DNA from: Candidatus Eiseniibacteriota bacterium | Lineage (GTDB): Bacteria; Orphanbacterota; Orphanbacteria; Orphanbacterales; Orphanbacteraceae | Length of the DNA stretch: 64,000 nt | Assembly: GCA_029262235.1 (NCBI GenBank) | Contig: JAJCZU010000002.1 | Span: forward strand, 1,142,927-1,206,926 | Direction of reading: 5' to 3' | Shown here: one piece after another, positions 1 to 64,000 of the stretch | Layout of the letters: every line of letters starts with the position of its first letter | How positions within the stretch are numbered: position 1 is the stretch's first letter | Made by a program: the position numbers and the translations under genes | The notes under the pieces: generated by a model | Database searches by the model: none | Told to the model about the DNA's origin: nothing | Seen by the model: only the letters and a program-made list of their open reading frames with translations

Positions 1-1866
1 CGGCTTATCGACGAGCTGGATGCCCCGGCGCCCGAGGCAAAGGTCGAAACGAATTACCGCCTCATTGATTCCCTGCAGGACTTGAAAAAGTGCGCCGCGG
101 CGTGGAAGAAGAGCGGGCGGATTGCGCTATTCGTCATACCCGACTCCGCGAACCGCATTCGTACCGGTGTCCGCGGCATGGCGATCGCGGCCGCGCCGGG
201 CGTCGCGGAATACGTTCCGTTTTCACAGGGCGGAGGGGAGTCGCTCTTTCCCGAGGAGATTCTGTCCGTGATTGCTCCCGTCCTTGCCGACCGCAGGATC
301 AGGATCGTGATTCCGGGCGCGAAGGAGGCGATGTTCGCGCTTCAAAATGCCGGCATACCCATCGAAGGCCCGCTGTCGGATCCGGCCATCGCGTCGTACG
401 TTCTCGACCCGGGACAGCGGACGCACGCGATCGAGCATCTGAGCCAGGTTCACCTGAATCGCAGGCTGAAGCCACCGGAGGAGATCCTCGGGACCGGACG
501 CAACAAGAAAACGATCCAGGAACTGTGGCCGGACGAAGTGTATGCGTTCGCATGCGAACGTGCCGACTGCGCGCTGCAGCTCGGGGGCATTCTCAGCGAC
601 GAAATGGAAGCGGTGGAGGGCGAAGATCTCTACGAGAACATCGAGATTCCACTCCTCAAGGTGCTGCAGAAGATGGAGGGGGCGGGCGTTCGACTCGACC
701 TCGAGTTTCTCGCGGCCATGTCGAAGGAACTGCACGCCGAGATCGACTCGATCGAACAGAAGATCTACGAACTCGGCGGCGGAGAATTCAATGTCAATTC
801 GCCCCTGCAGCTCCAGAAGATTCTGTTCGAGGATCTGGGGCTGAAGCCGACCAAGAAGACGAAGACCGGCTACTCGACGGACAACGACGTGCTGCAGGAA
901 CTCGCGAAGGTGCATCCGCTTCCCGCGCTGATCCTCGAAAACCGTCAGCTCGTGAAGCTTTGCGGCACGTATATTGACGCGCTTCCGAAACTCGTCGACG
1001 AGGAAACGAACCACATTCATACGTCGTTCAATCAAACCGTAGCCGCGACGGGCCGGCTGTCGTCGAGCGACCCGAACCTGCAGAACATTCCGATTCGCAC
1101 CGACGTCGGACGCCGCATTCGCAAAGCCTTCCTGCCGCGCAGCGACGGCCATCGACTGATCTCCCTCGACTACTCGCAGGTTGAGCTTCGCCTGCTCGCG
1201 CATCTGTCGGAAGACGATCACCTGATCGAAGACTTCCGCACCGGAACGGACATCCATCGTCGAACGGCCGCCACGCTCTTCGGCATGGAAGAAAGCGAGG
1301 TTTCGGGCGAGATGCGTTCCCGTGCCAAAGCGGTGAACTTCGGAATCGTGTACGGCATGGGCGCATTCGGTCTCGCTACCCGCCTCGATATCGGGCGCAA
1401 GGAAGCCGAAGAGTTCATCCGAAATTACTTCGAAGCGTATCCCGGCGTGCAGGGTTTTCTCGATCGGACGATCGAAGAGGGACGCGAAAACGGGTACGTC
1501 GAAACCATGCTCCACAGGCGCCGGTACCTTCCCGATCTGAACAGCAAAAACGGCCGGATCCGGGCGTTTGCGGAGCGGACGGCCGTCAACACGCCGATCC
1601 AGGGCTCGGCCGCGGATCTGATCAAACTTGCCATGATTGCGATCGATGACGAACTTGAAAAGAAGGGCCTCGAGACGAAGATGATATTGCAGGTGCACGA
1701 TGAACTCGTATTCGACGCTCCTGTGGCAGAAGTGGAAGAGGTCACGGCACTGGCGAAGAAGCGTATGGAAGGCCAGATGGAGCTCAGAGTCCCGATCCTC
1801 GTCGACTCGGGATCCGGCAGCAACTGGCTCGAAGCGCACGGGATCGATCCCGGGGCGACCGCATGA
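1..1866 (+). CDS. polA: DNA polymerase I, 3' portion (5' end lies upstream of the window)
   Basis: Reading frame is open from base 1; family A polymerase motifs DYSQVELR (A), RxxAKAVNFGIVYG (B) and QVHDELVFD (C); the 3'-5' exonuclease-like region is present but its acidic motifs look degenerate. Confidence 0.9.
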   Translation, partial: RLIDELDAPAPEAKVETNYRLIDSLQDLKKCAAAWKKSGRIALFVIPDSANRIRTGVRGMAIAAAPGVAEYVPFSQGGGESLFPEEILSVIAPVLADRRIRIVIPGAKEAMFALQNAGIPIEGPLSDPAIASYVLDPGQRTHAIEHLSQVHLNRRLKPPEEILGTGRNKKTIQELWPDEVYAFACERADCALQLGGILSDEMEAVEGEDLYENIEIPLLKVLQKMEGAGVRLDLEFLAAMSKELHAEIDSIEQKIYELGGGEFNVNSPLQLQKILFEDLGLKPTKKTKTGYSTDNDVLQELAKVHPLPALILENRQLVKLCGTYIDALPKLVDEETNHIHTSFNQTVAATGRLSSSDPNLQNIPIRTDVGRRIRKAFLPRSDGHRLISLDYSQVELRLLAHLSEDDHLIEDFRTGTDIHRRTAATLFGMEESEVSGEMRSRAKAVNFGIVYGMGAFGLATRLDIGRKEAEEFIRNYFEAYPGVQGFLDRTIEEGRENGYVETMLHRRRYLPDLNSKNGRIRAFAERTAVNTPIQGSAADLIKLAMIAIDDELEKKGLETKMILQVHDELVFDAPVAEVEEVTALAKKRMEGQMELRVPILVDSGSGSNWLEAHGIDPGATA

Positions 1867-2465
1867 TCATCGGGATCACGGGCAATACCGGGAGCGGCAA
1901 GAGTACGCTGGCCCGCATGTTCGCGGAGTGGGGCGGTACGCTTGTCGACGCGGACGAAATCGGCCGCTCCGTCTGGCAGAACGACGCGGGTCTGCAGCGC
2001 GCGATCGTGGACACCTTCGGCGACTCCGTCCTGGGATCGGACGGTAAAGTCGATCGGCGGCAGCTCGGGCGCACGGTTTTTTCGTCCCGGGAGAATCTGG
2101 TGAAGCTCGACCGGCTTCTGGCCGAGCCGCTGCGGAGCGCCATCGAGCGCGCCCTCCGCGAAGCGGAGGAGAGGTCGCCCGGCCCCGTCGTTCTCGATGC
2201 GGCGCTTCTCTTCGATTGGGGTTATCAGAAACGCGTCGATGTGGTAGTTCTGATTCTGGCGCCGCCCGGTACGAGACGCGCGCGCATTCGCACCAGGGAT
2301 TCCCTCGACGAGCAGGGGGCGCGCGATCGGATCGACAGACAGAGCGATCTCGACGCACGAATAGAAGAAGCGGACCATGTCATCGATAACGACGGCACGC
2401 TCGACGATCTCGAGCAGAAGGCGCGTGCGGTCTGGGAATCGATCGGTGATCAGGATAAGGAGTGA
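1863..2465 (+). CDS. coaE: dephospho-CoA kinase
   Basis: N-terminal P-loop GITGNTGSGKST; about 200 aa; ATG overlaps the polA stop (ATGA). Confidence 0.85.
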   Translation: MIIGITGNTGSGKSTLARMFAEWGGTLVDADEIGRSVWQNDAGLQRAIVDTFGDSVLGSDGKVDRRQLGRTVFSSRENLVKLDRLLAEPLRSAIERALREAEERSPGPVVLDAALLFDWGYQKRVDVVVLILAPPGTRRARIRTRDSLDEQGARDRIDRQSDLDARIEEADHVIDNDGTLDDLEQKARAVWESIGDQDKE

Positions 2466-2470
2466 GGGGA

Positions 2471-3569
2471 ATGCCGGACGTCAGAGAAATCGAACAGGAA
2501 CTCGAGTCGAGCCGCACTCGCATTGACGAGCTCGAAGGTTATCTTTGACATTTCCAAACGCATCGCGCACATCGCGCAGCTAGAGGAAAAGATGACGGCC
2601 CAGGACTTCTGGGACCATCAGGCGAAAGCACAGGAAACCACGCGCGCACTCTCTTCGCAGAAGCGCATCGTCGATGAGTTCACGAAGGTGAAGACGGCGC
2701 ACGAGGAAACGGCGATCCTGCTCGAAATGGCGCAGGAAGAGTCGGACGAAGACACGATGCGCGAGGTCGAAAAGGGTCTGCGCCAGCTGACCGTGCTCGT
2801 CACCGATCTCGAAACGAAGAGTCTGCTCGGCGCGCCCGAAGATTCCGGGAATGCCATCATCAATATCAATCCCGGCGCCGGCGGAACGGAATCGCAGGAC
2901 TGGGCCCAGATGCTCCTTCGCATGTATCAGCGATGGGGCGAACGCCGCGGGTTCAAGCAGAACCTGATCGATATCTCCGCGGGCGACGAAGCGGGAATCA
3001 AAAGCGCCACCCTCGAAATGGAGGGTGATTACGCGTACGGATTTCTGCGCTCGGAAGCGGGCGTGCATCGCCTCGTTCGCATTTCGCCTTTCGACGCGGC
3101 GCATCGAAGACACACGTCTTTCGCGTCGGTCGCCGTCTTCCCCGAATCGGAAGAGATCGAAGAAGTGGAGATCCTCGATTCGGATCTCCGCGTCGACACG
3201 TTCCGATCGAGCGGGGCGGGCGGCCAGCACGTCAACAAGACCGATTCCGCGGTCCGCATCACGCACCTTTCGACGAACATCGTCGTCACGTGCCAGAGCG
3301 AGCGCTCCCAGCATCGAAATCGGGCGAACGCGATGAAAGTGCTGAAGGCACGTCTTCTGCAACAGCGCCTCGAGGAGGAAGCGCAGAAATCCGCGGAGCG
3401 CGAAGGGGAGAAGAAAGAGATCGCGTTCGGGAATCAGATCAGGTCGTACGTTTTCCAGCCGTACACGCTCGTGAAGGATCACCGGACCAATACGGAGGTC
3501 GGCAACGTGCAGGGTGTCATGGACGGCGATATTGAAGCATTCATAGAGGCGTACCTGCGAAGAAAGTAG
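2471..3569 (+). CDS. prfB: peptide chain release factor 2, expressed by programmed +1 frameshift (frame 0 2471..2545, +1 frame 2547..3569)
   Basis: ATG at 2471 encodes 25 codons (MPDVREIEQELESSRTRIDELEGYL) ending at an in-frame TGA inside CTT TGA C (2543-2549); the +1 frame continues DISKRIAH... and contains the RF2-type SPF and GGQ motifs. Confidence 0.9.
2534..2549 (+). promoter_or_regulatory. programmed +1 ribosomal frameshift site of prfB (internal SD-like GAAGG, then UAU CUU UGA C)
   Basis: Sequence gaaggttatctttgac read directly; it matches the classical RF2 autoregulatory slippery site CUU UGA C with an upstream SD-like element. Confidence 0.8.
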
Positions 3570-3633
3570 GCGCCGCGTTCCGTTTGACGCGCCCAATTCG
3601 TCTCCTTATATTGGGGCGACTACGGAGGAGATC

Positions 3634-5109
3634 ATGGCAGACGAAAAACAGTTGATCAAAGTGCGGTACGACAAGAGAGCGATGCTCGAAGAACTGGGCG
3701 TCAACCCGTATCCCACGAAGTACGACAGGGATACGATGGCGGCCGCCGTGCACGAAAACTTCGAGGAGTGGTCAGCGGAGGAACGTCTCGTTTCGATCGC
3801 CGGCCGTCTCATGACCGTTCGCAAAATGGGGAAAGCCTCGTTCGCGAATCTGAAGGACCGGTCGGGTACGATTCAGATCTACGTGACCACGGACAACGTC
3901 GGCGCGGACGCCTACACGATCTGGAAGCGGCTCGAGGGGGGCGATCTCGTCGGCGTACGCGGTATCCCGTTTCGCACACAGAAGGGCGAGATCTCGCTGC
4001 AGGTCAGGGAGTTCTCGGTGCTCGCGAAGTCCCTTCGCCCGCTGCCCGAAAAATGGCACGGTCTGAAGGACAAGGAAACCCGGTACAGGCAGCGCTACGT
4101 CGATCTCATCGTGAACGACGACGTGCGCGCCGTGTTCGAGAAGCGGGCGCTCATCGTGCGTGTCGTCAGGAACTATCTCGACGAGCGCGGGTTTCTCGAA
4201 GTAGAGACGCCGATCCTGCAGCCCCTGTACGGCGGCGCCTCGGCGCGGCCGTTTACGACGCATCACAACACTTTGGACATGAAGCTGTTCCTCAGGATCG
4301 CGGACGAGCTCTACCTGAAGCGTTTGATCGTCGGCGGATACGAAAAAGTGTACGAGATCGGAAAAGACTTTCGAAACGAGGGGATGGACAAGACGCACAA
4401 CCCCGAGTTCACGCAGCTCGAACTGTACGAGGCTTACGCCGACTACAACACCATGATGGAGCACGTGGAGAACATCATGCGTGCGATCGCCATGGCCCTG
4501 CACGGGAGCACGACGATTACGTTCCAGGGGCGCGAAAATGATCTCGGGAAGCCGTGGACACGCCTTTCCTTCGTCGACGCGCTCTCGGAAAAGGTCGGGA
4601 AGGACGTGCTCGCGCTTTCGAACGACGAGCTTCGGGCGGCGGCGAAAGAGCGCCACATCGAACTCCCGGACGAAGCGTCGAACGGCATGATCATGGCGGA
4701 ACTCTTCGACGTGCTCGTGGAACCGGGGATTCAGGACCCGACGTTCGTTCTCGATTTTCCGAAGGAGATATCGCCTCTCGCGAAAGAACGCCAAGGCCGC
4801 CCCGGTGTGGTGGAGCGGTTCGAACCGTATTTGTGCGGAATGGAGATCGGAAATGCGTTCTCGGAGCTGAACGACCCCGTGGAGCAGCGCAGGCGCTTCG
4901 AAGCGCAGCTCGAACTCCGGGGGCCCGAGAGCGAGGAAGCGCAGCAGCTGGACGAGGATTATCTCCGTGCGCTCGAATACGGCATGCCGCCGACGGGCGG
5001 GCTCGGGATCGGCATCGACCGGATCAGCGTGGTCTTCGCGGACCAGCCCTCGATCCGGGACGTGATCCTGTTCCCGCAGATGAGACCCGAGACCGCTCCC
5101 TCAAAGTAG
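3634..5109 (+). CDS. lysS: lysyl-tRNA synthetase (class II)
   Basis: 491 aa; N-terminal OB anticodon-binding region followed by class II catalytic core; conserved prfB-lysS gene order; GGAGGAG before the ATG. Confidence 0.9.
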   Translation: MADEKQLIKVRYDKRAMLEELGVNPYPTKYDRDTMAAAVHENFEEWSAEERLVSIAGRLMTVRKMGKASFANLKDRSGTIQIYVTTDNVGADAYTIWKRLEGGDLVGVRGIPFRTQKGEISLQVREFSVLAKSLRPLPEKWHGLKDKETRYRQRYVDLIVNDDVRAVFEKRALIVRVVRNYLDERGFLEVETPILQPLYGGASARPFTTHHNTLDMKLFLRIADELYLKRLIVGGYEKVYEIGKDFRNEGMDKTHNPEFTQLELYEAYADYNTMMEHVENIMRAIAMALHGSTTITFQGRENDLGKPWTRLSFVDALSEKVGKDVLALSNDELRAAAKERHIELPDEASNGMIMAELFDVLVEPGIQDPTFVLDFPKEISPLAKERQGRPGVVERFEPYLCGMEIGNAFSELNDPVEQRRRFEAQLELRGPESEEAQQLDEDYLRALEYGMPPTGGLGIGIDRISVVFADQPSIRDVILFPQMRPETAPSK

Positions 5110-5116
5110 GCGAAAC

Positions 5117-6352
5117 ATGGGCTACGAGTTCTTCATCGCGAAAAGGCACATCAAGTCGCCCAGCCGCTTCGGCTTCGTGCCGATCATTACGCTGATCTCG
5201 ATTCTCGGCGTCTTCGTCGGGGTCGCTTCGCTGATCGTCGTTCTTTCCGTCATGAACGGCTTCGAAACCGAGGTGAAGTCGAGGATCGTGGGCACACATG
5301 CCCATGTCATCCTGCTGAAGTTCGGGAACGAGCCGATCGAACCCGATGCCGCCCTGATGACGACCGTGCGCGAAACGCCCGGTGTTACCGCGAGCGCGCC
5401 GTTCGTCTATTCCAAGGCGATGATTCAGGTCGGCAAGGAGCAGGACGGGATCGTCATCAAAGGCGTCGATCCGGAACAGGAAGACGCCGTGTCGGATCTG
5501 CTGCGCCGCACGTCGCCGCCCGACGCACGCCTGCAGTGGGAGGACGGCGCCATGCCCCCTGTGCTGCTCGGTGAAGAGATCGCGCTGAACCTCGGCGCCA
5601 CGCTCGGCGAGACGATCGTGCTCGCATCGTTTCAGAACACGTCGCGCAACCCGTTCGGCGCCGTCCCGAAGATGCGTCGCTTCCGCGTGCAGGGGACGTT
5701 CGACTCGGGCATGTACGAATACAATTCGACTCTACTATTGATGCCGCTCCGCGCGGCGCAGGACTTCTTCGGCCTGGGCGACAACGTGACCGGCATCGCG
5801 ATCAATGTCGAAGACGCGTACGCCGCCCCTGAAATCGCCGCGCAGGTGGTCGCGCGCGTCGGCAGCCCGCCGTACAGGACGAACAACTGGATTCATTTGA
5901 ACCGCACGCTCTTTACGTGGATGGAAACGGAAAAACGGGTGATGTTCATCATCCTGGCTCTCGTGGTTCTCGTGGCCGCGTTCAACATCGCGAGCACGCT
6001 GATCATGGTCGTCATGGAGAAAACACGCGAGATCGGTGTTCTCAAATCGATGGGCGCCACGCTCCGCAGCATTCTGATCATTTTCGTCTTGGAGGGCGTG
6101 ACGATCGGAGGGATCGGCACGCTGCTCGGATGCATCGGGGGGTGGGGGACCTGTGTCCTGATCGATCGCTATCAGATCATTCCGCTTCCCTCGGACATCT
6201 ACTTCATCGATTCTCTCCCCGTGAGCCTCGAATGGACCGACGTGGCCCAGGTCGCGGTGGCGGCCATGGTGATCTGTCTCTTCGCGACTCTCTATCCCGC
6301 GTGGAAAGCCTCTCGTCTCGAGCCGATCGAGGCGATCCGGGTGGACGGCTGA
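5117..6352 (+). CDS. lipoprotein-release ABC transporter permease (LolC/LolE family, FtsX-like)
   Basis: 411 aa; N-terminal TM helix, large periplasmic loop and C-terminal TM bundle typical of FtsX/LolCE permeases; immediately followed by a LolD-like ATPase. Confidence 0.8.
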   Translation: MGYEFFIAKRHIKSPSRFGFVPIITLISILGVFVGVASLIVVLSVMNGFETEVKSRIVGTHAHVILLKFGNEPIEPDAALMTTVRETPGVTASAPFVYSKAMIQVGKEQDGIVIKGVDPEQEDAVSDLLRRTSPPDARLQWEDGAMPPVLLGEEIALNLGATLGETIVLASFQNTSRNPFGAVPKMRRFRVQGTFDSGMYEYNSTLLLMPLRAAQDFFGLGDNVTGIAINVEDAYAAPEIAAQVVARVGSPPYRTNNWIHLNRTLFTWMETEKRVMFIILALVVLVAAFNIASTLIMVVMEKTREIGVLKSMGATLRSILIIFVLEGVTIGGIGTLLGCIGGWGTCVLIDRYQIIPLPSDIYFIDSLPVSLEWTDVAQVAVAAMVICLFATLYPAWKASRLEPIEAIRVDG

Positions 6353-6353
6353 T

Positions 6354-7055
6354 ATGAGTTACATCGTCGAAACGAAAAACCTCAGCAAGTCGTACCGGAC
6401 GGGCGATCAGTCGCTCTCGGTGCTCGAAGACATCGACCTGCAGGTCAGTCAGGGAGAAATTCTGTCGATCGTGGGAACGTCCGGCGCCGGCAAGAGCACG
6501 CTGCTGCACGTGATCGGTACGCTCATCCGCCCGACGACGGGCGAGGTTCTGATCGACGGCCAGGATGTATTCAGACTCTCCGATCACAAGCTTTCGCGCT
6601 TTCGCAACGAACGCATCGGGTTCGTGTTTCAGTTTCACCATCTGCTCCCGGAGTTCAGCGCGGAAGAGAACATCATGCTTCCGCTTCTGATCGGGGGAGC
6701 GCGCGAAGGCGACGCACGGAAGCGGGCGCGCGAACTGCTGCACTCCGTGTCTCTCGAAGCGCGCGCATCGCATCATCCGTCCGAACTCTCCGGCGGCGAA
6801 CAGCAGCGTATCGCCGTAGCGCGTGCGCTTGCGACGAAACCCGCCGTGGTGCTGGCCGACGAACCGTCGGGCAATCTCGACGAAGACACGAGCGAAGAAC
6901 TTCACCAGTTGATATGGGACGTCCGGAGCGAAACCGGGCAGGCCTTCGTGATCGTTACCCATGACGCCCTCCTCGCCGACCGCGCCGACCGCAAGGTCGT
7001 GCTGCACGCGCACCGGCTCGCGACGGATCCGGGTCCCGTGAAAGTGGGCGCATGA
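6354..7055 (+). CDS. lolD: lipoprotein-release ABC transporter ATP-binding protein
   Basis: Walker A GTSGAGKST, ABC signature LSGGEQQR, Walker B VVLADEP. Confidence 0.85.
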   Translation: MSYIVETKNLSKSYRTGDQSLSVLEDIDLQVSQGEILSIVGTSGAGKSTLLHVIGTLIRPTTGEVLIDGQDVFRLSDHKLSRFRNERIGFVFQFHHLLPEFSAEENIMLPLLIGGAREGDARKRARELLHSVSLEARASHHPSELSGGEQQRIAVARALATKPAVVLADEPSGNLDEDTSEELHQLIWDVRSETGQAFVIVTHDALLADRADRKVVLHAHRLATDPGPVKVGA

Positions 7056-7657
7056 TGAAATGCCAGATCTGCTCCGAGCGCGAGGCCCGGGTTCACTACA
7101 CGGAGATGAAGGACGACGAAGTACGTACGCTGCGTCTTTGCGAACAGTGCGCCGAGGCACGCGGATTCACGAAGATGGAGAAGAAACCCGAATTCAGCCT
7201 GCCCGATCTCCTGGCCGGCATGGCCGAGGACAAATTCGCGGGGACGGAAACCGAAGCGGCCCCTCTCACGTGCGAGCGCTGCGGTCTCACGTACCCCGAA
7301 TTCAAGAAGACCGGGCGCCTCGGCTGCGGGGAGTGCTATGAAGCCTTTGCCGCCCCGCTCCTGCCGCTCCTGAAGCGGATTCACGGGAGCGAGAACCACG
7401 TGGGGAAAGTCCCGGCGGCCTCGCGGGAAACCGACCGGCGCCCCCCCCGGGAGGTCCCTCGCAAGGTCCCCGTGGAGCCTCCCGAGCCCGGGGAGTCCCG
7501 GGAGACGGATGAGGTCCGGGAAACGCAGGAAACCCGCATGGCGCGTCTGGAGGACCTCAGGCGCCAGCTCGACCGCTGTGTCGACGCGGAGGACTTCGAG
7601 CGCGCGGCGGCCATCAGGGACCGGATTCAGCGACTGGAGGAGTCCCGTGGTGCCTAG
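7052..7657 (+). CDS. mcsA: McsA-like protein (UvrB/UvrC-motif protein, putative arginine kinase activator)
   Basis: Two CxxC pairs (CQIC...CEQC and CERC...CGEC) plus a C-terminal UVR-like helix (EDFERAAAIRDRIQRLEE); ATG overlaps the lolD stop (ATGATGA); directly precedes mcsB. Confidence 0.7.
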   Translation: MMKCQICSEREARVHYTEMKDDEVRTLRLCEQCAEARGFTKMEKKPEFSLPDLLAGMAEDKFAGTETEAAPLTCERCGLTYPEFKKTGRLGCGECYEAFAAPLLPLLKRIHGSENHVGKVPAASRETDRRPPREVPRKVPVEPPEPGESRETDEVRETQETRMARLEDLRRQLDRCVDAEDFERAAAIRDRIQRLEESRGA

Positions 7658-8714
7658 AGCGCCCTGGCCCGAGCCCGACTGGATGTCCGGAGAAGGCCCG
7701 GAGTCCGTCACCGTTCTTTCGACGCGGATACGTCTCGCCCGCAATCTGACCGGCCATCCGTTCACTCATCGTGCGGAGGAAGAGGAGCGCGGGGAGATCC
7801 TCGAGGATGTCCGGGAAGCGGCCCGCGCGGCACGGTCACTCGCCACGCCGCGCATTCTCCGCCTCGACCGGACGTCGACCCTCGACCGGCAGTATCTCGT
7901 CGAACGTCATCTGGTCTCTCCCGACCTCGCCAACGCCCGCGGACCGCGCGCCGTTGCGGTGGGAAAAGGGGAGACTTTGAGCGTAATGATCAACGAAGAA
8001 GACCATTTGCGGATCCAGGGCCTCTTATCCGGGTTTCAACTAAGGAATGCCTGGAATCTCGTCGATAAATTGGACGAGGATTTGGGGACGAATCTGGACC
8101 TGGCGTTTTCCCCGAAATGGGGATACCTGACCGCCTGCCCGACGAATACGGGTACCGGTCTTCGCGCATCGGTCCTGATTCATCTCCCGGGGCTCGTTCT
8201 CACGAAGCAGATCGGCAAGGTACTGCGAGGCATCTCGCAGGTGGGCCTCGCGGTCCGCGGCATGTTCGGAGAGGGCACGGAAGTCATGGGGAACTTTTTC
8301 CAGATTTCCAACCAGACCACTCTGGGCCTCAGTGAGAACGAAGTGATCGAAAGTCTCGGTCGGGTGACCCGCCAGGTCATCGATCATGAACAGAGCGCTT
8401 CCGAGGTACTGCTCAAGAGCGCTCCTCATCAGATCGAGGACAAGGTGTTTCGCGCGTACGGGATTCTTCGGCACGGCCGCGTCATTTCTTCGCAGGAAGT
8501 CGTGAGCATGACTTCGGCATTGCGATTCGGATTCGGTCTCGGCTTTCTGCGGGACCGGCTCGACGCGCACCGCCTGAACCGTCTCATGATCGAGACACTC
8601 CCGGCGCATCTTCAGCGCGCGAACGGGACGAGGCTCGATCAGGCGGAACGGGATTACCGGCGCGCCGCATTCGTTCGCAGCCTGCTCGGCGAAGAGACGG
8701 ACGCAGAGGCGTAA
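7647..8714 (+). CDS. mcsB: protein arginine kinase (ATP:guanido phosphotransferase family)
   Basis: Phosphagen-kinase-like catalytic domain; GTG start at 7647 or 7650 preceded by GGAGGAG (7636-7642) and overlapping the mcsA stop; ATG at 7683 is an alternative. The ORF-track start at 7509 is rejected because it overlaps mcsA. Confidence 0.8.
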   Translation: MVPRAPWPEPDWMSGEGPESVTVLSTRIRLARNLTGHPFTHRAEEEERGEILEDVREAARAARSLATPRILRLDRTSTLDRQYLVERHLVSPDLANARGPRAVAVGKGETLSVMINEEDHLRIQGLLSGFQLRNAWNLVDKLDEDLGTNLDLAFSPKWGYLTACPTNTGTGLRASVLIHLPGLVLTKQIGKVLRGISQVGLAVRGMFGEGTEVMGNFFQISNQTTLGLSENEVIESLGRVTRQVIDHEQSASEVLLKSAPHQIEDKVFRAYGILRHGRVISSQEVVSMTSALRFGFGLGFLRDRLDAHRLNRLMIETLPAHLQRANGTRLDQAERDYRRAAFVRSLLGEETDAEA

Positions 8715-8716
8715 CC

Positions 8717-8745
8717 TTGTGCCTGCCGTGGGGAGTGGGTATATT
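8717..8745 (+). promoter_or_regulatory. candidate sigma70-type promoter upstream of clpC (-35 TTGTGC, 17-bp spacer, -10 TATATT)
   Basis: Hexamers and spacing read directly in the mcsB-clpC intergenic region; no experimental support. Confidence 0.3.
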
Positions 8746-8788
8746 ATGGGCAACCTTTTCCTGAGAAGCAGCCGGAGGGGCTAACGGA

Positions 8789-11272
8789 ATGCACGATCGA
8801 TTTACAGAACGCGTCCGCAAGGTCATGTATCTTGCGCGTGAAGAAGCAGGCCGCTTGCAGCACGACTACATCGGAACAGAACATCTGCTTCTCGGCATCG
8901 TTCGCGAAGGAGAGGGGATCGCCGCCACGGTGCTCCATAATCTCGGCCTGGATCTCGATCAGATCCGACAGGCGGTCGAGAACATGGTATCGGGGAGCGG
9001 GGGAACGCTCACGATCGGCGAGATTCCGTTTACGCCGCGCGCCAAGCGTGTGCTCGAACTCGCGGTGGAAGAAGCGCGGCTGCTGAGCCATAACTACGTC
9101 GGCACGGAACATCTGCTGCTCGGCCTCATTCGCGAAGGCGAAGGGGTTGCGGCGCGCGTGCTGATCGACCTCGGCGCGGACAAGAAGAAAGTACGCGAGG
9201 AGACGCTCAAGCTTCTCGGCGGCCATCCCGTCGGCAACACGCAGGCGCAGGCTCCGCAGAAAAGTGAAACGCCCGCACTCGACCAGTTCGGGCGCGATCT
9301 CACGACGCTCGCGCGCGAAGGAAAACTCGATCCCGTGATCGGACGCAACGGCGAAATCGAACGCGTGATCCAGGTTCTCTGCCGTCGCAAGAAAAACAAT
9401 CCGGCCCTGATCGGCGAACCGGGCGTCGGCAAGACCGCCATCGCCGAAGGGCTCGCCGAGCGGATCGCTTCGAACCACGTTCCGCATCTTCTGATGAACA
9501 AACGCCTCGTGACGCTCGACCTCGCGTCGATCGTCGCCGGCACGAAATATCGCGGCCAGTTCGAAGAGCGGCTCAAGGCCGTCATGAATGAAATCCGCGA
9601 ATCCGACAACGTCATCATCTTCATCGACGAACTGCACACGATCGTCGGGGCCGGCGGCGCGGAAGGCGCCATCGACGCTTCGAACATGCTGAAGCCGGCG
9701 CTCGCGCGCGGCGAACTGCAGTGCATCGGCGCGACCACGCTCGACGAATACCGCAAGCACATCGAAAAGGACGGCGCGCTCGAGCGTCGCTTCCAGCCGA
9801 TCACGATCAACCCGCCGACCGTGCAGGAGACCATCCAGATCATCCGCGGACTGCGTGACAAGTACGAAGCGCATCATCGCGCCGAGATCACGGACGATGC
9901 GATCACGGCCGCCGTCAAGCTGTCTGATCGCTTCATCAACGACCGCTTCCTGCCCGACAAGGCAATCGACATTATCGACGAAGCGGGTTCGCGCGCGCGC
10001 CTCAGCGTGAGCGAGATCCCGAAGGACCTGAACGACATCGAGCGCAAGCTGAACCAGGTCACGCAGGAAAAAGAAGCGGCGATCTGTTCGCAGGAATTCG
10101 AAAAAGCCGCCGCGCTCCGCGACCAGGAGAAGGATCTCCGGAACCAGCTCCTCAATTTCCAGAAGGACTGGGACGTGCAGAAGAAAGAGGACCGCGCCGT
10201 CGTCGATGTCGAAGACGTCGCGCAGGTCATCTCCGCGATTACGGGGATCCCGGTGCAGAAGCTCGAACGGACGGAGAGCGAAAAGCTTCTCCATATGGAA
10301 GACGGACTGCAGACGAAAGTCATCGGTCAGGCCGAAGCGGTCACGGCGATTTCGAAAGCGATTCGCAGAAACCGCGCCGGACTGCAGAATCCGAACCGCC
10401 CGATCGGGTCGTTCATCTTCCTCGGACCGACCGGTGTCGGGAAAACGGAACTCGCGCGCGTCATGTCCGAATTCCTGTTCGACGACCGCGATTCGCTGAT
10501 CCGGATCGACATGTCCGAATACATGGAAAAATTTGCCGTGAGCCGTCTCGTCGGAGCGCCTCCGGGATACGTGGGATATGAAGAGGGCGGCCAGCTGACG
10601 GAGAAGGTCCGCAGAAAGCCGTATTCGATCGTGCTGCTCGACGAGATCGAGAAAGCGCACCCGGACGTCTTCAATCTGCTGCTGCAGGTGCTCGAAGACG
10701 GCCAGCTGACGGACAGCTTCGGCCGCCGCGTCAATTTCCGGAACACGGTCATCATCATGACCTCGAACATCGGGGCCCGCCAGGTCAAGCAGGGAGGCTC
10801 GCTCGGCTTCCAGAAGGCCGGCGAGGACGTCAAGCAGGGGCTTCAGAGCGGCAAGTTCATGGATGAGCTGAAGAAAACGTTCAATCCCGAGTTCTTGAAC
10901 CGCGTGGACGAAACCATTATCTTCCGTTCTCTGGTACGCGAGGATCTCGAGAAGATCGTGAACATCCTCTTCTCGGAAGTCGAAGGGCGGCTGATCGAGC
11001 ACGATTTCACCGTCGAGCTCTCGGATGAGGCGAAGGAGCTGATCGTCGACAAGGGATACGACCCGGCCTACGGGGCGCGCCCGCTTCGGAAGACGATCCG
11101 TCAGCTCGTGGAAGATCCGCTTTCCGAGGAGATCCTCGGCGGCAATATCAAGCCGGGACAGAAGATCATCATCGGCCGCAAGGGCGACGTGCTCACGTTC
11201 AAGAAGCAGAAGGTGGCCAAGCCCGCGAAGAAGGCGGTCGCCGCGCCGGCATCAGACGAAGAAGACTCGTAG
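8789..11272 (+). CDS. clpC: ATP-dependent Clp protease ATP-binding subunit ClpC
   Basis: 827 aa; duplicated N-terminal Clp repeat domains, two AAA+ modules with Walker A GEPGVGKT and [11 protein letters not shown]-like middle region. Confidence 0.9.
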
Positions 11273-11303
11273 AAGCGAAGCTTCTCGCACTACATACGAA
11301 CGT

Positions 11304-13583
11304 ATGAGAATTTGTGGGGACGTAATTCTCAAGATCATTGCGGGGGGGAAGTCCTTTCTTCTCCCCCTTCTTTTTGCCATGCATATGCTCGCGCCGGCTC
11401 TCGCAGGCGCGCAGACCGTGCAGTCGATCGACGTCAGAGGCGCGACGCGGATCAAGGCCGCATCGGTCGTCAAGACGTTCGGGATCCAGCCGGGTGACCG
11501 GTACTCGGGCGACGAAATCGCCGAGGGGATCCGCAACCTCTACGCTACCCGCCAGTTCCGGACCGTGGCAATCGAGCGCCGGGCGCTCGACGGCGGCGAC
11601 TTCGCTCTCACGATCGAGATCGAAGAGCGCACCGTGCTCGGAGACTTCTCCTACCAGGGCAACGACAAACTCAAAAAAGACGACCTGAAAGAGGAAACGA
11701 TCCTGCGTCGCGGGCTCGTGCTCTCGGACCGCTCTCTCTTTCGCGAAAAAGTCCGTATCCAGAATCTCTACAAGGAGAAAGGGTACAGGAGCGCCACTGT
11801 AGAGTGGGAGCTTGCTGAGGCCGATACCGGCGGGCGCCAGTCCGTCGTCTATCGGATCGACGAAGGCAACAAGGTCAAGGTGAAGAAGGTCGTTGTGCAG
11901 GGCGCGGACAAGCTCGGCGAGGGCAAAGTCCGCGGCGAGATGAAGACGAAGCCAGACAACTGGTATCGAAGCGGCGACTTCAAGGAAGAGGAATTCGAAG
12001 GGGACAAGACGCTGATCGAGCGTCTCTATGCGAAGAACGGTTATCTGGATGCCCGCGTCGATTCGACGACGGTCGTGGTGGCGAAGAACGGCAAGGACCT
12101 GACGGTCAAGGTGTTCGTGACCGAGGGCGAGCAGTTCCGCATGGGCAGCGTCAGGTTCGAGGGGAATGAACAGTTCGAAACCGACGTGCTCCGGCGCACG
12201 ATGAGACTGCGCCCCGGCGATGTATTCGATCAGGAAAAGTACGAGTTCTCGATCGGCGAACTCTACGGCGTGTATTCCGAAGAGGGATACATCTTCACGA
12301 ACATCATCCCCGAGCGAACGCCCAAGGGTCAGGTCATCGATATCGCTTTCTATATTACCGAGGGCGATCCCGCGCGAATCGATCGCGTCAACATCGCGGG
12401 CAACAACAAGACGAAAGAGCGCACGATCAGGCGCGAACTCGTCGTGGCGCCGGGCGATCTCTTCAAGCGCTCCCGGATCATCCGGTCGCAGCGTGAACTC
12501 ATGCAGCTCGGATTCTTCCAGGACATTCGCTTCGACTATCAGCCCGTGCGCGGCACCGACCGGATCGACATCACGTTCGATGTCGTGGAGCGGACGACCG
12601 GCGAAGCGAGCATGGGGGCGGGATTCAGCTCGCTCAATGGAGCCACCGGGTTCCTGCGACTGTCGCAGGGGAACCTGTTCGGCGGCGGGGAACGCGTGAA
12701 CCTCACGTGGGAATTCGGCGACTTCCAGCAGATCGAACTTTCGTACACCGAACCCTGGCTTTTCGATACACCGACGTCCGCCGGCTTCGACATCACCTCG
12801 GTGCGGCGCAACTGGGACTCGTACGTCGAGAAGCGAAAGGGGGGCGGGGTGCGCCTCGGCCGCCGCCTGCCGTGGCTCGATTATTCGCGAGTGGACGCCG
12901 CGTATCGGATCGAAGAACGCACGATCGACCCGGACGAGGACGCGAGTGAATCCGTGCAGAACGCTGCGGGAACGCGCACGCTTTCGTCGACACGACTTTC
13001 GTTCACGCGCAATTCCACCGACCGGCTGTTCCATCCGACGAGCGGCTCGGTCAACATTCTCGTAGGCGAATGGGCGGGCGGGATTCTCGCCGGCTCGACC
13101 GACTACCAGCAGTACGAAGTGGAAACGCGGTGGTATTACCCGTCGTTCTGGAAATTCTTCCTGGGGCTGCGCGCACGGATCGGTGTCGTGGACGGACTCG
13201 ACAAACCATCCACCGTACCGCTTTACAAACGCTATCGCCTGGGCGGCACCGGAGTCTGGGGGCTGCGGGGATACGACGACCGCGCGGTCGTACCGGACGG
13301 AAACTCGTTCGACTTCGGCGGGCGCACCATGTTGATTCTGTCGGCTGAATACAAATTCCCGATCGCGGATCCGTCGATTTTCGGCCTGTTCTTCTTCGAC
13401 GCCGGCAATTCATGGAACAGCTTCGAAGAGATTCGGCCTAACGATTTGAAGCGCGGCGCCGGATTCGGGGTCCGTTTCCAGATCCCGATGCTGGGCCAGA
13501 TGGGCTTCGATATGGGATACGGACTCGACAAGGACGGCGGAGGAGCCTGGGAACCCCACTTCCAGCTCGGCTCGCTCTTCTAG
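11304..13583 (+). CDS. bamA: outer membrane protein assembly factor BamA (Omp85 family)
   Basis: 759 aa; N-terminal signal-like segment, POTRA-repeat region, C-terminal beta-barrel ending in aromatic F; the exact start is uncertain. Confidence 0.85.
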   Translation: MRICGDVILKIIAGGKSFLLPLLFAMHMLAPALAGAQTVQSIDVRGATRIKAASVVKTFGIQPGDRYSGDEIAEGIRNLYATRQFRTVAIERRALDGGDFALTIEIEERTVLGDFSYQGNDKLKKDDLKEETILRRGLVLSDRSLFREKVRIQNLYKEKGYRSATVEWELAEADTGGRQSVVYRIDEGNKVKVKKVVVQGADKLGEGKVRGEMKTKPDNWYRSGDFKEEEFEGDKTLIERLYAKNGYLDARVDSTTVVVAKNGKDLTVKVFVTEGEQFRMGSVRFEGNEQFETDVLRRTMRLRPGDVFDQEKYEFSIGELYGVYSEEGYIFTNIIPERTPKGQVIDIAFYITEGDPARIDRVNIAGNNKTKERTIRRELVVAPGDLFKRSRIIRSQRELMQLGFFQDIRFDYQPVRGTDRIDITFDVVERTTGEASMGAGFSSLNGATGFLRLSQGNLFGGGERVNLTWEFGDFQQIELSYTEPWLFDTPTSAGFDITSVRRNWDSYVEKRKGGGVRLGRRLPWLDYSRVDAAYRIEERTIDPDEDASESVQNAAGTRTLSSTRLSFTRNSTDRLFHPTSGSVNILVGEWAGGILAGSTDYQQYEVETRWYYPSFWKFFLGLRARIGVVDGLDKPSTVPLYKRYRLGGTGVWGLRGYDDRAVVPDGNSFDFGGRTMLILSAEYKFPIADPSIFGLFFFDAGNSWNSFEEIRPNDLKRGAGFGVRFQIPMLGQMGFDMGYGLDKDGGGAWEPHFQLGSLF

Positions 13584-13727
13584 CGACGCCGCTTGAACTT
13601 ACCTGCCCGCATTGCCACAATGGAGTGCCTGTCAGGGAACCCGGCGCGATCAGCCCGTGTTTCCCCCGCAGCACATCATGCATGCCCGTGAGAAACGCAT
13701 TCTCATGCCAATTAGGAGGCGTAGTAT

Positions 13728-14252
13728 ATGAAATGGGGAATGATCGGAATCGCCCTGACGGCTCTTCTGCTCTCGACCGGAGACGCGCTCGCTGAGTCAA
13801 AAATCGGGTATATCGATTCGGCGCGCATTTTCGCCGAGTACAAAGGGACCGAGGACGCACAGCGCACCTTCGACTCCGAGGTGGAGCAGTGGGAGCAGCA
13901 GGCGCAGGGCCTCAAGACGCAGCTCGACTCGCTCGAAGGCGAGTATCAGCGCCAGAGCCTGATGCTCTCGGAGACGCGCAAGAGAGAGCGCCAGCAGGAG
14001 ATCCTGACGAAGCGCCAGGAGTACGAGACCTTCGTACAGTCCGTCTGGGGCCCGCAGGGCAAGCTCGCCGTGAAGAATTCGGAACTGGTCCAGCCGATCG
14101 TGGAACTGATCAACGTCATTCTGCAGCGTCTGGGCGTGGAAGAGGACTATGCGATCGTGTTCGACGCCTCGCTGGGGGGGATCGTCTACGCAGCCGAAGG
14201 AATCGATCTGACGGACAGAATCATCGAGGAGCTCAATCAAGGCGTGCAATAG
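13728..14252 (+). CDS. skp: periplasmic chaperone Skp/OmpH
   Basis: 174 aa; signal peptide followed by a coiled-coil-rich sequence; conserved position between bamA and lpxD; AGGAGG before the ATG. Confidence 0.8.
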   Translation: MKWGMIGIALTALLLSTGDALAESKIGYIDSARIFAEYKGTEDAQRTFDSEVEQWEQQAQGLKTQLDSLEGEYQRQSLMLSETRKRERQQEILTKRQEYETFVQSVWGPQGKLAVKNSELVQPIVELINVILQRLGVEEDYAIVFDASLGGIVYAAEGIDLTDRIIEELNQGVQ

Positions 14253-14366
14253 TTTCTTCGGCGGGGAAATGCCTCGCCAACTCATGCAGGAATAACAAGT
14301 TACGGCCTGAAATGGGGATAATTGCCTTGACGTTCCCGTTCACCGGTCAGTAGGATCAATGCCGCC

Positions 14367-15419
14367 ATGAAGCTATCTGAAATCGTGGAGCGCGTCGGAG
14401 GAAAACTCCGCGGCGACGGTTCTATCGAGATCACCGGTGTGGCGGGAATTCGCGAAGCGCAGGAGGGCGATATCACCTTTATTGCGGACTCGCGTTATGA
14501 AGCTTTTCTGGCTTCGACCCGCGCCTCGGCAGTGATCCTCGCGAAAAACGGGGACCTCGGTGATATCGACAAAGCCGTTGTCATCGTGAACGAGAATCCA
14601 TACGTCGCGTTCCTGAGAGCCATTGAAATCTTCTCGCCCCGCGATCACGACGATCCGCGGGGAGTGCATCCGACTGCCGTGATCGGCGAGGGCGTCGAAC
14701 TCGGCGAACGGATCACGATCGGCGCGCACGTCGTCGTGGAAGACCACTGCGCGATCGGTGCCGGAACGCGGATCCTTGCGGGAAGCTATATAGGATTCCG
14801 ATCGCGGGTCGGCGCCGACTGCATGATCTTTCCGAACGTAACGGTGCGCGAAGATTCGGCGATCGGCGACCGCGTGATCATTCACAGCGGCACGGTTGTG
14901 GGGTCGGACGGTTTCGGCTTCGCCACGACCGGTGGAAAGCACACGAAGATTCCGCAGATCGGGCGCGTCGTGATCGATGACGATGTCGAGATCGGTTCGA
15001 ACGTTTCGATCGATCGCGCGACAACCGGAATCACGCACATACACAGCGGCACGAAGATCGACAACCTCGTGCAGATCGCGCACAACGTCGTGATCGGCGA
15101 GAACTCGCTCATCGTTGCGCAGGTCGGGATTTCCGGCAGCACGGAAATCGGAAGAAACGTGACAATCGCCGGACAGGCCGGAGTCATCGGCCACATCACG
15201 ATCGGGGACAACGTACAGGTTGCAGCGCAGTCGGGGGTCGTCAAGTCGGTCCCGGCGAATACACAGGTGAGCGGCTTCCCCGCGAGAGAGCACTCTGTCA
15301 GCCGGCGCATCTGGGCGGCCATTGCGAAGCTGCCGGACCTCGTGAAGACGATCAAACGCCTCTCGAAGCGGGTCGATGAGCTCGAAAAGCAGCTCGACTC
15401 CAAATCGATCTCCCAATAA
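14367..15419 (+). CDS. lpxD: UDP-3-O-acylglucosamine N-acyltransferase
   Basis: 350 aa; left-handed beta-helix hexapeptide repeats with an LpxD-type N-terminal domain. Confidence 0.9.
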
Positions 15420-15439
15420 TTCAATAAGGGTTTCACCAC

Positions 15440-16762
15440 TTGCGCGAAAATCAGAGAACGATCGAGAGAGAAGTCACGTTCAGCGGCGTCGGACTTCATA
15501 CGGGCGTGGCGGTCGACATGCGTTTCCGTCCGGCGCCCCCGAACACGGGCATCAAATTCCATCGCACGGATCTCGGAGTCGAGATCGTGGCGGATATCGC
15601 GAATGCGCCCGACCTGGCGGGAAGCATCCGTCGCACGATCCTCGGATCGGGCGACGAGCGTGTCAGCACGGTCGAACACGTCCTGGCGGCCGCCGTCGGA
15701 CTCGGCATCGACAACATGGTGATCGATCTGAACGCCGAGGAACCGGCCGAGCCGGATGGAAGCGCGCTTCCTTATGTGGAACTGCTGCGCACCGCCGGTC
15801 TCGTCGAGCAATCCGAAAAGCGCTTCTTTCTCGAGATCCGCAAACCCATCTCACTGCAGGAAAACGGCATTGAACTGATTGCGCTGCCGCACGACGGCTT
15901 CCGCATCAGCTATACGCTGCAGTACGACGACCCCGCGATCGGAACGCAGCACATGGTGATCGATGTCGACGAAGAGACGTTCATCGACCAGATCGCGCCG
16001 GCGCGCACGTTTGCGCTCGGCTCCGAAGTCGCCGCGCTGAAAGAGATGGGTCTTATCAAGGGCGGCAGTTACGACAATGCGATCGTCGTAACCGAGGGAG
16101 CTACGAAAAGCAACGAACCGCTTCGTTTCGACGACGAGTTCGTACGCCATAAAATTCTGGATTTGATCGGCGATCTTTTCCTGACCGGACTTCCCATCAA
16201 GGGCCACATCATTGCGCACAAATCCGGACACTCGACAAACGTGAAACTGGCGCGGCTCCTACGCAGCTACGCAGAAACCAAGTACGGTCCCACAATGAAG
16301 CTGAGGCACGAGACCCCCATGCAGACACAATTCGACATTCATGAAATCATGAAGATTCTCCCGCACCGATACCCGTTTCTCCTCGTCGACAAGATCATCG
16401 ACCTGGGGCCGAAACATGTGACGGCTATCAAGAACGTTACGATGAACGAACCGTTCTTTATGGGACATTTTCCGGGGCACCCGATCATGCCGGCCGTTCT
16501 CATCATCGAGGCGATGGCGCAGGCAGGGGGGATTCTGCTGCTGAACTCGGGCGGCAATCCCGCGGAAAAACTCGTATACTTCATGGGAATCGATAACGCG
16601 AAATTCCGAAAGCCGGTCCTTCCCGGCGATACGCTCCGATTCGAGCTGAAACTCATCAGGCTGAAGACCCGTATCTGCAAGATGCGCGGGGAAGCCTACG
16701 TGGGGGATGATCTCGTGGCGGAAGCCGACCTTTTGTCAACCATCGTCGATCGACAGGAATAG
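15440..16762 (+). CDS. lpxC: bifunctional UDP-3-O-acyl-GlcNAc deacetylase / 3-hydroxyacyl-ACP dehydratase (LpxC-FabZ fusion)
   Basis: 440 aa; N-terminal LpxC-like domain and C-terminal FabZ hot-dog domain (PFFMGHFPGHPIMPAVLIIEAMAQ); TTG start. Confidence 0.9.
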   Translation: MRENQRTIEREVTFSGVGLHTGVAVDMRFRPAPPNTGIKFHRTDLGVEIVADIANAPDLAGSIRRTILGSGDERVSTVEHVLAAAVGLGIDNMVIDLNAEEPAEPDGSALPYVELLRTAGLVEQSEKRFFLEIRKPISLQENGIELIALPHDGFRISYTLQYDDPAIGTQHMVIDVDEETFIDQIAPARTFALGSEVAALKEMGLIKGGSYDNAIVVTEGATKSNEPLRFDDEFVRHKILDLIGDLFLTGLPIKGHIIAHKSGHSTNVKLARLLRSYAETKYGPTMKLRHETPMQTQFDIHEIMKILPHRYPFLLVDKIIDLGPKHVTAIKNVTMNEPFFMGHFPGHPIMPAVLIIEAMAQAGGILLLNSGGNPAEKLVYFMGIDNAKFRKPVLPGDTLRFELKLIRLKTRICKMRGEAYVGDDLVAEADLLSTIVDRQE

Positions 16763-16770
16763 AAAGCAAC

Positions 16771-17565
16771 ATGAGCAGCGAACCCAAGTTGGCAGAATCC
16801 CTGATACACCCCACCGCAATCGTGGAAGAAGGGGCGGAGATCGGGAAGAACGTCCGGATCGGGCCGCATTCCTGGATCCGTGAGAACGTCGTCATCGGAG
16901 ACGACTGTGTAATCGGCGCGAACGTCGTCATCGAAGGATGGACGAGCATCGGCCGCGGATGCACGGTTTATCACTCGGCCGTCGTCGGAGCCCCCCCGCA
17001 GGATCTGAAGTACCGGGGCGACAGAAGCTACGTCGAAATCGGCGAGCACAACGTCATCCGCGAGTTCGTCACGATCAACCTCGCGACCTCGCCCGAAGGC
17101 GTCACGCGAATCGGCGACCACAATCTGCTGATGGCATATGTCCACGTGGCACACGAGTGCGAGATCGGGAATCACACGATCATCGCCAACGCCGTGAATC
17201 TGGCCGGCCACGTAACAGTCGAAGACTACGCGACGATCGGGGGCGTCTCACCCGTCCACCAGTTCGTGCGCATCGGAGCACACAGCTTCATCGGAGGCGG
17301 CTCGCGCGTCGCGAAGGACGTACCGCCTTTCGTTCTCGCAGCCGGCAATCCGCTTCGCGTCGGCGGCATCAACGTCGTCGGCCTCACGAGGCGCGGTTTC
17401 GATTCCGACGTCAAGAGTCACCTCATTCGAGCCTACAAAATCCTGTTTCGCAGTGACAGGAACACGTCGCAGGCAATTGCAGCGATTCGCGCCGAGATCC
17501 CGATGACCCCCGAGGTCGAGCGCTTCGTGCAGTTCATCGAGTCTTCGGAACGGGGCATCATCTAA
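16771..17565 (+). CDS. lpxA: acyl-ACP--UDP-N-acetylglucosamine O-acyltransferase
   Basis: 264 aa hexapeptide-repeat acyltransferase in the canonical lpxD-fabZ-lpxA order. Confidence 0.9.
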   Translation: MSSEPKLAESLIHPTAIVEEGAEIGKNVRIGPHSWIRENVVIGDDCVIGANVVIEGWTSIGRGCTVYHSAVVGAPPQDLKYRGDRSYVEIGEHNVIREFVTINLATSPEGVTRIGDHNLLMAYVHVAHECEIGNHTIIANAVNLAGHVTVEDYATIGGVSPVHQFVRIGAHSFIGGGSRVAKDVPPFVLAAGNPLRVGGINVVGLTRRGFDSDVKSHLIRAYKILFRSDRNTSQAIAAIRAEIPMTPEVERFVQFIESSERGII

Positions 17566-17586
17566 ACCGGAGCTTCGGTTCATCTC

Positions 17587-18558
17587 ATGAAACCCTCCCG
17601 CCTCGGCGTCATTGGAGTCGGAATCTGGGGACGCAATCACGCCCGCGTTCTGGCCGGCCTGGCCGATGCGGAGCTGGTCGGCCTGTACGACCCGGACGAG
17701 GCCCGCGCCCGCGAAATTGCGAACGAACACGGCTGTCAGGCATTCGCGTCACTCGCGGATCTCGTCGAACGCACGGAGGCCGTCGTTGTCGCCGCTCCCA
17801 CGACCCACCATCATTCCATCACACTCGAATCCCTTGCCGCCGGAAACCACGTTCTCGTCGAAAAACCCATCGCATTTACTCTGACCGAGGCGGACGAAAT
17901 GATCGCGGCCGCCGAGCGCGCCGATCGCGTGCTGGCCGTGGGCCACCTGGAACGCTTCAACCCGTCGATCGAGGCGCTGATCGAAACGACGAACAATCCG
18001 CGCTTCGTCGAAGTTCACCGCCTCTCGCCATTCTCGGTCCGCGGACTCGACGTGTCGGTCGTGCTCGATCTCATGATTCACGATATCGATGTCCTTCTCC
18101 GCGTCGTGCAGTCCCCGGTTGCCGAGGTCCGCAGCGTCGGCGTCCCCGTCCTGAGCCGCGCGATCGATATCGCGAACGTACGGCTTCGCTTCGAGAACGG
18201 ATGCGTCGCCAACGTCACGGCAAGCAGGATCTCGCTCTCGAAGACACGCAAGATCCGCATCTTCGAACCGGACCGCTATATATCCGTCAACTCACAGACG
18301 CAGGAGATCGTGGCGTATCGAAGAACGGGGCCGTCACCCGCGCCCGAGAAGCTGACGGCGGAAGCGTTCGGAAAGCTCGTCGAAAGACAGAACCTCTCCC
18401 GTCCTCAGGAAGAACCGCTGCAGCGCGAGCTCAGCTGCTTTCTTGCCGCAGTACGCGGCGAAGAGAAGCGCATCGTCCCGGGCCGGGAGGGACGGGATGC
18501 GCTGGCCGTAGCGCTGCGCATTCTCGACGAGATGGAGCTTCGAGAAGAGATCGGATGA
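17587..18558 (+). CDS. Gfo/Idh/MocA family NAD(P)-dependent oxidoreductase (possible GnnA-like UDP-GlcNAc 3-dehydrogenase)
   Basis: N-terminal Rossmann motif IGVGIWG and EKP motif; located between lpxA and lpxB. Confidence 0.8.
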   Translation: MKPSRLGVIGVGIWGRNHARVLAGLADAELVGLYDPDEARAREIANEHGCQAFASLADLVERTEAVVVAAPTTHHHSITLESLAAGNHVLVEKPIAFTLTEADEMIAAAERADRVLAVGHLERFNPSIEALIETTNNPRFVEVHRLSPFSVRGLDVSVVLDLMIHDIDVLLRVVQSPVAEVRSVGVPVLSRAIDIANVRLRFENGCVANVTASRISLSKTRKIRIFEPDRYISVNSQTQEIVAYRRTGPSPAPEKLTAEAFGKLVERQNLSRPQEEPLQRELSCFLAAVRGEEKRIVPGREGRDALAVALRILDEMELREEIG

Positions 18559-19193
18559 GGGAAGGCGCGGGGACGATGCGACCGGAAAGCGCCGCGCGCG
18601 AGAGCGGATCTGCGATGGAGAGCCTGGGCCGGTTTCTGTTCCGGCACCGAAGCCTGACTCCCGTTCCCCTCGTGATCCTATTGCTCGTACTGGCGCGGCC
18701 GACGATGATGACGGCACTCTCCGCCGTACCGTTCTGGCTCGCAGGCGCCGCCGTCCGGCTGTCGGCCCTCCGTTTCATCGGGGGGGCCTCCCGCTCCACG
18801 AATCTGGCTCCCGGCGAAATCGTCACGGCCGGCCCGTTCGGCGTCGTTCGAAACCCGCTCTACGTGGGCAACTTTCTCCTGACAACCGGATTCGCCGTCT
18901 TCTCCGGGCACTGGCTCTTCGCCCTCGTGCCGCTGCTTCTGTTTCCGATCCAGTACGTGCCCGTCGTCCGCGCGGAAGAGGCCGAACTGGGCCGACGATT
19001 CCCCGCCGCGTTTGACGACTATTCCCGGACCGTCCCGCGCTGGTTCCCGCGGCGCCCTGCATCTCTCATTGTGTTCGGTGACGCCCCGCGCACATGGCGC
19101 GAAGCCGCCCGGATCGAAAGAAGCACGATCCGCTCCGTGCTCGCGCTCATTATCGCACTTGCACTCGTGCAGTCCTGGCGGGGAACCCACTGA
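18555..19193 (+). CDS. ICMT/PEMT-family membrane methyltransferase (possible LmtA-like lipid A methyltransferase)
   Basis: Multi-TM protein with the C-terminal RNPLYVG...EEAELGRRF...Y...VPRWFP motif typical of the isoprenylcysteine carboxyl methyltransferase family; ATG at 18555 overlaps the upstream stop (ATGA). Confidence 0.65.
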   Translation: MREGAGTMRPESAARESGSAMESLGRFLFRHRSLTPVPLVILLLVLARPTMMTALSAVPFWLAGAAVRLSALRFIGGASRSTNLAPGEIVTAGPFGVVRNPLYVGNFLLTTGFAVFSGHWLFALVPLLLFPIQYVPVVRAEEAELGRRFPAAFDDYSRTVPRWFPRRPASLIVFGDAPRTWREAARIERSTIRSVLALIIALALVQSWRGTH

Positions 19194-20356
19194 TGCCGAG
19201 GAACGTCCTGATCGTCGCGGGAGAGGCCTCAGGGGATCTCTACGGCGCGGAACTGGCGCGCGAATTGAAGCGTATCGAACCTGATATCGTCCTCTGGGGA
19301 ACCGGCGGCGAGAAGATGGAACGGGAGGGAGTCGAACTTCTTTATACAACAAGAGAGTTCGCGGTTCTCGGATTCGCGGAAGTGTTCGCCCGGCTCCCTT
19401 TCTTTTTTCGCGCGATGAAACACATGAAACAACTCGTGCGCGAGAGACGACCGTCCGTGTTCGTCCCGATCGACTACCCCGGCTTCAACATGCGCCTCGC
19501 TCGTTTTGTTTCGGATGAACACCACCCGGTTGCCTATTTCGTAAGTCCCCAGATCTGGGCCTGGGGCTGGGGTCGCGTCCCGAAAATCCGCTCGATCGTG
19601 AGCCGCATGATCGTTACGTTTCCGTTCGAGGAAGACATTTATCGCAAAGAGAACATTCCGGTAACCTACGCAGGGCATCCGCTCATCGATCTCGCGAAGC
19701 CGGAACTCCCCGCCGCGGCGTTTCGCGCGAAGCTCGGGATCGAGGATGACCTCCCGATCATCGCGCTGTTCCCGGGCAGCCGGACACACGAGGTGGACTC
19801 ATTGCTTCCCGTAATGATGGAGGCCGTTTCTGTCATGCGTGCGAAGGGCGAGCGTTTTCACGCCGTTCTGGGGGCCGCGCCCACGGTTGACGACGCCGCG
19901 TACGATGCGATCCTGGGGGACGATGGCAGCTCCCCGATTCTCCGCGTTCGCGACGCGACGTACGACCTGCTCGCCGCCGCCCGCTTCGCGATTCTGGCGT
20001 CCGGCACGATGACCGTCGAGGCCGCGGTTCTTCGAACGCCGATGATTATCATCTATAAAGTAAAATTGCTGTCCTACCTGCTTGGCCGACTCCTCGTGCG
20101 CGTCAATCATATCGGTATGGTCAATATTCTCGCGGAGAAGCGTGTCGTGCCCGAACTCCTGCAGGGCGAAGCGAACGCGGAGAACGTCGTAAAGATCGCC
20201 GGCCGCTGGCTGCGGCACGACGACACTCTTTCGGAAATCCATACGGAACTCGATCGCGTACGCCTGCTTCTTGGCGGCGGCGGAGCTTCCCGCAGGGCGG
20301 CCGAAGCCGTCATCGCGGTTGCGGACACCCCGCGCGAAACGGACGGGACTTCGTGA
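19193..20356 (+). CDS. lpxB: lipid-A-disaccharide synthase
   Basis: LpxB-like (GT19) sequence; ATG at 19193 overlaps the upstream stop. Confidence 0.85.
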   Translation: MPRNVLIVAGEASGDLYGAELARELKRIEPDIVLWGTGGEKMEREGVELLYTTREFAVLGFAEVFARLPFFFRAMKHMKQLVRERRPSVFVPIDYPGFNMRLARFVSDEHHPVAYFVSPQIWAWGWGRVPKIRSIVSRMIVTFPFEEDIYRKENIPVTYAGHPLIDLAKPELPAAAFRAKLGIEDDLPIIALFPGSRTHEVDSLLPVMMEAVSVMRAKGERFHAVLGAAPTVDDAAYDAILGDDGSSPILRVRDATYDLLAAARFAILASGTMTVEAAVLRTPMIIIYKVKLLSYLLGRLLVRVNHIGMVNILAEKRVVPELLQGEANAENVVKIAGRWLRHDDTLSEIHTELDRVRLLLGGGGASRRAAEAVIAVADTPRETDGTS

Positions 20357-21030
20357 AACCCGTCGTGCGCACGATTCTGTTTTATGCCGGTACGCTTCTC
20401 GGCCCCTGGCTCATCCGCCTGCTCGGCGCCACGTGGCGTGTGCAGTGGGTCGGCGAGGAGAGCCACAAAGCGTGCCGCGCGGAAGGGCGGAACGTCATTC
20501 TCGCGATCTGGCACGGCCGGCTGCTTCCGCTTGCCTACACGCATCGCAGGCGCAACATTCAGATACTGATCAGCCGCCATCAGGACGGTGAGATCATCCG
20601 GCGTGTCACGAAGAGTCTCGGGAACGGCTCGGTGCGCGGGTCGACGGGCAAGGGAGGGGCGCGCGCGATTCTGCAGATGGCGAAGAGGGCGAAGGAGGGG
20701 TGCGACCTCGCGATCACTCCGGACGGGCCGCGCGGACCGCGTGAGGTTGCGCAGGCGGGCGTGCTTCGGATTGCGCAGCGCGCCGGTATCCCCGTCCTTC
20801 CGCTCACGAGCGCCTCGCGCACGAAGCGCGTCTTGTCGTCGTGGGACGGCTTCCAGATTCCGGCGCCGTTCACGCGCCTTGTCGTTGCGTACGGGACGCC
20901 GATCGAGATTCCGGACGACCTCGACGACACGCAGTTCGAGAGAGCGCGGCTGCAGGTCGAAAGCGCGATGCGGGATCTCACGGAAACAGCGGACCGCATT
21001 GCCGGAGGCGAGTCCGAGGCAGCACCATGA
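20353..21030 (+). CDS. DUF374 / lysophospholipid-acyltransferase-like protein
   Basis: 225 aa; small conserved protein of the type usually found between lpxB and kdtA; ATGA-type overlap on both sides. Confidence 0.65.
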   Translation: MKPVVRTILFYAGTLLGPWLIRLLGATWRVQWVGEESHKACRAEGRNVILAIWHGRLLPLAYTHRRRNIQILISRHQDGEIIRRVTKSLGNGSVRGSTGKGGARAILQMAKRAKEGCDLAITPDGPRGPREVAQAGVLRIAQRAGIPVLPLTSASRTKRVLSSWDGFQIPAPFTRLVVAYGTPIEIPDDLDDTQFERARLQVESAMRDLTETADRIAGGESEAAP

Positions 21031-22271
21031 CGGACGGCCTTTACCGTATCGCGACGACTATCGCCGATCCTCTTGCGCCGCTGATCGCCCGCCTGTTCGT
21101 GCGCGATCCCCGCGAACGAAACGAGCGGCTCGGACGATACGGCGCAGATTCGCTTCCCGCGCGCCCGCTCTGGATCCATGCAGCGTCGGCCGGCGAGATG
21201 ACGGGCGTCGAACCTGTGCTCGACGAAATCGCGCAACTTGCGGCGGCGCCGTCCGTGATCGTCAGCGCGACGACGAGAACCGGACGCGCACGCGCCGGAC
21301 AGTTCACGCAGCCCGCACGCGTTGTGTTCGCCCCCGCCGACTTTCCCGGATGCGTGAGGCGTGCCACCGGCGCTCTGGCGCCGCGCGCTCTTCTGCTGGT
21401 GGAAACGGAACTCTGGCCGAACCTGATTCGCGTCGCCCACGAAGCGGGGTTCCCGATCGCGATCGGGAACGGGAGAATCACGGCGCGCTCCCACAGTCGT
21501 ATGAAACGGGCCGGCGCCCTGTATCGAAACACGGTGTCCCGGCTTGCGGCCGTCGGATGCCAGACCGAGGACGATGCCGCGCGATTTCGTGAGTGGGGAG
21601 CGCAGCCGGACCGTGTATTCGTGCACGGCAACACGAAAGCCGACCAGAAGGCGCCATCGAGTGCTTCCCCGATCGCGCGACAGCCCGGAGAACGGTGGAT
21701 TCTTTTCGCCTCGATTCGCCCCGGTGAAGAACGTGCTGTTGCCGAGGCCATCGCAATAGTCGCGGGCAGGGATCGATCGGCGCGTTTCGTTGTCGGCCCG
21801 CGCCATCCCGATCGTTCCCCCTTTCTGCGAACCGCACACGATCACGGATTCCGTCGATGGAGTGAACTCAAGGAGGGCGCGGGCTCCGGAGAGGCGAGTC
21901 CCGAGCGGATCGTGCTCGACACGATCGGCGACCAGGCCTCGTTTTTCGGGGCGATGGATGCAGCCTTCATTGGCGGGTCGCTCGCGGATCACGGCGGCCA
22001 CAATCCACTCGAAGCCGCGCGGGTCGGAACGCCCGTACTGTTCGGTCCGCACATGCAGAACTGCCGTGACCTCGCCGACGCGCTCCTTGCAAGCGGAGGG
22101 GGACGCGAGATCCGGAACGGCACGGAGCTGGGCGAAACGATTCTGACATTGCTCCGGGACGATCCCGCGCGCGATGCCATGGCAGAGGGAGCACGTACCA
22201 TGTTCTCGTCGAACCGCGGCGCCTCTCGCCGACTCGTTCAGGAACTCGTGGCCCGGGAGGTGCTGGCGTGA
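21027..22271 (+). CDS. waaA: 3-deoxy-D-manno-octulosonic acid (Kdo) transferase
   Basis: KdtA-like sequence (WIHAASAGE...); ATG at 21027 overlaps the upstream stop. The ORF-track start at 20841 is rejected. Confidence 0.85.
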   Translation: MTDGLYRIATTIADPLAPLIARLFVRDPRERNERLGRYGADSLPARPLWIHAASAGEMTGVEPVLDEIAQLAAAPSVIVSATTRTGRARAGQFTQPARVVFAPADFPGCVRRATGALAPRALLLVETELWPNLIRVAHEAGFPIAIGNGRITARSHSRMKRAGALYRNTVSRLAAVGCQTEDDAARFREWGAQPDRVFVHGNTKADQKAPSSASPIARQPGERWILFASIRPGEERAVAEAIAIVAGRDRSARFVVGPRHPDRSPFLRTAHDHGFRRWSELKEGAGSGEASPERIVLDTIGDQASFFGAMDAAFIGGSLADHGGHNPLEAARVGTPVLFGPHMQNCRDLADALLASGGGREIRNGTELGETILTLLRDDPARDAMAEGARTMFSSNRGASRRLVQELVAREVLA

Positions 22272-23326
22272 AGCCGATCGGGGGAGTGGCGGGGCACGCG
22301 ATGAGCGCGATCTACGCGGCCGCCATTCGTATGCGACACACTCTGTACGACCGAGGGTTGCTGCCCGTTCGCACGCTTCCGGTTCCGGTCTGGAGCGTCG
22401 GCAATCTGACCGTGGGGGGAACGGGGAAGACACCGGTGACCGCATTTCTCGCGGCCGCGCTTCACGCGCTCGGCGAGCGCCCGGCGATTCTCTCGCGCGG
22501 CTATGGACGCCGGGACGAGGGAAAGCGCGTCGTTGTCCCGACGGACGAAGACGCGGGAAGACTCGACGCCGCGCTCTTCGGCGACGAGCCGATTCTTCTT
22601 CGCCGCCGTCTCCCCGACACTCCGATCATTCTGGACGCCGATCGATTCGGCGCGGGCGTTTACGCGTGCCGCGAGTACGAACCTGATCTCATTCTGCTCG
22701 ACGACGGCTTTCAGCATCGCAATCTCGCCCGCGCCCGCGAACTCCTCGTGCTGAACGGCGCCGCTCCCTTCGGAAACGGCCGCCTTCTTCCCGCGGGAAC
22801 ACTTAGAGAACCTGTGAGTCGCGGCCGCACGGCTGACTGGCACCTCGTGAACGAGACGGGCGGACTCTCGCCCGCATGCGAAGAGACGCTCGACTCCGCC
22901 GGTTTCCAAAGCCCGCGCGCCCGGTTTCGGTACGTGGCGAGCCGCGTCATTCTGCCGGACGGGGGCGAAGTGGATCCGTTACAATGGGGCACGCGCCCGG
23001 TACTGGCATGCAGCGGGATCGGCAATCCCGATTCTTTTCTGTCCCTTCTCCGGCGCTCTGACTTCCGTACCGCGGGTCATCGGACGTTCCGCGACCATCA
23101 CAGGTTCACGCAGAGCGAACTCGCGACCCTGTCCTCGGAAGCGCGCGCAGCAGGGGCCGATGTTCTGATGACGGAGAAGGACTGGCTCCGGATCCCGGAC
23201 AGCGCGAGACAGCGGTTCGCCGTTCACGCGTTGTCGGTCGATCTCGCGTGGACCGAGGGAGAGGATGCATTCCGTGCCTGGATAGCGGGCGCGCTGAAGG
23301 GAGATCGGTTTGGCGGCTCATCGTAG
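22268..23326 (+). CDS. lpxK: tetraacyldisaccharide 4'-kinase
   Basis: P-loop VGNLTVGGTGKTP; GTG start overlapping the kdtA stop. Confidence 0.85.
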   Translation: MKPIGGVAGHAMSAIYAAAIRMRHTLYDRGLLPVRTLPVPVWSVGNLTVGGTGKTPVTAFLAAALHALGERPAILSRGYGRRDEGKRVVVPTDEDAGRLDAALFGDEPILLRRRLPDTPIILDADRFGAGVYACREYEPDLILLDDGFQHRNLARARELLVLNGAAPFGNGRLLPAGTLREPVSRGRTADWHLVNETGGLSPACEETLDSAGFQSPRARFRYVASRVILPDGGEVDPLQWGTRPVLACSGIGNPDSFLSLLRRSDFRTAGHRTFRDHHRFTQSELATLSSEARAAGADVLMTEKDWLRIPDSARQRFAVHALSVDLAWTEGEDAFRAWIAGALKGDRFGGSS

Positions 23327-24926
23327 CGACTTTCTCGTCCTCGGCAGCGGGATCGCGGGCCTCGTGTTCGCGATCCGGGCCGCGAAGGCGGGTACGGTAT
23401 GCATCGTAACGAAAAAGCGCAGCCTCGAATCGAACACGAACTACGCGCAGGGCGGGATCGCGGCCGTACTCGACCCGAAGGACTCGTTCAAACTTCATGT
23501 CAAAGACACGCTGATCTGCGGCGAAGGGCTTTCCGATGAACGCTCCGTCCGCAAGATCGTGGAAGAGGGACCGGCGCTCGTGCGCGGGCTGGCCGAATGG
23601 GGCGTTCGCTTTTCGCAGACCGACGGGGAGTTCGACCTCGGCCGTGAAGGCGGCCATTCGAAGCGCCGGATCGCCCATGCGAAGGATACGACCGGGCGCG
23701 AAGTCGAGCGCGCGCTCCTCGCCGAAATCAAACGCCATCCCCGTATAAAAATGTTTGAGTATCATCATGCGTTCGAACTCGTGCGGAACGACCACGGCGA
23801 AATCTGGGGCGCGCATACACTCGACTTGTCGAACGGACGTCTCGCTACGTTTCTCGCCCGCAAAACGCTGCTCGGCACGGGAGGCGCAGGCAAAGTCTAC
23901 GTCTACACCACGAATCCCGATATCGCCTCCGGCGACGGCTTCGCGATGGCGTACCGCGCGGGCGCGCGGCTTTCGAACCTCGAGTTCGTGCAGTTCCATC
24001 CCACGTGCCTCTACCACCCGAAGGCGAAATCGTTCCTGATCTCCGAGGCGGTCCGCGGCGAAGGCGCGATCCTTCGCACACTCGACGGCAAGCCGTTCAT
24101 GCAGCGGTATCACAAGCTGAAAGATCTCGCCCCGCGCGATACCGTGGCACGCGCCATCGACCAGGAGATGAAAACCCGGGGAGAGCGCCACGTCCTTCTC
24201 GACCTGTCGAGCATGACAGCCGAACGGATCAAGAGCCGCTTCCCGAACATTCACAAGAAATGCTTTTCGCTCGGTATCGACATTACGAAAGAACCGATAC
24301 CCGTCGTCCCCGCGGCGCACTACATGTGCGGCGGCGTCAACACCGATCACAAGGGCCGCACTTCCGTTCCGCGGCTCTTCGCATGCGGCGAAGTCTCCCA
24401 CACGGGAGTGCACGGGGCGAACCGTCTCGCTTCGAACAGCCTGCTCGAAGCGCTCGTCTACTCGGTCAGCGCCGCGGAGGAAGCCACACGCACACTCGAC
24501 ACGGCTGCCTTCCCCGGCGTCTACACGAAACCGCCGAAGCGCCGCGTCGTAAAACGAAGCCGCGTGAGCATCAGCCACAACTGGGACGCGATCCGCAATC
24601 TCATGTGGGACTACGTCGGCATCGTCAGAAACGAAGTCTATCTTCGCAAGGCAGCGCAGAAGCTGGCGCCGATCCGGGCCGAGGTCGAGGAACTGTACGA
24701 ACGGCACGCGCTCATGGGCGACCTCGTGGAGCTTCGCAACATCGCCCTCGTCGGGGAGCTCATCATCAAGTGCGCGTCCCGTCGCAAGGAAAGTCGCGGA
24801 CTCCATTTCATGGAAGACTATCCGCGTCGCCTGAAGGGAAAGGCGAAGAATACGGTCGTCTTCAAGCGGGTGAAGAAAACCGGGGCGGCCGGCACTGCAG
24901 GAAAGAAGGGAGGAAGGCGCGCATGA
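23310..24926 (+). CDS. nadB: L-aspartate oxidase
   Basis: 538 aa; FAD-binding N-terminus (LVLGSGIAGL), fumarate-reductase/aspartate-oxidase flavoprotein family; TTG start. Confidence 0.8.
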   Translation: MAAHRSDFLVLGSGIAGLVFAIRAAKAGTVCIVTKKRSLESNTNYAQGGIAAVLDPKDSFKLHVKDTLICGEGLSDERSVRKIVEEGPALVRGLAEWGVRFSQTDGEFDLGREGGHSKRRIAHAKDTTGREVERALLAEIKRHPRIKMFEYHHAFELVRNDHGEIWGAHTLDLSNGRLATFLARKTLLGTGGAGKVYVYTTNPDIASGDGFAMAYRAGARLSNLEFVQFHPTCLYHPKAKSFLISEAVRGEGAILRTLDGKPFMQRYHKLKDLAPRDTVARAIDQEMKTRGERHVLLDLSSMTAERIKSRFPNIHKKCFSLGIDITKEPIPVVPAAHYMCGGVNTDHKGRTSVPRLFACGEVSHTGVHGANRLASNSLLEALVYSVSAAEEATRTLDTAAFPGVYTKPPKRRVVKRSRVSISHNWDAIRNLMWDYVGIVRNEVYLRKAAQKLAPIRAEVEELYERHALMGDLVELRNIALVGELIIKCASRRKESRGLHFMEDYPRRLKGKAKNTVVFKRVKKTGAAGTAGKKGGRRA

Positions 24927-25777
24927 CGGACGTGCTCGATCGACTTCCCGCCGTGGCCGGACGCTTCTACCCCTCGGACCCGGCGGAGCTTCGCGAAGAC
25001 ATCGCGGCGTTTCTCGCCGAAGCGGACGAGCAGGCCGAAGCGGACGCGGGCGCCAGAACCATCGCCATCGTTTCGCCGCACGCCGGATACGTTTTCTGCG
25101 GGGGAGTGGCCGCGCATTCCTATCGAGAAATCGTCGGCAAGTCGTTCGCACGCGTTGTCGTGCTCTCACCCGCGCACACGATGTCCGTTTCGGGTGTCGC
25201 GCTGCATCCCGCGGGATCGTTCCGCACGCCGCTCGGCACCGTGCCGATCGACGAGGCGGGAACCGCCGCGCTCCTCATGCGCGCGCCCGGGTTCTTTCAA
25301 ATCGACCCGGAACCGCACCGGCTCGAGCACGGAATCGAGACGCAGCTCCCGTTCCTGCAGCAATCACTCAAAGGCTCTTTCGCGCTCGTTCCTTTGATCA
25401 TCGGCGCCCACGACCTCGCGTTCGCGGAGCATCTCGCGCGGTATCTCTCCGAGACATTCGACGCAGAAGACACACTTTATATCGCCAGTTCCGACCTCTC
25501 TCACTTTCATCCGTACGAAATCGCCAATCAGATCGACGGCCTCCTGCTGGAGCTCCTCGAAGAAATGGATCTTGTAAAACTGTCACGCGGTCTCGAGCTC
25601 GGCGAGATCGAAGCTTGCGGAGCCGGCGCCATTTTGACCACGGCGCTTCTCGCACGCGAGCAGAGCGGTTCGCAATGCCGTTTCCTGCACTACGAGAATT
25701 CGGGCGATCGCGGCGGAGACCGGGATGAGGTGGTCGGCTACTCGTCGTTTGCATGGACCATGGGGGATGGCGAATGA
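24923..25777 (+). CDS. MEMO1-family protein (AmmeMemoRadiSam system protein B-like)
   Basis: About 284 aa starting MTDVLDRLPAVAGRFYP; ATG overlaps the nadB stop (ATGA). The longer ORF-track start at 24005 is rejected. Confidence 0.75.
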   Translation: MTDVLDRLPAVAGRFYPSDPAELREDIAAFLAEADEQAEADAGARTIAIVSPHAGYVFCGGVAAHSYREIVGKSFARVVVLSPAHTMSVSGVALHPAGSFRTPLGTVPIDEAGTAALLMRAPGFFQIDPEPHRLEHGIETQLPFLQQSLKGSFALVPLIIGAHDLAFAEHLARYLSETFDAEDTLYIASSDLSHFHPYEIANQIDGLLLELLEEMDLVKLSRGLELGEIEACGAGAILTTALLAREQSGSQCRFLHYENSGDRGGDRDEVVGYSSFAWTMGDGE

Positions 25778-26310
25778 TTCCGCCCGATGACAGGCGCACG
25801 CTGCTCCGTATCGCCGCAGAGGCGGTCGCGTCCGCGCTTCGGGGCGAAACGTACGAACCGGAGACTCCGCCCGAAGGCGCCCTTTGCGAGCGCCGGGGCG
25901 CTTTCGTGACACTCGAACGAAACTCCCTGCTTCGCGGCTGCATCGGGCGCATCGCGAGCGACGAGCCCCTCTACGCGCTCATCCCGCACATGGCGCACGA
26001 TGCGGCGTTTCGGGATCCGCGGTTTCCGCCGGTTACGGAAAAGGAACTCCCGCAGCTCTCGTTCGAAATTTCGGCGCTCGGCCCGCCGCGCGCGATCGCT
26101 GACCCCGAAGAGATCCGACTCGGGATCGACGGACTCATCGTGCGGCACGGATCGCGAACCGGACTGCTGCTCCCGCAGGTTGCGGAAACGTTCGGCTGGA
26201 CGAAGCGACAGTTCCTGGAAGAGACGTGTGAGAAGGCCGGACTTGCGCCCGCAATGTGGAGAGAAACCGCCACAGTGGAAGCATTCGAAGCGGAGGTTTG
26301 GAAATCATGA
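25774..26310 (+). CDS. AMMECR1-domain protein (AmmeMemoRadiSam system protein A-like)
   Basis: About 178 aa with an AMMECR1-like core (CERRGAFVTL...LRGCIG); ATG at 25774 overlaps the upstream stop. Confidence 0.75.
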   Translation: MIPPDDRRTLLRIAAEAVASALRGETYEPETPPEGALCERRGAFVTLERNSLLRGCIGRIASDEPLYALIPHMAHDAAFRDPRFPPVTEKELPQLSFEISALGPPRAIADPEEIRLGIDGLIVRHGSRTGLLLPQVAETFGWTKRQFLEETCEKAGLAPAMWRETATVEAFEAEVWKS

Positions 26311-27119
26311 CAGCACAGGACAGACCGATCGTCACGCTCCTGACGGACTTCGGCGAGGGCTCCTATGTCGCGAGCGTCAAGGGCGTGCTTCTCAGCATTA
26401 CGCGCTCGATACAAATCGTCGACATCACACACTCTCTCATGATGGGCGACGTGGGGCCGGCAGGGTACGTGCTCTCGAATACGTCACGCTATTTTCCCCC
26501 GGGCACCATTCATCTCGCTGTGGTTGACCCCGGTGTGGGCATGGATCGCCTGCCCCTGATCCTGCGCGCGGACGGCCATTATTATGTAGGGCCGGACAAC
26601 GGCCTTTTCGGTGAGGTACTCCGCACCGCGGTCGAAGTGAACGCGTTTCATGTCCGCGAGGAGAAGTGGCTGGCGCAGCGCATCAGCCCGACGTTTCACG
26701 GCCGCGACCTGTTTGCGCCGGTTGCGGCGCGGCTGGCGGGCGGCGCGGATCCGGGGGACCTGGGGGACGAAATCGCTCCGGCAGACCTGATCCCGTCCCC
26801 GATTCCGACGCCTGTGCGGACACGTGACGACCTCACGGGCCAGATCGTGTGGGCCGACAGCTTCGGCAATCTCATGACGAATCTCACGGAGAAGATGGTC
26901 GAGGAATGGTGCGGCGAAAATACGTATCAGGTCGTGCTCGGCTGGGAGCGGATTCGAAACCGGATCCGCACGTTCCAGGACACGAGCAAAGGGAGCCTCG
27001 CGTTTCTGTTCGGCAGCTGGAACACACTCGAGGTCGTGGTTTCCGAGGGAAGCGCGGCAACGCGGCTCGGCGTATCGATCGGCGAACCGGTTCGACTGGA
27101 GCGGGTTGTTGCCGGTTGA
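26307..27119 (+). CDS. SAM hydroxide adenosyltransferase / DUF62 (fluorinase-chlorinase fold SAM hydrolase)
   Basis: N-terminal IVTLLTDFGEGSYVASVKGV and YYVGPDNGLFG motifs characteristic of DUF62; ATG at 26307 overlaps the upstream stop. Confidence 0.7.
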   Translation: MTAQDRPIVTLLTDFGEGSYVASVKGVLLSITRSIQIVDITHSLMMGDVGPAGYVLSNTSRYFPPGTIHLAVVDPGVGMDRLPLILRADGHYYVGPDNGLFGEVLRTAVEVNAFHVREEKWLAQRISPTFHGRDLFAPVAARLAGGADPGDLGDEIAPADLIPSPIPTPVRTRDDLTGQIVWADSFGNLMTNLTEKMVEEWCGENTYQVVLGWERIRNRIRTFQDTSKGSLAFLFGSWNTLEVVVSEGSAATRLGVSIGEPVRLERVVAG

Positions 27120-28740
27120 CAACGTGACAATTCGCGTGGAGCCGGTCCCCGCCCTCACGCCGCCGCTCGTACGGCGCTACTGTGCCGGCGATTCCTCACT
27201 GACGCCGCTGTACGCGCACGCCCCGTTCGACGCCTCGCGTCCCCCCGTCTCACCTGCCGGGGGACGCGCTCTCGACGACGACGTCATCCAGCGCATGCTG
27301 AAGCTGAACCGTGAGACCGGCGCCTCCGCCCGCTCACTTGCCAACTGCGAAAAACTGCGCGACCCGGCCGTTCATGCCATGCTCGCGGGACAGCAGCCGG
27401 GACTGCTTCTCGGTCCGCTATTCGCTCTCTATAAGATTGTCACTCTGGTCGCCCGGTGCCGCGCCTGGGAAGCGCAGTCGGGCCAGTCGTACGTGCCCGT
27501 TTTCTGGATCGCGTCGCACGATGCGGACCTCGCGGAAATCGATCACGTCTATCTGCCGGGGCAGGGCGGGGAACCCGAAAAACTCCGCTACCCGTGGACC
27601 GAAGTTCCACGGCAGCAACTGAGCGCCTATGAGATCACCGATTCGGACTGGCGCGCGTTCACTGAAGCCCTGCGTGAACGATTGCCGGATAACGATTTTC
27701 GCGAGGACGCTCTCGCGCGCTTCACGCCATCCCGCTTTCCCGCATCTCCTACGCATGCGTTCGCAGAGGCCGTACATGCTCTGCTGCCGGACGCGGGGAT
27801 CGTATGCTTCGACGGACGCGATGCGGAAACATGCGAGGCGGGGCGTTCGTTTCTCGCACGCACGCTGCGGAACCCGGCGCGCACCCTCGCGTCATGGCGG
27901 GAGGGCGAGGAGACCGTGCGGAACGCGGGGATAGCGCCGCCGCTCGACCTTGCGGAATCGCGATTCCCGCTGTTCCTCGTGGAAAACAGCGTGCGCCATC
28001 CGCTGTCATGGAACGGTTCTCGATTCGAAACGTCGGCCGGGTCTTTCGAACCCGAGACACTGGCGAAGGGCGTGGAGGAGGGAACCCGGACGGTGTCTCC
28101 GAACGCGGGCCTGCGTCCGGTTCTGCAGGACCTGCTGTTCGCGACCGCGGCGACGATCGCCGGTCAGTCCGAACTCGCCTACCATCCGCAACTCGCCTCT
28201 CTCTATGAAAGCGCCGGAGTCGCGCGTCCGCTTCTCGTTCCGCGTGCGAGCCTTTCGCTCGTTCACTTTCGGGCCTACGACCAGCTCGCGGACTTCGGAC
28301 TTACGATCGCGGATCTCAGAGAATCCCCCGACACGGCACAGGAGGGAGCGGCCGGCGACGCACACGCGGCAAGCCGCAGCCGCTTTACGCAGACGATCGA
28401 GGACGCCTGGCGCCGGTTCGCGGAAGAAGTCGCGTCCGCGTCGGACACGAGCCCCGTCCCCGGCGCCGACGACACGGAGTCGCAGTTCCTGAAAGCCGCC
28501 GCGCGATCGGCGGACAAGTTCGTCAAGCAGGCCGACCGCGCCGGGGAAAACAGATCCCGCAAGATTCACAAGCTGACGCAGGAACTCGCACCGAAGGGCA
28601 CGGCGCAGGAATTCGTATGGTCGCTGCTTCCGTTTCTGGCGCGCTACGGACCGGACTTCGCGACCCGCATCGCAGAGGCTTTGCCTGAGGAATCGACCGA
28701 GCATATGATGATGACAGTAGACCCGAGAGGAGCATCATGA
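27106..28740 (+). CDS. bshC: putative bacillithiol biosynthesis cysteine-adding enzyme
   Basis: 544 aa with BshC-like N-terminal blocks (QQPGLLLGPLFALYK...PVFWIASHDAD); adjacent and coupled to bshA; start codon uncertain (TTG 27106 or GTG 27124). Confidence 0.6.
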   Translation: MLPVDNVTIRVEPVPALTPPLVRRYCAGDSSLTPLYAHAPFDASRPPVSPAGGRALDDDVIQRMLKLNRETGASARSLANCEKLRDPAVHAMLAGQQPGLLLGPLFALYKIVTLVARCRAWEAQSGQSYVPVFWIASHDADLAEIDHVYLPGQGGEPEKLRYPWTEVPRQQLSAYEITDSDWRAFTEALRERLPDNDFREDALARFTPSRFPASPTHAFAEAVHALLPDAGIVCFDGRDAETCEAGRSFLARTLRNPARTLASWREGEETVRNAGIAPPLDLAESRFPLFLVENSVRHPLSWNGSRFETSAGSFEPETLAKGVEEGTRTVSPNAGLRPVLQDLLFATAATIAGQSELAYHPQLASLYESAGVARPLLVPRASLSLVHFRAYDQLADFGLTIADLRESPDTAQEGAAGDAHAASRSRFTQTIEDAWRRFAEEVASASDTSPVPGADDTESQFLKAAARSADKFVKQADRAGENRSRKIHKLTQELAPKGTAQEFVWSLLPFLARYGPDFATRIAEALPEESTEHMMMTVDPRGAS

Positions 28741-29855
28741 GAATCGGCATCACATGCTATCCGAGTGCGGGCGGCTCAGGCGTCATCGCGACGGAACTCG
28801 GCCGTTCGCTCGCGGGCCGCGGCCACGACATTCACTTCATCAGCTACTCGCGTCCGTTCCGCCTTCCGGAGGAGGACGACCACATCCGCTTTCACAAAGT
28901 GAAAACGGTCACCTACCCGCTCTTCAAGTATCCGCCGTACTCACTGGCGCTCGCTGTTCGCATGGCCGAGGTGGCGCGCCGGGAAAAGCTCGATCTGTTT
29001 CACGTGCACTACGCGATTCCTCACGCCACGAGTGCGCTCCTGGCCAACATGATTCTCGAGCCGCACCGCGTCGGCGTCGTGACGACACTCCACGGCACGG
29101 ACATCACACTCGTCGGCAGCGACGAAAGCTTCTTCGAAATCACGAAGCTCAGCATCGAGCGCTCCGACGCCGTTACGGCGGTTTCGGATTTCCTTGCACG
29201 GGAGACGCAGCAGAAACTCGCCGTAAAGCACCCGATTGACGTGATTCCGAACTTCGTCGACGCCCACATGTTCGATACGCATGCCAGTCCGGCGATCCGC
29301 GCCGAAATCGGGCTCGAGGACGGACCCGTGCTGATGCACATTTCGAACTTCCGCAAAGTGAAGAACGTGAAAGATGTCATCCAGCTGTTCGCGGCAGTCC
29401 AGGAATCGACGGGAGCGCAGCTGGTACTCGTGGGCGACGGGCCCGAGCGTATCCCCTCGCGTATCCTTGCGGAAGAGCTCGGCGTTCTCGACCGCATTCT
29501 GTTTCTCGGGAATCGCGTGGAAGTGGGGCAGATTCTGCCGCTCGCGGATGTCCTGCTGCTGCCGAGTACGGTGGAAAGCTTCGGCCTCGTCGCTCTCGAA
29601 GCGATGGCGTGCGGAATCCCCGTCGTCGGATACGACGGCGGCGGCCTTCCCGAGGTGGTTCGGCACGGCACAGACGGCATGCTGGCCCCGCTCGGGAGCG
29701 TGGAAAGAATGATTGAAATGACTCTTGAGCTGCTACAGAATCCAGAGAAACGGGAGGCGATGGGCAAGGCCGCGCGGGAACGGGCCGTGCGTGACTTCGC
29801 GACCGCGTCGATCACGGCACAGTATGAAGCCGTTTACGAACGGGTTCTGCGATGA
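28737..29855 (+). CDS. bshA: N-acetyl-alpha-D-glucosaminyl L-malate synthase (GT4)
   Basis: N-terminus [22 protein letters not shown] matches the BshA-type GT4 signature; 372 aa. Confidence 0.8.
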   Translation: [372 protein letters not shown]

Positions 29856-30229
29856 GCCTGGATCGAATTCTGGACGAGCTCGTCGAGCGGGAACCGCGCT
29901 ATCATCGAGACGCATACATTTTCGTGCTCGAAGCGATCACGTTCACGCAGGCGAAGTTCGTGGAGCCCCGGCATGTTTCGGGGCAGCAGCTTCTGGACGG
30001 TATTCGCGAGTACGCGAGGGAAATTTACGGGCCCACGGCGTGCATGGTGTTCGAACACTGGGGCGCGACCGAGACCCTCGATTTCGGCAGAATGGTTTAC
30101 GCTCTGATCGAAACGGGCCAGGTGAGCAAGCAGCCGGAAGACTCTCTCGAGGATTTTCGAGAGTACTACGATTTCAAGAAAGTGTTCGAAGAGCAGTACA
30201 AGTACATCGACGAGTCTTCTTCGCCCTGA
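29852..30229 (+). CDS. small conserved hypothetical protein
   Basis: 125 aa; ATG overlaps the bshA stop; no recognisable catalytic motif. Confidence 0.5.
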   Translation: MSLDRILDELVEREPRYHRDAYIFVLEAITFTQAKFVEPRHVSGQQLLDGIREYAREIYGPTACMVFEHWGATETLDFGRMVYALIETGQVSKQPEDSLEDFREYYDFKKVFEEQYKYIDESSSP

Positions 30230-30257
30230 ACGCAGTCATCCCGATGGAGCCACTCGA

Positions 30258-31328
30258 ATGGGCGTTCTCGATTTATATTTGCGGTATCAGCGCGCCGTTC
30301 GCCGCGATCGGAACGAAACGATTTCGTTTCGCAAGCAACTCGAGAATCCGAGACGCGTCACCGTGCTCATTCCGGGAGACGACCGCATGCCGGCCGTGGT
30401 CGTACCCGCGCTTCGTCTTCTCCGCGCCCATCATCCCCATGTTCGGATCGTGCTCGTCGCGGGCCCGGACAACATCGACGCGATTCGCAAGGAGAAGATG
30501 GCGGACAAATCCATCGTCTTTCATCGCAAGCGCGGCACGACGCAGATCGGTGAGATCAAGCGCGTCGCGAAAGAAGTCAGCAAGCTCGCTCCCGAACTGC
30601 TGCTCCTGTTCGATCCGGAAAACGAACCGTCGCTCCTGGCGCTTGCCGAGGCCACGGGAACACCGCTTCGCGTCGGCTTCGGAGACGGCGCCCACTATCC
30701 TTATCTGAACTTCCAACTGGCCCCGCCTGAAAAAGAACTCTATCTCGCGGATGCGTTTCTGAAGCTCGTCGGCTCGCTCACGGGCGAGTTCGTCGACTTT
30801 CTGGACGATCGCGTCCGCCTTCGCATTCCGGAAGCGGATGTCACGCGCGCCACCCGTCTTCTTCATTTCTGGCAGCCGAAATCGGACAAGCTCCTCTTTG
30901 CGATCGAGCCGCCCGCGGGCGGACGAGACGCCGACATCCAGAAGTACGCGGGCATTGCGAGGCTTCTCTTAAAAGCCTACGACGCACGGATCATGGTGCT
31001 CACCGAACCGCGCGAGAAGTCTGCAGGAGAAGCGCTCGAGCAGAAGCTGGGCGCGATCGAACCGTATCGGGCACCGGTAGAGGGGATGCACGAATCGATC
31101 GCGTTCCTCTCGCGGGTCGATCTCTTCGTAGGCCCGAACGCGCCCCTGTTTCATCACGCCGTCGCGATGGGCACGCCCGCTGTCGGGCTCTTCACGGGGA
31201 ACGACGCGTGCTGGTGGTATCCGCCTCACGACGTGCGCGCGCGCGCCCTTGATCTCGGCCGCAAGATGACGGAAGAGACGTTTCTGAAGGCGGTGCAGGA
31301 AGTCGGCGCGCCGGAGGACGCTTCTTGA
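30258..31328 (+). CDS. glycosyltransferase family 9-like protein (divergent heptosyltransferase-like)
   Basis: C-terminal block DLFVGPNAPLFHHAVAMGTPAVGLFTGND resembles the GT9 nucleotide-sugar-binding motif; the N-terminal half is divergent; start uncertain. Confidence 0.6.
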   Translation: MGVLDLYLRYQRAVRRDRNETISFRKQLENPRRVTVLIPGDDRMPAVVVPALRLLRAHHPHVRIVLVAGPDNIDAIRKEKMADKSIVFHRKRGTTQIGEIKRVAKEVSKLAPELLLLFDPENEPSLLALAEATGTPLRVGFGDGAHYPYLNFQLAPPEKELYLADAFLKLVGSLTGEFVDFLDDRVRLRIPEADVTRATRLLHFWQPKSDKLLFAIEPPAGGRDADIQKYAGIARLLLKAYDARIMVLTEPREKSAGEALEQKLGAIEPYRAPVEGMHESIAFLSRVDLFVGPNAPLFHHAVAMGTPAVGLFTGNDACWWYPPHDVRARALDLGRKMTEETFLKAVQEVGAPEDAS

Positions 31329-33205
31329 ACGATCTCCGGCGTTTGTTTGCCTACGTGAAACCGTGGTGGAAGCTTCTGCTCGGCGGGCTCTTCTGCACGT
31401 TCCTTTTCGCGCTCTTTTCCGGCATCTCGATCGGCATGATTCTGCCGTTCACGAAAATCCTGTTTGAACAGGAGATCCCCCCGGCAGGCATCACGGTCGC
31501 CGATCCCGCCGGCATTTCCGAAGAGGCGCTCTTTCCGCAGATCGAAGTATGGAAAGAAACCGGGCGCGCCTGGTTCATGGGTCTCTTCGCGGATGCCGAC
31601 CCGAAAGCCGCGCTTCTGCGTGTGTGCATCGGCGTGTTCGTAATCTTTCTGATCAAAGGACTCTTCAATTACTATCGCCAGATCTTCATGGCCACGCTCG
31701 AAGAGCGCGTGATCAAGGACATCCGCGACCATCTCTATCATCATATGGAACGGCTCCCGCTTTCGTATTTCGAGAAGGAACGGACCGGTGTCATCATTTC
31801 GCGTATTACGAACGACGTACAACTCGTACGGGAAATGGTCGGCAACCTGTTCTCGGCGTTCACACAGAATGCCTCGCTTCTGCTGATCTTTCTCGTCGTC
31901 GCGCTGATCATCAACTGGCAGATGGCGATGCTCTCGTTCCTCGTGTTTCCGCTGATCGCGCTTTTCACGGCTAAAATTTCGAAGAGGCTCAGGCGGCACA
32001 GCGCACGTTTTCAGGAAGACATGGGGCGGATTACGAGCACGCTGCAGGAGACCATCGCCGGCATCCGGATCGTGAAGGCGTTCGGCATGGAGCGCTTCGA
32101 AGAGGCGAAGTTCGCGAAACAAACGGAGAGTTATCTGCAGTCGTTCATTCGCTTCAAGCGAACCTCGATCCTCGCGAGCCCGATTTCCGAACAACTCGGC
32201 GCGCTCGGCGCCATCATCGTGCTCTGGTACGGCGGGAACCAGGTCCTCGACGGAAACAGGCTCGCCCCCGAGGAGTTCTTTCTCTTTCTCGCCGCGGTGC
32301 TCAACATGATGCAGCCGATCAGAAAGCTGAGCCACGTGAACACCGTCGTGCAGCAGGGCCTCGCCGCGGCGCGACGGATCTTTTTCGTGCTCGACACACC
32401 GATCGAACCGCGATCCGCGGGGGGCGCGCGGATCGAAGGCGTGCACGACGCGATCGCGTTCGAGAACGTTTCGTTTTCGTACGACAACGCCGCGCCGGCT
32501 CTCAGCGACATCACGCTTCGCATCGAGGCCGGTACGATGGTCGCGCTGGTCGGACCGTCGGGGGCGGGGAAGTCGACGCTCGCCGACCTCGTGGCGCGCT
32601 TTCACTCTCCCACGTCCGGGAGGATCACGATCGACGGCCTCGATCTTCAGGAAATCGAAATCGAATCGCTTCGGGAGAACATGGGCATCGTCACGCAGGA
32701 GGTCATCCTTTTCAACGACAGCGTGAGAGACAACATCGCGTACGGAAAGAGCGAGATCCCCGAGGAGACGCTTCGTCATGCGGCACGCGCCGCGAGCGCG
32801 GACGAATTCATCACGAACCTGCCGGACGGGTATGAAACGATCGTGGGCGACCGCGGTGTTCGGCTTTCGGGCGGCGAGCGTCAGCGCCTTGCGATTGCGC
32901 GCGCGATTCTGAAAGACCCGCCGATTCTGATTCTCGACGAGGCCACATCGAATCTCGACACGCAATCGGAAGCGCTCGTGCAGGCGGCCGTCGAGAATCT
33001 CGTGAAAGATCGCACGACGCTCGCGATCGCCCATCGGCTCTCGACCATCCTGCGCGCCCACCGGATCCTCGTTCTCGACCACGGACGAATCGTCGAAGAG
33101 GGGACACACGAAGACCTCGTGGGGCGGGGCGGTCTCTATTCCCGCCTGTTCGAAATGCAGTTTGCGGAGAGTGATCGCGCCCGGACCAGCCCGCCCGCGC
33201 GATGA
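31325..33205 (+). CDS. msbA: lipid A export ABC transporter (fused permease/ATPase)
   Basis: 626 aa; N-terminal 6-TM exporter domain; Walker A GPSGAGKST, signature LSGGERQR, Walker B ILILDEATS. Confidence 0.85.
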   Translation: MNDLRRLFAYVKPWWKLLLGGLFCTFLFALFSGISIGMILPFTKILFEQEIPPAGITVADPAGISEEALFPQIEVWKETGRAWFMGLFADADPKAALLRVCIGVFVIFLIKGLFNYYRQIFMATLEERVIKDIRDHLYHHMERLPLSYFEKERTGVIISRITNDVQLVREMVGNLFSAFTQNASLLLIFLVVALIINWQMAMLSFLVFPLIALFTAKISKRLRRHSARFQEDMGRITSTLQETIAGIRIVKAFGMERFEEAKFAKQTESYLQSFIRFKRTSILASPISEQLGALGAIIVLWYGGNQVLDGNRLAPEEFFLFLAAVLNMMQPIRKLSHVNTVVQQGLAAARRIFFVLDTPIEPRSAGGARIEGVHDAIAFENVSFSYDNAAPALSDITLRIEAGTMVALVGPSGAGKSTLADLVARFHSPTSGRITIDGLDLQEIEIESLRENMGIVTQEVILFNDSVRDNIAYGKSEIPEETLRHAARAASADEFITNLPDGYETIVGDRGVRLSGGERQRLAIARAILKDPPILILDEATSNLDTQSEALVQAAVENLVKDRTTLAIAHRLSTILRAHRILVLDHGRIVEEGTHEDLVGRGGLYSRLFEMQFAESDRARTSPPAR

Positions 33206-34206
33206 AGACGCGATCCCCCCGCACGATTCTGATCATCCGCCTCGGACGCCTCGGCGACCTCGTGCTGACCGCGGCCATGACGCGCGAAACGAAGCGCGCG
33301 TTCCCGGACGCCACGATCACGTTCGTGACGGCGCCCGTGTACGAAAGCGTGGCACGGCTTCTCCCGGGCATCGACACGGTCGTGCCCATTCCGAAAACGG
33401 GACTCTCTGAGCTCCGCGAAACCGTAGCCGCTTCGCTCCCCGATTCCTTCGACTGGATCATCGACCTGCACGGGAACGCGCGCAGCAAGACGATCGCGGG
33501 CGCGATCCGGGCCGATCGCCGGTCGACGTACCCGAAGGACAGCATGCGACGCCGCATTCTCGTCTGGTTCAAGCGGGGCCGCGGAAAAGGGGCGCCGGTC
33601 TGGCGGCGGTATCTCGCTCCACTCGAGAGGGCCGGCATCGCGCCGGAATACTCCCCGCCAGCTCTTCTGCCCGTGTCCGGCAGCGGCGTGCCCGGGGCGA
33701 TCGTGCTGGCGCCAGGGGCGGGGAGACCCACCAAACAGTGGCCGATCAACAAGTTTGCAGATCTTTCTAAGAAACTGCTCGAATCGTTTCCTGACCGATC
33801 TCTCGTGGTGGCGCTCGGTCCCGGCGAAGAGGACCTCGGGGCCCGGCTGGATCCCGACGGGAATGACCGCATACGGAAGCTCGTGGCCGCGCCGCTTTCC
33901 GCCCTGGCCTGCCATCTTCGGGACGCCGCTGTGGTGGTTTCGAACGATTCGGGCCTTCTTCATTTTGCGGAAGCCGTTGGTACGCCGGTTGTTGCGTTGT
34001 TCGGCCCGACCACGGAGGAACTCGGATTCGCCCCCGCGGGTACAAGAAGCACACGGATCGAAAAAGATCTCGCCTGCCGACCCTGCTCTCTTCACGGGAG
34101 CCAGACCTGCCCACTTCCGGATCGAAGCCACCGCTGCATGGAGGAGATCTCCGTGGATGAGGTGCTGGCCGCGGTTCGCGAAACGGCGGGTGGCCGGGCA
34201 CTCTGA
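33202..34206 (+). CDS. glycosyltransferase family 9 (LPS heptosyltransferase-like)
   Basis: N-terminal ILIIRLGRLGDLVLT and C-terminal VVSNDSGLLHFAEAVGTPVVALFGPT motifs of GT9. Confidence 0.8.
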   Translation: MKTRSPRTILIIRLGRLGDLVLTAAMTRETKRAFPDATITFVTAPVYESVARLLPGIDTVVPIPKTGLSELRETVAASLPDSFDWIIDLHGNARSKTIAGAIRADRRSTYPKDSMRRRILVWFKRGRGKGAPVWRRYLAPLERAGIAPEYSPPALLPVSGSGVPGAIVLAPGAGRPTKQWPINKFADLSKKLLESFPDRSLVVALGPGEEDLGARLDPDGNDRIRKLVAAPLSALACHLRDAAVVVSNDSGLLHFAEAVGTPVVALFGPTTEELGFAPAGTRSTRIEKDLACRPCSLHGSQTCPLPDRSHRCMEEISVDEVLAAVRETAGGRAL

Positions 34207-34240
34207 GATCCGCTAGTATGCATCAGTTCAGGAGGAACCC

Positions 34241-34825
34241 GTGGGGCAGCGAGCCGTATTTCTTGATCGTGACGGAACCGTAAATCGGCAGGTCGGCTAT
34301 CCGAACCATGTCTCGCGTCTCCGCGTCTATCCGTTCACGGCGGAGGCGATCCGAAAGGTCAACGATCGCGGCATCCCCGTGATCGTCGTGACGAATCAGT
34401 CGGGTGTCGCGCGCGGCCTCTATCCTGAAAGCGTGGTGCTCGAAACGAACGAGGCGCTCCAGGCGGAACTGGCTGAAGGAGGGGCGAGGATCGACGCGAT
34501 TTACTATTGCCCGCATCATCCGACCGCGGGAGATCATCCCACGCCATGCGACTGTCGCAAACCGGCGACGGGGATGGCCGAGCAGGCGGCTCGCGAGCAC
34601 GGACTCGACCTCGGACGCTCGTTCCTTGTGGGGGACAGCCCGTCGGATATCGAAATGGCGGTCCGGGCCGGCATGCGAAGCGTGCTCGTTCTGACCGGGT
34701 ACGGCCTCGGCGAAGCAACGTACCGCCGGGAGCAGTGGAAGAATGAGCCCGATTGTATCAGTGAGAATTTAAACACGGCCGTGGACTGGATCCTGAGCCG
34801 GATCGACGAGGAGAATGACGAATGA
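34241..34825 (+). CDS. gmhB: D-glycero-D-manno-heptose 1,7-bisphosphate phosphatase (HAD family)
   Basis: HAD motif I FLDRDGT; about 194 aa; GTG start preceded by AGGAGG. Confidence 0.75.
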   Translation: MGQRAVFLDRDGTVNRQVGYPNHVSRLRVYPFTAEAIRKVNDRGIPVIVVTNQSGVARGLYPESVVLETNEALQAELAEGGARIDAIYYCPHHPTAGDHPTPCDCRKPATGMAEQAAREHGLDLGRSFLVGDSPSDIEMAVRAGMRSVLVLTGYGLGEATYRREQWKNEPDCISENLNTAVDWILSRIDEENDE

Positions 34826-35553
34826 AATGGAACCGAGCCATTCCGGCGGCTGCCGGAGTCCTCTGCGTTCTTCTTGCGCTGTCCTCGCCGGCGGGAGCCC
34901 GTCCGGGTCCATCGGAAAAGGGCGAGAAGTTTACGTTTCAGATCCAGTACGGAATCATCAAGGCGGGCACCGCCACGATCGAATACCGGCCTGACCGCAA
35001 CGGCCTCTGGCTGATCGAGTCGCGCGCGGCTTCGAACTCGTTCTTCGACAGGTTCTTCAAAGTGCGGGACCGCGTTTCCGCGTGGGTCGAACCGGGTACC
35101 ATGCGATCGGTCAGGTTCGAAAAGGAACTGCGCGAAGGAAGTTACGACAAAGACGAGTACGTCGATTTCGACTGGGACAGAAACCTCGCGATCTATGGAG
35201 ACGGAGCGGAAGTACCGATCACGGATGGCGTGTACGACGTGCTTTCCGTCTTCTACTACGTGCGCACGCTCCGCATGCCGCTCGGCGGACGCATCCCGGT
35301 TACGTATCACTCGAGCAAGAAAAACTGGCCGGTGCACGTCGACGTTCATCGCGTCGAGACGATCAAAACGCCGGCGGGCGAGTTCCGGTGCATCAAGATC
35401 GAGCCGCATCTGGAAAGCGTCGGCGTTTTCAATCAGAAGGGGAAGCTCTCGGTCTGGATTACGGCAGACGAGAGAAGAATGCCGGTGAAGCTGGAGAGCA
35501 AAGTCATCTTCGGGGCGTTCGAGGCCGTTCTCACCGATTACACGTCGGGATGA
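34822..35553 (+). CDS. secreted hypothetical protein (DUF3108-like)
   Basis: 243 aa with signal peptide; family call is by overall resemblance only. Confidence 0.45.
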   Translation: MKWNRAIPAAAGVLCVLLALSSPAGARPGPSEKGEKFTFQIQYGIIKAGTATIEYRPDRNGLWLIESRAASNSFFDRFFKVRDRVSAWVEPGTMRSVRFEKELREGSYDKDEYVDFDWDRNLAIYGDGAEVPITDGVYDVLSVFYYVRTLRMPLGGRIPVTYHSSKKNWPVHVDVHRVETIKTPAGEFRCIKIEPHLESVGVFNQKGKLSVWITADERRMPVKLESKVIFGAFEAVLTDYTSG

Positions 35554-35560
35554 TCGGTCG

Positions 35561-36610
35561 CTATTCCTGTGCGGGCGCATCCTTTTCGCGCCGCGCATTG
35601 GCCAGACGATCGTCGTACCAGGACGCGAAGAACTGCGCCCATGACGGACGCCGGCGAATCGCTTCCCACCAGTCCGCGTTATCCCTGTACCACGCCACCG
35701 TTCTGTCGATCCCGCCTTCGAATGAAACCGCGGGCTTCCAGCCGAGGTCGCGTTCGATTTTCGCAGGGTCGATCGCATAGCGCCAGTCGTGGCCGGGTCG
35801 GTCCTTCACGAAGCGGATGAGTTCCGGCGACCGACCGAGACGCGTCAGAATCTCACGGACGATTTCGAGGTTCGGGCGTTCCGCGCGCGATCCGATATTG
35901 TAGACATCGCCGATCGTTCCCTTCTCGAGCACCGCGTGGATCGCCGCGCAGTGATCCTCCACGAAAATCCAGTCGCGCACGTTCGAACCGTCGCCGTAAA
36001 CGGGCAGCGTCTTCTCTTCGAGCGCCCGGATCGTCATGAGCGGGATCAGCTTTTCGGGAAACTGGAACGGCCCGTAGTTGTTGCAGCAGCGGGTGACCAT
36101 GGCGGGTACACCGTGCGTCTCGACATACGAACGCACGAAGAGATCCGCGGCGGCCTTGCTCGCGGCATACGGGCTGTTCGGCTGAATAGGGCTGCTCTCG
36201 GAGAACGCGCCGGTCTCGCCGAGCGAGCCGTACACTTCGTCGGTGGAGATCTGAACGAAGCGCGACGGCTTGTGAACACGGGCGGCTTCGAGAAGAACGA
36301 GCGTGCCTTCCACGTTCGTCCTGTAAAACGACGAGGCGTCGAGAATGCTGCGGTCGACGTGCGACTCGGCCGCGAAATGAACGACGGCGTCACAGCCGCG
36401 CATGACCGCGTCCACCGCTTTCGCGTCGGCAATGTCGCCCTGCACGAACCGGTAGCGGGGATCACTTTCAACATCCCGCAGGTTCTCTTCGTTCGCCACT
36501 TCCGTAAGCTTGTCGAAGTTGACCACCTGCGCGTCAGGACGGTTCGCGAGCACCCAGTGCACGTAATTCGAACCGATGAAGCCGGCGCCGCCTGTCACGA
36601 GAAGCTTCAC
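35561..36610 (-). CDS. rfbB: dTDP-glucose 4,6-dehydratase
   Basis: Extended SDR with GGAGFIGS and YAASK; GTG start at 36610 overlaps the rmlA stop (GTGA). The longer ORF-track start at 36700 is rejected. Confidence 0.9.
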   Translation of the reverse strand: MKLLVTGGAGFIGSNYVHWVLANRPDAQVVNFDKLTEVANEENLRDVESDPRYRFVQGDIADAKAVDAVMRGCDAVVHFAAESHVDRSILDASSFYRTNVEGTLVLLEAARVHKPSRFVQISTDEVYGSLGETGAFSESSPIQPNSPYAASKAAADLFVRSYVETHGVPAMVTRCCNNYGPFQFPEKLIPLMTIRALEEKTLPVYGDGSNVRDWIFVEDHCAAIHAVLEKGTIGDVYNIGSRAERPNLEIVREILTRLGRSPELIRFVKDRPGHDWRYAIDPAKIERDLGWKPAVSFEGGIDRTVAWYRDNADWWEAIRRRPSWAQFFASWYDDRLANARREKDAPAQE

Positions 36611-37329
36611 GACATCTTCTTCCTGGCCACGAGTTCGTTCGCGCGGTAGAGGGAGGGGAATGTGCCGGCATCCGTCCACCATCCCTCGAGTTCGTTCCAC
36701 GTGAGTTCGCCGCGGTCAATGTACGCGTTGTTCACGTCGGTGATCTCGAGTTCGCCCCGGTCGGACGGCCGCAGCGTCTTGATGATTTCGAAAACGTTCG
36801 CATCGTAGAGATACACACCGGTTACGGCGTAGTGGGAGAGAGGCGTTTTCGGCTTCTCGACGATCCGCACCACGCGATCGCCATCGAGTTCGGCAACACC
36901 GAAGCGTTCCGGATCGCTCACTTCCTTGAGCAGGATCTTCGCGCCGCGCTTCTGTTTCGCGAAATCTTCGACAGCCCCGCGAATGCTCGACTCGATAATG
37001 TTGTCGCCGAGAATGACGCACACCGGATCGCCGCCCGCGAAGTACGCGGCCAGCCCGAGGGCTTCGGCGATGCCGCCTTCGCCTTCCTGATACGTGTAAT
37101 TCAGATGCTCGAGCCCGAATTCCTTGCCGTTTCCGAGCAGCGTGAGAAAATCGCCCGCATCGTTCCCGCCGGTCACGATCAGAATGTCCGTAATGCCCGC
37201 GTCGACGAGGGTCTGAATCGGGTAGTAGATCATTGGTTTGTCGTAAACGGGAAGCAGATGCTTGTTCGTCACTTTCGTGAGCGGATGAAGACGAGTGCCG
37301 AGGCCCCCCGCCAGTACGATGCCCTTCAT
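36607..37329 (-). CDS. rfbA: glucose-1-phosphate thymidylyltransferase
   Basis: Starts MKGIVLAGGLGTRLHPLT; the ORF-track upstream extension to 37416 overlaps metH and is rejected. Confidence 0.9.
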   Translation of the reverse strand: MKGIVLAGGLGTRLHPLTKVTNKHLLPVYDKPMIYYPIQTLVDAGITDILIVTGGNDAGDFLTLLGNGKEFGLEHLNYTYQEGEGGIAEALGLAAYFAGGDPVCVILGDNIIESSIRGAVEDFAKQKRGAKILLKEVSDPERFGVAELDGDRVVRIVEKPKTPLSHYAVTGVYLYDANVFEIIKTLRPSDRGELEITDVNNAYIDRGELTWNELEGWWTDAGTFPSLYRANELVARKKMS

Positions 37330-37393
37330 ATCGTCAATCGTCCTTCTGCTTGGTGTAACAGGTTGTGGAGTCGTGATAATACCACGCCGGCCG

Positions 37394-40300
37394 TCAGACG
37401 GCGAAGTAGCGGGCATCCGGATGGTGAAACACGAGCGCGGAAACGCTGGCTTCGGGATCCATCATGTCGCCTTCGGTGAGCGAAACGCCGATCTCGGTCG
37501 GATCGAGCAGCGCGAAAAGGAGCTGCTGGCCGGCAAGATCGGGGCAGGCGGGATAGCCGAAACTGTAGCGCTTGCCACGATACCGGGCGGACAGCGTCTC
37601 TTTCATCGTCATCGCGGCCGGGTCCGGGAAGCCCCATCGCCTGCGGATGTCGCGATGCACCCACTCGGCAGCCGCCTCGGCGGTCTCGAGTGCGAGCGCT
37701 GCCAGCGCGTGGCTTCGCAGGTACTCGCCCTGCTGCTTGTATTTCTCGACCCGCTCACGCATGGCGCTTCCGGCGGTCGTGACGAAAAGGGCGACATGAT
37801 CGTTCTCGGGAAGCACGTAGTCCGCAAGACAGAGCCCGTCCGGGCCGGCCCTTCGCGGAAGATCCCAGTGCCCGGCCTCCGCGCCACCGGAGTCGAGGAG
37901 AGTGAGGCGGTTCCCGTCCGACACGGCGCGATAGAAGCGATGCACCGCGCGCGCTTCCAGACCATCGCGCCGCCACTCGTCCTGCAGGCTCTTGACGAGA
38001 CGCTTCAGATCGGCAAGCTTCGGGTCGTTCTTCTTCGCGAGACGCTCGACGCCTCCGCGGAGGCCGAGGTGTTTTCCGTAGAGCATCTGCTCGCTGAGAA
38101 GCGACCATACGCCGTCGAGATCAAGCACATCGACATGGCGATCGAGATCGGGGGGGACCGGTGCTTCGATCGAGCGATCGACGAGCGAACTCGGGGTCGT
38201 CCCCGCTTCCGCCTGGTCGGGCACGCTCTCCTGTGCGGATTCGCGATCGGCCGCCACCGATTCGGCGACCTCCGCCGCGAGTACGCCGCGCTCCTTCTCG
38301 TCCGTAAGACGCTCGACGAGCCGCAGCCCGGTCATGGCGTCTTCCGCGTACGTGCAGAGGCCGTCGTATGCCGCCGCAATCTTCTTGTGCGTGAAGCGGC
38401 GCGAGAGGGCCGCCCCGCCTACGAGGAGCGGCGTCGTGACACCCTGCGCCCGCAGGTCCCCTGCGGTCAGCACCATCTGCTGGGCGCTCTTCACAAGAAG
38501 ACCGGAGAGGCCGATCACATCCGGGTTGTGCTCACGCACGGCCTGCAGAATCCGTTCGCTCGGAATCTTGATCCCTAAATTGATAACTTTAAAACCGTTG
38601 TTCGAAAGAATGATGTCGACCAGATTTTTCCCGATGTCGTGCACGTCTCCCTTGACGGTCGCAAGCAGAACGCGCCCGCGCGTCGCATCTTCGCTCTTGT
38701 CCATGTACGGCTCGAGATGAGAGACGGCGGCCTTCATTGCTTCCGCGCTCTGCAGTACCTCCGCGACGATCAACTGGTTCGACGAGAAGAGCCGGCCCAC
38801 TTCCGCCATTCCCTTCATGAGCGGCCCGTTGATGATCGCGAGCGGCCCGTCCCACCGACCGTCCCCGAGCGCCGTGTCGAGATCTTCCGTCAGTCCGACT
38901 TTGCTTCCCTCGACGATGGCGCGCGCGATGCGATCTTCGAGCGGCAGCGATTCGCGCGGCGTGGCCGATTCGCGCTTGCGTCCGCGGAAGTGCAACGTGA
39001 ACGCTTCGATCGCGGCCTGGCTTCCGGCTTCGTCGCCCGGATCGAGGAAGATCAGGCTTTCCGCCAGGCGGCGTTCCTCTTCGGGGATTTCGGCGTACCG
39101 TGCGAGGCGTTCCGTGTTGACGATCGCGGCGTCCAGACCCGCGCGCGTCGCGTGATGCAGAAAGACGGCGTTCAGCACTTCGCGTCCGGCGGGGGGGAGC
39201 CCGAACGAGACGTTCGAAATGCCCAGTATCGTTTTCGTGAGCGGGAATTCGCCCTTGAGCATACGGACGCCTTCGATGGTAGCCCCTGCGGAGCCGATGT
39301 ACTGGACGTCGCCGGTGCCGCATGGAAAGACGAGGGCGTCCCACAGGATGTCCTCGGGCGGTATCCCGTACTCTTCCGTCAGCAGTTCGTAGCTCCGGGC
39401 GGCCACTTCGCGTTTTCGCTCCACCGTAACGGCCATGCCCTGATCGGGATCCTCGTCGATCAGTCCGACCACGAGCGAGGCGCCGTACTTTCTGGCGAGC
39501 GGTACCACCTGATCGAAACGCTCCGGCCCGTCTTCGAGATTGATCGAGTTCAGAATCGACTTGCCCTGGCAGTATGTCAGCGCTCTTTCCATGACCTTGT
39601 GATCGGTGGAGTCGATCATGAGAGGCACGCGCACCATGCGCACGATCCGGTCGAGAAAACGTTCGATGTCGTCCAGCTCGTCGCGATCGGGATTCTGCAT
39701 GCAGATGTCGACGATCTGAGCGCCCGTGCGAACCTGGGCGCGCCCGACTTCCGCGGCCGCTTCGAAATCGCCGGCTTCGATTAATCGCTTGAACTTGCGG
39801 CTGCCGAGAACGTTCGTACGCTCGCCGACGAGGAGCGGGCGGTTGTCGTTCGTGAGCTCCACCGCTTCCATGCCGGAGAGCAATGTTCGCTGATGGATAG
39901 ACGAGCTGCGGGGCGTTCGCTCGCGCACCATGGCGGCGAGCGCCTTGATATGGGTGGGCGTCGTTCCACAGCAGCCGCCGACGAGATTGAGCCAGCCTTC
40001 GTCCGCGAACCGGCCGAGAATGCCGGCAACGTGCTCGGCGTCCTGCGAATAGAGTCCATCCTCGTTCGGGAGCCCCGCGTTCGGCACACAGGCAACGCGC
40101 GTCCGCGCCAGTCCGGAAATCGTACGGAGATGGTCGGTCATGAGATCGGGGCCCGAACCACAGTTCAGGCCGAGGTACAGCAGTTCGGGGTGGAGCATGG
40201 AAATGGCGTACGCCTCCGCATCCTGGCCCGCCAGCATGGTCCCCATGGTTTCGATCGTCGCCGAAACCGCAACGGGAAGCGTGCGCCCCGTCGCGCCCGC

Positions 40301-40867
40301 CGCGTCATCGATCCCGAGAAGGCCCGCTTTGATATTGCGCGTGTCCTGGCACGTTTCGAGCAGCAGATAATCCGCGCCGCCTTCGATAAGACCGATGGCC
40401 TGATCGCGGTACGACGCGCGCAGTTCCTCGAACGTGACGCCCCCCGTAACCGAAATGGCCTTCGTGGTCGGCCCCATCGATCCGCACACGAACCGCAGGC
40501 GCCCGGGCGCATCGAACTCCGCGCACGCCTCGCGCGCGATTTCCGCGGCAAGGCGATTGATTTCGATCGCGTGGTCCTGCAGATCGTATTCCGCGAGCAC
40601 GATGCTCGCCCCGCCGAACGTGTTCGTCTCGATGATGTCCGCGCCCACCGCCAGGTAGTCACGATGCAGATCGAGCACGACGTCGGGCCGCGTTCTTACG
40701 AGGTTTTCGTTACACCCTTCGAGCGCCGGACCGCCGAAATCGTCTGCAGCAAGATTCCGCGCCTGGAAGCCGGTGCCGGTGGCCCCGTCCATGACGAGAA
40801 TCCGTTCGTCGAATGCGTCGTAAAGCGCCGCCTCGCGGGCCGCGCGGTCCTGTTGTGTTTCACTCAT
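37394..40867 (-). CDS. metH: cobalamin-dependent methionine synthase
   Basis: 1157 aa; Hcy-binding and pterin-binding barrels, B12-binding DxHxxG (DVHDIGKN), C-terminal reactivation domain. Confidence 0.9.
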
Positions 40868-40869
40868 GA

Positions 40870-42708
40870 TTAAAGGATCTCATCCAGTATGCGCTGTGCC
40901 GCTTCCGTTCGCCCGAACGGCGCGGCAATTTGAACGCCTTGTGTGTTGTTCTTCATATGGCGGAATGTTTCGAGTGCGATTGCGAGCCCTTCCTCGCGCG
41001 CGTCCTCGCGTGAATCGCACTTTCTGAGGCGCTCGATCACATCCGCGGGCACCGAACATCCCGGCACTTCGTTGTTCATGAACTCCGCGTTCCGCAGAGA
41101 CTGCAGCGGCCAGAGGCCCGCGATCACGGGAACGTCGAATCGCTCCACTTTCTCGAGAAAGCGATTCAGAACATCGAGATCGAACACGGGTTGCGTAATA
41201 ATGTACTCGGCGCCGGCCTCGAGCTTCCAGTAAAGCCGCTTCAGTTCCTGGTCGAGGTTCAGCGCGCCCGGATCCGCTCCGACGCCGATGCAGAATCCTG
41301 CCGGCTCTCCGATCGGATTCGCGGCGATGTCGAGCCCGTGATTCAGGCGGTTCAAGATATTCGTAAGTCCGATCGAGTCGATATCGAACACGGCCGTTGC
41401 GTCCGGATAGTTCCCGAGCTTCGGCGGATCGCCCGTGATGGCCAGTATGTTGCGGACGCCGAGCGCCCACGCACCCAGAAGATCGCTCTGGATCCCGATC
41501 ACGTTCCTGTCGCGGCACGCGTAATGAAGCACCGCTTCGATACCGACCTCGCGTTGAATCTGGATCGCGAGGGAGAGTGCGCTCATGCGCGCCATCGCGC
41601 GCGGTCCGTCGGGAATATTGATGCAGTCGACGCCGAGCACGTGCATCCTGCGCGCGGCTTCGAGCTCCTTTTTCGCGCTCGTGCCACGGGGGGCCACGAG
41701 CTCGACGAGCGTCACGAAGCGCCCGGTCGCGAGCTTCCCGCCCAGGCGACTCTTGTCGTACAGCGCGCGGGGTTCGACCTCCGGAGGCGCTTCGACCGCT
41801 TCGATCGGAGCGCGCGCGACGACCGACATCGCCGCCTCGGCCCGAAACGTGCGCGCCATCGCTTTCAGATGAGAGGGGGAGACGCCGCAGCATCCCCCGA
41901 CAACACTGGCGCCCGCCTGCAGAAACCGCTTCGTGAAGCTGGCGAGATATTCCGGCGTGCTCAGATAGATATTGCGCCCTTCGACGTCGCGCGGCTTGCC
42001 GGCGTTCGGCATCACGGCGAGCGGCACTTCGGTATTCTCGCGCACCGTTTCGAGCCACTCCAGCATCACGTGCGGGCCGACCGAACAGTTGACGCCCACG
42101 AGATCGGCTCCCACCGAGAGAAGGTCGGTCAGCACCTGCGAGGGGGAAGCGCCCGTCAGTGAACCGGCGTCATCGGTGATCGTGAGCTCCGCCAGGATCG
42201 GAATGTCCGGCGCGATCTGACGGCAGGCGCGCACGGCTTCCGCCAGTTCCGAGTGATACGTGAACGTTTCACATACGAAGAGATCGATGCCGCCCGCAAC
42301 AAGTGCCTCCACCTGCTCCGCGAACATGTCGCGCGCTTCAGACAGCGCAAGGGGGCCGAGCGGTTCGATCTGAACACCGAGAGGGCCGACGCAGCCCGCG
42401 ACCCACACTTCGTCGCCCGCCGCCTGCTGCGCAATCTCCGCCCCGCGACGATTGATTTCGACGACTTGATCCGCAAGCCCGTGTCGCTTCAGTTTCGCGC
42501 GATTCGCGCTGAACGTGTTGGTCGTGAGCACTTCCGCGCCCGCGGCCCTGAATTCCTCGTGCAGAGAGCGCACGAGATCCGGATCGCTGAGATTCACCTG
42601 GTCGAACGACCGGTTGATGTAGACGCCGCGTTCGTAGAGGCTCGTCCCCATGCCGCCGTCGAACAGAACGGGGCCCTGGAGAAGGCGCTCTCGAAACGGG
42701 ATCTTCAT
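40870..42708 (-). CDS. bifunctional homocysteine S-methyltransferase / 5,10-methylenetetrahydrofolate reductase (YitJ-like)
   Basis: N-terminal Hcy-binding domain (VLFDGGMGTSLY) fused to a C-terminal MTHFR-like domain; start taken at MKIPFRERL (42708); the ORF-track start at 42759 is the alternative. Confidence 0.8.
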   Translation of the reverse strand: MKIPFRERLLQGPVLFDGGMGTSLYERGVYINRSFDQVNLSDPDLVRSLHEEFRAAGAEVLTTNTFSANRAKLKRHGLADQVVEINRRGAEIAQQAAGDEVWVAGCVGPLGVQIEPLGPLALSEARDMFAEQVEALVAGGIDLFVCETFTYHSELAEAVRACRQIAPDIPILAELTITDDAGSLTGASPSQVLTDLLSVGADLVGVNCSVGPHVMLEWLETVRENTEVPLAVMPNAGKPRDVEGRNIYLSTPEYLASFTKRFLQAGASVVGGCCGVSPSHLKAMARTFRAEAAMSVVARAPIEAVEAPPEVEPRALYDKSRLGGKLATGRFVTLVELVAPRGTSAKKELEAARRMHVLGVDCINIPDGPRAMARMSALSLAIQIQREVGIEAVLHYACRDRNVIGIQSDLLGAWALGVRNILAITGDPPKLGNYPDATAVFDIDSIGLTNILNRLNHGLDIAANPIGEPAGFCIGVGADPGALNLDQELKRLYWKLEAGAEYIITQPVFDLDVLNRFLEKVERFDVPVIAGLWPLQSLRNAEFMNNEVPGCSVPADVIERLRKCDSREDAREEGLAIALETFRHMKNNTQGVQIAAPFGRTEAAQRILDEIL

Positions 42709-42737
42709 AGCGGGGCCTTCCGTAAGGGGAGAAGGAG

Positions 42738-43259
42738 CTAGCGGTTCGTAATTCCCCACGCATCGAAGCCGACGGCGGGATCGTCATGTGGAATACGGAA
42801 TTCGTCGGACGGGTCGTAGGTCCTGTTCGTGTAGTAGACCATCACCAGATCGTCCCCCGGCATGACCTCGTATCCGTGCGCCACCCCCGCGGGGATGCGA
42901 ACGGCCCGCGGGTAGAGTTCGCCCGCGAAAATCGAGTGCGCCACGCCGTAAGTGGGGGAGTCGACCCGGAAGTCGACAAGCGCAATCCGCGCCTTGCCCA
43001 TGACGGGGAGGAAGATGTCGTCCTGCTTCTTATGATAGTGGAAAGCTTTGATGACGCCAGCCTGGGACCGGGTGGTGGAAGTCTGGCGAAACGTAAAACC
43101 GGCGGCGATGGGGTCGTCATGACGAAAGACCTCGGCGAAGTGGCCGCGATCGTCCGGAAACAGACGAAGAGACCGGATCACGACTCCGTCGATCAGGCCG
43201 TCAGGCGCGTCGCCCTGAACAATGGTGTGAGTGCGAATGTTTGTCGGCTCCAGACGCAT
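42738..43259 (-). CDS. rfbC: dTDP-4-dehydrorhamnose 3,5-epimerase
   Basis: Cupin-type RmlC sequence; ATG at 43259 is preceded by GGAGGAG, so it is preferred over the ORF-track start at 43337. Confidence 0.8.
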   Translation of the reverse strand: MRLEPTNIRTHTIVQGDAPDGLIDGVVIRSLRLFPDDRGHFAEVFRHDDPIAAGFTFRQTSTTRSQAGVIKAFHYHKKQDDIFLPVMGKARIALVDFRVDSPTYGVAHSIFAGELYPRAVRIPAGVAHGYEVMPGDDLVMVYYTNRTYDPSDEFRIPHDDPAVGFDAWGITNR

Positions 43260-43404
43260 GCGTACGTACTCCTCCACGGGCCGGGCGGGCTTTGTGCGTG
43301 CGGAAAACAGAATCTGCGTGTACGATGCCGCAGGCATCCGGCAAGGTCAAGGGGAAAGGGGCTTGCGGCGGCCCTCCGACAAACCCCGTAAGTGCATGGA
43401 AGAC

Positions 43405-43434
43405 TTGACGCAGCGCCGTTTTTCATGGTATCGT
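43405..43434 (+). promoter_or_regulatory. candidate promoter for the polysaccharide locus (-35 TTGACG, 18-bp spacer, extended -10 TGgTATCGT)
   Basis: Read directly in the divergent rmlC / sugar-transferase intergenic region; prediction only. Confidence 0.3.
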
Positions 43435-43441
43435 AAGAAGG

Positions 43442-43454
43442 CGTCACAGTGACG
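43442..43454. promoter_or_regulatory. 13-bp palindrome CGTCACaGTGACG followed by a GTGAC direct repeat (candidate operator)
   Basis: Perfect 6-1-6 inverted repeat immediately downstream of the candidate -10 element. Confidence 0.25.
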
Positions 43455-43576
43455 TGACGACCCTCCCCCGCATCATCCTCAGCAGGAGCATACGTACAAC
43501 GAACCTTGCTATCGAGCGGGACCGAACGAAATCGACGGTTCCATACATCCCTGAAGGACACCACGAGGGAAACTCG

Positions 43577-44218
43577 ATGACCGAGGTTCTACTCTCCCTT
43601 CCCATGGAGAAGCGGAGTACGTATGCATTCGTCAAGCGCGCGGTCGACATTCTGGTCGCCGGCGTTTTCCTTGTTGCATTTTTCCCTCTTTTTCTCATGA
43701 TAGCGTTGCTGATTCGTATCGACTCACCAGGGCCGGTCATCTTTCGGCAGGTCCGCGTGGGAAAAGATGGAAAAAGATTTAACTTCTATAAATTCCGGTC
43801 GATGGTTAAAGATGCGGAGCAAATGAAGCAAAGTCTGCTGGATCAGAACGAAGCGGAACAACCGTTGTTCAAGATTCGTGAGGATCCGCGGATCACACGA
43901 CTGGGTAAGTTCTTGCGGCTCAGCAGCTTGGACGAAGTACCCCAGCTGTTCAACGTTCTGCGCGGCGACCTGACGCTCGTGGGGCCCAGGCCGCATCTTC
44001 CGGAAGAAGTCCGTGAGTACACGGAGGCGCACCGGATCAGGCTGAGTGTGGCGCCGGGAATCACCTGTCTCTGGCAGGCGAATCACCGGTTGTCGACGAA
44101 ATTCGTGGACTGGATCGAGTCGGACATCCGTTACGTGAACGAGCGATCGTTCGCACTCGATCTGAAGATATTGTGGGACACGCTGATCACGGTCCTAAGC
44201 AGGAGAAACGCGGCTTGA
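43577..44218 (+). CDS. short-form sugar phosphotransferase (PglC-like bacterial sugar transferase)
   Basis: About 213 aa with a single N-terminal TM and the C-terminal PRP...DxxY...W catalytic region of the bacterial sugar transferase family; ATG at 43577 preceded by GAGGGA. Confidence 0.8.
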   Translation: MTEVLLSLPMEKRSTYAFVKRAVDILVAGVFLVAFFPLFLMIALLIRIDSPGPVIFRQVRVGKDGKRFNFYKFRSMVKDAEQMKQSLLDQNEAEQPLFKIREDPRITRLGKFLRLSSLDEVPQLFNVLRGDLTLVGPRPHLPEEVREYTEAHRIRLSVAPGITCLWQANHRLSTKFVDWIESDIRYVNERSFALDLKILWDTLITVLSRRNAA

Positions 44219-45078
44219 AACGGATCGCTCTTCTCATGGCCGGCTCACTGGCCGTCTGGATACTCTTCGCGGGTTGCGGTTCGCGCCCCGGTTTCGAGGC
44301 GGACTTCGCGGAAGGCCCTCGTGTGGACGCCCCGGAAAGCGGGATGACCGACGAGGAACTGGACAAGATCCGGCGTGAGGAAGCGGCGCAGCGAAAAACC
44401 GAGTTGCGCGAGATGATCGCGGCCGATCGCCTGCAGGCGGTCGACTCCGAACGCGAGGGCGTGGACATTTACGCAGGGGTGGGACCGTATCGTCTCGGGC
44501 CCGGCGATGTGTTTCTGCTCCGGTTCGCGCCGCAGAACGAAATGAACGCGTCGTTCACGGTGCAGCCCGACGGCATGGTCAACTTCGACCTGATCGGGGA
44601 GCTCCCCGTCGCAGGGATGACGCCGTCCGATCTCGGGAAAACTCTCGAAGAACTGTACGCGGTCTATCTGCGCGATCCGATCATCAACGTCACGATGCGG
44701 GAGACGACCTCCCAGCGGCTTTATGTGTTCGGCGAGGTCACGAGACCGGGCATGTTCGAGCTGAAGAATCCGACCACGCTCACGCACGCGCTCAGCATGG
44801 CGGGCGGGTGGAAGGATTCGGCACGCATGGAAAACGTCATGGTGATCCGCGTCGGCGAGGATGACGTGCCGTTCGCGTTTCAGATCGACATCAAGGAGAT
44901 GCTGGAAGAGCGCGTCGTGCACAGAGACGTCACGCTTCAGAATATGGATATCGTATACGTACCGGAAGGCAGGATCTCGGCGACGGGAGACTGGATCGCG
45001 CGCTTCTTCCGGATCGTGCAGCCGCCGATCGACGCGGCATGGCGCGCTGTCATCGTGAAGAACGGGTTCACTCCGTAG
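44215..45078 (+). CDS. polysaccharide export outer-membrane lipoprotein (Wza/OPX-like)
   Basis: Lipoprotein signal (LAVWILFAGC) then polysaccharide-export-type sequence; TTG start after AGGAGA, overlapping the upstream stop. Confidence 0.7.
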   Translation: MKRIALLMAGSLAVWILFAGCGSRPGFEADFAEGPRVDAPESGMTDEELDKIRREEAAQRKTELREMIAADRLQAVDSEREGVDIYAGVGPYRLGPGDVFLLRFAPQNEMNASFTVQPDGMVNFDLIGELPVAGMTPSDLGKTLEELYAVYLRDPIINVTMRETTSQRLYVFGEVTRPGMFELKNPTTLTHALSMAGGWKDSARMENVMVIRVGEDDVPFAFQIDIKEMLEERVVHRDVTLQNMDIVYVPEGRISATGDWIARFFRIVQPPIDAAWRAVIVKNGFTP

Positions 45079-45126
45079 GCACACTGTGTTTACGCAATCG
45101 ATAACGAGCGGGGCACCGGGAACGGC

Positions 45127-46554
45127 ATGAGCGATCAGGATACGAAAACAGTGGAAAACAACCACCGTCGCGAGGGGGCTACCTCGGAGTCCATCCGCGA
45201 GGGGGGGCAGCTCACCGGGCGCGATATCTTCAAAGTCCTCTTTCGCCGCAAATGGGTCATCCTGCTGCTGTTCCTGACCACACTCGTCTTCGTTCTCTGG
45301 CAGGCGAGTCAGATTCCGACGGAATACCGCGCCACGGCGGAAGTATTGATCAATCGCGGACAGCGCAAGAGCGCGCTCGACAGAAACGTTTCGCTCCTGA
45401 CATGGGACGAAACGGTGGCGACCGAGCTGCAGATCGCCGAGAGTCGTCCGGTCATCAAGAGCGCGCAGGCCGCGCTCAATGCCGAGGCGGAAGCGAACGG
45501 TACCAAACCGATCGAGATCATCGCGAATAAAGTCCGGTCGCGACTCATGGAAGAGTCGAACGTGGTCGGAGTCATGTATACGTCACTCCGCGAGGAAGAC
45601 GCCCGGCCTGTGGCCAACGCGCTCGCGACCGCCTACATCGAGTACCACAAACAGCTCTTCGCGCTTCCCGACGCCACCTCGTTCTTTGTCGAACGCGTGG
45701 CGTCCGCGGAAGAAAACCTGACCGACCTCATGTCGCGTCGCCAGGCGATCAAAGAGGCGGGCACGATCACGCGCATGGCGACGCAGCAGGATCTGCTGCT
45801 CCAGGAAATGCGCACGATCCGCGAATCACTCATGAAGGACGAGAAGGAATACGCGGCGATGCAGACCGAGCTGGAACAGGCGCGACGGCTGTACCGGGGC
45901 GGAGTCGACATGCCGTTCGGCACCACGCGCGACGAGGGGAACGCCGGTCTCGCGCGCATCATGCTGCGTCTCAAGGAAGATCTGCTCAAGCTGAAGCAGA
46001 ACCGCGACCAGCTTCTTACGAAGTACACTCCGCAGCACCCGCAGGTGCTTGCGCTCGACGACCAGATTGAGAAAGTGCAGGAGAGTCTGACGGATGAGAC
46101 GGGCCAGGTTCTGCAGGTCAAGGAATCCGAGATCGCGATCAAGCGCTCCGAGATCCAGGATCTGCGGGAAAGCCTGAACAACCTGAACGCGAAAATGCGG
46201 GAGATGCCGCGGATCGAACGGGAACTGGACGACCTCGACAGGTCCATCGACCTCGCTAGCAAAGCGTACCAGGAACTGCTCGACAACCAGGTGCGCATTC
46301 AGGTGGCCGAAGTAAGCTCACGCGACTTTACGCTGACGCTGCTTTCGGATGCCGGCGCTCCCATCGCAAGCAACCCGCGCGACCCCGTGAGGCTCGCGCT
46401 CGTTCCCGCGTTCAGTCTGTTGGTCGGGGTCAGCCTGGCCTTCTTTCTCGAAACAATGGACCACTCCTTCAAGAGCCGTGAGGACGTGGAACGATATCTC
46501 GATCTTTCGGTGCTGGCTTCCGTGCCCGACCGGAAGAAAGCGTTGACCCGCTGA
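45127..46554 (+). CDS. polysaccharide co-polymerase / chain-length determinant (Wzz/GumC-like)
   Basis: 475 aa; N-terminal TM, long coiled-coil periplasmic region, C-terminal TM. Confidence 0.7.
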   Translation: MSDQDTKTVENNHRREGATSESIREGGQLTGRDIFKVLFRRKWVILLLFLTTLVFVLWQASQIPTEYRATAEVLINRGQRKSALDRNVSLLTWDETVATELQIAESRPVIKSAQAALNAEAEANGTKPIEIIANKVRSRLMEESNVVGVMYTSLREEDARPVANALATAYIEYHKQLFALPDATSFFVERVASAEENLTDLMSRRQAIKEAGTITRMATQQDLLLQEMRTIRESLMKDEKEYAAMQTELEQARRLYRGGVDMPFGTTRDEGNAGLARIMLRLKEDLLKLKQNRDQLLTKYTPQHPQVLALDDQIEKVQESLTDETGQVLQVKESEIAIKRSEIQDLRESLNNLNAKMREMPRIERELDDLDRSIDLASKAYQELLDNQVRIQVAEVSSRDFTLTLLSDAGAPIASNPRDPVRLALVPAFSLLVGVSLAFFLETMDHSFKSREDVERYLDLSVLASVPDRKKALTR

Positions 46555-46566
46555 CGGACGGAATCG

Positions 46567-47343
46567 ATGAGCAAGATTTATGAAGCGCTGAATCGCGCGC
46601 GAGACGACGACGACGATCCGAAGAAGCCGACGCCGCCGACCGAAAAGCCGGTGGGCACCGGTTCGGGCTCGGGTACGCGCGGTGGTTTCGATCCTCGCAT
46701 ACTGAGCGAGGAACTGCAGAAGGTCGCCGTCGACTACGAAGCGCTGCACAGCTCGATGGAGAAGACCCTTTCGACCGTCGCCGGCCATGCGATCATGATG
46801 GTCTCCTCGGTCGAGGAAGAGGGCACGACCACGGTCGCCGCGGAATACGCGAGCACGCTCGGACGCGGCATTCCGCGCGGCACGCTGCTGATCGACGCGA
46901 ACTTCAGGAACCCTACGCTTCACGACGTGTTCGGCGTGCCGAACGATACCGGTTTCGCCGACGTCCTCCAGGAGCGTGTCACCCTGAAGCAGGCCGTGCA
47001 GACGCTTGCCGAAAACGAACTGTATCTGCTGACGGCGGGCCTTGTCGATTTCTCGCCGAGCGCGCGCATTTCGGGTTCTGTCGTCTCCCGGTTTCTCGCC
47101 GAGGCGAAAGCCCAGTACGGCGCCGTCATCCTGGACGGACCTCCCGTCATTCCGTATCCCGAGGCGGTCCACATCGCGAGCGCGGCCGACGGCGTTGTTT
47201 TCATCATCGAGTCGGAACGGACGAAGCGCGAGATCGTCGCGCGGGCGAAGGATGCGCTCGACGCGGTCGATGCCAACATTCTCGGAGTCGTGCTGAATCG
47301 CCGCCGCTATGTCATACCGGAATTCCTGTATCGCCAACTCTAA
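46567..47343 (+). CDS. BY-kinase-like P-loop protein with degenerate Walker A
   Basis: 258 aa; CpsD/CapB-like layout but the Walker A position reads VSSVEEEGTTT with no GK[ST]; Walker B-like VILDGPP is present. Confidence 0.6.
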   Translation: MSKIYEALNRARDDDDDPKKPTPPTEKPVGTGSGSGTRGGFDPRILSEELQKVAVDYEALHSSMEKTLSTVAGHAIMMVSSVEEEGTTTVAAEYASTLGRGIPRGTLLIDANFRNPTLHDVFGVPNDTGFADVLQERVTLKQAVQTLAENELYLLTAGLVDFSPSARISGSVVSRFLAEAKAQYGAVILDGPPVIPYPEAVHIASAADGVVFIIESERTKREIVARAKDALDAVDANILGVVLNRRRYVIPEFLYRQL

Positions 47344-48598
47344 GCCGGACGCCCGCTTGCACTCGACCGATCCGTACACCGCACCTTTCGCGCCCGATCC
47401 GGACGTGGATCAATTCTACCGGGAGAAAGTGCGCGCGGTCGTCGACATCGTGCTCGGCGCATGGAACGGCGAAGCCCCCACTGTGGTGCTGAGCGGAAGT
47501 CTCGCACTCGGCGATGGGCGCGCTACACGCACTCCCGAAGGCCCCGGGCCCGCAAGCGACGTCGACCTCTATCTCGTAACAGAAGAAGCCGCGCACGCCG
47601 CCGCACTCACCGACCTTCCCCGCATCCACGGCGCGCTCCGACGTTCCGACCGCACGTCTGATCTCACGGTCGATCTCGGCGTCACGACTGCCGCGCGCCT
47701 CGCGGCCGCGCCCGTTTCGATCGCAAACCGAACGCTGGCCGAGCACGGACGTGTTCTGACCGGTGATCGGGAGGTGCTCGATGCGATGCGGTCCGTACGG
47801 GGAAGACCGATCCCGCCGGCGGACGGACTGCTGCTGCTGCAGAACCGCACGGTGGAAGCGCTCGTGCCTGTCGCTCTCTTCGGGGACTCATCGATGCACG
47901 ACGCTTTCTGGTATCTTCACGCGAAGACGCTGCGCGATATCGGACTCTCGGCGATTGTCGCCGCCGGGCGTTTCGCTCCGCGACCCGGCGACCGTGCGGA
48001 ACTCGTGCGGGCGACATGGGAAGAGAGTGAGCTCGGCAAGGTCGTTCCCGGTTTTCCCGCACGCTATGAAGAGTCCTCGGGCTCGTCTTCGCGCGGAAGC
48101 GCGCCTTCGCGCGGAAGCGGAAGCAGCGTGCGCGGCGAAACGGCGCTTCGGCGCGCATGGGAAGATCTCGGCACCACTCTGTTCGCCGTGGCGCGATGGG
48201 AGCACCGTACGATCGACCCGCATGCGAGCGACGATCCGAACAGCTGGGTGCGTGCCGGGAGCGGACCGCTTCGGAGGCGGGTCAAATCGTGGCTCCCGTT
48301 TGCCACAGGAGACCCCGGCGCTTTTGCGAAAGCGCTGACCCGGGGATTTCCGGGAACACCGATGCAGGGCGCCTACGTGGCGGCTTCGTGTCTCATGGCA
48401 TCCGCGGGGACCGCATGGGGAGGCGGCGCGCCCGATCAAGGCACGATGATTGCAGGAGCCCGGGCCATCTGCCCGTTCACCGTCAAGGATCGCCGCCCGG
48501 ACGCCGCATGGTGGGAACTCCGGAACGCGATCTGCGAGTACTGGAATGAAACGGTCCTCGGCGGAAGCCGCACGATCGAGAAGGGAGGTCCGCGATGA
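47309..48598 (+). CDS. hypothetical protein, possible nucleotidyltransferase-fold domain
   Basis: 429 aa; weak GS...DxD signature (LSGSLALGDG...SDVDLYLV); internal Ser/Gly-rich linker; start uncertain because it overlaps the upstream gene. Confidence 0.4.
   Translation: MSYRNSCIANSKPDARLHSTDPYTAPFAPDPDVDQFYREKVRAVVDIVLGAWNGEAPTVVLSGSLALGDGRATRTPEGPGPASDVDLYLVTEEAAHAAALTDLPRIHGALRRSDRTSDLTVDLGVTTAARLAAAPVSIANRTLAEHGRVLTGDREVLDAMRSVRGRPIPPADGLLLLQNRTVEALVPVALFGDSSMHDAFWYLHAKTLRDIGLSAIVAAGRFAPRPGDRAELVRATWEESELGKVVPGFPARYEESSGSSSRGSAPSRGSGSSVRGETALRRAWEDLGTTLFAVARWEHRTIDPHASDDPNSWVRAGSGPLRRRVKSWLPFATGDPGAFAKALTRGFPGTPMQGAYVAASCLMASAGTAWGGGAPDQGTMIAGARAICPFTVKDRRPDAAWWELRNAICEYWNETVLGGSRTIEKGGPR
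48087..48119. repeat. imperfect 18-bp tandem direct repeat (cttcgcgcggaagcg core x2) inside the coding sequence
   Basis: Read directly; it encodes the SSRGSAPSRGSGS low-complexity linker. Confidence 0.6.
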
Positions 48599-49749
48599 AG
48601 CGTGCCGTGCTGGCCGTTCTGATCGACGCCTTCGGCTATGACCTGCTCGATCGTCATCCGTTCATGCCGGAACTTGCAGAGCGCAGGCCGCTTGCAACGG
48701 TGGCCGGTTTCAGTTCATCCGCGATCCCGTCGCTCCTGACCGGCAAATGGCCGAACGAGCACGGGCGCTGGTTCCTGTACGGAAAAGCGGGCGAAACGAC
48801 GCCGTTCAGCAACGCGCGTCTCTACGCATGGGCGGAGAATCTGCCGAAGATCGGCATCCGCGCGCGCCAGCGTTATGAACGCGAGTTCGCCCGGACTTCC
48901 GGCATCAACGAGTATTACCATCTCTATAATATACCCTTGAAATATCTCCCCTCGTTCGACCTTCCCGGCAAGCGATCGATCTACGAACCGGGCGCGATCG
49001 AAGGCGTACCGAATCTTTTCGACAAGCTCGTCGAACACGAGATCCCCTACGCGTCCTGGAACTGGAGCACGCCCGAAGAGAAAAACTTCACGGAACTGCA
49101 CGCGACGATCCGCGAGGCGAAGCTTCCGTTCTATTTCCTCTACACGGCCGTGCTCGACGGCGTGATGCACGCGACGGGAACGGATTCGCCGGAAACCCGG
49201 GCGGTCATCGAGAGCAATCAGAAGTCGATTCGCGAGGCGGTGCGCATCGCGGAGGAATGCTACGACGAAGTCTCCCTCTACATTTTCTCGGATCACGGCA
49301 TGGTGAACGTCGAGACCGTGATCGATCTGATGAATGACGTGCGGGCGCTCCCTTTCGTCGAAGGGAAGGACTATCTGCCGTTCTACGACTCGACATACGC
49401 GCGCTTCTGGTTCCGGAACGAGCGCGCGGAGAAAGCGATCCGCGCACTGCTCGACTCCGCGGCGGGGGGCAGGCTGCTGTCACGCGGGGAACTCGAGCGC
49501 CTGCATGTATGGTTCCCGGACCGCGAATACGGCGACGCGATCTTTCTGACGGACGCCGGAACGGTCATCGCGCCGTCGTTCATGGGGAACGAACCGCCCC
49601 GCGCGATGCACGGATACCATCCTGAAGACGCCGGTTCGAACGGGATGCTGGTCGGGAGCCGGTCCATCCCCGCGGGAGTCACCTCGATCATGGATATGGC
49701 GCTCTTTCTCGAGCAGGAAGCGCGGCGCGCCCACGGGACCGGGTCGTGA
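48595..49749 (+). CDS. alkaline-phosphatase-superfamily enzyme (type I phosphodiesterase / nucleotide pyrophosphatase-like)
   Basis: Metal-ligand style motifs LIDAFGYD, SSSAIPSLLTG, FSDHGM, HGYH; 384 aa; ATGA overlap with the upstream gene. Confidence 0.7.
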   Translation: MKRAVLAVLIDAFGYDLLDRHPFMPELAERRPLATVAGFSSSAIPSLLTGKWPNEHGRWFLYGKAGETTPFSNARLYAWAENLPKIGIRARQRYEREFARTSGINEYYHLYNIPLKYLPSFDLPGKRSIYEPGAIEGVPNLFDKLVEHEIPYASWNWSTPEEKNFTELHATIREAKLPFYFLYTAVLDGVMHATGTDSPETRAVIESNQKSIREAVRIAEECYDEVSLYIFSDHGMVNVETVIDLMNDVRALPFVEGKDYLPFYDSTYARFWFRNERAEKAIRALLDSAAGGRLLSRGELERLHVWFPDREYGDAIFLTDAGTVIAPSFMGNEPPRAMHGYHPEDAGSNGMLVGSRSIPAGVTSIMDMALFLEQEARRAHGTGS

Positions 49750-51227
49750 GCACACTCGCGCGCGCCTCGCGGGCAGCCCCTTTCAGCCTCATCGCAAAAG
49801 CCGTCCGTTTCATCCTTTCGTTCGCGACCAGTATTCTGGTCGTGCGCATGCTTCCCGAGAACGAATACGGTGTACTTACGATCGTCCGCACGATCGCGTC
49901 GCTCGCGGGCGCGCTGATCGGCTTCGGAATGGGAAACGCAATCCTGCGCTTCCTGCCCGAACGCGAAGCGCAGGGAGAGGGGACCCGCGCGCTCCTGAAC
50001 TGGGCCGCGCTTCTGCCCATGGCCGCCTGGGCGGTCGTCACCGGCTGCGCGTTTCTGCTTCGCGACTCGATCGACGCCCTCTATGGAACGCCGATCGGAA
50101 CCCCGCTGCTCGCCGGCATCGCCCTGCTTTCCGGGAATCTCCTCTACACGATCCTGATGAACACATGGACGGCAACGTTTCGAACGCGGGAACTCGCGCT
50201 CGTGCAGTCCGTGCTCAGCTTCGCGATCCTGGCCGCTTCGTATGGCGCGATCCGCATGGGCTGGGGCGTGATCGGCGTCCTCGCCGCGAGCTCGCTCCCG
50301 TATCTGCTGGCCGCGATCGTGCGCGGCCCGGCCGTATGGCTGTCGCTCAAGCACGGGGCGGCGAGGCTGCCGGCCGGGCCGCTGCTTGCATACGGCATCC
50401 CCGTGGCGTTCGTCGACATTCTGAACCAGATCACGTGGCGCCAGTCCGAAACGATTCTGCTCGGGCATTACACGTCGGCCGCCGCGGCCGGCACGTTCGA
50501 TATCGCGTACAAGCTCCCGCAGCTGCTCGTCGAATTCGTGCCCGACACGATCTGGCCGCTCGTTCTGGCGGCATTCGCCGAGGTGTACACGCGGGACCGC
50601 TCCCGTCTCGACGAGATGATCCGGCGGTACTACCAGGTGCTTTTTCTGCTCGTGCTCCCCGTCAGCGTGTTCGGTGTGCTCTACGGGGACCTTCTGATTC
50701 AGACGGCCTACGGCGCGGAACGGGCCGAAGCCGGGCAGTACGCGCGGATCTTCTTTTTCATCTTTCATCTCACGTTCTGGGGCACGCCGCTCTCGATGGC
50801 CCTCTATCTTCTGAAGAAGACGAACGTGAATCTCTGGCTCGCGCTGGTGGCCGCCACGGTGAACGTCGGCCTCGACTTCGTGATGATTCCGAAGTACGGG
50901 CTGCGCGGGGCGGTGCCTCCGGTCGCGATCGCGGTCGCGCTGACGGCGATTCTCCGCGGAATCACGCTCCGGCGCATGCACGGGACGCTTCCCATACCAT
51001 GGCGATTTCTCGGCCGGGCCTATCTGGCAACGGCCCCGCTCGCGATTTTTTACCCGATTCGGGGCATGGGATCGCCTCAGACGGCTCTTTGTGCGATCAG
51101 TGCTTTGTCTCTTTTGCTGTTGCCCTTTACAATAAGGTTCGCGCGACTGCTCGGCGACGAGGAGCGCGAGTATCTCAGGCAGTCGGGCATTCCCGGACGC
51201 GAAATTCTCCTCCGGTGGTTCCGTTGA
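49746..51227 (+). CDS. polysaccharide flippase (Wzx, MOP superfamily)
   Basis: 493 aa polytopic membrane protein with Wzx-like N-terminus; GTG start overlapping the upstream stop. Confidence 0.75.
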   Translation: MSTLARASRAAPFSLIAKAVRFILSFATSILVVRMLPENEYGVLTIVRTIASLAGALIGFGMGNAILRFLPEREAQGEGTRALLNWAALLPMAAWAVVTGCAFLLRDSIDALYGTPIGTPLLAGIALLSGNLLYTILMNTWTATFRTRELALVQSVLSFAILAASYGAIRMGWGVIGVLAASSLPYLLAAIVRGPAVWLSLKHGAARLPAGPLLAYGIPVAFVDILNQITWRQSETILLGHYTSAAAAGTFDIAYKLPQLLVEFVPDTIWPLVLAAFAEVYTRDRSRLDEMIRRYYQVLFLLVLPVSVFGVLYGDLLIQTAYGAERAEAGQYARIFFFIFHLTFWGTPLSMALYLLKKTNVNLWLALVAATVNVGLDFVMIPKYGLRGAVPPVAIAVALTAILRGITLRRMHGTLPIPWRFLGRAYLATAPLAIFYPIRGMGSPQTALCAISALSLLLLPFTIRFARLLGDEEREYLRQSGIPGREILLRWFR

Positions 51228-51263
51228 TGCGGACACGGGGGTTCACGAACTACGGAGATCAGG

Positions 51264-51938
51264 ATGTATCGAGAGCGAACGGTATCGGCAGTGATTCCCT
51301 GCTACAACGAGGAGGAGGGGATCGCGCACGTCATCGAGTCGATGCCCGACTTCGTGGACGAAGTCGTCGTCGTCGACAACAATTCGACGGACCGCACAGC
51401 GGAAATTGCGACGAAGCTCGGCGCGCGGGTGATTCACGAAAAGCGCAAGGGTTACGGCGCGGCCTACAAAGCGGGGATTCCCGCGGCGAAGTCGGACATC
51501 ATCGTGACGATGGACGGCGACGGGACGTACCCGGTCGAGGAGATCAAGGATCTGATCGACTTCATGTTCGAGAAAGATCTCGACTTCGTTTCGGGTTGCC
51601 GGTTCCCGCTCAAGAACGCCGAAGCGATGCACTCCCTGAACAAGCTCGGCAACACGATCCTGACGATCGAAATGCTGATTCTGTATGCGCGCGGCATTCG
51701 CGATTCGCAGTCCGGCATGTGGTGCTTCAAGTCCGCAGTGTATCCGAAGTTCAAGATGACGTCGGACGGTATGCCGTTCTCCGAGGAGATCAAGATCGAA
51801 GCGATTCTCGCGAAGGACGTCAAGTTCGACGAGTATCACATTACGTATCATCAGCGAATCGGCGAAGTGAAGCTCAACATGTGGGCCGACGGCTTCGAGA
51901 ATCTCTTTTTCCTCGCAAAGAAGCGATTCTTCCGGTAG
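51264..51938 (+). CDS. family 2 glycosyltransferase (DPM1/GtrB-like polyprenyl-phosphate glycosyltransferase)
   Basis: VIPCYNEE start, DxD-type MDGDG motif; 224 aa with no obvious TM segment. Confidence 0.8.
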   Translation: MYRERTVSAVIPCYNEEEGIAHVIESMPDFVDEVVVVDNNSTDRTAEIATKLGARVIHEKRKGYGAAYKAGIPAAKSDIIVTMDGDGTYPVEEIKDLIDFMFEKDLDFVSGCRFPLKNAEAMHSLNKLGNTILTIEMLILYARGIRDSQSGMWCFKSAVYPKFKMTSDGMPFSEEIKIEAILAKDVKFDEYHITYHQRIGEVKLNMWADGFENLFFLAKKRFFR

Positions 51939-51983
51939 AGGGCGCCGCTGCGCGACACGCGCCGCGCGGGGGGGACATGTAGC

Positions 51984-54452
51984 ATGTTGTCCGTGCGCAT
52001 CGCCCGTACTCTCGTTCTCGTCACGCTGTTCGCGATCGCGCGCAGCCCTTTCTTTACGAGCCTCGCTCTTCCCCCGTTCGTTACGATGTCCGCCGCGCTT
52101 CTCGCCATCGTGCTCCCGGGCATCTGGCTCGCGCAGGCGGTGCGCGGAATCGACGATTCGCCCGCCGCCGCAATCTGCTGGGGATTCGCCTTCTCTCTCG
52201 CGCTCGTGTCAGCCGGTTCGATCGCGTTTCATCTTACGGGAGCGTTCGGCCTCGGCGCGCTTCTCGCCCTTGTCATGGTATGCGGGTACGCGATCGCTCT
52301 GCTCGTGCCGCCCCGGGCAGAATCAACGCCGCTTCTTGCCCGCGCCGAAACCTGGCTGCTCGTCGCAACCGTGGCGATCACGGCACTCGTGTCCTCACCG
52401 CGAACCGGCTACCTGACCGACGCGTACGATCATCTCGGCACGGTGCGCTGGATGACGATCGAGGATCGCGCCTATCCGGTCGAGTCGTTTCACGCGGACC
52501 GCGCGGCGGCGGGCACGCTCGATCCACGCAAGGGGACGTATCACACGACTTTCGCGCTCGCGAGCGACCTGACGGGCGTCGATCCGGTCGACGGCTACCG
52601 GACGTTCTGGGCGTTCACGCTGCTGCTCGCATTTGCTTCCGTGCTCACCGCGGCGCGCGCCTTTCTGACCGGAGAACGCGCCGCCTGGATCGCGTTCATT
52701 CTGTTCGTGGTGCTGCATCGCGGCGGCCCCGCGGGAGAGTGGTTCTCGACGGCGGGCTACCCGGGCTCGGCCGGGCTCTGGCTCTACCTGCTTTTCGTTT
52801 CGGTGATCGTACGCGGGCGCATGGCGCGCATGGCGCGCATGCCGCGCATGGCGTTGATCGCGCTCGGATTCGCGACGCTCGGCGTACATCTTTTCTACGG
52901 ACTGCTGGCCGGCCTCGCATTCCTGTATCTGTTCGCGGGGCTCTTGATCTTCCGCCGCGCGGAGGGCGCAGGCCTGGTGCTGCGCGGGGCGATCGCGTTC
53001 GGCGCGGGCGCATTGCCCGTCGCGATCTTTCGCTATTTCGCCACGTACGATCCCGCCAACCCGATCCATCTGCACCGTCAGGCCGTGATCGAACTGACCG
53101 ACCGGCTGGCGGTACTCGACGCGACCCCCGTTCTGCAGGCGTTCGGCATCGGCGGTCTGATCGCGCTGTTCTTTCTGCCGTTTCTCGACTGGCGCGGCAG
53201 AGACGAACAGGGGGGGCGGGGCGACCTGTTTCTGGGAACCTCGCTTGCCGGCACGTTCCTGATCGTATGGAATCCGATCGTGTTTCCGGCTCTCGAACCA
53301 CACCTCGGTTATCTCATGCGCCGGATTCCGTACGCGGTTCCGTGGGCCTTCGTCTTCGCGGCTGTCATGACCCGGACCATGGGGCCCGTCGGAACACCGG
53401 GCAGGACATCGATCTCCCGGGGCCGGCGCTCGATCGCGTGGGCGGCTCTGGCCGTCGTGGTCATTACCGCAGGCTGGGACGCGACACGCAGGCGTCCGCC
53501 CCGCGCAAAACCCGCGGCGGGCGTCGAAGAGATCGCGCAGCAGGTCGTGGCGGACGCGGCGAAACTGCTCCCGCCCGGCACGACGGTCCTGACCGATCCC
53601 GTAACCGGATACGTGCTCTTCGGGCGCACCTCGCTCCGGCCGGTTGCCATTCTCGACCAGCACTCGTCGCCGAACGATCCGCTGGCCGCACGCCGCCTCT
53701 CCGAAAGCCAGCGCGCGCTTCACCCCGCAACGAGCGAAGCCGAACGCCTGGACGTCATGAACCAGTACGAAACCCGTCACATTCTGCTCGTGACGGGGTA
53801 TCCCCGCGATTTTCAGACATACAACGCGTTCTATTCGCCCGGAATGGCGTCCACGATGGACGCGGTTCTCACCGGCCGGACGACGTTCGACACGATCATG
53901 CGCACCGAACAGGCCGTGCTCTACCGTCTGGACGGCCGTGAATCGGTCGTGCCGCCGGGTGACCGTCGCCCCTGGGCCACAGCGGGCTCGCTCACGCGCC
54001 CCGGGGGCCCCGCGGACCTCCCGGGGGGCATCAGGCTCACGGGAGCGCGTCTCGGGACGTCTGAGGGGCGTCCGGGAGATCTCGTGTGGCTCGAAAGTGA
54101 GTGGACGCTCCCTCATGAGGATGCCGGGGCCGTGCCGATGCTTCTTTATATAACGGGAGTCCGGCTGGAGGAGGGCTCCGATCCTGTGAGAACGCGTGCG
54201 GAGAGGCCCTGGAAGATCTTCTCCCTCGGCGGCCGTGAATTTCCGTATCTTCTCTGGAAGAAGAAGGAGCGGATCGCGTATGACGCCCCGCTTCGGATTC
54301 CGGAGCGGATCGCGCCTGGCCGGTACGAAGTGCAGGTCACGACGGATCGGCATCCGTTTTTCGCCGTGCGCAGACTTGAGAGGAACGGCCTTCGCTGGAG
54401 CGCCGCCCGCACGGGTTGGACGGCCGTTGATACAGTCGAGGTGATGCCTTGA
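51984..54452 (+). CDS. large polytopic membrane protein, unknown family (GT-C-like candidate), paralogue 1
   Basis: 822 aa; multiple N-terminal TM helices plus a C-terminal soluble domain; shares sequence blocks with the 55944..58451 product. Confidence 0.6.
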   Translation: MLSVRIARTLVLVTLFAIARSPFFTSLALPPFVTMSAALLAIVLPGIWLAQAVRGIDDSPAAAICWGFAFSLALVSAGSIAFHLTGAFGLGALLALVMVCGYAIALLVPPRAESTPLLARAETWLLVATVAITALVSSPRTGYLTDAYDHLGTVRWMTIEDRAYPVESFHADRAAAGTLDPRKGTYHTTFALASDLTGVDPVDGYRTFWAFTLLLAFASVLTAARAFLTGERAAWIAFILFVVLHRGGPAGEWFSTAGYPGSAGLWLYLLFVSVIVRGRMARMARMPRMALIALGFATLGVHLFYGLLAGLAFLYLFAGLLIFRRAEGAGLVLRGAIAFGAGALPVAIFRYFATYDPANPIHLHRQAVIELTDRLAVLDATPVLQAFGIGGLIALFFLPFLDWRGRDEQGGRGDLFLGTSLAGTFLIVWNPIVFPALEPHLGYLMRRIPYAVPWAFVFAAVMTRTMGPVGTPGRTSISRGRRSIAWAALAVVVITAGWDATRRRPPRAKPAAGVEEIAQQVVADAAKLLPPGTTVLTDPVTGYVLFGRTSLRPVAILDQHSSPNDPLAARRLSESQRALHPATSEAERLDVMNQYETRHILLVTGYPRDFQTYNAFYSPGMASTMDAVLTGRTTFDTIMRTEQAVLYRLDGRESVVPPGDRRPWATAGSLTRPGGPADLPGGIRLTGARLGTSEGRPGDLVWLESEWTLPHEDAGAVPMLLYITGVRLEEGSDPVRTRAERPWKIFSLGGREFPYLLWKKKERIAYDAPLRIPERIAPGRYEVQVTTDRHPFFAVRRLERNGLRWSAARTGWTAVDTVEVMP
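52817..52852. repeat. tandem repeat, 4 copies of a 9-bp unit gcgcatggc (third copy gcgcatgcc)
   Basis: Read directly; in frame, encoding RMARMARMPRMA within paralogue 1. Confidence 0.8.
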
Positions 54453-55930
54453 AACGACAATCGACGATAGGAAAAGTGCTGAGCCCGCAACTCATCTGGG
54501 CGCTCTTCACCATTGCGCTCACGATGGTGCTCGGCTACGTGCTCGCGGGACAGATCATCTCGCCGAATCAGCGCATCATCAAAGCCTCGGTCGGTCTCGC
54601 GCTTCTCACGACGGCGTTTCTGCTTCCGAACCGCTTCGCCGTGGCGTTCATGCTTTTCGCGATCCCGTTTCCGCAGAACACGACCATTGGATCGACAACG
54701 GTCATCTTCGCGTTCATCATCTTTTCGTTCTGGCTCCTCAAGATGGCTCTCGGGTACGAAAAACCTCCGATCCTCACAGGTCTCGAGCCGTGGCTCGTCG
54801 CCATCGTGCTTCTCTACTTCATCTCGTTCGTCATGGTGCAACCGAACGAAATGAAGCAGGCGGTTGCGGGCTTCCAGACTTTCATTTCCGCTGTCTTCAT
54901 CTTTTATCTCGTCACGAACATGGTGCGAACCGAACGCGACATTCAATTCGTTCTGAACGCGCTGATCATTTCGTTTTCCGTTGTGGCCACGATCGCGATG
55001 ATCGAACTCTGGCTGCCGGGCGCGGCCGACAAGCTCGGGTTCCTGAAGGTTTCCACGCGCACGGTGGGGAAGGCGTCGGGCGTGCGCGTCGGCTCCGTAT
55101 TCGGCGACTACGAAATGTTCGCGGAGTACTGCGCGATCTTCATACCGATTCTTCTGATTCGCGTGATCGGCGAGAAAGTATTCCTGCGCCAGTTCATCTG
55201 GATGCCGCTTCTGGGCGTCGCCATCATGCTTCTGATCGGCACCGCTACGCGCGGCGCGTTTCTGAGCATGCTCATCGGCCTGACTTACCTGGTCTGGATT
55301 TCGTGGCGCATCATGGACTTTCAGAAGTTTCTGCCGCTCGTTATCGTCGCGGCCGTCGCGTTCTACGTATTCGCCATTACGCTCGACCAGTACACCGAAT
55401 CGGCGTCGCTGTTCGGGCGGCTCGGAAGAACGAAGCTCGTCGACGGAATGCCGGACACGAGGGCCCGCGTCTGGAACGAAGCGTGGATTCGCATTCAGGA
55501 CTCGCCCTGGATCGGCCATGGGCCTTACTACTTCACCGGCGTCGACGAGCGAAACGTGCATTCGAATTACCCGCACAGCCTGTTTCTCTTTCTGGCGCAC
55601 ATGATCGGCATCCCGGGCGCCGTGCTTTTTTACGGCTTTCTGCTCGCCATTTTCAGGCGGGGCTACATGGCGGCCCGGGCTTTCGCAACGGAGCGAGGTC
55701 AGTTCGCCTATACCGTGGTGATTCTATCGAGCTGCATGGTTATTTTTCTGATCGACGAATTCAAAATCTCGTTCCTGCGGTACGATCAGACGCAGCAGTT
55801 CACGTGGACGATGTTCGCGCTCGTTCTCGCCGCGAGCCGCGTGGCCATGATGCGCGTGGAAGAACGCAAGAACCAAAACCTGCCAGCGACTCTGCGCAGG
55901 AACGCGACCCGCTCCGCGCGCATCGCCTGA
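54449..55930 (+). CDS. O-antigen polymerase / ligase family protein (Wzy-like)
   Basis: 493 aa polytopic protein with a Wzy_C-like block (GTATRGAFLSM...WIGHGPYYF...HSNYPH); TTG start overlapping the upstream stop. Confidence 0.7.
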   Translation: MKRQSTIGKVLSPQLIWALFTIALTMVLGYVLAGQIISPNQRIIKASVGLALLTTAFLLPNRFAVAFMLFAIPFPQNTTIGSTTVIFAFIIFSFWLLKMALGYEKPPILTGLEPWLVAIVLLYFISFVMVQPNEMKQAVAGFQTFISAVFIFYLVTNMVRTERDIQFVLNALIISFSVVATIAMIELWLPGAADKLGFLKVSTRTVGKASGVRVGSVFGDYEMFAEYCAIFIPILLIRVIGEKVFLRQFIWMPLLGVAIMLLIGTATRGAFLSMLIGLTYLVWISWRIMDFQKFLPLVIVAAVAFYVFAITLDQYTESASLFGRLGRTKLVDGMPDTRARVWNEAWIRIQDSPWIGHGPYYFTGVDERNVHSNYPHSLFLFLAHMIGIPGAVLFYGFLLAIFRRGYMAARAFATERGQFAYTVVILSSCMVIFLIDEFKISFLRYDQTQQFTWTMFALVLAASRVAMMRVEERKNQNLPATLRRNATRSARIA

Positions 55931-55943
55931 TCCCTGAGGACCC

Positions 55944-58451
55944 ATGCTCCTTGCACGCCTTCTGAGCCTTCTCGGTATCGTCGGAACGCTCGGGCTCTTT
56001 CTGCCCGGCCGCTTTCGTGTGTTCGCGATTCTGGCTGCGGCCTCCGTTCTGCCGGGGCACGCGCTGCTCGTTCGCACGGCATGGGGGAGGCAGCAGAGCC
56101 CGTGGATGCGCGCCACCGCGTCGATTGCCACGTCATGGGCGCTCTTCTTCGTGGCCATCGTCATTGCGGAGCGGCTTCAGATCGGCACGGGCTGGTTCTC
56201 CATCCCGCTGCTCGCCGCCACGCTTCTCGGCTCGTTCGTGGCCTGGCTCCCGCCGAGGATTCCGGTTGCGGACGGAGGGAGAGAGACCGGCGCGCTGATC
56301 GTGCTACTGACGGTTCTCGCTGCGCTCGCGCTGGCGCGCGGCGCCTCGGTCACACTCGCGACGGATGCTCTCGATCACATCGCTTATCTCAAGGAGATCG
56401 TGCACACGGGCGATCCGTTTCCGCTGACGTCTTACTACGACCCGTCCACCGACACGGCGTACGACATCCGCAAGGGATTTTTTCAGCCGGTGCAGGCGGC
56501 CGTACTCGTTGCCACCGGATGCGATGCGGTGGAAGGGTGGCACGCCTTTCCCGCGGTGGTGCTGCTTCTCAGCGGCCTCGCGTTCTTCGCACTCGCGCGG
56601 GAAACTCTCGGGGACGCGCGGGCGGGCGTGATCGCAACCGCGGTCTATCTCCTCGGGTTCGACGCGGGAATCGCGGGTGTCTGGTTCGGACGCGCGTGCA
56701 CGCCGTTTCTGTTTTCGGCGCCGCTTGTCTGGGGAATTCTGCTTCTTGCGTATCGAGCGGGGCGCGGGGAGAAAACGCCGTTCGTTCTTCCGTTCGTCTT
56801 CGGCTTCGCCATCATGGGCGCGCACATCTTCGCCGCGGTCGTCGCCGGACTCCTTGCCGCGCTCTACGCGTTTCTGCACGTACTCCGTTGGAAGGGGCGC
56901 GCGCTTCGTTCTTTCAGCGCCGCTCTCGGACTCATTGCCGCGGGCATGCTGCCGCTCGGACTCTGGCGGTTCGCGACGAGCTATCCGCCGGTCGACCCGG
57001 TGCACACGCATCTCCAGGGAGTCGTTACCGTAAGCGAGGGACTGTTCTTCTCGACACCCGTTCTCGCGGTCGCGCGGCTCGGACTCTTTTCGCTCCTCGC
57101 GATCCCGGCAACGATTCTGCTCGGCAGACGCTTATGGAAAGAGGAAGGCGTATTCTTCGCGGGGGCCGTTACGATCGGCCCGCTGCTGCTCATTTTCAAC
57201 CCGCTTCTTGTCCCCGTGCTCGCCAGGATCGCGGGGTATCTCGTCGCCCGTCTCGCCTGGTTCGGCGGTTACGCCCTCGTGTGGGGAGCGCTCCTCGGTC
57301 ACTGGTTCCGCAGCCGTGCTCCGGGTGACCGGAACACGGCACTCGCCAGGGGCGCCGGGGTCGCGGCGCTGCTCGTGTTTCTCGGCACGCTGAGCCTCGG
57401 CGATCGTCAGGAGGACTGGCGCAAGCTGCAATGGATGCGGACGGCACCGCGCGCGGAATGGCACGTCGAGACCTGGCCCGATCTGATCGGGCTTCTGAAC
57501 ACGCTGCCCGCACGTTCGCGGATCGCGTCCGATCCGCTGACCTCGTATATGATTCCGGCGTTCACGTCGCACAAGGTGACCACGCTGCTCGCGCAGCATT
57601 CATCACCGGCGGATCCTGTTGCGCCCGCGCGTCTGCAGGACGCCGTACGCATTCTTTCGCCGTTTACGAGCGCGCGCGAGACGTGGGACGCGCTCCGGCG
57701 CCGGGACGCGGATTATCTGGTGCTGAATTTCCGTTTCGAGAAGCCCGTTGTGCTCTTCTACAGCGGAATCGATCCCGCGCTCCACGAAGCGACCCTCGCG
57801 AAGTTCCGGCGTGACCCGGACCGCTATGAGGAGATCGGGGCGATGGACCGCTGTCATCTTTTCCGGATCGTGAAAAGCGCGCCTGCGCCGGAGCCCGGCG
57901 TCCCGGACGGGATGGCGGCGATGACCCCGGAAGTGGCCCTGTTGCCCCCGGATGCCACGCCGGTCGCTCCGAACGCGAGCCCCGCGGGCATACAGCTGCT
58001 GGCGGCGTCGCTCGGCACGAAGACCGTGTCGCCGGGAGACACGATTCCGCTTACCCTTTACTGGACACGCGGGGCGGGCAAGGTCGGCCCGATCCCGGAA
58101 AGGCTCTATCTGCGCCTCGACAGCCGGGAGCCCGGGGCGATCGATCGCGATTCTCCGATCGGCAAGCTGACCCGCAAATGGAGACAGACACGCGAAGGGA
58201 AGCTGTTCCGGGCGCGCACGAGCAGAAACCTCGTGCGCGGAAGCCTGCCGGCGTTTCTCTGGCATCCCGGAGCGATTCTCGTCGATTCGATCGCGATTCA
58301 GGTCCCTGCCCGGATGGCGCCCGGCCGGTACGCCGTGGAGGCCATGCTCCGCCCCCATGCGCACATTCAGGTCTACCACTGGACCGACTTCCTTCGCGAA
58401 GAGGATTCGTTCAGCGGTATCACCGTAGGAGAACTGGAGATACGGCCGTAA
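55944..58451 (+). CDS. large polytopic membrane protein, unknown family (GT-C-like candidate), paralogue 2
   Basis: 835 aa; same architecture and shared blocks with the 51984..54452 product (DAxDH...RKG loop, xDPxxPxHxHL, QHSSPxDP, PGRY). Confidence 0.6.
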   Translation: MLLARLLSLLGIVGTLGLFLPGRFRVFAILAAASVLPGHALLVRTAWGRQQSPWMRATASIATSWALFFVAIVIAERLQIGTGWFSIPLLAATLLGSFVAWLPPRIPVADGGRETGALIVLLTVLAALALARGASVTLATDALDHIAYLKEIVHTGDPFPLTSYYDPSTDTAYDIRKGFFQPVQAAVLVATGCDAVEGWHAFPAVVLLLSGLAFFALARETLGDARAGVIATAVYLLGFDAGIAGVWFGRACTPFLFSAPLVWGILLLAYRAGRGEKTPFVLPFVFGFAIMGAHIFAAVVAGLLAALYAFLHVLRWKGRALRSFSAALGLIAAGMLPLGLWRFATSYPPVDPVHTHLQGVVTVSEGLFFSTPVLAVARLGLFSLLAIPATILLGRRLWKEEGVFFAGAVTIGPLLLIFNPLLVPVLARIAGYLVARLAWFGGYALVWGALLGHWFRSRAPGDRNTALARGAGVAALLVFLGTLSLGDRQEDWRKLQWMRTAPRAEWHVETWPDLIGLLNTLPARSRIASDPLTSYMIPAFTSHKVTTLLAQHSSPADPVAPARLQDAVRILSPFTSARETWDALRRRDADYLVLNFRFEKPVVLFYSGIDPALHEATLAKFRRDPDRYEEIGAMDRCHLFRIVKSAPAPEPGVPDGMAAMTPEVALLPPDATPVAPNASPAGIQLLAASLGTKTVSPGDTIPLTLYWTRGAGKVGPIPERLYLRLDSREPGAIDRDSPIGKLTRKWRQTREGKLFRARTSRNLVRGSLPAFLWHPGAILVDSIAIQVPARMAPGRYAVEAMLRPHAHIQVYHWTDFLREEDSFSGITVGELEIRP

Positions 58452-58578
58452 AGACTCTCCAGAAATCGGGAATCCCGTCCGAAAAGAGGAACAATAGAGA
58501 GGGTTTACGCGAATCGCCACGCGTCATACACTTTTACACGACCTGTGCCATCGACACGCTCGCATTCGAAGGAGAGAA

Positions 58579-59676
58579 ATGAATATTCCGTTCGTCGACC
58601 TCAAGTCGCAGTACGCAGGCATTCGTGATGAAGTTGCCGAAGCTGTTCAGGGGATTCTCGACAATACCGCGTTCATCGGCGGCAAGCCTGTGAAAGACTT
58701 CGAGGAGGCGTTCGCCGCCATGGAAGGCGCGCGCTTCGCCGTGGGAACGAGTTCCGGTACGTCTTCGCTTCACATCGCCCTCGAAGCGGCCGGGGTCGGC
58801 CCCGGCGACGAAGTCATCACCGTGCCGAACACGTTCATCGCGACGACCGAGTCCATCAGCCAGTGCGGCGCCAAGTTCCGGTTCGTCGATATCGAGCCGC
58901 TGCGCCACAACATGGATCCGGCGAAGATCGAAGCGGCCATCACGCCGAAGACGAAAGCCATCGTGCCGGTTCACCTGTACGGCCAGCCGGCCGACATGGC
59001 CCCGATCATGGCGATCGCGAAGAAGCACGACCTGATCGTGATCGCCGACTGCGCGCAGGGTCACTGCGCGACGTACGACGGAAAGAAGATGGGCGAGCTC
59101 TGCCACGCTTCGACATACAGTTTTTACCCGGGCAAGAACCTCGGCGCGTACGGCGACGCCGGCGCACTCGTCACGAACGACGAGGCGCTCGCAAAGAAAT
59201 GCGCGCAGCTGATCGACCACGGCCGCTCGGGCAAGTACGAGCACAATCTCGAAGGGTACAATTACCGGCTCGACGGGATACAGGCGGCGATCCTGCAGGT
59301 GAAGCTCAAGTACATCGAGGGCTGGACCGAAGCGCGGCGCGCGGCGGCCTCCTATTATCGGGAACGCCTGACTTCGCTTCCGATCGAAGTGAATCAGGAA
59401 GCGAAGGGTTCGCGCCACGTCTACCACCTCTTCTCTGTGTTTCACGAAGACAGAGACCGACTGCGGGAGGGACTCGAGGCAAAAGGCATTGCCGCCGGAA
59501 TCCACTATCCGATTCCGCTGCATCTGCAGGTGGCGTATGCCGACCGTGGATACGCGAAGGGAGATTTCCCGATCGCCGAGAAGAGCGCGGCCACCCAGCT
59601 CTCTCTGCCCATTTTTCCGGAACTGACGAAGGAACAGATCGACCACGTTGTCGATACGCTCGGGTCGCTGCTGTAG
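58579..59676 (+). CDS. DegT/DnrJ/EryC1/StrS-family PLP-dependent sugar aminotransferase
   Basis: 365 aa; typical start MNIPFVDLKSQY; AAGIHYPIPLHLQ block; AGGAGAG before the ATG. Confidence 0.9.
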   Translation: MNIPFVDLKSQYAGIRDEVAEAVQGILDNTAFIGGKPVKDFEEAFAAMEGARFAVGTSSGTSSLHIALEAAGVGPGDEVITVPNTFIATTESISQCGAKFRFVDIEPLRHNMDPAKIEAAITPKTKAIVPVHLYGQPADMAPIMAIAKKHDLIVIADCAQGHCATYDGKKMGELCHASTYSFYPGKNLGAYGDAGALVTNDEALAKKCAQLIDHGRSGKYEHNLEGYNYRLDGIQAAILQVKLKYIEGWTEARRAAASYYRERLTSLPIEVNQEAKGSRHVYHLFSVFHEDRDRLREGLEAKGIAAGIHYPIPLHLQVAYADRGYAKGDFPIAEKSAATQLSLPIFPELTKEQIDHVVDTLGSLL

Positions 59677-59707
59677 CACGCCCGGCCTGATCCCTTTCGC
59701 GGAGACC

Positions 59708-61195
59708 ATGTTGGATTCCAAACTCGCATCGTTACGGAGTCGCCGTTCGCGGAACCGCGCACTCCTGCTTGTCCTGAGCGACATGATTCTCGTCGCGGCG
59801 AGCTTCCTGTTTGCGTACTGGTTCCGGCTGCAGTCCGGGTTCTTTCTGCGAACCATTCCACTCGAGTCGTACCATTTCCTCTCGCTCGGGGCCGTCTGCC
59901 TCGTCTGGGTGATGATCATGAGCGCGCACGGGCTGTACCGGCGCGAAGTGTATCTCTCCGTGTTCGATCAGATGGTCGGCATATTCAATTCCGTGAACCT
60001 GGGCGTACTGCTCGTCCTGTTTCTCGCGTTCGTTACGAAGTTCGACTACTTCCTCGAGCGACGTCTCGTGCTGCTCGTCGCCTGGGTCATGGCGATCACG
60101 CTGCTTACAGGTACGCGCGTTTTTCTCTATCGCGGCCTTTTTCTGACGCGCATCGCGAAGGATCCGTTCCGGTGTCGCATTCTGATCGTGGGCGCGGGCG
60201 AAACAGGCACGCAGTTTCTGCAGCTCGTCCGTCACACGAAAGACCATGTGTACGACGTGGTGGGGTTTCTCGACGACGACCCCGCGAAACACGGACAGAC
60301 GGTCGAAGACATTCGCATTCTCGGGAAAGTGGACGATATCGAAGACATCGTGGCCCGCCTCAATATCGAACGCGTGTTCGTGGCCGTGCAGAAAATCGGG
60401 CAGGAGGGGCTGATCGATCTGATCTCCCGCTGCATGCGGTCGAAGGTCCCCGTCAAAATGATTTCCGATCAGTTCCACATGTTTGCCGCGGACGGCGCGA
60501 TCGAACGAATCGACGGCGTACCGACGCTCGCCGTGCGCGATACGCCGATGACGGGTTTCCATTTTCTGATGAAGCGGGCGTTCGACGCCACGACCGCGGG
60601 CGTGCTGCTGATCGTGCTCGCCCCGCTCTTTCTCGCGCTGGCGATCATGATCAAGACAGTAGGCGGGCGCGGCCCGGTCTTCTTCAGGCAGACCCGCGCG
60701 GGGCAGGGCGGAAAGCCGTTCAACTTCTACAAATTCCGTTCGATGCGGACCGACATGGACGACGCGGTCCATCGCGACTACGCGAAGAACTTCGTTTCAG
60801 GAGAAGCGAAAGCGACTTCGGATTCCGAAGCGGACACGCCTGTCTATAAGATGAAACGCGATCCGCGCGTGACGGGAATCGGATGGATTCTGCGCAAGAC
60901 GTCGCTCGACGAACTCCCGCAGCTCTTCAACGTTGTGAAGGGGGAAATGAGCCTCGTCGGGCCGCGACCGCCGATTCTGTACGAACTGCAGTACTACAAA
61001 GAGTGGCACCGGCGGCGCCTCGACGCGAAACCCGGCCTCACCGGTCTCTGGCAGGTGAGCGGGCGGAGCAGCGTGCCGTTCAACGAAATGGTGCTTCTCG
61101 ACCTCTATTACATCGATCACTGGTCCTTGAAGCTGGATTTTGAGATCATGTTGCGCACCGTCCCGGTTATACTGTTCGGGAAGGGCGCTTACTAA
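59708..61195 (+). CDS. undecaprenyl-phosphate sugar phosphotransferase, long form (WbaP/WcaJ-like)
   Basis: About 495 aa; N-terminal TM bundle, central Rossmann-like region, C-terminal bacterial sugar transferase domain (PRP...[10 protein letters not shown]). Confidence 0.85.
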
Positions 61196-61209
61196 GCGAA
61201 AGGACACCA

Positions 61210-62220
61210 ATGCGCAACATTGCCGTGATCGGGTGCGGATACTGGGGACCGAACTTCGTTCGGATCTTCACGCAGATGCCCGGATCCCAGGTTAAATACG
61301 TCTGTGATCTGAGTCAGGATCGCCTCGACCAGATGAAACTCCTCTATCCGCACGTGACGACCACCACGGATATGAACGATATTCTTCAAGACCCCGAGGT
61401 CGACGGTGTGGTCGTAGCCACCCCCGTGCGGACACATCATCCGATCGCGAAGATGTGCCTCGAAGCGGGGAAGCCGACGCTGATCGAAAAGCCGATCTGC
61501 TCCTCGGTCGAGGAAGCGGACGACCTCATCGCCATCGCGAAAAAGAAGAAAGTCGCCCTGATGGTGGGGCATACTTTTCTGTTCACCGCCGCCGTCAACA
61601 AGGTCAAGGATCTGTTGAACAAGGGCGACATGGGTGACATGCACTATGTGAACTCGACGCGCGTCAATCTCGGGATCTTCCAGGAAGACATCAACGTCAT
61701 CTGGGATCTCGCGCCGCACGACATTTCGATTTTGAATTTCATTTTCGATTCCGATCCGGTCAGCGTCTCCGCGCACGGCCGCGACTACATTCAGAACGGC
61801 GTAGAGGATGTCGCGTTTCTGACGCTTCATTACCCGAACGGCAAGATGGCGAACCTGCACGTGAGCTGGCTCGACCCGTGCAAGATCCGCCGCACCACGT
61901 TCGTCGGCAGCAAGAAGATGGTCGTATACGACGATGTCGAACAGCTCGAGAAGATCCGCATCTACGACAAGGGCGTCGACGTGCAGCCGCACTACGAAAC
62001 GTTCGGCGAGTTTCATCTCGCGTATCGCTTCGGCGATATCTTCACGCCGAAACTGGACGACCGGGAGCCGCTGAAGGCGGAAGCCCAGGAGTTTCTGAAG
62101 GCGATCGAAACGGGTCGCGCAGAGCGCGCCACCGGGGAAGAGGGACGTTCGGTGGTCCGCGTGATCGAAGCTGCCTGTGAGTCGATCAAGAAACAGGGCG
62201 CCCAGATCTCACTCTCATAA
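61210..62220 (+). CDS. Gfo/Idh/MocA-family sugar-nucleotide oxidoreductase
   Basis: N-terminal VIGCGYWGPNF Rossmann motif and EKP motif; 336 aa. Confidence 0.85.
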   Translation: MRNIAVIGCGYWGPNFVRIFTQMPGSQVKYVCDLSQDRLDQMKLLYPHVTTTTDMNDILQDPEVDGVVVATPVRTHHPIAKMCLEAGKPTLIEKPICSSVEEADDLIAIAKKKKVALMVGHTFLFTAAVNKVKDLLNKGDMGDMHYVNSTRVNLGIFQEDINVIWDLAPHDISILNFIFDSDPVSVSAHGRDYIQNGVEDVAFLTLHYPNGKMANLHVSWLDPCKIRRTTFVGSKKMVVYDDVEQLEKIRIYDKGVDVQPHYETFGEFHLAYRFGDIFTPKLDDREPLKAEAQEFLKAIETGRAERATGEEGRSVVRVIEAACESIKKQGAQISLS

Positions 62221-63315
62221 ATGAACGCACACCGCATCCTGTATGTTTCGAGCGGCCGCACATTCGGCGGCGCGGAGCAGGTCATGCTGTCGCTCGCGAC
62301 GGCGTTCGCGCATGCCGGATGGGAAGTGCGTGCGACTCATCACCCCGAGAACACGATTCTGATGGACGAGATCGCGCGCCGCGGACTGGACGGGCGCGCG
62401 TTCCCCGAAATCGCGCGGCGCGCGGACGCGGGTGTGTTCGCGGACTTCGTTCGTGAGTACGCGCCTCGCCTCGTCCATATCCATCGAACATGGCCGCTGT
62501 CGGACCGACACGCGGGCCGGGGCGCGCGCAAAGCCGGAGTGCGCGTCATTGCAACCGAACATGTACGCATCGAAGAGGCGGGAGTGCGCGACCGTCTCGC
62601 GAAGCGCGTTCTTTCGCGCTACGACGACCGCGTGATCGCGGTTTCGGATGCGGTACGCCGTTCGTTGACGGGCTTCTGGGGCGTGGATAAGACGCGCGTC
62701 ACGACGATCCCGAACGGGGTCGATGTGGCGTCTTTTGCGCGCCCCCGCGTTCCCGCCGGGAGCGGCACGCACTTCTCATCCGGCGCGGCTTTTCGCATCG
62801 GCGCGATCGGACGCCTGGAACGCCAGAAGAACATGCCGGCGCTCATCGAAGCGTTTGCGATCGCGCGCCGTTCCGGCCTCGACGCCGAGCTTCGCATCGT
62901 AGGGGTGGGGTCCGAGCGCGACCGCGTAACACAGGCGATCGCCACGTCCGGCGAAGCTGATCGCGTGGCCGTTCTTCCTCGCATCGACGACGTCCCCGGA
63001 TTCCTGGCCGAGCTCGATCTTTTCGTGCTTCCTTCGCTCTGGGAGGGACTCCCGCTGACGATTCTCGAGGCGATGGCGTCGGGCGCGCCGATCGTCGCAA
63101 CCGAAGTCGACGGCACGCGCGAAGCGCTCACGCACGGCGAGCATGCGCTGCTCGTGCCGCCGGACGACACGAAAGCGCTCGCTCGGGCCATCACGACGGC
63201 GGCCCGCGATCACGAAGGTGCGGCGCAGCGCGCGACCGCAGCCGGCCGGCGCGTGCGGGACGAGTTTTCGTTCGATGCCGTCGTCGCGCGGCACCGGGAG
63301 ATCTACGAATCATGA
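62221..63315 (+). CDS. glycosyltransferase family 4
   Basis: 364 aa; GT-B layout with the C-terminal E-x7-E region (EGLPLTILEAMASGAPIVATE). Confidence 0.8.
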   Translation: MNAHRILYVSSGRTFGGAEQVMLSLATAFAHAGWEVRATHHPENTILMDEIARRGLDGRAFPEIARRADAGVFADFVREYAPRLVHIHRTWPLSDRHAGRGARKAGVRVIATEHVRIEEAGVRDRLAKRVLSRYDDRVIAVSDAVRRSLTGFWGVDKTRVTTIPNGVDVASFARPRVPAGSGTHFSSGAAFRIGAIGRLERQKNMPALIEAFAIARRSGLDAELRIVGVGSERDRVTQAIATSGEADRVAVLPRIDDVPGFLAELDLFVLPSLWEGLPLTILEAMASGAPIVATEVDGTREALTHGEHALLVPPDDTKALARAITTAARDHEGAAQRATAAGRRVRDEFSFDAVVARHREIYES

Positions 63316-64000
63316 AACGTGTCGTCGGTTTCTCGAGCATCCCGATTCGAAACGCCGCGAGCGGAGGCGCCGAGCGGATCGAAAGTCTATACCGCCACCT
63401 CCCGGATCGTTATCGCTGCACCGTGGCCACGCTCGGCGGCGCGAAAGCCCGGCGGGGGAGCGAAGACGTCACTCCGCACTTCACGATTCAGAATTATCCT
63501 TCGCCGGCGCAGACCGCGTTCTATTACGCGGACCGGTTTCGGATCGCGCCTTTTTTCGAAGTTCACAAACTGCACGCGAAACGGCGCGCCATTCCGCGCG
63601 CTCTTCTCCGCGACGCACCCGACCTCGTACAGTTCGACTCGCTCTGGCTCACGCCGTGGGCGGCGGAAGTGCCGGCCGGCGTTCCCGTCGTTTACGCGAG
63701 CCACAATTACGAAACGGAATGGTATCAGGGGCAGCTGCGTCGTTTTCCGTTCTCGCAATCGCATCTCCGCAGCCTGCACGCGCTCGAGAAGCGGGCCGTG
63801 GCGCGCGCGGATCTCGTGATCGCCGTGACGAACGAGGATCGCGACAAGATGATCGAAGAGCTCGGAGGGAGCGCGGACAGGATCCGCGTGATCCCGAACG
63901 GTTTCGACGACGAGACGATCCTGCCCGCGGACGAGCGCACGAAGCGGGAGGCGCGTCGCGCGCTCGGGCTGCCCGAAGACCGCACGATCGCGCTCTTTTC
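63312..64000 (+). CDS. glycosyltransferase (GT4-like), 5' portion; continues beyond the window end
   Basis: ATG at 63312 overlaps the upstream stop (ATGA); the frame is open to the window end; absent from the ORF track only because no stop falls inside the window. Confidence 0.65.
   Translation, partial: MKRVVGFSSIPIRNAASGGAERIESLYRHLPDRYRCTVATLGGAKARRGSEDVTPHFTIQNYPSPAQTAFYYADRFRIAPFFEVHKLHAKRRAIPRALLRDAPDLVQFDSLWLTPWAAEVPAGVPVVYASHNYETEWYQGQLRRFPFSQSHLRSLHALEKRAVARADLVIAVTNEDRDKMIEELGGSADRIRVIPNGFDDETILPADERTKREARRALGLPEDRTIALF

What the first reader, a model, noticed from the sequence alone, without database searches (positions are those of the whole stretch)
51264..58451. GT2 plus two paralogous ~820-aa polytopic membrane proteins bracketing the Wzy gene
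A short DPM1/GtrB-like GT2 (51264..51938) is followed by an 822-aa membrane protein; after the Wzy-like gene a second 835-aa protein follows. The two large proteins share blocks (early-loop DAYDH / DALDH with a downstream RKG; TYDPANPIHLH vs SYPPVDPVHTHL; LDQHSSPNDP vs LAQHSSPADP; PGRYEVQV vs PGRYAVEA), so they are paralogues. A polyprenyl-phosphate GT2 next to a large GT-C-type membrane transferase is the logic of periplasmic-face glycan modification (Gtr, Arn, CsbB/YfhO-type systems). Here it is duplicated and wrapped around the polymerase, and I cannot assign the large proteins to a named family by eye.
Basis: partly seen in the sequence, partly recalled or inferred. Interest (0 to 1): 0.7.

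Follow-up and report, generated by a model that had tools for sequence, protein, structure and literature searches.

The report
Paired GT-C glycosyltransferases flanking Wzy
Two ancient duplicate membrane enzymes with a lipid-sugar glycosyltransferase (GT-C) fold flank the polymerase gene of a polysaccharide locus in an uncultured Eisenbacteria-type bacterium. They most likely add extra sugars to the polysaccharide outside the cytoplasm, which is a known strategy carried out here by an undescribed enzyme family.

Summary
The region holds four ORFs:
- GT2, 51264-51938
- protein A, 822 aa, 51984-54452
- Wzy_C protein, 54449-55930
- protein B, 835 aa, 55944-58451

A and B are paralogues (27% identity over 703 aa, E=5e-50). 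Neither hits Pfam, NCBIfam or any PDB sequence.

Each protein has four parts:
- about 15 TM helices, including a 4-TM N-terminal extension
- a periplasmic loop carrying invariant D146/D149/H150 and D180/R182
- an α/β periplasmic domain with invariant DPxTxY and QHSSPxD
- a CBM-like β-sandwich

The family has 324 cluster representatives at E<=1e-30. It is almost confined to Candidatus Eisenbacteria and is a remote relative of DUF6541.

In three different gene arrangements it sits beside a TM-less polyprenyl-phosphate-sugar-synthase-like GT2 and a flippase-type protein. One arrangement includes a GacJ-type DUF2304 protein.

Best reading: a Gtr/Gac-type multicomponent periplasmic glycosylation module embedded in a Wzx/Wzy exopolysaccharide operon, with two GT-Cs serving two acceptor sites or steps. 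The fold is shown. Donor, acceptor and division of labour are inferred.

The parts
49746..51227 (+). MOP/Wzx-family flippase (493 aa, ~12 TM) immediately upstream of the GT2. It is a candidate flippase for the repeat unit and/or the lipid-monophosphate sugar donor.
   Evidence: Polysacc_synt_3 2.4e-20 and Polysacc_synt 1.3e-14. HfsF/MOP flippase matches in NCBIfam. A 33%-identical homologue lies directly after the GT-C in the three-gene module of L075.
51264..51938 (+). TM-less GT2 (224 aa), polyprenyl-phosphate hexose synthase-like (DPM1/AglJ/PpgS type). Proposed maker of the lipid-linked sugar donor.
   Evidence: PF00535 1.6e-27. NCBIfam top three: AglJ 8e-40, Dol-P-hexose transferase 6e-37, PpgS 3e-23, all below the equivalog cut-offs. 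Best PDB sequence match is Pyrococcus DPMS 5mlz at 3.3e-12, with MDGDGTYP~MDADLQHP and DSQSGMW~DPVSGFF aligned. No TM helix. A 57%-identical orthologue lies next to the distant family member P0014.
51984..54452 (+). Protein A, 822 aa. GT-C-fold glycosyltransferase with ~15 TM helices (res 1-501), a periplasmic α/β domain (~514-650) and a C-terminal β-sandwich (~677-820).
52416..52433 (+). A: TDAYDH motif (T145-H150) at the start of the first long periplasmic loop, after TM5. D146 is invariant across the family and is the proposed catalytic Asp.
   Evidence: D146 and D149 invariant in 14 sequences. D146 invariant and D149/H150 at >=90% in 40 sequences. The loop follows the helix at 116-136 and precedes loop helix 147-160 in the model. 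The only hhalign pairing places it on E. coli ArnT PDETRY after TM1; this is not significant, E=0.3.
52521..52535 (+). A: DPRKG motif (D180-G184) in the same periplasmic loop. Candidate phosphate or sugar-binding residues.
   Evidence: D180 and R182 invariant, K183 and G184 at >=90% in 40 sequences.
53058..53081 (+). A: NPIHLHRQ (N359-Q366) in a low-confidence, probably mobile periplasmic loop between TM helices.
   Evidence: P360 and H362 invariant, H364 and Q366 at >=90% in 14 sequences. pLDDT <50 for residues 357-379.
53523..53933 (+). A: periplasmic α/β domain (res ~514-650) carrying invariant DPVTGY (538-543; nt 53595-53612) and QHSSPND (559-565; nt 53658-53678).
54012..54443 (+). A: C-terminal β-sandwich (res ~677-820), CBM-like. 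Proposed binder of the acceptor glycan.
54449..55930 (+). Wzy_C-family polytopic membrane protein (493 aa from a TTG start). Presumed repeat-unit polymerase. Its start overlaps A's stop by 4 nt.
   Evidence: PF04932 7.9e-17. About 12 TM helices with a 71-aa loop. The 4-nt overlap with the upstream GT-C is conserved in L001-L003.
55944..58451 (+). Protein B, 835 aa. Paralogous GT-C-fold glycosyltransferase with the same domain layout. Motifs: TDALDH (res 140-145; nt 56361-56378), DIRKG (174-178; nt 56463-56477), DPLTSY (530-535; nt 57531-57548), QHSSPAD (551-557; nt 57594-57614), β-sandwich ~683-833.

Best explanation
A and B are two anciently duplicated members of an uncharacterised GT-C-fold glycosyltransferase family that is almost restricted to Eisenbacteria. 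Together with the upstream genes they form a multicomponent periplasmic glycosylation module inside a Wzx/Wzy-dependent exopolysaccharide operon.

Proposed steps:
1. The TM-less GT2 transfers a hexose or HexNAc from a nucleotide sugar to undecaprenyl phosphate at the cytoplasmic face (inferred).
2. The lipid-monophosphate sugar is flipped, possibly by the adjacent MOP flippase as in GacK-type systems (inferred).
3. A and B each transfer that sugar at the periplasmic face onto the flipped repeat unit or the growing polymer made by Wzy. They would act at two different positions or in two successive steps (inferred). The loop Asp146 with D149/H150 and D180/R182 would be used for catalysis and phosphate binding. 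The α/β domain and the CBM-like β-sandwich would hold the glycan acceptor.

Shown here: the paralogy, the GT-C fold, the periplasm-facing invariant residues present in both copies, and the conserved gene linkage.

Not shown here: the donor, the acceptor, and the division of labour between A and B.
For: Paralogy: E=5e-50.

Active-site-like residues: D146, D180, R182, H302, D538 and D565 are invariant in 40 diverse members and are present in both A and B. Hydropathy, the positive-inside pattern and the model's helix layout place the membrane-domain ones (D146, D180, R182, H302) at the periplasmic face; D538 and D565 lie in the C-terminal periplasmic domain.

GT2: it resembles polyprenyl-phosphate sugar synthases best.

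Linkage recurs in three arrangements:
- MOP-GT2-A-Wzy-B, complete in L001-L003, L007, L008 and L010 and contig-truncated in L004-L006 and L009; the orthologues in these loci are down to 33% identical to A.
- GT2 (57% identical) - GT-C (30% identical) - MOP flippase (33% identical) in L075-L077.
- MOP, PpgS-like GT2, a DUF2304 protein (confirmed by Pfam in L037, detected in few other loci), a flippase-like LPG_synthase_TM protein and the GT-C, with the DegT/LPG_synthase_TM signature in about 30 single-copy loci.

DUF2304 is the family of GacJ and Rv3632, the activators of GacI and PpgS (bioRxiv 10.1101/180810).

Precedents: a Wzx-type flippase plus GT-C in the Gac four-component system (PMC9574508). 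A MATE-family flippase plus a GT-C with a C-terminal CBM in GT136 (PMC11127046).

The β-sandwich resembles the O-antigen-binding domains of Wzt.
Against: - No biochemical data exist for any family member.
- No GtrA-type small flippase is present anywhere in the 64-kb window. The only MOP flippase may be needed for the repeat unit itself.
- The GT2 scores far below every NCBIfam equivalog cut-off, and a soluble-acceptor GT2 (GmaR) is its second-best PDB match.
- The best structural matches, including a match to an AglB C-terminal domain, are oligosaccharyltransferases, which use diphosphate-linked oligosaccharides.
- Invariant residues in the soluble domain are more typical of OSTs than of ArnT- or Gtr-type enzymes.
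- One GT2 serving two GT-Cs is compatible with other schemes, such as the Wps-type polymerase plus ligase.
Confidence: 0.55

Rival explanations
1. Wps-like dual-chain assembly. The GT2 primes a lipid-monophosphate-linked oligosaccharide that the cytoplasmic GT4s extend and the MOP flippase flips. One GT-C paralogue then polymerises it and the other ligates it en bloc to the Wzy-made polymer or another acceptor. This is the scheme of WpsI (GT-C polymerase) and WpsJ (GT-C ligase) in Lactococcus.
For: The locus holds three potential initiators: two phosphoglycosyl transferases (43454-44218 and 59648-61195) plus the GT2. It also holds at least one GT4 in the window and two in the orthologous loci, one MOP flippase, a PCP and two GT-Cs. 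The Wps precedent combines a GT2, a Wzx-type flippase, a GT-C polymerase and a GT-C ligase (PMC9574508). CBM-bearing GT-Cs such as Emb and AftD are chain-building enzymes (PMC11127046).
Against: Most Eisenbacteria loci carry a single family member, and L075 has only GT2, GT-C and flippase. So the basic unit works without a second GT-C. A canonical Wzy polymerase is already present. Nothing distinguishes a polymerase from a ligase between A and B; both keep the same invariant residues.
Confidence: 0.15
2. Oligosaccharyltransferase-like enzymes. A and/or B transfer an Und-PP-linked oligo- or polysaccharide en bloc to a protein or other non-glycan acceptor. The GT2 would be an ordinary cytoplasmic repeat-unit glycosyltransferase.
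Against: A and B contain no WWD motif. No STT3 Pfam hit at E<=1. The family is repeatedly linked to Pren-P-sugar-synthase-like GT2s, and in at least one locus to a GacJ-like DUF2304 protein. The C-terminal β-sandwich resembles glycan-binding modules.
Confidence: 0.12
3. A and B work only as an obligate heterodimer, like Pmt1-Pmt2, possibly in a complex with Wzy. They would carry out a single modification rather than two.
For: A, Wzy and B are always adjacent in that order in this clade. The 4-nt A/Wzy overlap is conserved and the gap or overlap before B is short. Pmt1 and Pmt2 are among the structural matches.
Against: Single-copy relatives predominate elsewhere. In the neighbour-joining tree A and B are not sister clades. 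Both retain all invariant residues, so neither looks like a degenerate subunit. No complex prediction could be run.
Confidence: 0.1
4. Non-catalytic membrane scaffolds or transporters that merely share the GT-C architecture.
Against: Acidic, basic and His residues are invariant at the positions expected for a GT-C active site in 40 diverse members. The family is linked to lipid-sugar synthase genes.
Confidence: 0.03

Closest known systems
Gac four-component system of Streptococcus pyogenes (GacI GT2, GacJ DUF2304 activator, GacK Wzx-type flippase, GacL GT-C) and the mycobacterial PpgS/Rv3632/Rv3779 system
   Same: A GT2 of the polyprenyl-phosphate sugar synthase type, a 12-TM MOP/Wzx-type flippase and a polytopic GT-C are encoded together in a polysaccharide locus. 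In the single-copy relatives' locus L037 the GT2 is PpgS-like and is followed by a DUF2304 protein, as with GacJ and Rv3632.
   Different: The window's cassette has no DUF2304 gene. It has two GT-C paralogues and they flank wzy. The GT-Cs share no detectable sequence family with GacL: A and B hit no Pfam family at all. The host is a candidate phylum and the pathway includes a Wza-type export protein, a PCP and a BY-kinase.
Three-component pentofuranose system and GT136 (Citrobacter youngae ORF12; PMC11127046)
   Same: A GT-C enzyme with a proposed catalytic Asp in the first periplasmic loop and a C-terminal β-rich CBM that binds the acceptor polysaccharide. It is paired with a lipid-phosphate sugar synthase and a MATE-family flippase.
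   Different: GT136 has 11 TM helices and no α/β domain between the membrane part and the CBM. Its donor synthase is a phosphoribosyltransferase-type enzyme, not a GT2. It occurs as a single copy.
Gtr (GtrA/GtrB/GtrC-type) O-antigen glucosylation, ArnC/ArnT/ArnEF, and CsbB/YfhO/GtcA
   Same: Overall logic: a GT2 makes Und-P-sugar, a flippase moves it, and a GT-C transfers it at the outer face (established knowledge; summarised in PMC9574508).
   Different: No GtrA- or ArnE/F-type small flippase is present in the window. The GT2 lacks the C-terminal TM helices. hhalign of the family profile against E. coli ArnT is not significant (E=0.3). No PMT_2 or YfhO Pfam hit.
STT3/AglB/PglB oligosaccharyltransferases (GT66)
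   Same: Best overall structural matches. A globular domain follows the last TM helix, matches an AglB C-terminal domain and carries invariant residues.
   Different: No WWDYG motif and no STT3 Pfam hit. Four extra N-terminal TM helices. An additional CBM-like domain. The genomic partners point to monophosphate-linked donors.
Pfam DUF6541 (PF20176)
   Same: 8 of 40 family members reach this model (best 1.9e-13). Typical DUF6541 proteins (P0167, P0168, ~670 aa) align with the family profile across the TM domain and the α/β domain and keep D146, H150 and the DPxTxY-like motif.
   Different: A and B themselves give no hit at E<=1. DUF6541 proteins lack the C-terminal β-sandwich, D149 and the DPRKG motif. 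DUF6541 has no described function, and no paper mentions it.
Lactococcus Wps system (WpsA/B, WpsG, WpsI, WpsJ)
   Same: One GT2 primer, a Wzx-type flippase, a Wzz-like protein and two different GT-C enzymes in one locus.
   Different: In Wps the GT-Cs act on C55-P-oligosaccharides as polymerase and ligase, and no separate Wzy_C protein is described for that locus. Here a Wzy_C protein sits between the two GT-Cs, and they are paralogues of each other.

Membership tests
GT-C fold glycosyltransferase superfamily | Polytopic membrane domain structurally superimposable on solved GT-C enzymes | tested here: met
GT-C fold glycosyltransferase superfamily | Conserved acidic residue at the start of a long extracytoplasmic loop with short helices, after the core's first TM helix | tested here: met
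   D146 (A) and D141 (B) are invariant in 40 sequences. They lie at the start of a 73-aa loop with helices 147-160, 171-176 and 185-197. The loop follows TM5, not TM1. Weak TM-domain alignments to PMT_2 and PTPS-related proteins are offset by about 110 residues, which fits a 4-TM N-terminal extension.
GT-C fold glycosyltransferase superfamily | Uses a lipid-phosphate-linked sugar donor | not testable with these tools
   Context only: Pren-P-sugar-synthase-like GT2s lie beside family members in three arrangements.
Multicomponent (three/four-component) transmembrane glycosylation system | GT-A/GT2 enzyme that makes polyprenyl-monophosphate sugar | tested here: inconclusive
   Best NCBIfam and PDB matches are AglJ, Dol-P-hexose transferase, PpgS and PfDPMS, with the DXD and D-x-x-SG-[FM] motifs aligned. 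All scores are below the equivalog cut-offs and activity is untested.
Multicomponent (three/four-component) transmembrane glycosylation system | Dedicated flippase for the lipid-linked monosaccharide (GtrA family, or Wzx/MATE type) | tested here: inconclusive
   The window has no ORF of 70-220 aa with >=3 TM helices. A MOP flippase lies directly upstream of the GT2 and travels with GT2 and GT-C in L075. It could equally be the repeat-unit flippase.
Multicomponent (three/four-component) transmembrane glycosylation system | GT-C enzyme encoded with the GT2 | tested here: met
   GT2 to A gap is 45 nt. Adjacency is conserved in every cassette locus that covers the junction (L001-L005, L007-L010) and in L075-L077.
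Pfam DUF6541 (PF20176) | Score at or above the gathering threshold (29 bits) | tested here: not met
   A and B have no hit at E<=1. Relatives P0004 and P0005 reach 32.6 and 31.9 bits, and 8 of 40 family members match. The family is therefore a remote sister or outlier group.
STT3/AglB/PglB oligosaccharyltransferases | WWDYG motif in the C-terminal domain, and a Pfam STT3 match | tested here: not met
   A and B contain no WWD or WW. No STT3 hit at E<=1. Structural similarity alone is high.
ArnT / PMT_2 (PF13231), YfhO (PF09586) | Sequence-profile match | tested here: not met
   No Pfam hit at E<=1. hhalign of the family profile against E. coli ArnT gives probability 0.2 and E=0.3. Its only pairing puts TDAYDH..R.M on ArnT PDETRYAEISREM.
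Wzx/Wzy-dependent EPS locus (context) | PGT, Wzx, Wzy, OPX (Wza), PCP and BY-kinase all present | tested here: met
   Bac_transf x2, Poly_export/SLBB, an EpsF-like PCP, a TIGR01007 tyrosine autokinase, a MOP flippase and Wzy_C.

The most novel reading that the evidence does not exclude
The family is an OST-related branch of GT-C enzymes. Its post-membrane core domain would have exchanged the peptide-binding WWDYG/DK motifs for invariant DPxTxY/QHSSPxD motifs and gained a CBM, turning an OST-like machine into a glycan-to-glycan transferase. In this clade the two paralogues would be translationally and physically coupled to Wzy, so that branching or en-bloc ligation is built into the polymerisation step: a 'polymerase-flanking' GT-C complex not described for any Wzy pathway.
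Probability: 0.2. Interest if true: 0.65.

Novelty: new variant of a known kind. Interest (0 to 1): 0.45.

Why it matters
It would add an undescribed GT-C family, a candidate new CAZy family, with hundreds of members. The family appears to be a signature of the uncultured phylum Eisenbacteria. It also links the orphan Pfam family DUF6541 to a concrete fold and a likely role.

The paired arrangement around wzy, with conserved translational coupling, offers a tractable case for one question: whether periplasmic side-chain addition is physically coupled to Wzy polymerisation.

The strictly conserved motifs give direct mutagenesis targets: D146/D149/H150, D180/R182, H302, DPxTxY and QHSSPxD.

The overall strategy (GT2, flippase, GT-C) is well established, so a specialist would find this useful rather than very surprising.

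Tried and rejected
- Sequence searches of A, B and the 14-sequence family profile against PDB chains found nothing meaningful.
- Pfam and NCBIfam gave no hits for A or B.
- The afdb50 fold library was not available.
It worked with the A-type subalignment A3.
- The source contig of P0001 is not on record, so the window's own record and organism could not be retrieved.
- A literature search for DUF6541 and one for Eisenbacteria with exopolysaccharide returned nothing.
- A hydrophobic-moment scan for an amphipathic membrane anchor in the GT2 was uninformative.
- The promoter and terminator scan of 42500-60000 was not above shuffled expectation. It found no intergenic terminator inside the block.
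- hhalign of the family profile against E. coli ArnT was not significant.
- I first read the weak profile hits to DUF2723, PMT_2 and PTPS_related proteins as sequence evidence for GT-C clan membership. Domain-level inspection showed they come mainly from the shared C-terminal β-sandwich, not the catalytic domain. I do not use them for that claim.
- HGT as the cause of the higher GC of A and B (0.66-0.67 against ~0.60 for wzy) is considered unlikely, because the whole cassette is syntenic in divergent genomes. I attribute the GC difference to amino-acid composition, but I did not test this.


Full report
**Observation.** The four ORFs are present exactly as described, all on the + strand:
- a 224-aa GT2 (51264-51938)
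- an 822-aa protein, here called A (51984-54452)
- a 493-aa Wzy_C protein (54449-55930), with a TTG start that overlaps A's stop by 4 nt
- an 835-aa protein, here called B (55944-58451)

Pfam confirms the GT2 (PF00535, 1.6e-27) and the Wzy_C domain (7.9e-17). It finds nothing for A or B even at E<=1. NCBIfam also finds nothing for them.

BLASTP of A against B gives 27% identity over 703 residues, E=5e-50. The paralogy is therefore real and far beyond chance.

A simple hydropathy scan predicts no TM helix in the GT2 and 10-15 in A and B.

**Surroundings.** The block lies in one tightly packed, same-strand gene series. Gaps run from -46 to +48 nt, except for 127 nt after B. The series is a Wzx/Wzy-type exopolysaccharide locus:

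| Gene | Coordinates | Assignment |
|---|---|---|
| Small phosphoglycosyl transferase | 43454-44218 | Bac_transf |
| Wza-type export protein | 44173-45078 | Poly_export/SLBB |
| Chain-length determinant | 45127-46554 | EpsF-like PCP |
| BY tyrosine autokinase | 46567-47343 | TIGR01007, 1.5e-30 |
| Unknown 429-aa protein | 47309-48598 | no family hit |
| AlkP-like protein | 48595-49749 | PF01663 |
| MOP/Wzx flippase | 49746-51227 | Polysacc_synt_3 |
| GT2, A, Wzy, B | 51264-58451 | this finding |
| Aminotransferase | 58579-59676 | DegT |
| Large phosphoglycosyl transferase | 59648-61195 | WbaP-type |
| Oxidoreductase | 61210-62220 | GFO |
| Glycosyltransferase | 62221-63315 | GT4 |

No GtrA-like small polytopic ORF exists anywhere in the 64-kb window. 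Only A and B in the window belong to the family.

**Fold.** AlphaFold2 models built on a 14-sequence alignment are of usable quality: A has pLDDT 78.8 and pTM 0.84, B has 73.3 and 0.74.

- For B: AglB 16.4, STT3B 15.8, ArnT 15.3, ALG12 15.1, AftA 14.9, AftD 13.9, PglB 11.4.

Foldseek agrees. All 20 hits at E<=1e-3 are GT-C enzymes, with modest TM-scores (0.23-0.52). No transporter or protease fold appears among the strong matches.

**Anatomy.** The model and hydropathy indicate about 15 TM helices with the N-terminus in and the C-terminus out.

The long loop carrying the invariant T-D146-A-Y-D149-H150 motif follows the fifth helix (116-136). It contains short helices at 147-160, 171-176 and 185-197, and a second invariant motif, D180-P-R182-K-G.

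In canonical GT-C enzymes the proposed catalytic Asp follows the first TM helix (as stated in PMC11127046). This family therefore appears to carry four extra N-terminal helices. Weak TM-domain alignments to PMT_2 and PTPS-related proteins are offset by about 110 residues, which fits that reading.

The only pairing hhalign finds with E. coli ArnT puts TM5 plus TDAYDH..R.M on ArnT TM1 plus PDETRYAEISREM. It is not significant (E=0.3), so I treat it as a lead only.

Other conserved positions at the predicted periplasmic face:
- H302
- N/D-P-x-H362-x-H364-x-Q in a low-confidence, probably mobile loop (357-379)
- N430-P431

After the last TM helix comes an α/β domain (~514-650) with invariant D538-P-x-T-x-Y and Q559-H-S-S-P-x-D565. 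A β-sandwich follows (~677-820).

Across 40 diverse members the strictly invariant residues are D146, D180, R182, H302, P431, D538 and D565. Both A and B keep all of them, so neither looks like a pseudo-enzyme.

The β-sandwich resembles the O-antigen-binding domains of Wzt (6o14, 5hno). By sequence it recurs, sometimes in tandem, at the C-termini of unrelated GT-C proteins annotated DUF2723, PMT_2 or PTPS_related. It is therefore a mobile accessory domain, most plausibly a carbohydrate-binding module like those of GT136, Emb and AftD.

**Family and distribution.**
- The word-indexed search found only 9 and 5 relatives.
- The exhaustive profile search found 3214 cluster representatives at E<=1e-3 and 324 at E<=1e-30. 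Most are full-length proteins of 800-900 aa.
- A scan of species-representative genomes returned 70 loci. Most (47) are titled Candidatus Eisenbacteria (one Eiseniibacteriota); about 17 are unclassified MAGs, and the rest are Krumholzibacteriota (2), Gemmatimonadetes (2, one MAG), Binatia (1) and Verrucomicrobiia (1). The motif patterns used bias this sample.
- 8 of 40 members reach Pfam DUF6541 (best 1.9e-13).
- Typical DUF6541 proteins align over the TM and α/β domains. They lack the β-sandwich, D149 and the DPRKG motif.
- No paper mentions DUF6541.

In a neighbour-joining tree of 152 full-length members, the A-type sequences (12) and B-type sequences (8) are each monophyletic but are not sisters. 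Their common ancestor spans half of the tree. The duplication is therefore old.

**Conserved context.** The family occurs in three arrangements.

1. The full order MOP flippase, GT2, A, Wzy, B, DegT is conserved in loci L001-L010 (complete in L001-L003, L007, L008 and L010; the others are cut by contig ends). Their A orthologues are down to 33% identical to A. The 4-nt overlap between A and Wzy is also conserved.

2. A more distant member, P0014 (30% identical to B), sits in a compact module of GT2, GT-C and MOP flippase. That GT2 is 57% identical to the window's and the flippase is 33% identical. Unrelated genes follow.

3. About 30 single-copy loci share a DegT (opposite strand) and flippase-like LPG_synthase_TM signature upstream of the GT-C. 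Where the flank reaches far enough, an AlkP-like gene, a MOP flippase and a GT2 also precede it; in L037 this GT2's best NCBIfam match is PpgS and a DUF2304 protein follows it. A GT4 usually follows the GT-C.

DUF2304 is the family of GacJ and Rv3632, the small membrane activators of the polyprenyl-phosphate HexNAc synthases GacI and PpgS (bioRxiv 10.1101/180810). This third arrangement therefore reproduces the Gac-type four-component system: GT2, DUF2304 protein, Wzx-type flippase and GT-C (PMC9574508).

The window's GT2 is most similar to AglJ, Dol-P-hexose transferase and PpgS, and to Pyrococcus Dol-P-Man synthase among solved structures (3.3e-12). The DXD motif and the D-x-x-S-G-[FM] loop are aligned. 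All of these scores lie below the equivalog cut-offs.

**Mechanism proposed.**
- Shown: the GT-C fold, the periplasm-facing invariant residues in both copies, and the linkage to lipid-sugar-synthase-like GT2s and flippase-type proteins.
- Inferred:
  - The GT2 charges undecaprenyl phosphate with a hexose or HexNAc.
  - The lipid-monophosphate sugar is flipped, perhaps by the adjacent MOP flippase.
  - A and B transfer it in the periplasm to the flipped repeat unit or the growing polymer, at two positions or in two successive steps.
  - The β-sandwich tethers the acceptor.
  - The A/Wzy overlap suggests co-translation and possibly a complex with the polymerase.
- I put this at about 0.55.

**Rivals.**
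- A Wps-like scheme: the GT2 primes a monophosphate-linked oligosaccharide, and the two GT-Cs act as polymerase and ligase. This fits the three potential initiators and two GT-Cs. It is weakened by the single-copy and three-gene versions (0.15).
- OST-like en-bloc transfer: favoured by the best structural matches and by invariant residues in the soluble domain. It is disfavoured by the missing WWDYG motif and by the genomic partners (0.12).
- An obligate A-B heterodimer (0.10).
- A non-catalytic role (0.03).

**Comparison with known systems and novelty.** In function this most resembles the Gtr, Gac and GT136 multicomponent periplasmic glycosylation systems.

In membership, A and B belong to the GT-C fold class. 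They fail the sequence tests for STT3, PMT_2/ArnT, YfhO and, strictly, DUF6541.

The distinctive features are:
- a sequence family with no described member
- a 4-TM N-terminal extension
- an α/β domain with invariant motifs plus a CBM-like module
- two old paralogues interleaved with, and translationally coupled to, wzy

I rate it a new variant of a known kind. It is useful for glycobiology and for annotating an uncultured phylum, but it is not a new principle.

**Limits.**
- All structural statements rest on predicted models.
- No residue-level structural alignment, complex prediction or AFDB search was possible.
- The organism and source record of the window could not be retrieved.
- The closest loci are an 82%-identical 'Gemmatimonadetes' MAG and several Eisenbacteria MAGs.

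Noticed in passing
window 47309-48598 (+): A 429-aa ORF lies between the BY-kinase and the AlkP-like gene. It has no Pfam or NCBIfam match and no predicted TM helix. It is conserved at the same position in all the cassette loci that cover that position (L001-L005, L007, L008, L010). Its function is unknown.
   Followed up: partly
window 48595-49749 (+); also L037:68-1036: An AlkP-superfamily protein (PF01663 Phosphodiest, 3e-13) has no evident signal peptide (by inspection of the N-terminus) and no predicted TM helix. It always lies directly upstream of the MOP flippase, in the A/B cassette and in those single-copy loci whose flank reaches that far. This conserved partnership is unexplained. 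It may act on a phospho-substituent or a nucleotide-sugar by-product.
   Followed up: partly
window 43454-44218 and 59648-61195 (+): The locus holds two polyprenyl glycosylphosphotransferases: one short (254 aa) and one full-length WbaP/WcaJ-type (515 aa). Together with the GT2 this makes three possible lipid-linked initiators in one locus.
   Followed up: no
L037:2613-4716 and about 30 other loci (L012-L074): Single-copy family members in other Eisenbacteria lie downstream of a conserved set: a PpgS-like GT2, a DUF2304 (GacJ-like) protein confirmed in L037, and a flippase-like LPG_synthase_TM protein, often with a MOP flippase as well. That gives two flippase-type proteins in one module.
   Followed up: partly
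P0169, P0171, P0172, P0176 (Chloroflexota and metagenome proteins); window 54012-54443 and 57990-58442: The C-terminal β-sandwich of A and B is a mobile sequence domain. It also occurs, sometimes in 2-3 tandem copies, at the C-termini of DUF2723, PMT_2 and PTPS_related GT-C proteins. Shared pattern: W...P....YR.R....P..G..P..W..G..V.D....VP....PG.Y. Only one family member showed a weak Pfam NPCBM_assoc hit (0.0032).
   Followed up: partly
window 37394-42759 (-): MetH (1156 aa) and a fused homocysteine S-methyltransferase/MTHFR (628 aa) lie immediately upstream on the opposite strand. The fused S-methyltransferase/MTHFR gene and a dTDP-sugar isomerase gene flank the EPS locus in L001, L003 and L004 too, so the chromosomal position of the locus is conserved.
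   Followed up: no
window 52001-54000 and 56001-58000: Both GT-C genes have higher GC (0.668 and 0.663) and a strongly negative AT skew (-0.20 and -0.24). The wzy region between them has GC 0.596. This probably reflects amino-acid composition rather than foreign origin, given the conserved synteny.
   Followed up: no
window 55944-58451: A's exact sequence is in the protein collection (P0001, on a 1.23-Mb contig). B's exact sequence was not returned; the best hit is 80% identical. P0001 is also not on record in the contig index. In the source annotation B may have a different start or no gene call.
   Followed up: partly

What the first reader, a model, noticed from the sequence alone, without database searches (positions are those of the whole stretch)
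52817..52852. In-frame 9-bp tandem repeat (x4) inside large membrane protein paralogue 1
gcgcatggc gcgcatggc gcgcatgcc gcgcatggc encodes (RMA)2-RMP-RMA in a predicted loop. Such short tandem repeats can expand or contract by slipped-strand mispairing without breaking the frame, giving length variation in a surface-polysaccharide protein.
Basis: seen in the sequence. Interest (0 to 1): 0.4.

Follow-up and report, generated by a model that had tools for sequence, protein, structure and literature searches.

The report
Short in-frame repeat in membrane glycosyltransferase
A real 9-base repeat (four copies, encoding Arg-Met-Ala) sits in a short inward-facing turn of a large inner-membrane sugar-transferase-like protein; it looks like an ordinary recent slippage duplication, and I found no sign that it varies today.

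Summary
Window 52817-52853 holds 4.1 copies of GCGCATGGC, with one G>C change in unit 3. It is the best tandem repeat in the window and no shuffle reached it. It lies in frame in ORF 51984-54452 and encodes RMA-RMA-RMP-RMA (aa 279-290).

The gene is real. It has a 27%-identical paralogue, syntenic orthologues and more than 1100 family representatives. Its AlphaFold model (pLDDT 92) has a GT-C glycosyltransferase fold. The gene lies in a Wzx/Wzy-type exopolysaccharide cluster of a Gemmatimonadota-like genome.

The repeat covers the turn between two transmembrane helices. Across the family this turn is net positive, so it is probably cytoplasmic and not surface-exposed.

The two closest orthologues lack the array. 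The nearest (81% nt identity) is exactly 18 bp, or two units, shorter. The helix-turn-helix segment is 42 aa in 80 of 113 relatives; here it is 43 and in that orthologue 37. A second, nearly identical assembly (1 SNP in 3.8 kb) has the same four copies.

Best reading: a young slippage duplication in a tolerant, length-constrained cytoplasmic turn. It is neutral or length-restoring, and it is not a contingency locus. Interest is low.

The parts
52817..52853 (+). Tandem array: 4.1 copies of the 9-bp unit GCGCATGGC, with G>C in unit 3. It encodes R279-MA-RMA-RMP-RMA290.
51984..54452 (+). Gene for an 822-aa GT-C-fold integral membrane protein ('paralogue 1'). It has about 14 TM helices plus a C-terminal extracytoplasmic domain.
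   Evidence: Orthologues at 69-100% identity. Family of 1123 representatives. AF2 pLDDT 92, pTM 0.93. Foldseek matches to DPY19, AglB, AftA, ArnT and PglB. No Pfam or NCBIfam hit.
52761..52814 (+). Transmembrane helix aa 260-277, upstream arm of the hairpin.
   Evidence: DSSP on the AF2 model; hydropathy.
52815..52838 (+). Turn aa 278-285 (GRMARMAR), inferred to be cytoplasmic. It is made almost entirely of repeat units.
   Evidence: AF2 DSSP; the 10-residue pLDDT blocks covering the turn (aa 271-280 and 281-290) average 88 and 74. Family-wide net charge is +2.1 at this loop, and loop charges alternate in/out along the protein.
52839..52886 (+). Helix aa 286-301, downstream arm. Its first turn (MPRMA) is still repeat sequence. 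It ends just before the nearly invariant H302.
55944..58451 (+). Paralogue 2 (835 aa). It has no repeat at the homologous turn (YRAGRGEKTP).
54449..55930 (+). Wzy_C / O-antigen-ligase-like membrane protein between the two paralogues.
   Evidence: Pfam PF04932, E 8e-17.
51264..51938 (+). GT2 glycosyltransferase immediately upstream. Its exact protein served as a handle to find a second assembly (L005).

Best explanation
The array is the product of replication slippage, that is tandem duplication of a 9-bp unit, within this lineage. It lies inside the gene for a GT-C-fold inner-membrane glycosyltransferase-like protein of an exopolysaccharide cluster. It encodes Arg-Met-Ala triplets that form the short cytoplasmic turn, and the first turn of the following helix, of a transmembrane helical hairpin. 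That turn is poorly conserved in sequence across the family, but it is basic and tightly constrained in length. An Arg-rich insertion of two units is therefore tolerated. It may even restore the canonical hairpin length: 43 aa here against a family mode of 42, whereas the nearest orthologue has 37. The array is a neutral or mildly compensatory indel, not a regulatory or contingency device. Its present mutability is expected to be low, because it has only four copies and one is imperfect.

Shown: the repeat, its frame, its absence in the orthologues, the two-unit length difference, the loop position in the model, the family length constraint and the family charge pattern.

Inferred: the cytoplasmic orientation, the direction and age of the indel, and the low present-day variability.
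For: - The repeat is real and non-random.
- It is in frame in a conserved gene.
- Orthologue L002 (Gemmatimonadetes MAG, 80.6% nt identity) reads ...CGG GCC GCG TAT CTT CCG CTC GCG... at this site. It is exactly 18 bp shorter with no repeat. Orthologue L001 (70.7% nt identity) has a non-repetitive RKRNDNEGAP turn.
- All 8 degenerate third-codon positions of the four units are identical, whereas 38.5% of third positions differ between the window and L002. This suggests a young array.
- The AF2 model (pLDDT 92) places aa 278-285 as the turn between helices 260-277 and 286-301.
- The segment P260-H302 is 42 aa in 80 of 113 relatives. The window has 43, P0002 has 42 and P0003 has 37.
- The least hydrophobic 9-mer of that segment is net positive in 94% of relatives. 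Loop charges alternate along the protein, with this loop at +2.1.
- A second assembly with 1 synonymous SNP in 3836 bp has the identical array.
- The tract has no unusual DNA secondary structure (z = 0.02).
Against: - The direction of the 18-bp difference is not resolved. The outgroup P0002 has the canonical 42 aa and a Pro at the same distance from the downstream anchor as the window. The alternative is therefore possible: an array or long turn in the common ancestor, with a contraction in the P0003 lineage.
- The recency argument is weak. The chance of 0 changes at 8 sites is about 0.17, at an assumed per-lineage third-position change of about 20% (roughly half the 38.5% difference).
- Only one additional near-identical assembly could be examined, and it may come from the same environment or study. 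Population-level stability is therefore essentially untested.
- The membrane orientation rests on the positive-inside rule and a predicted model, not on experiment.
Confidence: 0.7

Rival explanations
1. One reading: an actively variable in-frame VNTR. The array expands and contracts by slipped-strand mispairing within populations. This produces length variants of the loop and so heterogeneity in polysaccharide synthesis or modification.
For: - Near-perfect units (35 of 36 bases) in tandem are the substrate for slippage.
- The close orthologue differs by exactly two units.
- In-frame tandem-repeat copy-number variation is documented in other high-GC bacteria, for example M. tuberculosis pe/ppe genes and VNTR loci (PMC12817950).
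Against: - There are only four copies of a 9-bp unit, one of them imperfect.
- From my own knowledge, slippage rates fall steeply with low copy number.
- A near-identical second assembly has the same allele.
- The turn is inferred to be cytoplasmic, in an inner-membrane enzyme, so there is no obvious diversifying selection.
- The hairpin length is strongly constrained in the family (42 aa in 80 of 113), which argues against free length variation.
Confidence: 0.12
2. Reverse direction: the array, or a long turn, was already present in the common ancestor of the window organism and the L002 organism. The L002 lineage then lost two units by contraction and diverged afterwards.
For: - The outgroup P0002 has 42 aa with a Pro 10 residues before the GF/GL anchor, as in the window. 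P0003, at 37 aa, is the outlier in the family.
- P0003's RAA-YLP can be read as a degenerate RMA-RMP.
Against: - The 18 bp of L002 that would correspond to two units match them at only about 9 of 18 positions, against about 81% in the rest of the gene.
- The window units are identical at all synonymous sites, which an old array would need ongoing homogenisation to explain.
Confidence: 0.15
3. Chance low-complexity sequence in a GC-rich genome, or an assembly artefact.
For: The genome is 62% G+C, with many weak TRF rows scoring 30-59.
Against: - None of 600 shuffles reached the observed run.
- The TRF score of 67 is the top of the window.
- The tract is 37 bp, shorter than a typical short sequencing read (my general knowledge; the read lengths behind these assemblies were not examined).
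- An independent Logan assembly reproduces it exactly.
Confidence: 0.01
4. A DNA- or RNA-level element, such as an array of protein-binding or methylation sites (CATG and GCGC every 9 bp), an internal start codon or a structured RNA, rather than a feature that matters only as coding sequence.
For: There are four in-frame ATG codons and four CATG/GCGC palindromes at 9-bp spacing.
Against: - The folding energy equals that of shuffles (z = 0.02).
- There is no Rfam hit in the window.
- No purine-rich Shine-Dalgarno-like sequence lies before any of the ATGs.
- The element is absent from the orthologues, which keep the same gene order.
Confidence: 0.02

Closest known systems
In-frame coding VNTRs or minisatellites of bacteria, for example B. 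anthracis vrrA (12-bp unit, from my own knowledge) and M. tuberculosis pe/ppe in-frame repeat variants (PMC12817950)
   Same: The tandem unit is a multiple of 3 inside an ORF. Copy-number change keeps the frame. The length difference from a relative equals a whole number of units.
   Different: Copy-number polymorphism among strains, the property that defines a VNTR, is not demonstrated here. The array is short (4 copies). It lies in a cytoplasmic membrane-protein turn, not in a surface or secreted repeat domain.
Contingency (phase-variable) simple-sequence-repeat loci in surface-polysaccharide genes, for example Haemophilus lic and Neisseria lgt tetranucleotide or homopolymer tracts (my own knowledge)
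   Same: A repeat tract inside a gene of a surface-glycan pathway, with slippage as the proposed mechanism.
   Different: Those tracts have units not divisible by 3, or sit in promoters, and have many copies, so slippage switches expression on and off. Here the unit is 9 bp with four copies, so no switching is possible.
GT-C fold glycosyltransferases (DPY19, AglB/PglB/STT3, ArnT, AftA/AftB): the host protein
   Same: Multi-helix membrane domain plus an extracytoplasmic C-terminal domain. Foldseek probability 1.0, E 5e-7 to 6e-4. Conserved acidic and His residues lie in a large loop on the inferred extracytoplasmic side (D146, D149, H150, D180).
   Different: Sequence identity is only 10-15% and TM-scores 0.31-0.41. 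No PDB sequence hit. No Pfam or NCBIfam family for the window protein. Donor, acceptor and activity are unknown.
Pfam DUF6541 (PF20176)
   Same: Distant relatives P0004 and P0005 score just above the gathering threshold (32.6 and 31.9 bits against 29).
   Different: The window protein and its paralogue give no hit even at E <= 10.

Membership tests
Phase-variable contingency SSR locus | A change in repeat copy number alters the reading frame or promoter spacing, giving an on/off or graded expression switch | tested here: not met
   The unit is 9 bp and lies in frame inside the ORF, 833 nt from the start codon. Any whole-unit change keeps the frame.
Phase-variable contingency SSR locus | A long tract, typically many copies of a 1-8 bp unit, giving a high slippage rate | tested here: not met
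   4.1 copies of a 9-bp unit, with one unit carrying a substitution.
In-frame coding VNTR | Tandem units whose length is a multiple of 3 inside an ORF | tested here: met
In-frame coding VNTR | Copy number differs among strains or within a population of the same species | tested here: inconclusive
   One near-identical assembly (L005, 1 SNP in 3836 bp) has the same 4.1 copies. The species-level relatives L002 and L001 lack the array, and L002 is two units shorter. No other close relatives turned up in genome contigs or metagenome contigs. Reads could not be examined.
GT-C fold glycosyltransferase (host protein) | Membrane domain with the GT-C architecture | tested here: met
   AF2 pLDDT 92, pTM 0.93. 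The top 19 Foldseek PDB matches are all GT-C enzymes, E 5e-7 to 6e-4, probability 1.0.
GT-C fold glycosyltransferase (host protein) | Conserved acidic catalytic residue(s) in an extracytoplasmic loop next to the membrane | tested here: inconclusive
   D146, D149 and H150 (at least 90% conserved) and invariant D180/R182 lie in the 137-200 loop, inferred to be extracytoplasmic. Their equivalence to the catalytic Asp of solved GT-Cs was not checked residue by residue.
GT-C fold glycosyltransferase (host protein) | Transfers sugar from a polyprenyl-phosphate-linked donor | not testable with these tools
   This needs biochemistry. The context is compatible: Wzx flippase, Wzy_C, two Bac_transf initiating transferases, GT2 and GT4 genes.
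Pfam DUF6541 (PF20176) | Score at or above the gathering threshold of the family HMM | tested here: not met
   No hit for either window paralogue at E <= 10. Only the distant relatives P0004 and P0005 pass marginally.

The most novel reading that the evidence does not exclude
The array is a functioning in-frame length switch. Gain or loss of RMA units changes the length and charge of the cytoplasmic turn of a length-constrained transmembrane hairpin that leads to the nearly invariant His302. This would tune or disable an uncharacterised GT-C enzyme and create heritable, reversible heterogeneity in the exopolysaccharide of an environmental Gemmatimonadota population.
Probability: 0.06. Interest if true: 0.45.

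Novelty: new member of a known kind. Interest (0 to 1): 0.15.

Why it matters
The repeat itself matters little. It is one more example of a short slippage-generated in-frame indel in a tolerant loop. Its practical use is as a possible strain-typing marker, or as a natural 'length experiment' on a transmembrane hairpin whose length is otherwise fixed at 42 aa in about 70% of relatives.

The host protein is more interesting. It belongs to a large family (at least 1123 representatives at 50% identity) of uncharacterised GT-C-fold proteins. They occur as a conserved triad, GT-C, Wzy-like, GT-C, in an exopolysaccharide cluster shared by Gemmatimonadota and Ca. Eisenbacteria.

Tried and rejected
- Exact look-ups of the window protein and of P0001 found no contig on record.
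- The genome-contig scan found only the L002 MAG contig again.
- The metagenome scan with the close-relative alignment found nothing.
- A degenerate DNA pattern for the conserved WFxTAGYPGxAG motif found only one distant relative, L004, which has no repeat.
- A second word-based protein search with the alignment added no new relatives.
- Look-ups through identical neighbouring proteins (GT2, phosphodiesterase, DegT) each reported a second contig of 20-50 kb. That contig was never returned, so a possible third assembly could not be read. The look-up of paralogue 2 found nothing.
- A DNA hairpin as a driver of slippage or as a functional element was rejected (z = 0.02).
- Rfam and tRNA scans of the window were empty.
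- A PDB sequence-profile search gave no meaningful hit.
- The literature search for DUF6541 returned nothing.
- The overlapping ORFs 52280-53941 (+), 52395-54353 (-) and 52696-53301 (-) were treated as artefacts of the GC-rich sequence. I did not test them directly. Homologues, synteny and the paralogue all support the 51984-54452 frame.

Full report
**1. The observation.**
Window 52817-52852 reads gcgcatggc gcgcatggc gcgcatgcc gcgcatggc, followed by one more g. TRF reports 52817-52853, period 9, 4.1 copies, 92% matches, no indels and score 67. That is the highest of all 37 tandem-repeat rows in the 64-kb window. I measured the longest period-p self-match allowing up to 2 mismatches. The observed value is 28 positions at period 9. 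In 300 dinucleotide-preserving shuffles the mean was 16.4, sd 1.1 and maximum 22. In 300 triplet shuffles the maximum was 20. None reached 28. The repeat is therefore real and not a by-product of the 62% G+C composition. An independent Logan assembly (L005) reproduces it base for base, which excludes an assembly artefact.

**2. The gene and reading frame.**
ORF 51984-54452 (+, 822 aa) reads the tract as G278-RMA-RMA-RMP-RMA-L291. This is the true frame for three reasons:
- It has full-length orthologues at 69% identity (P0002) and 82% identity (P0003, partial, from a Gemmatimonadetes MAG), with the same gene order around them.
- A profile search of 1.84 billion representatives finds 1123 relatives at E <= 1e-3, of which 244 are at E <= 1e-30.

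The other long ORFs overlapping the site are best explained by the high G+C content.

**3. What the protein is.**
Neither paralogue hits Pfam or NCBIfam, even at permissive thresholds. Only the distant relatives P0004 and P0005 touch DUF6541, at 32 bits against a cut-off of 29. There is no sequence relative in the PDB.

An AlphaFold2 model built on a 113-sequence alignment is confident, with mean pLDDT 92.1 and pTM 0.93. Foldseek against the PDB returns only GT-C glycosyltransferases in the top 19 matches: C-mannosyltransferase DPY19, AglB, PglB/STT3, ArnT, AftA and AftB. E-values are 5e-7 to 6e-4, probability 1.0, TM-scores 0.31-0.41 and identity 10-15%. The C-terminal beta-sandwich resembles the Wzt carbohydrate-binding domain and NPC2 (E about 5e-3).

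Nearly invariant residues in the family are D146, D149, H150, D180, R182, G184, H187, H302, P431 and R447. There is also a C-terminal DPxTxY ... HxxPxD block.

The neighbouring genes are as follows:

| Gene | Position in window |
|---|---|
| Wzz/EpsF-like chain-length determinant | 45127-46554 |
| Tyrosine-autokinase-like protein | 46567-47343 |
| Phosphodiesterase-family protein | 48595-49749 |
| Wzx-type flippase | 49746-51227 |
| GT2 | 51264-51938 |
| Wzy_C protein, between the two paralogues | 54449-55930 |
| DegT aminotransferase | 58579-59676 |
| Bac_transf | 59648-61195 |

The host is therefore an uncharacterised GT-C-fold membrane protein of a Wzx/Wzy-type exopolysaccharide cluster. 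The fold assignment is a tool result. The enzymatic activity is inference.

**4. Where the repeat sits in the protein.**
In the model, helix 260-277 is followed by a non-helical stretch 278-285 (GRMARMAR) and then helix 286-301 (MPRMALIALGFATLGV). The 10-residue pLDDT blocks for aa 271-280 and 281-290 average 88 and 74. The repeat thus supplies the whole turn of a transmembrane hairpin plus the first turn of the next helix.

I took the model's helices as boundaries and counted K+R minus D+E for each loop over the 113 relatives. The result alternates strictly along the chain: +1.0, 0.0, +0.6, 0.0, +1.4, -2.5, +0.6, +0.1, +2.1, 0.0, +1.3, -0.9, +1.9, 0.0, +2.2. The repeat-bearing loop is at +2.1. 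The least hydrophobic 9-mer of the hairpin is net positive in 94% of relatives.

By the positive-inside rule (established knowledge) the turn is cytoplasmic. The large acidic loop 137-200, H302 and the C-terminal domain are on the outside, as in known GT-C enzymes. This orientation is inferred, not measured.

**5. Comparison with relatives.**
At the homologous site the 82-85%-identical orthologue P0003 reads VRG-RAA-YLP-LAALGF. Its DNA is ...CGG GCC GCG TAT CTT CCG CTC GCG.... It is exactly 18 bp, two units, shorter than the window and has no repeat. The 69%-identical P0002 reads VRK-RNDNEGAPVF-ALATLGL. It is one residue shorter and non-repetitive. More distant relatives have unrelated basic turns, such as CRRGTGRRG and CRRKRKARG. 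Paralogue 2 has YRAGRGEKTP.

The length of the segment from P260 to H302 is strikingly fixed. It is 42 aa in 80 of 113 relatives. The window has 43, P0002 has 42 and P0003 has 37. The array therefore does not make this protein unusually long. It brings the protein to the canonical length, and the nearest relative is the short outlier.

Two histories fit these facts:
- (a) The common ancestor of the window organism and P0003 carried a short 37-aa hairpin of the form RxA-xxP-L..ALGF. The window lineage then regained two units by duplication.
- (b) The ancestor carried about 43 aa, and the P0003 lineage lost two units.

I favour (a). The four units are identical at all 8 degenerate third positions, while 38.5% of third positions differ between the two genes. 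The 18 bp of L002 match two units at only about half of their positions. The statistical weight is small, however, with P about 0.17. The outgroup's Pro position favours (b). Either way, the difference of exactly two units is what a slippage-type event would leave.

**6. Is it variable now?**
I found a contig from Logan run SRR15505513 (L005) by using the identical GT2 protein as a handle. It matches window 50580-54415 with a single synonymous difference, 51899 G>A in GT2 codon 212. It carries the same 4.1 copies, including the G>C unit. This is one data point for stability in a nearly identical genome.

Look-ups also reported a further contig of 20-50 kb encoding identical neighbouring proteins, but it was never returned. 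No other close relatives exist in the genome or metagenome collections. The reads themselves could not be examined.

My prior is low. The array has four copies of a 9-bp unit, one of them imperfect. It has no special DNA structure (z = 0.02). It cannot change the frame. It sits in a length-constrained cytoplasmic turn with no exposure to phage or immune selection.

**7. Mechanism, committed.**
My best explanation (confidence about 0.7) is a young slippage duplication of a CGC-ATG-GCG unit. It is tolerated because only net positive charge and length matter at this turn. It may have been selected because it restores the 42-43-aa hairpin geometry that positions H302 at the outer face.

The rivals are:
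- An active in-frame VNTR (about 0.12).
- A contraction in the sister lineage from an ancestral array (about 0.15). This changes the history but not the nature of the feature.
- A DNA- or RNA-level element (about 0.02).
- Chance or artefact (about 0.01).

**8. Comparison with known systems, and novelty.**
The array works like an in-frame coding VNTR. Examples are B. anthracis vrrA (my own knowledge) and the M. tuberculosis pe/ppe in-frame variants (PMC12817950). The defining property, polymorphism among strains, is not shown here. It fails both sequence-level criteria of a contingency locus: no frame or promoter effect, and no long tract. It is a new instance of a well-known kind of feature. 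I score interest at 0.15.

The host family and its conserved cluster are the more noteworthy by-product. The cluster runs GT2, GT-C, Wzy_C, GT-C, DegT and onward. It is syntenic over about 17 genes between Gemmatimonadota and Ca. Eisenbacteria.

Noticed in passing
window 42786-63315; L001 1-22451; L002 1-11489; L008 1-20427: The whole exopolysaccharide cluster of about 17 genes keeps the same order in the window, in two Gemmatimonadota-like contigs and in a Candidatus Eisenbacteria MAG (GCA_016930695). The order is Bac_transf, Poly_export, Wzz-like, kinase-like, unknown, phosphodiesterase, Wzx, GT2, GT-C 1, Wzy_C, GT-C 2, DegT, Bac_transf/CoA_binding, GFO_IDH, then GT4 x2. The conserved GT-C / Wzy-like / GT-C triad has no described function that I know of.
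   Followed up: partly
window 51984-54452 and 55944-58451: Both paralogues belong to a large family (1123 representatives at E <= 1e-3) with a confident GT-C-fold model, but neither has Pfam or NCBIfam coverage. Nearly invariant residues are D146, D149, H150, D180, R182, G184, H187, H302, P431, R447, D538-P-x-T-x-Y543 and H560-x-x-P-x-D565.
   Followed up: partly
window 52761-52889 (aa 260-302): The helix-turn-helix segment between the conserved Y-P and H302 is exactly 42 aa in 80 of 113 relatives, although its sequence is almost unconserved. This is an unusually strict length constraint. The partial orthologue P0003 breaks it, at 37 aa.
   Followed up: yes
window 54012-54452 (about aa 677-822): The C-terminal beta-sandwich of the model matches the Wzt O-antigen carbohydrate-binding domain and NPC2 lipid-binding proteins (Foldseek E about 5e-3, probability 1.0). 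This hints at a glycan- or lipid-binding module.
   Followed up: no
window 46567-47343 and 47309-48598: The 258-aa ORF resembles polysaccharide tyrosine autokinases (TIGR01007, 106.3 bits against a cut-off of 108.05). The adjacent 429-aa ORF has no family in Pfam or NCBIfam, although it is conserved in position in L001, L002 and L008.
   Followed up: no
L005 position 1320 = window 51899: The only difference between the window and the Logan SRR15505513 contig over 3836 bp is a synonymous G>A in GT2 codon 212. A further contig of 20-50 kb encoding identical GT2, phosphodiesterase and DegT proteins is on record but was never returned.
   Followed up: partly
window 16819-16933 and 17650-17696: These are the next-best tandem-repeat rows of the window. 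The first region has periods 20 and 18 with scores 52-58. The second is 24 bp x2 with score 59. Both lie inside ORFs 16771-17565 and 17587-18558.
   Followed up: no
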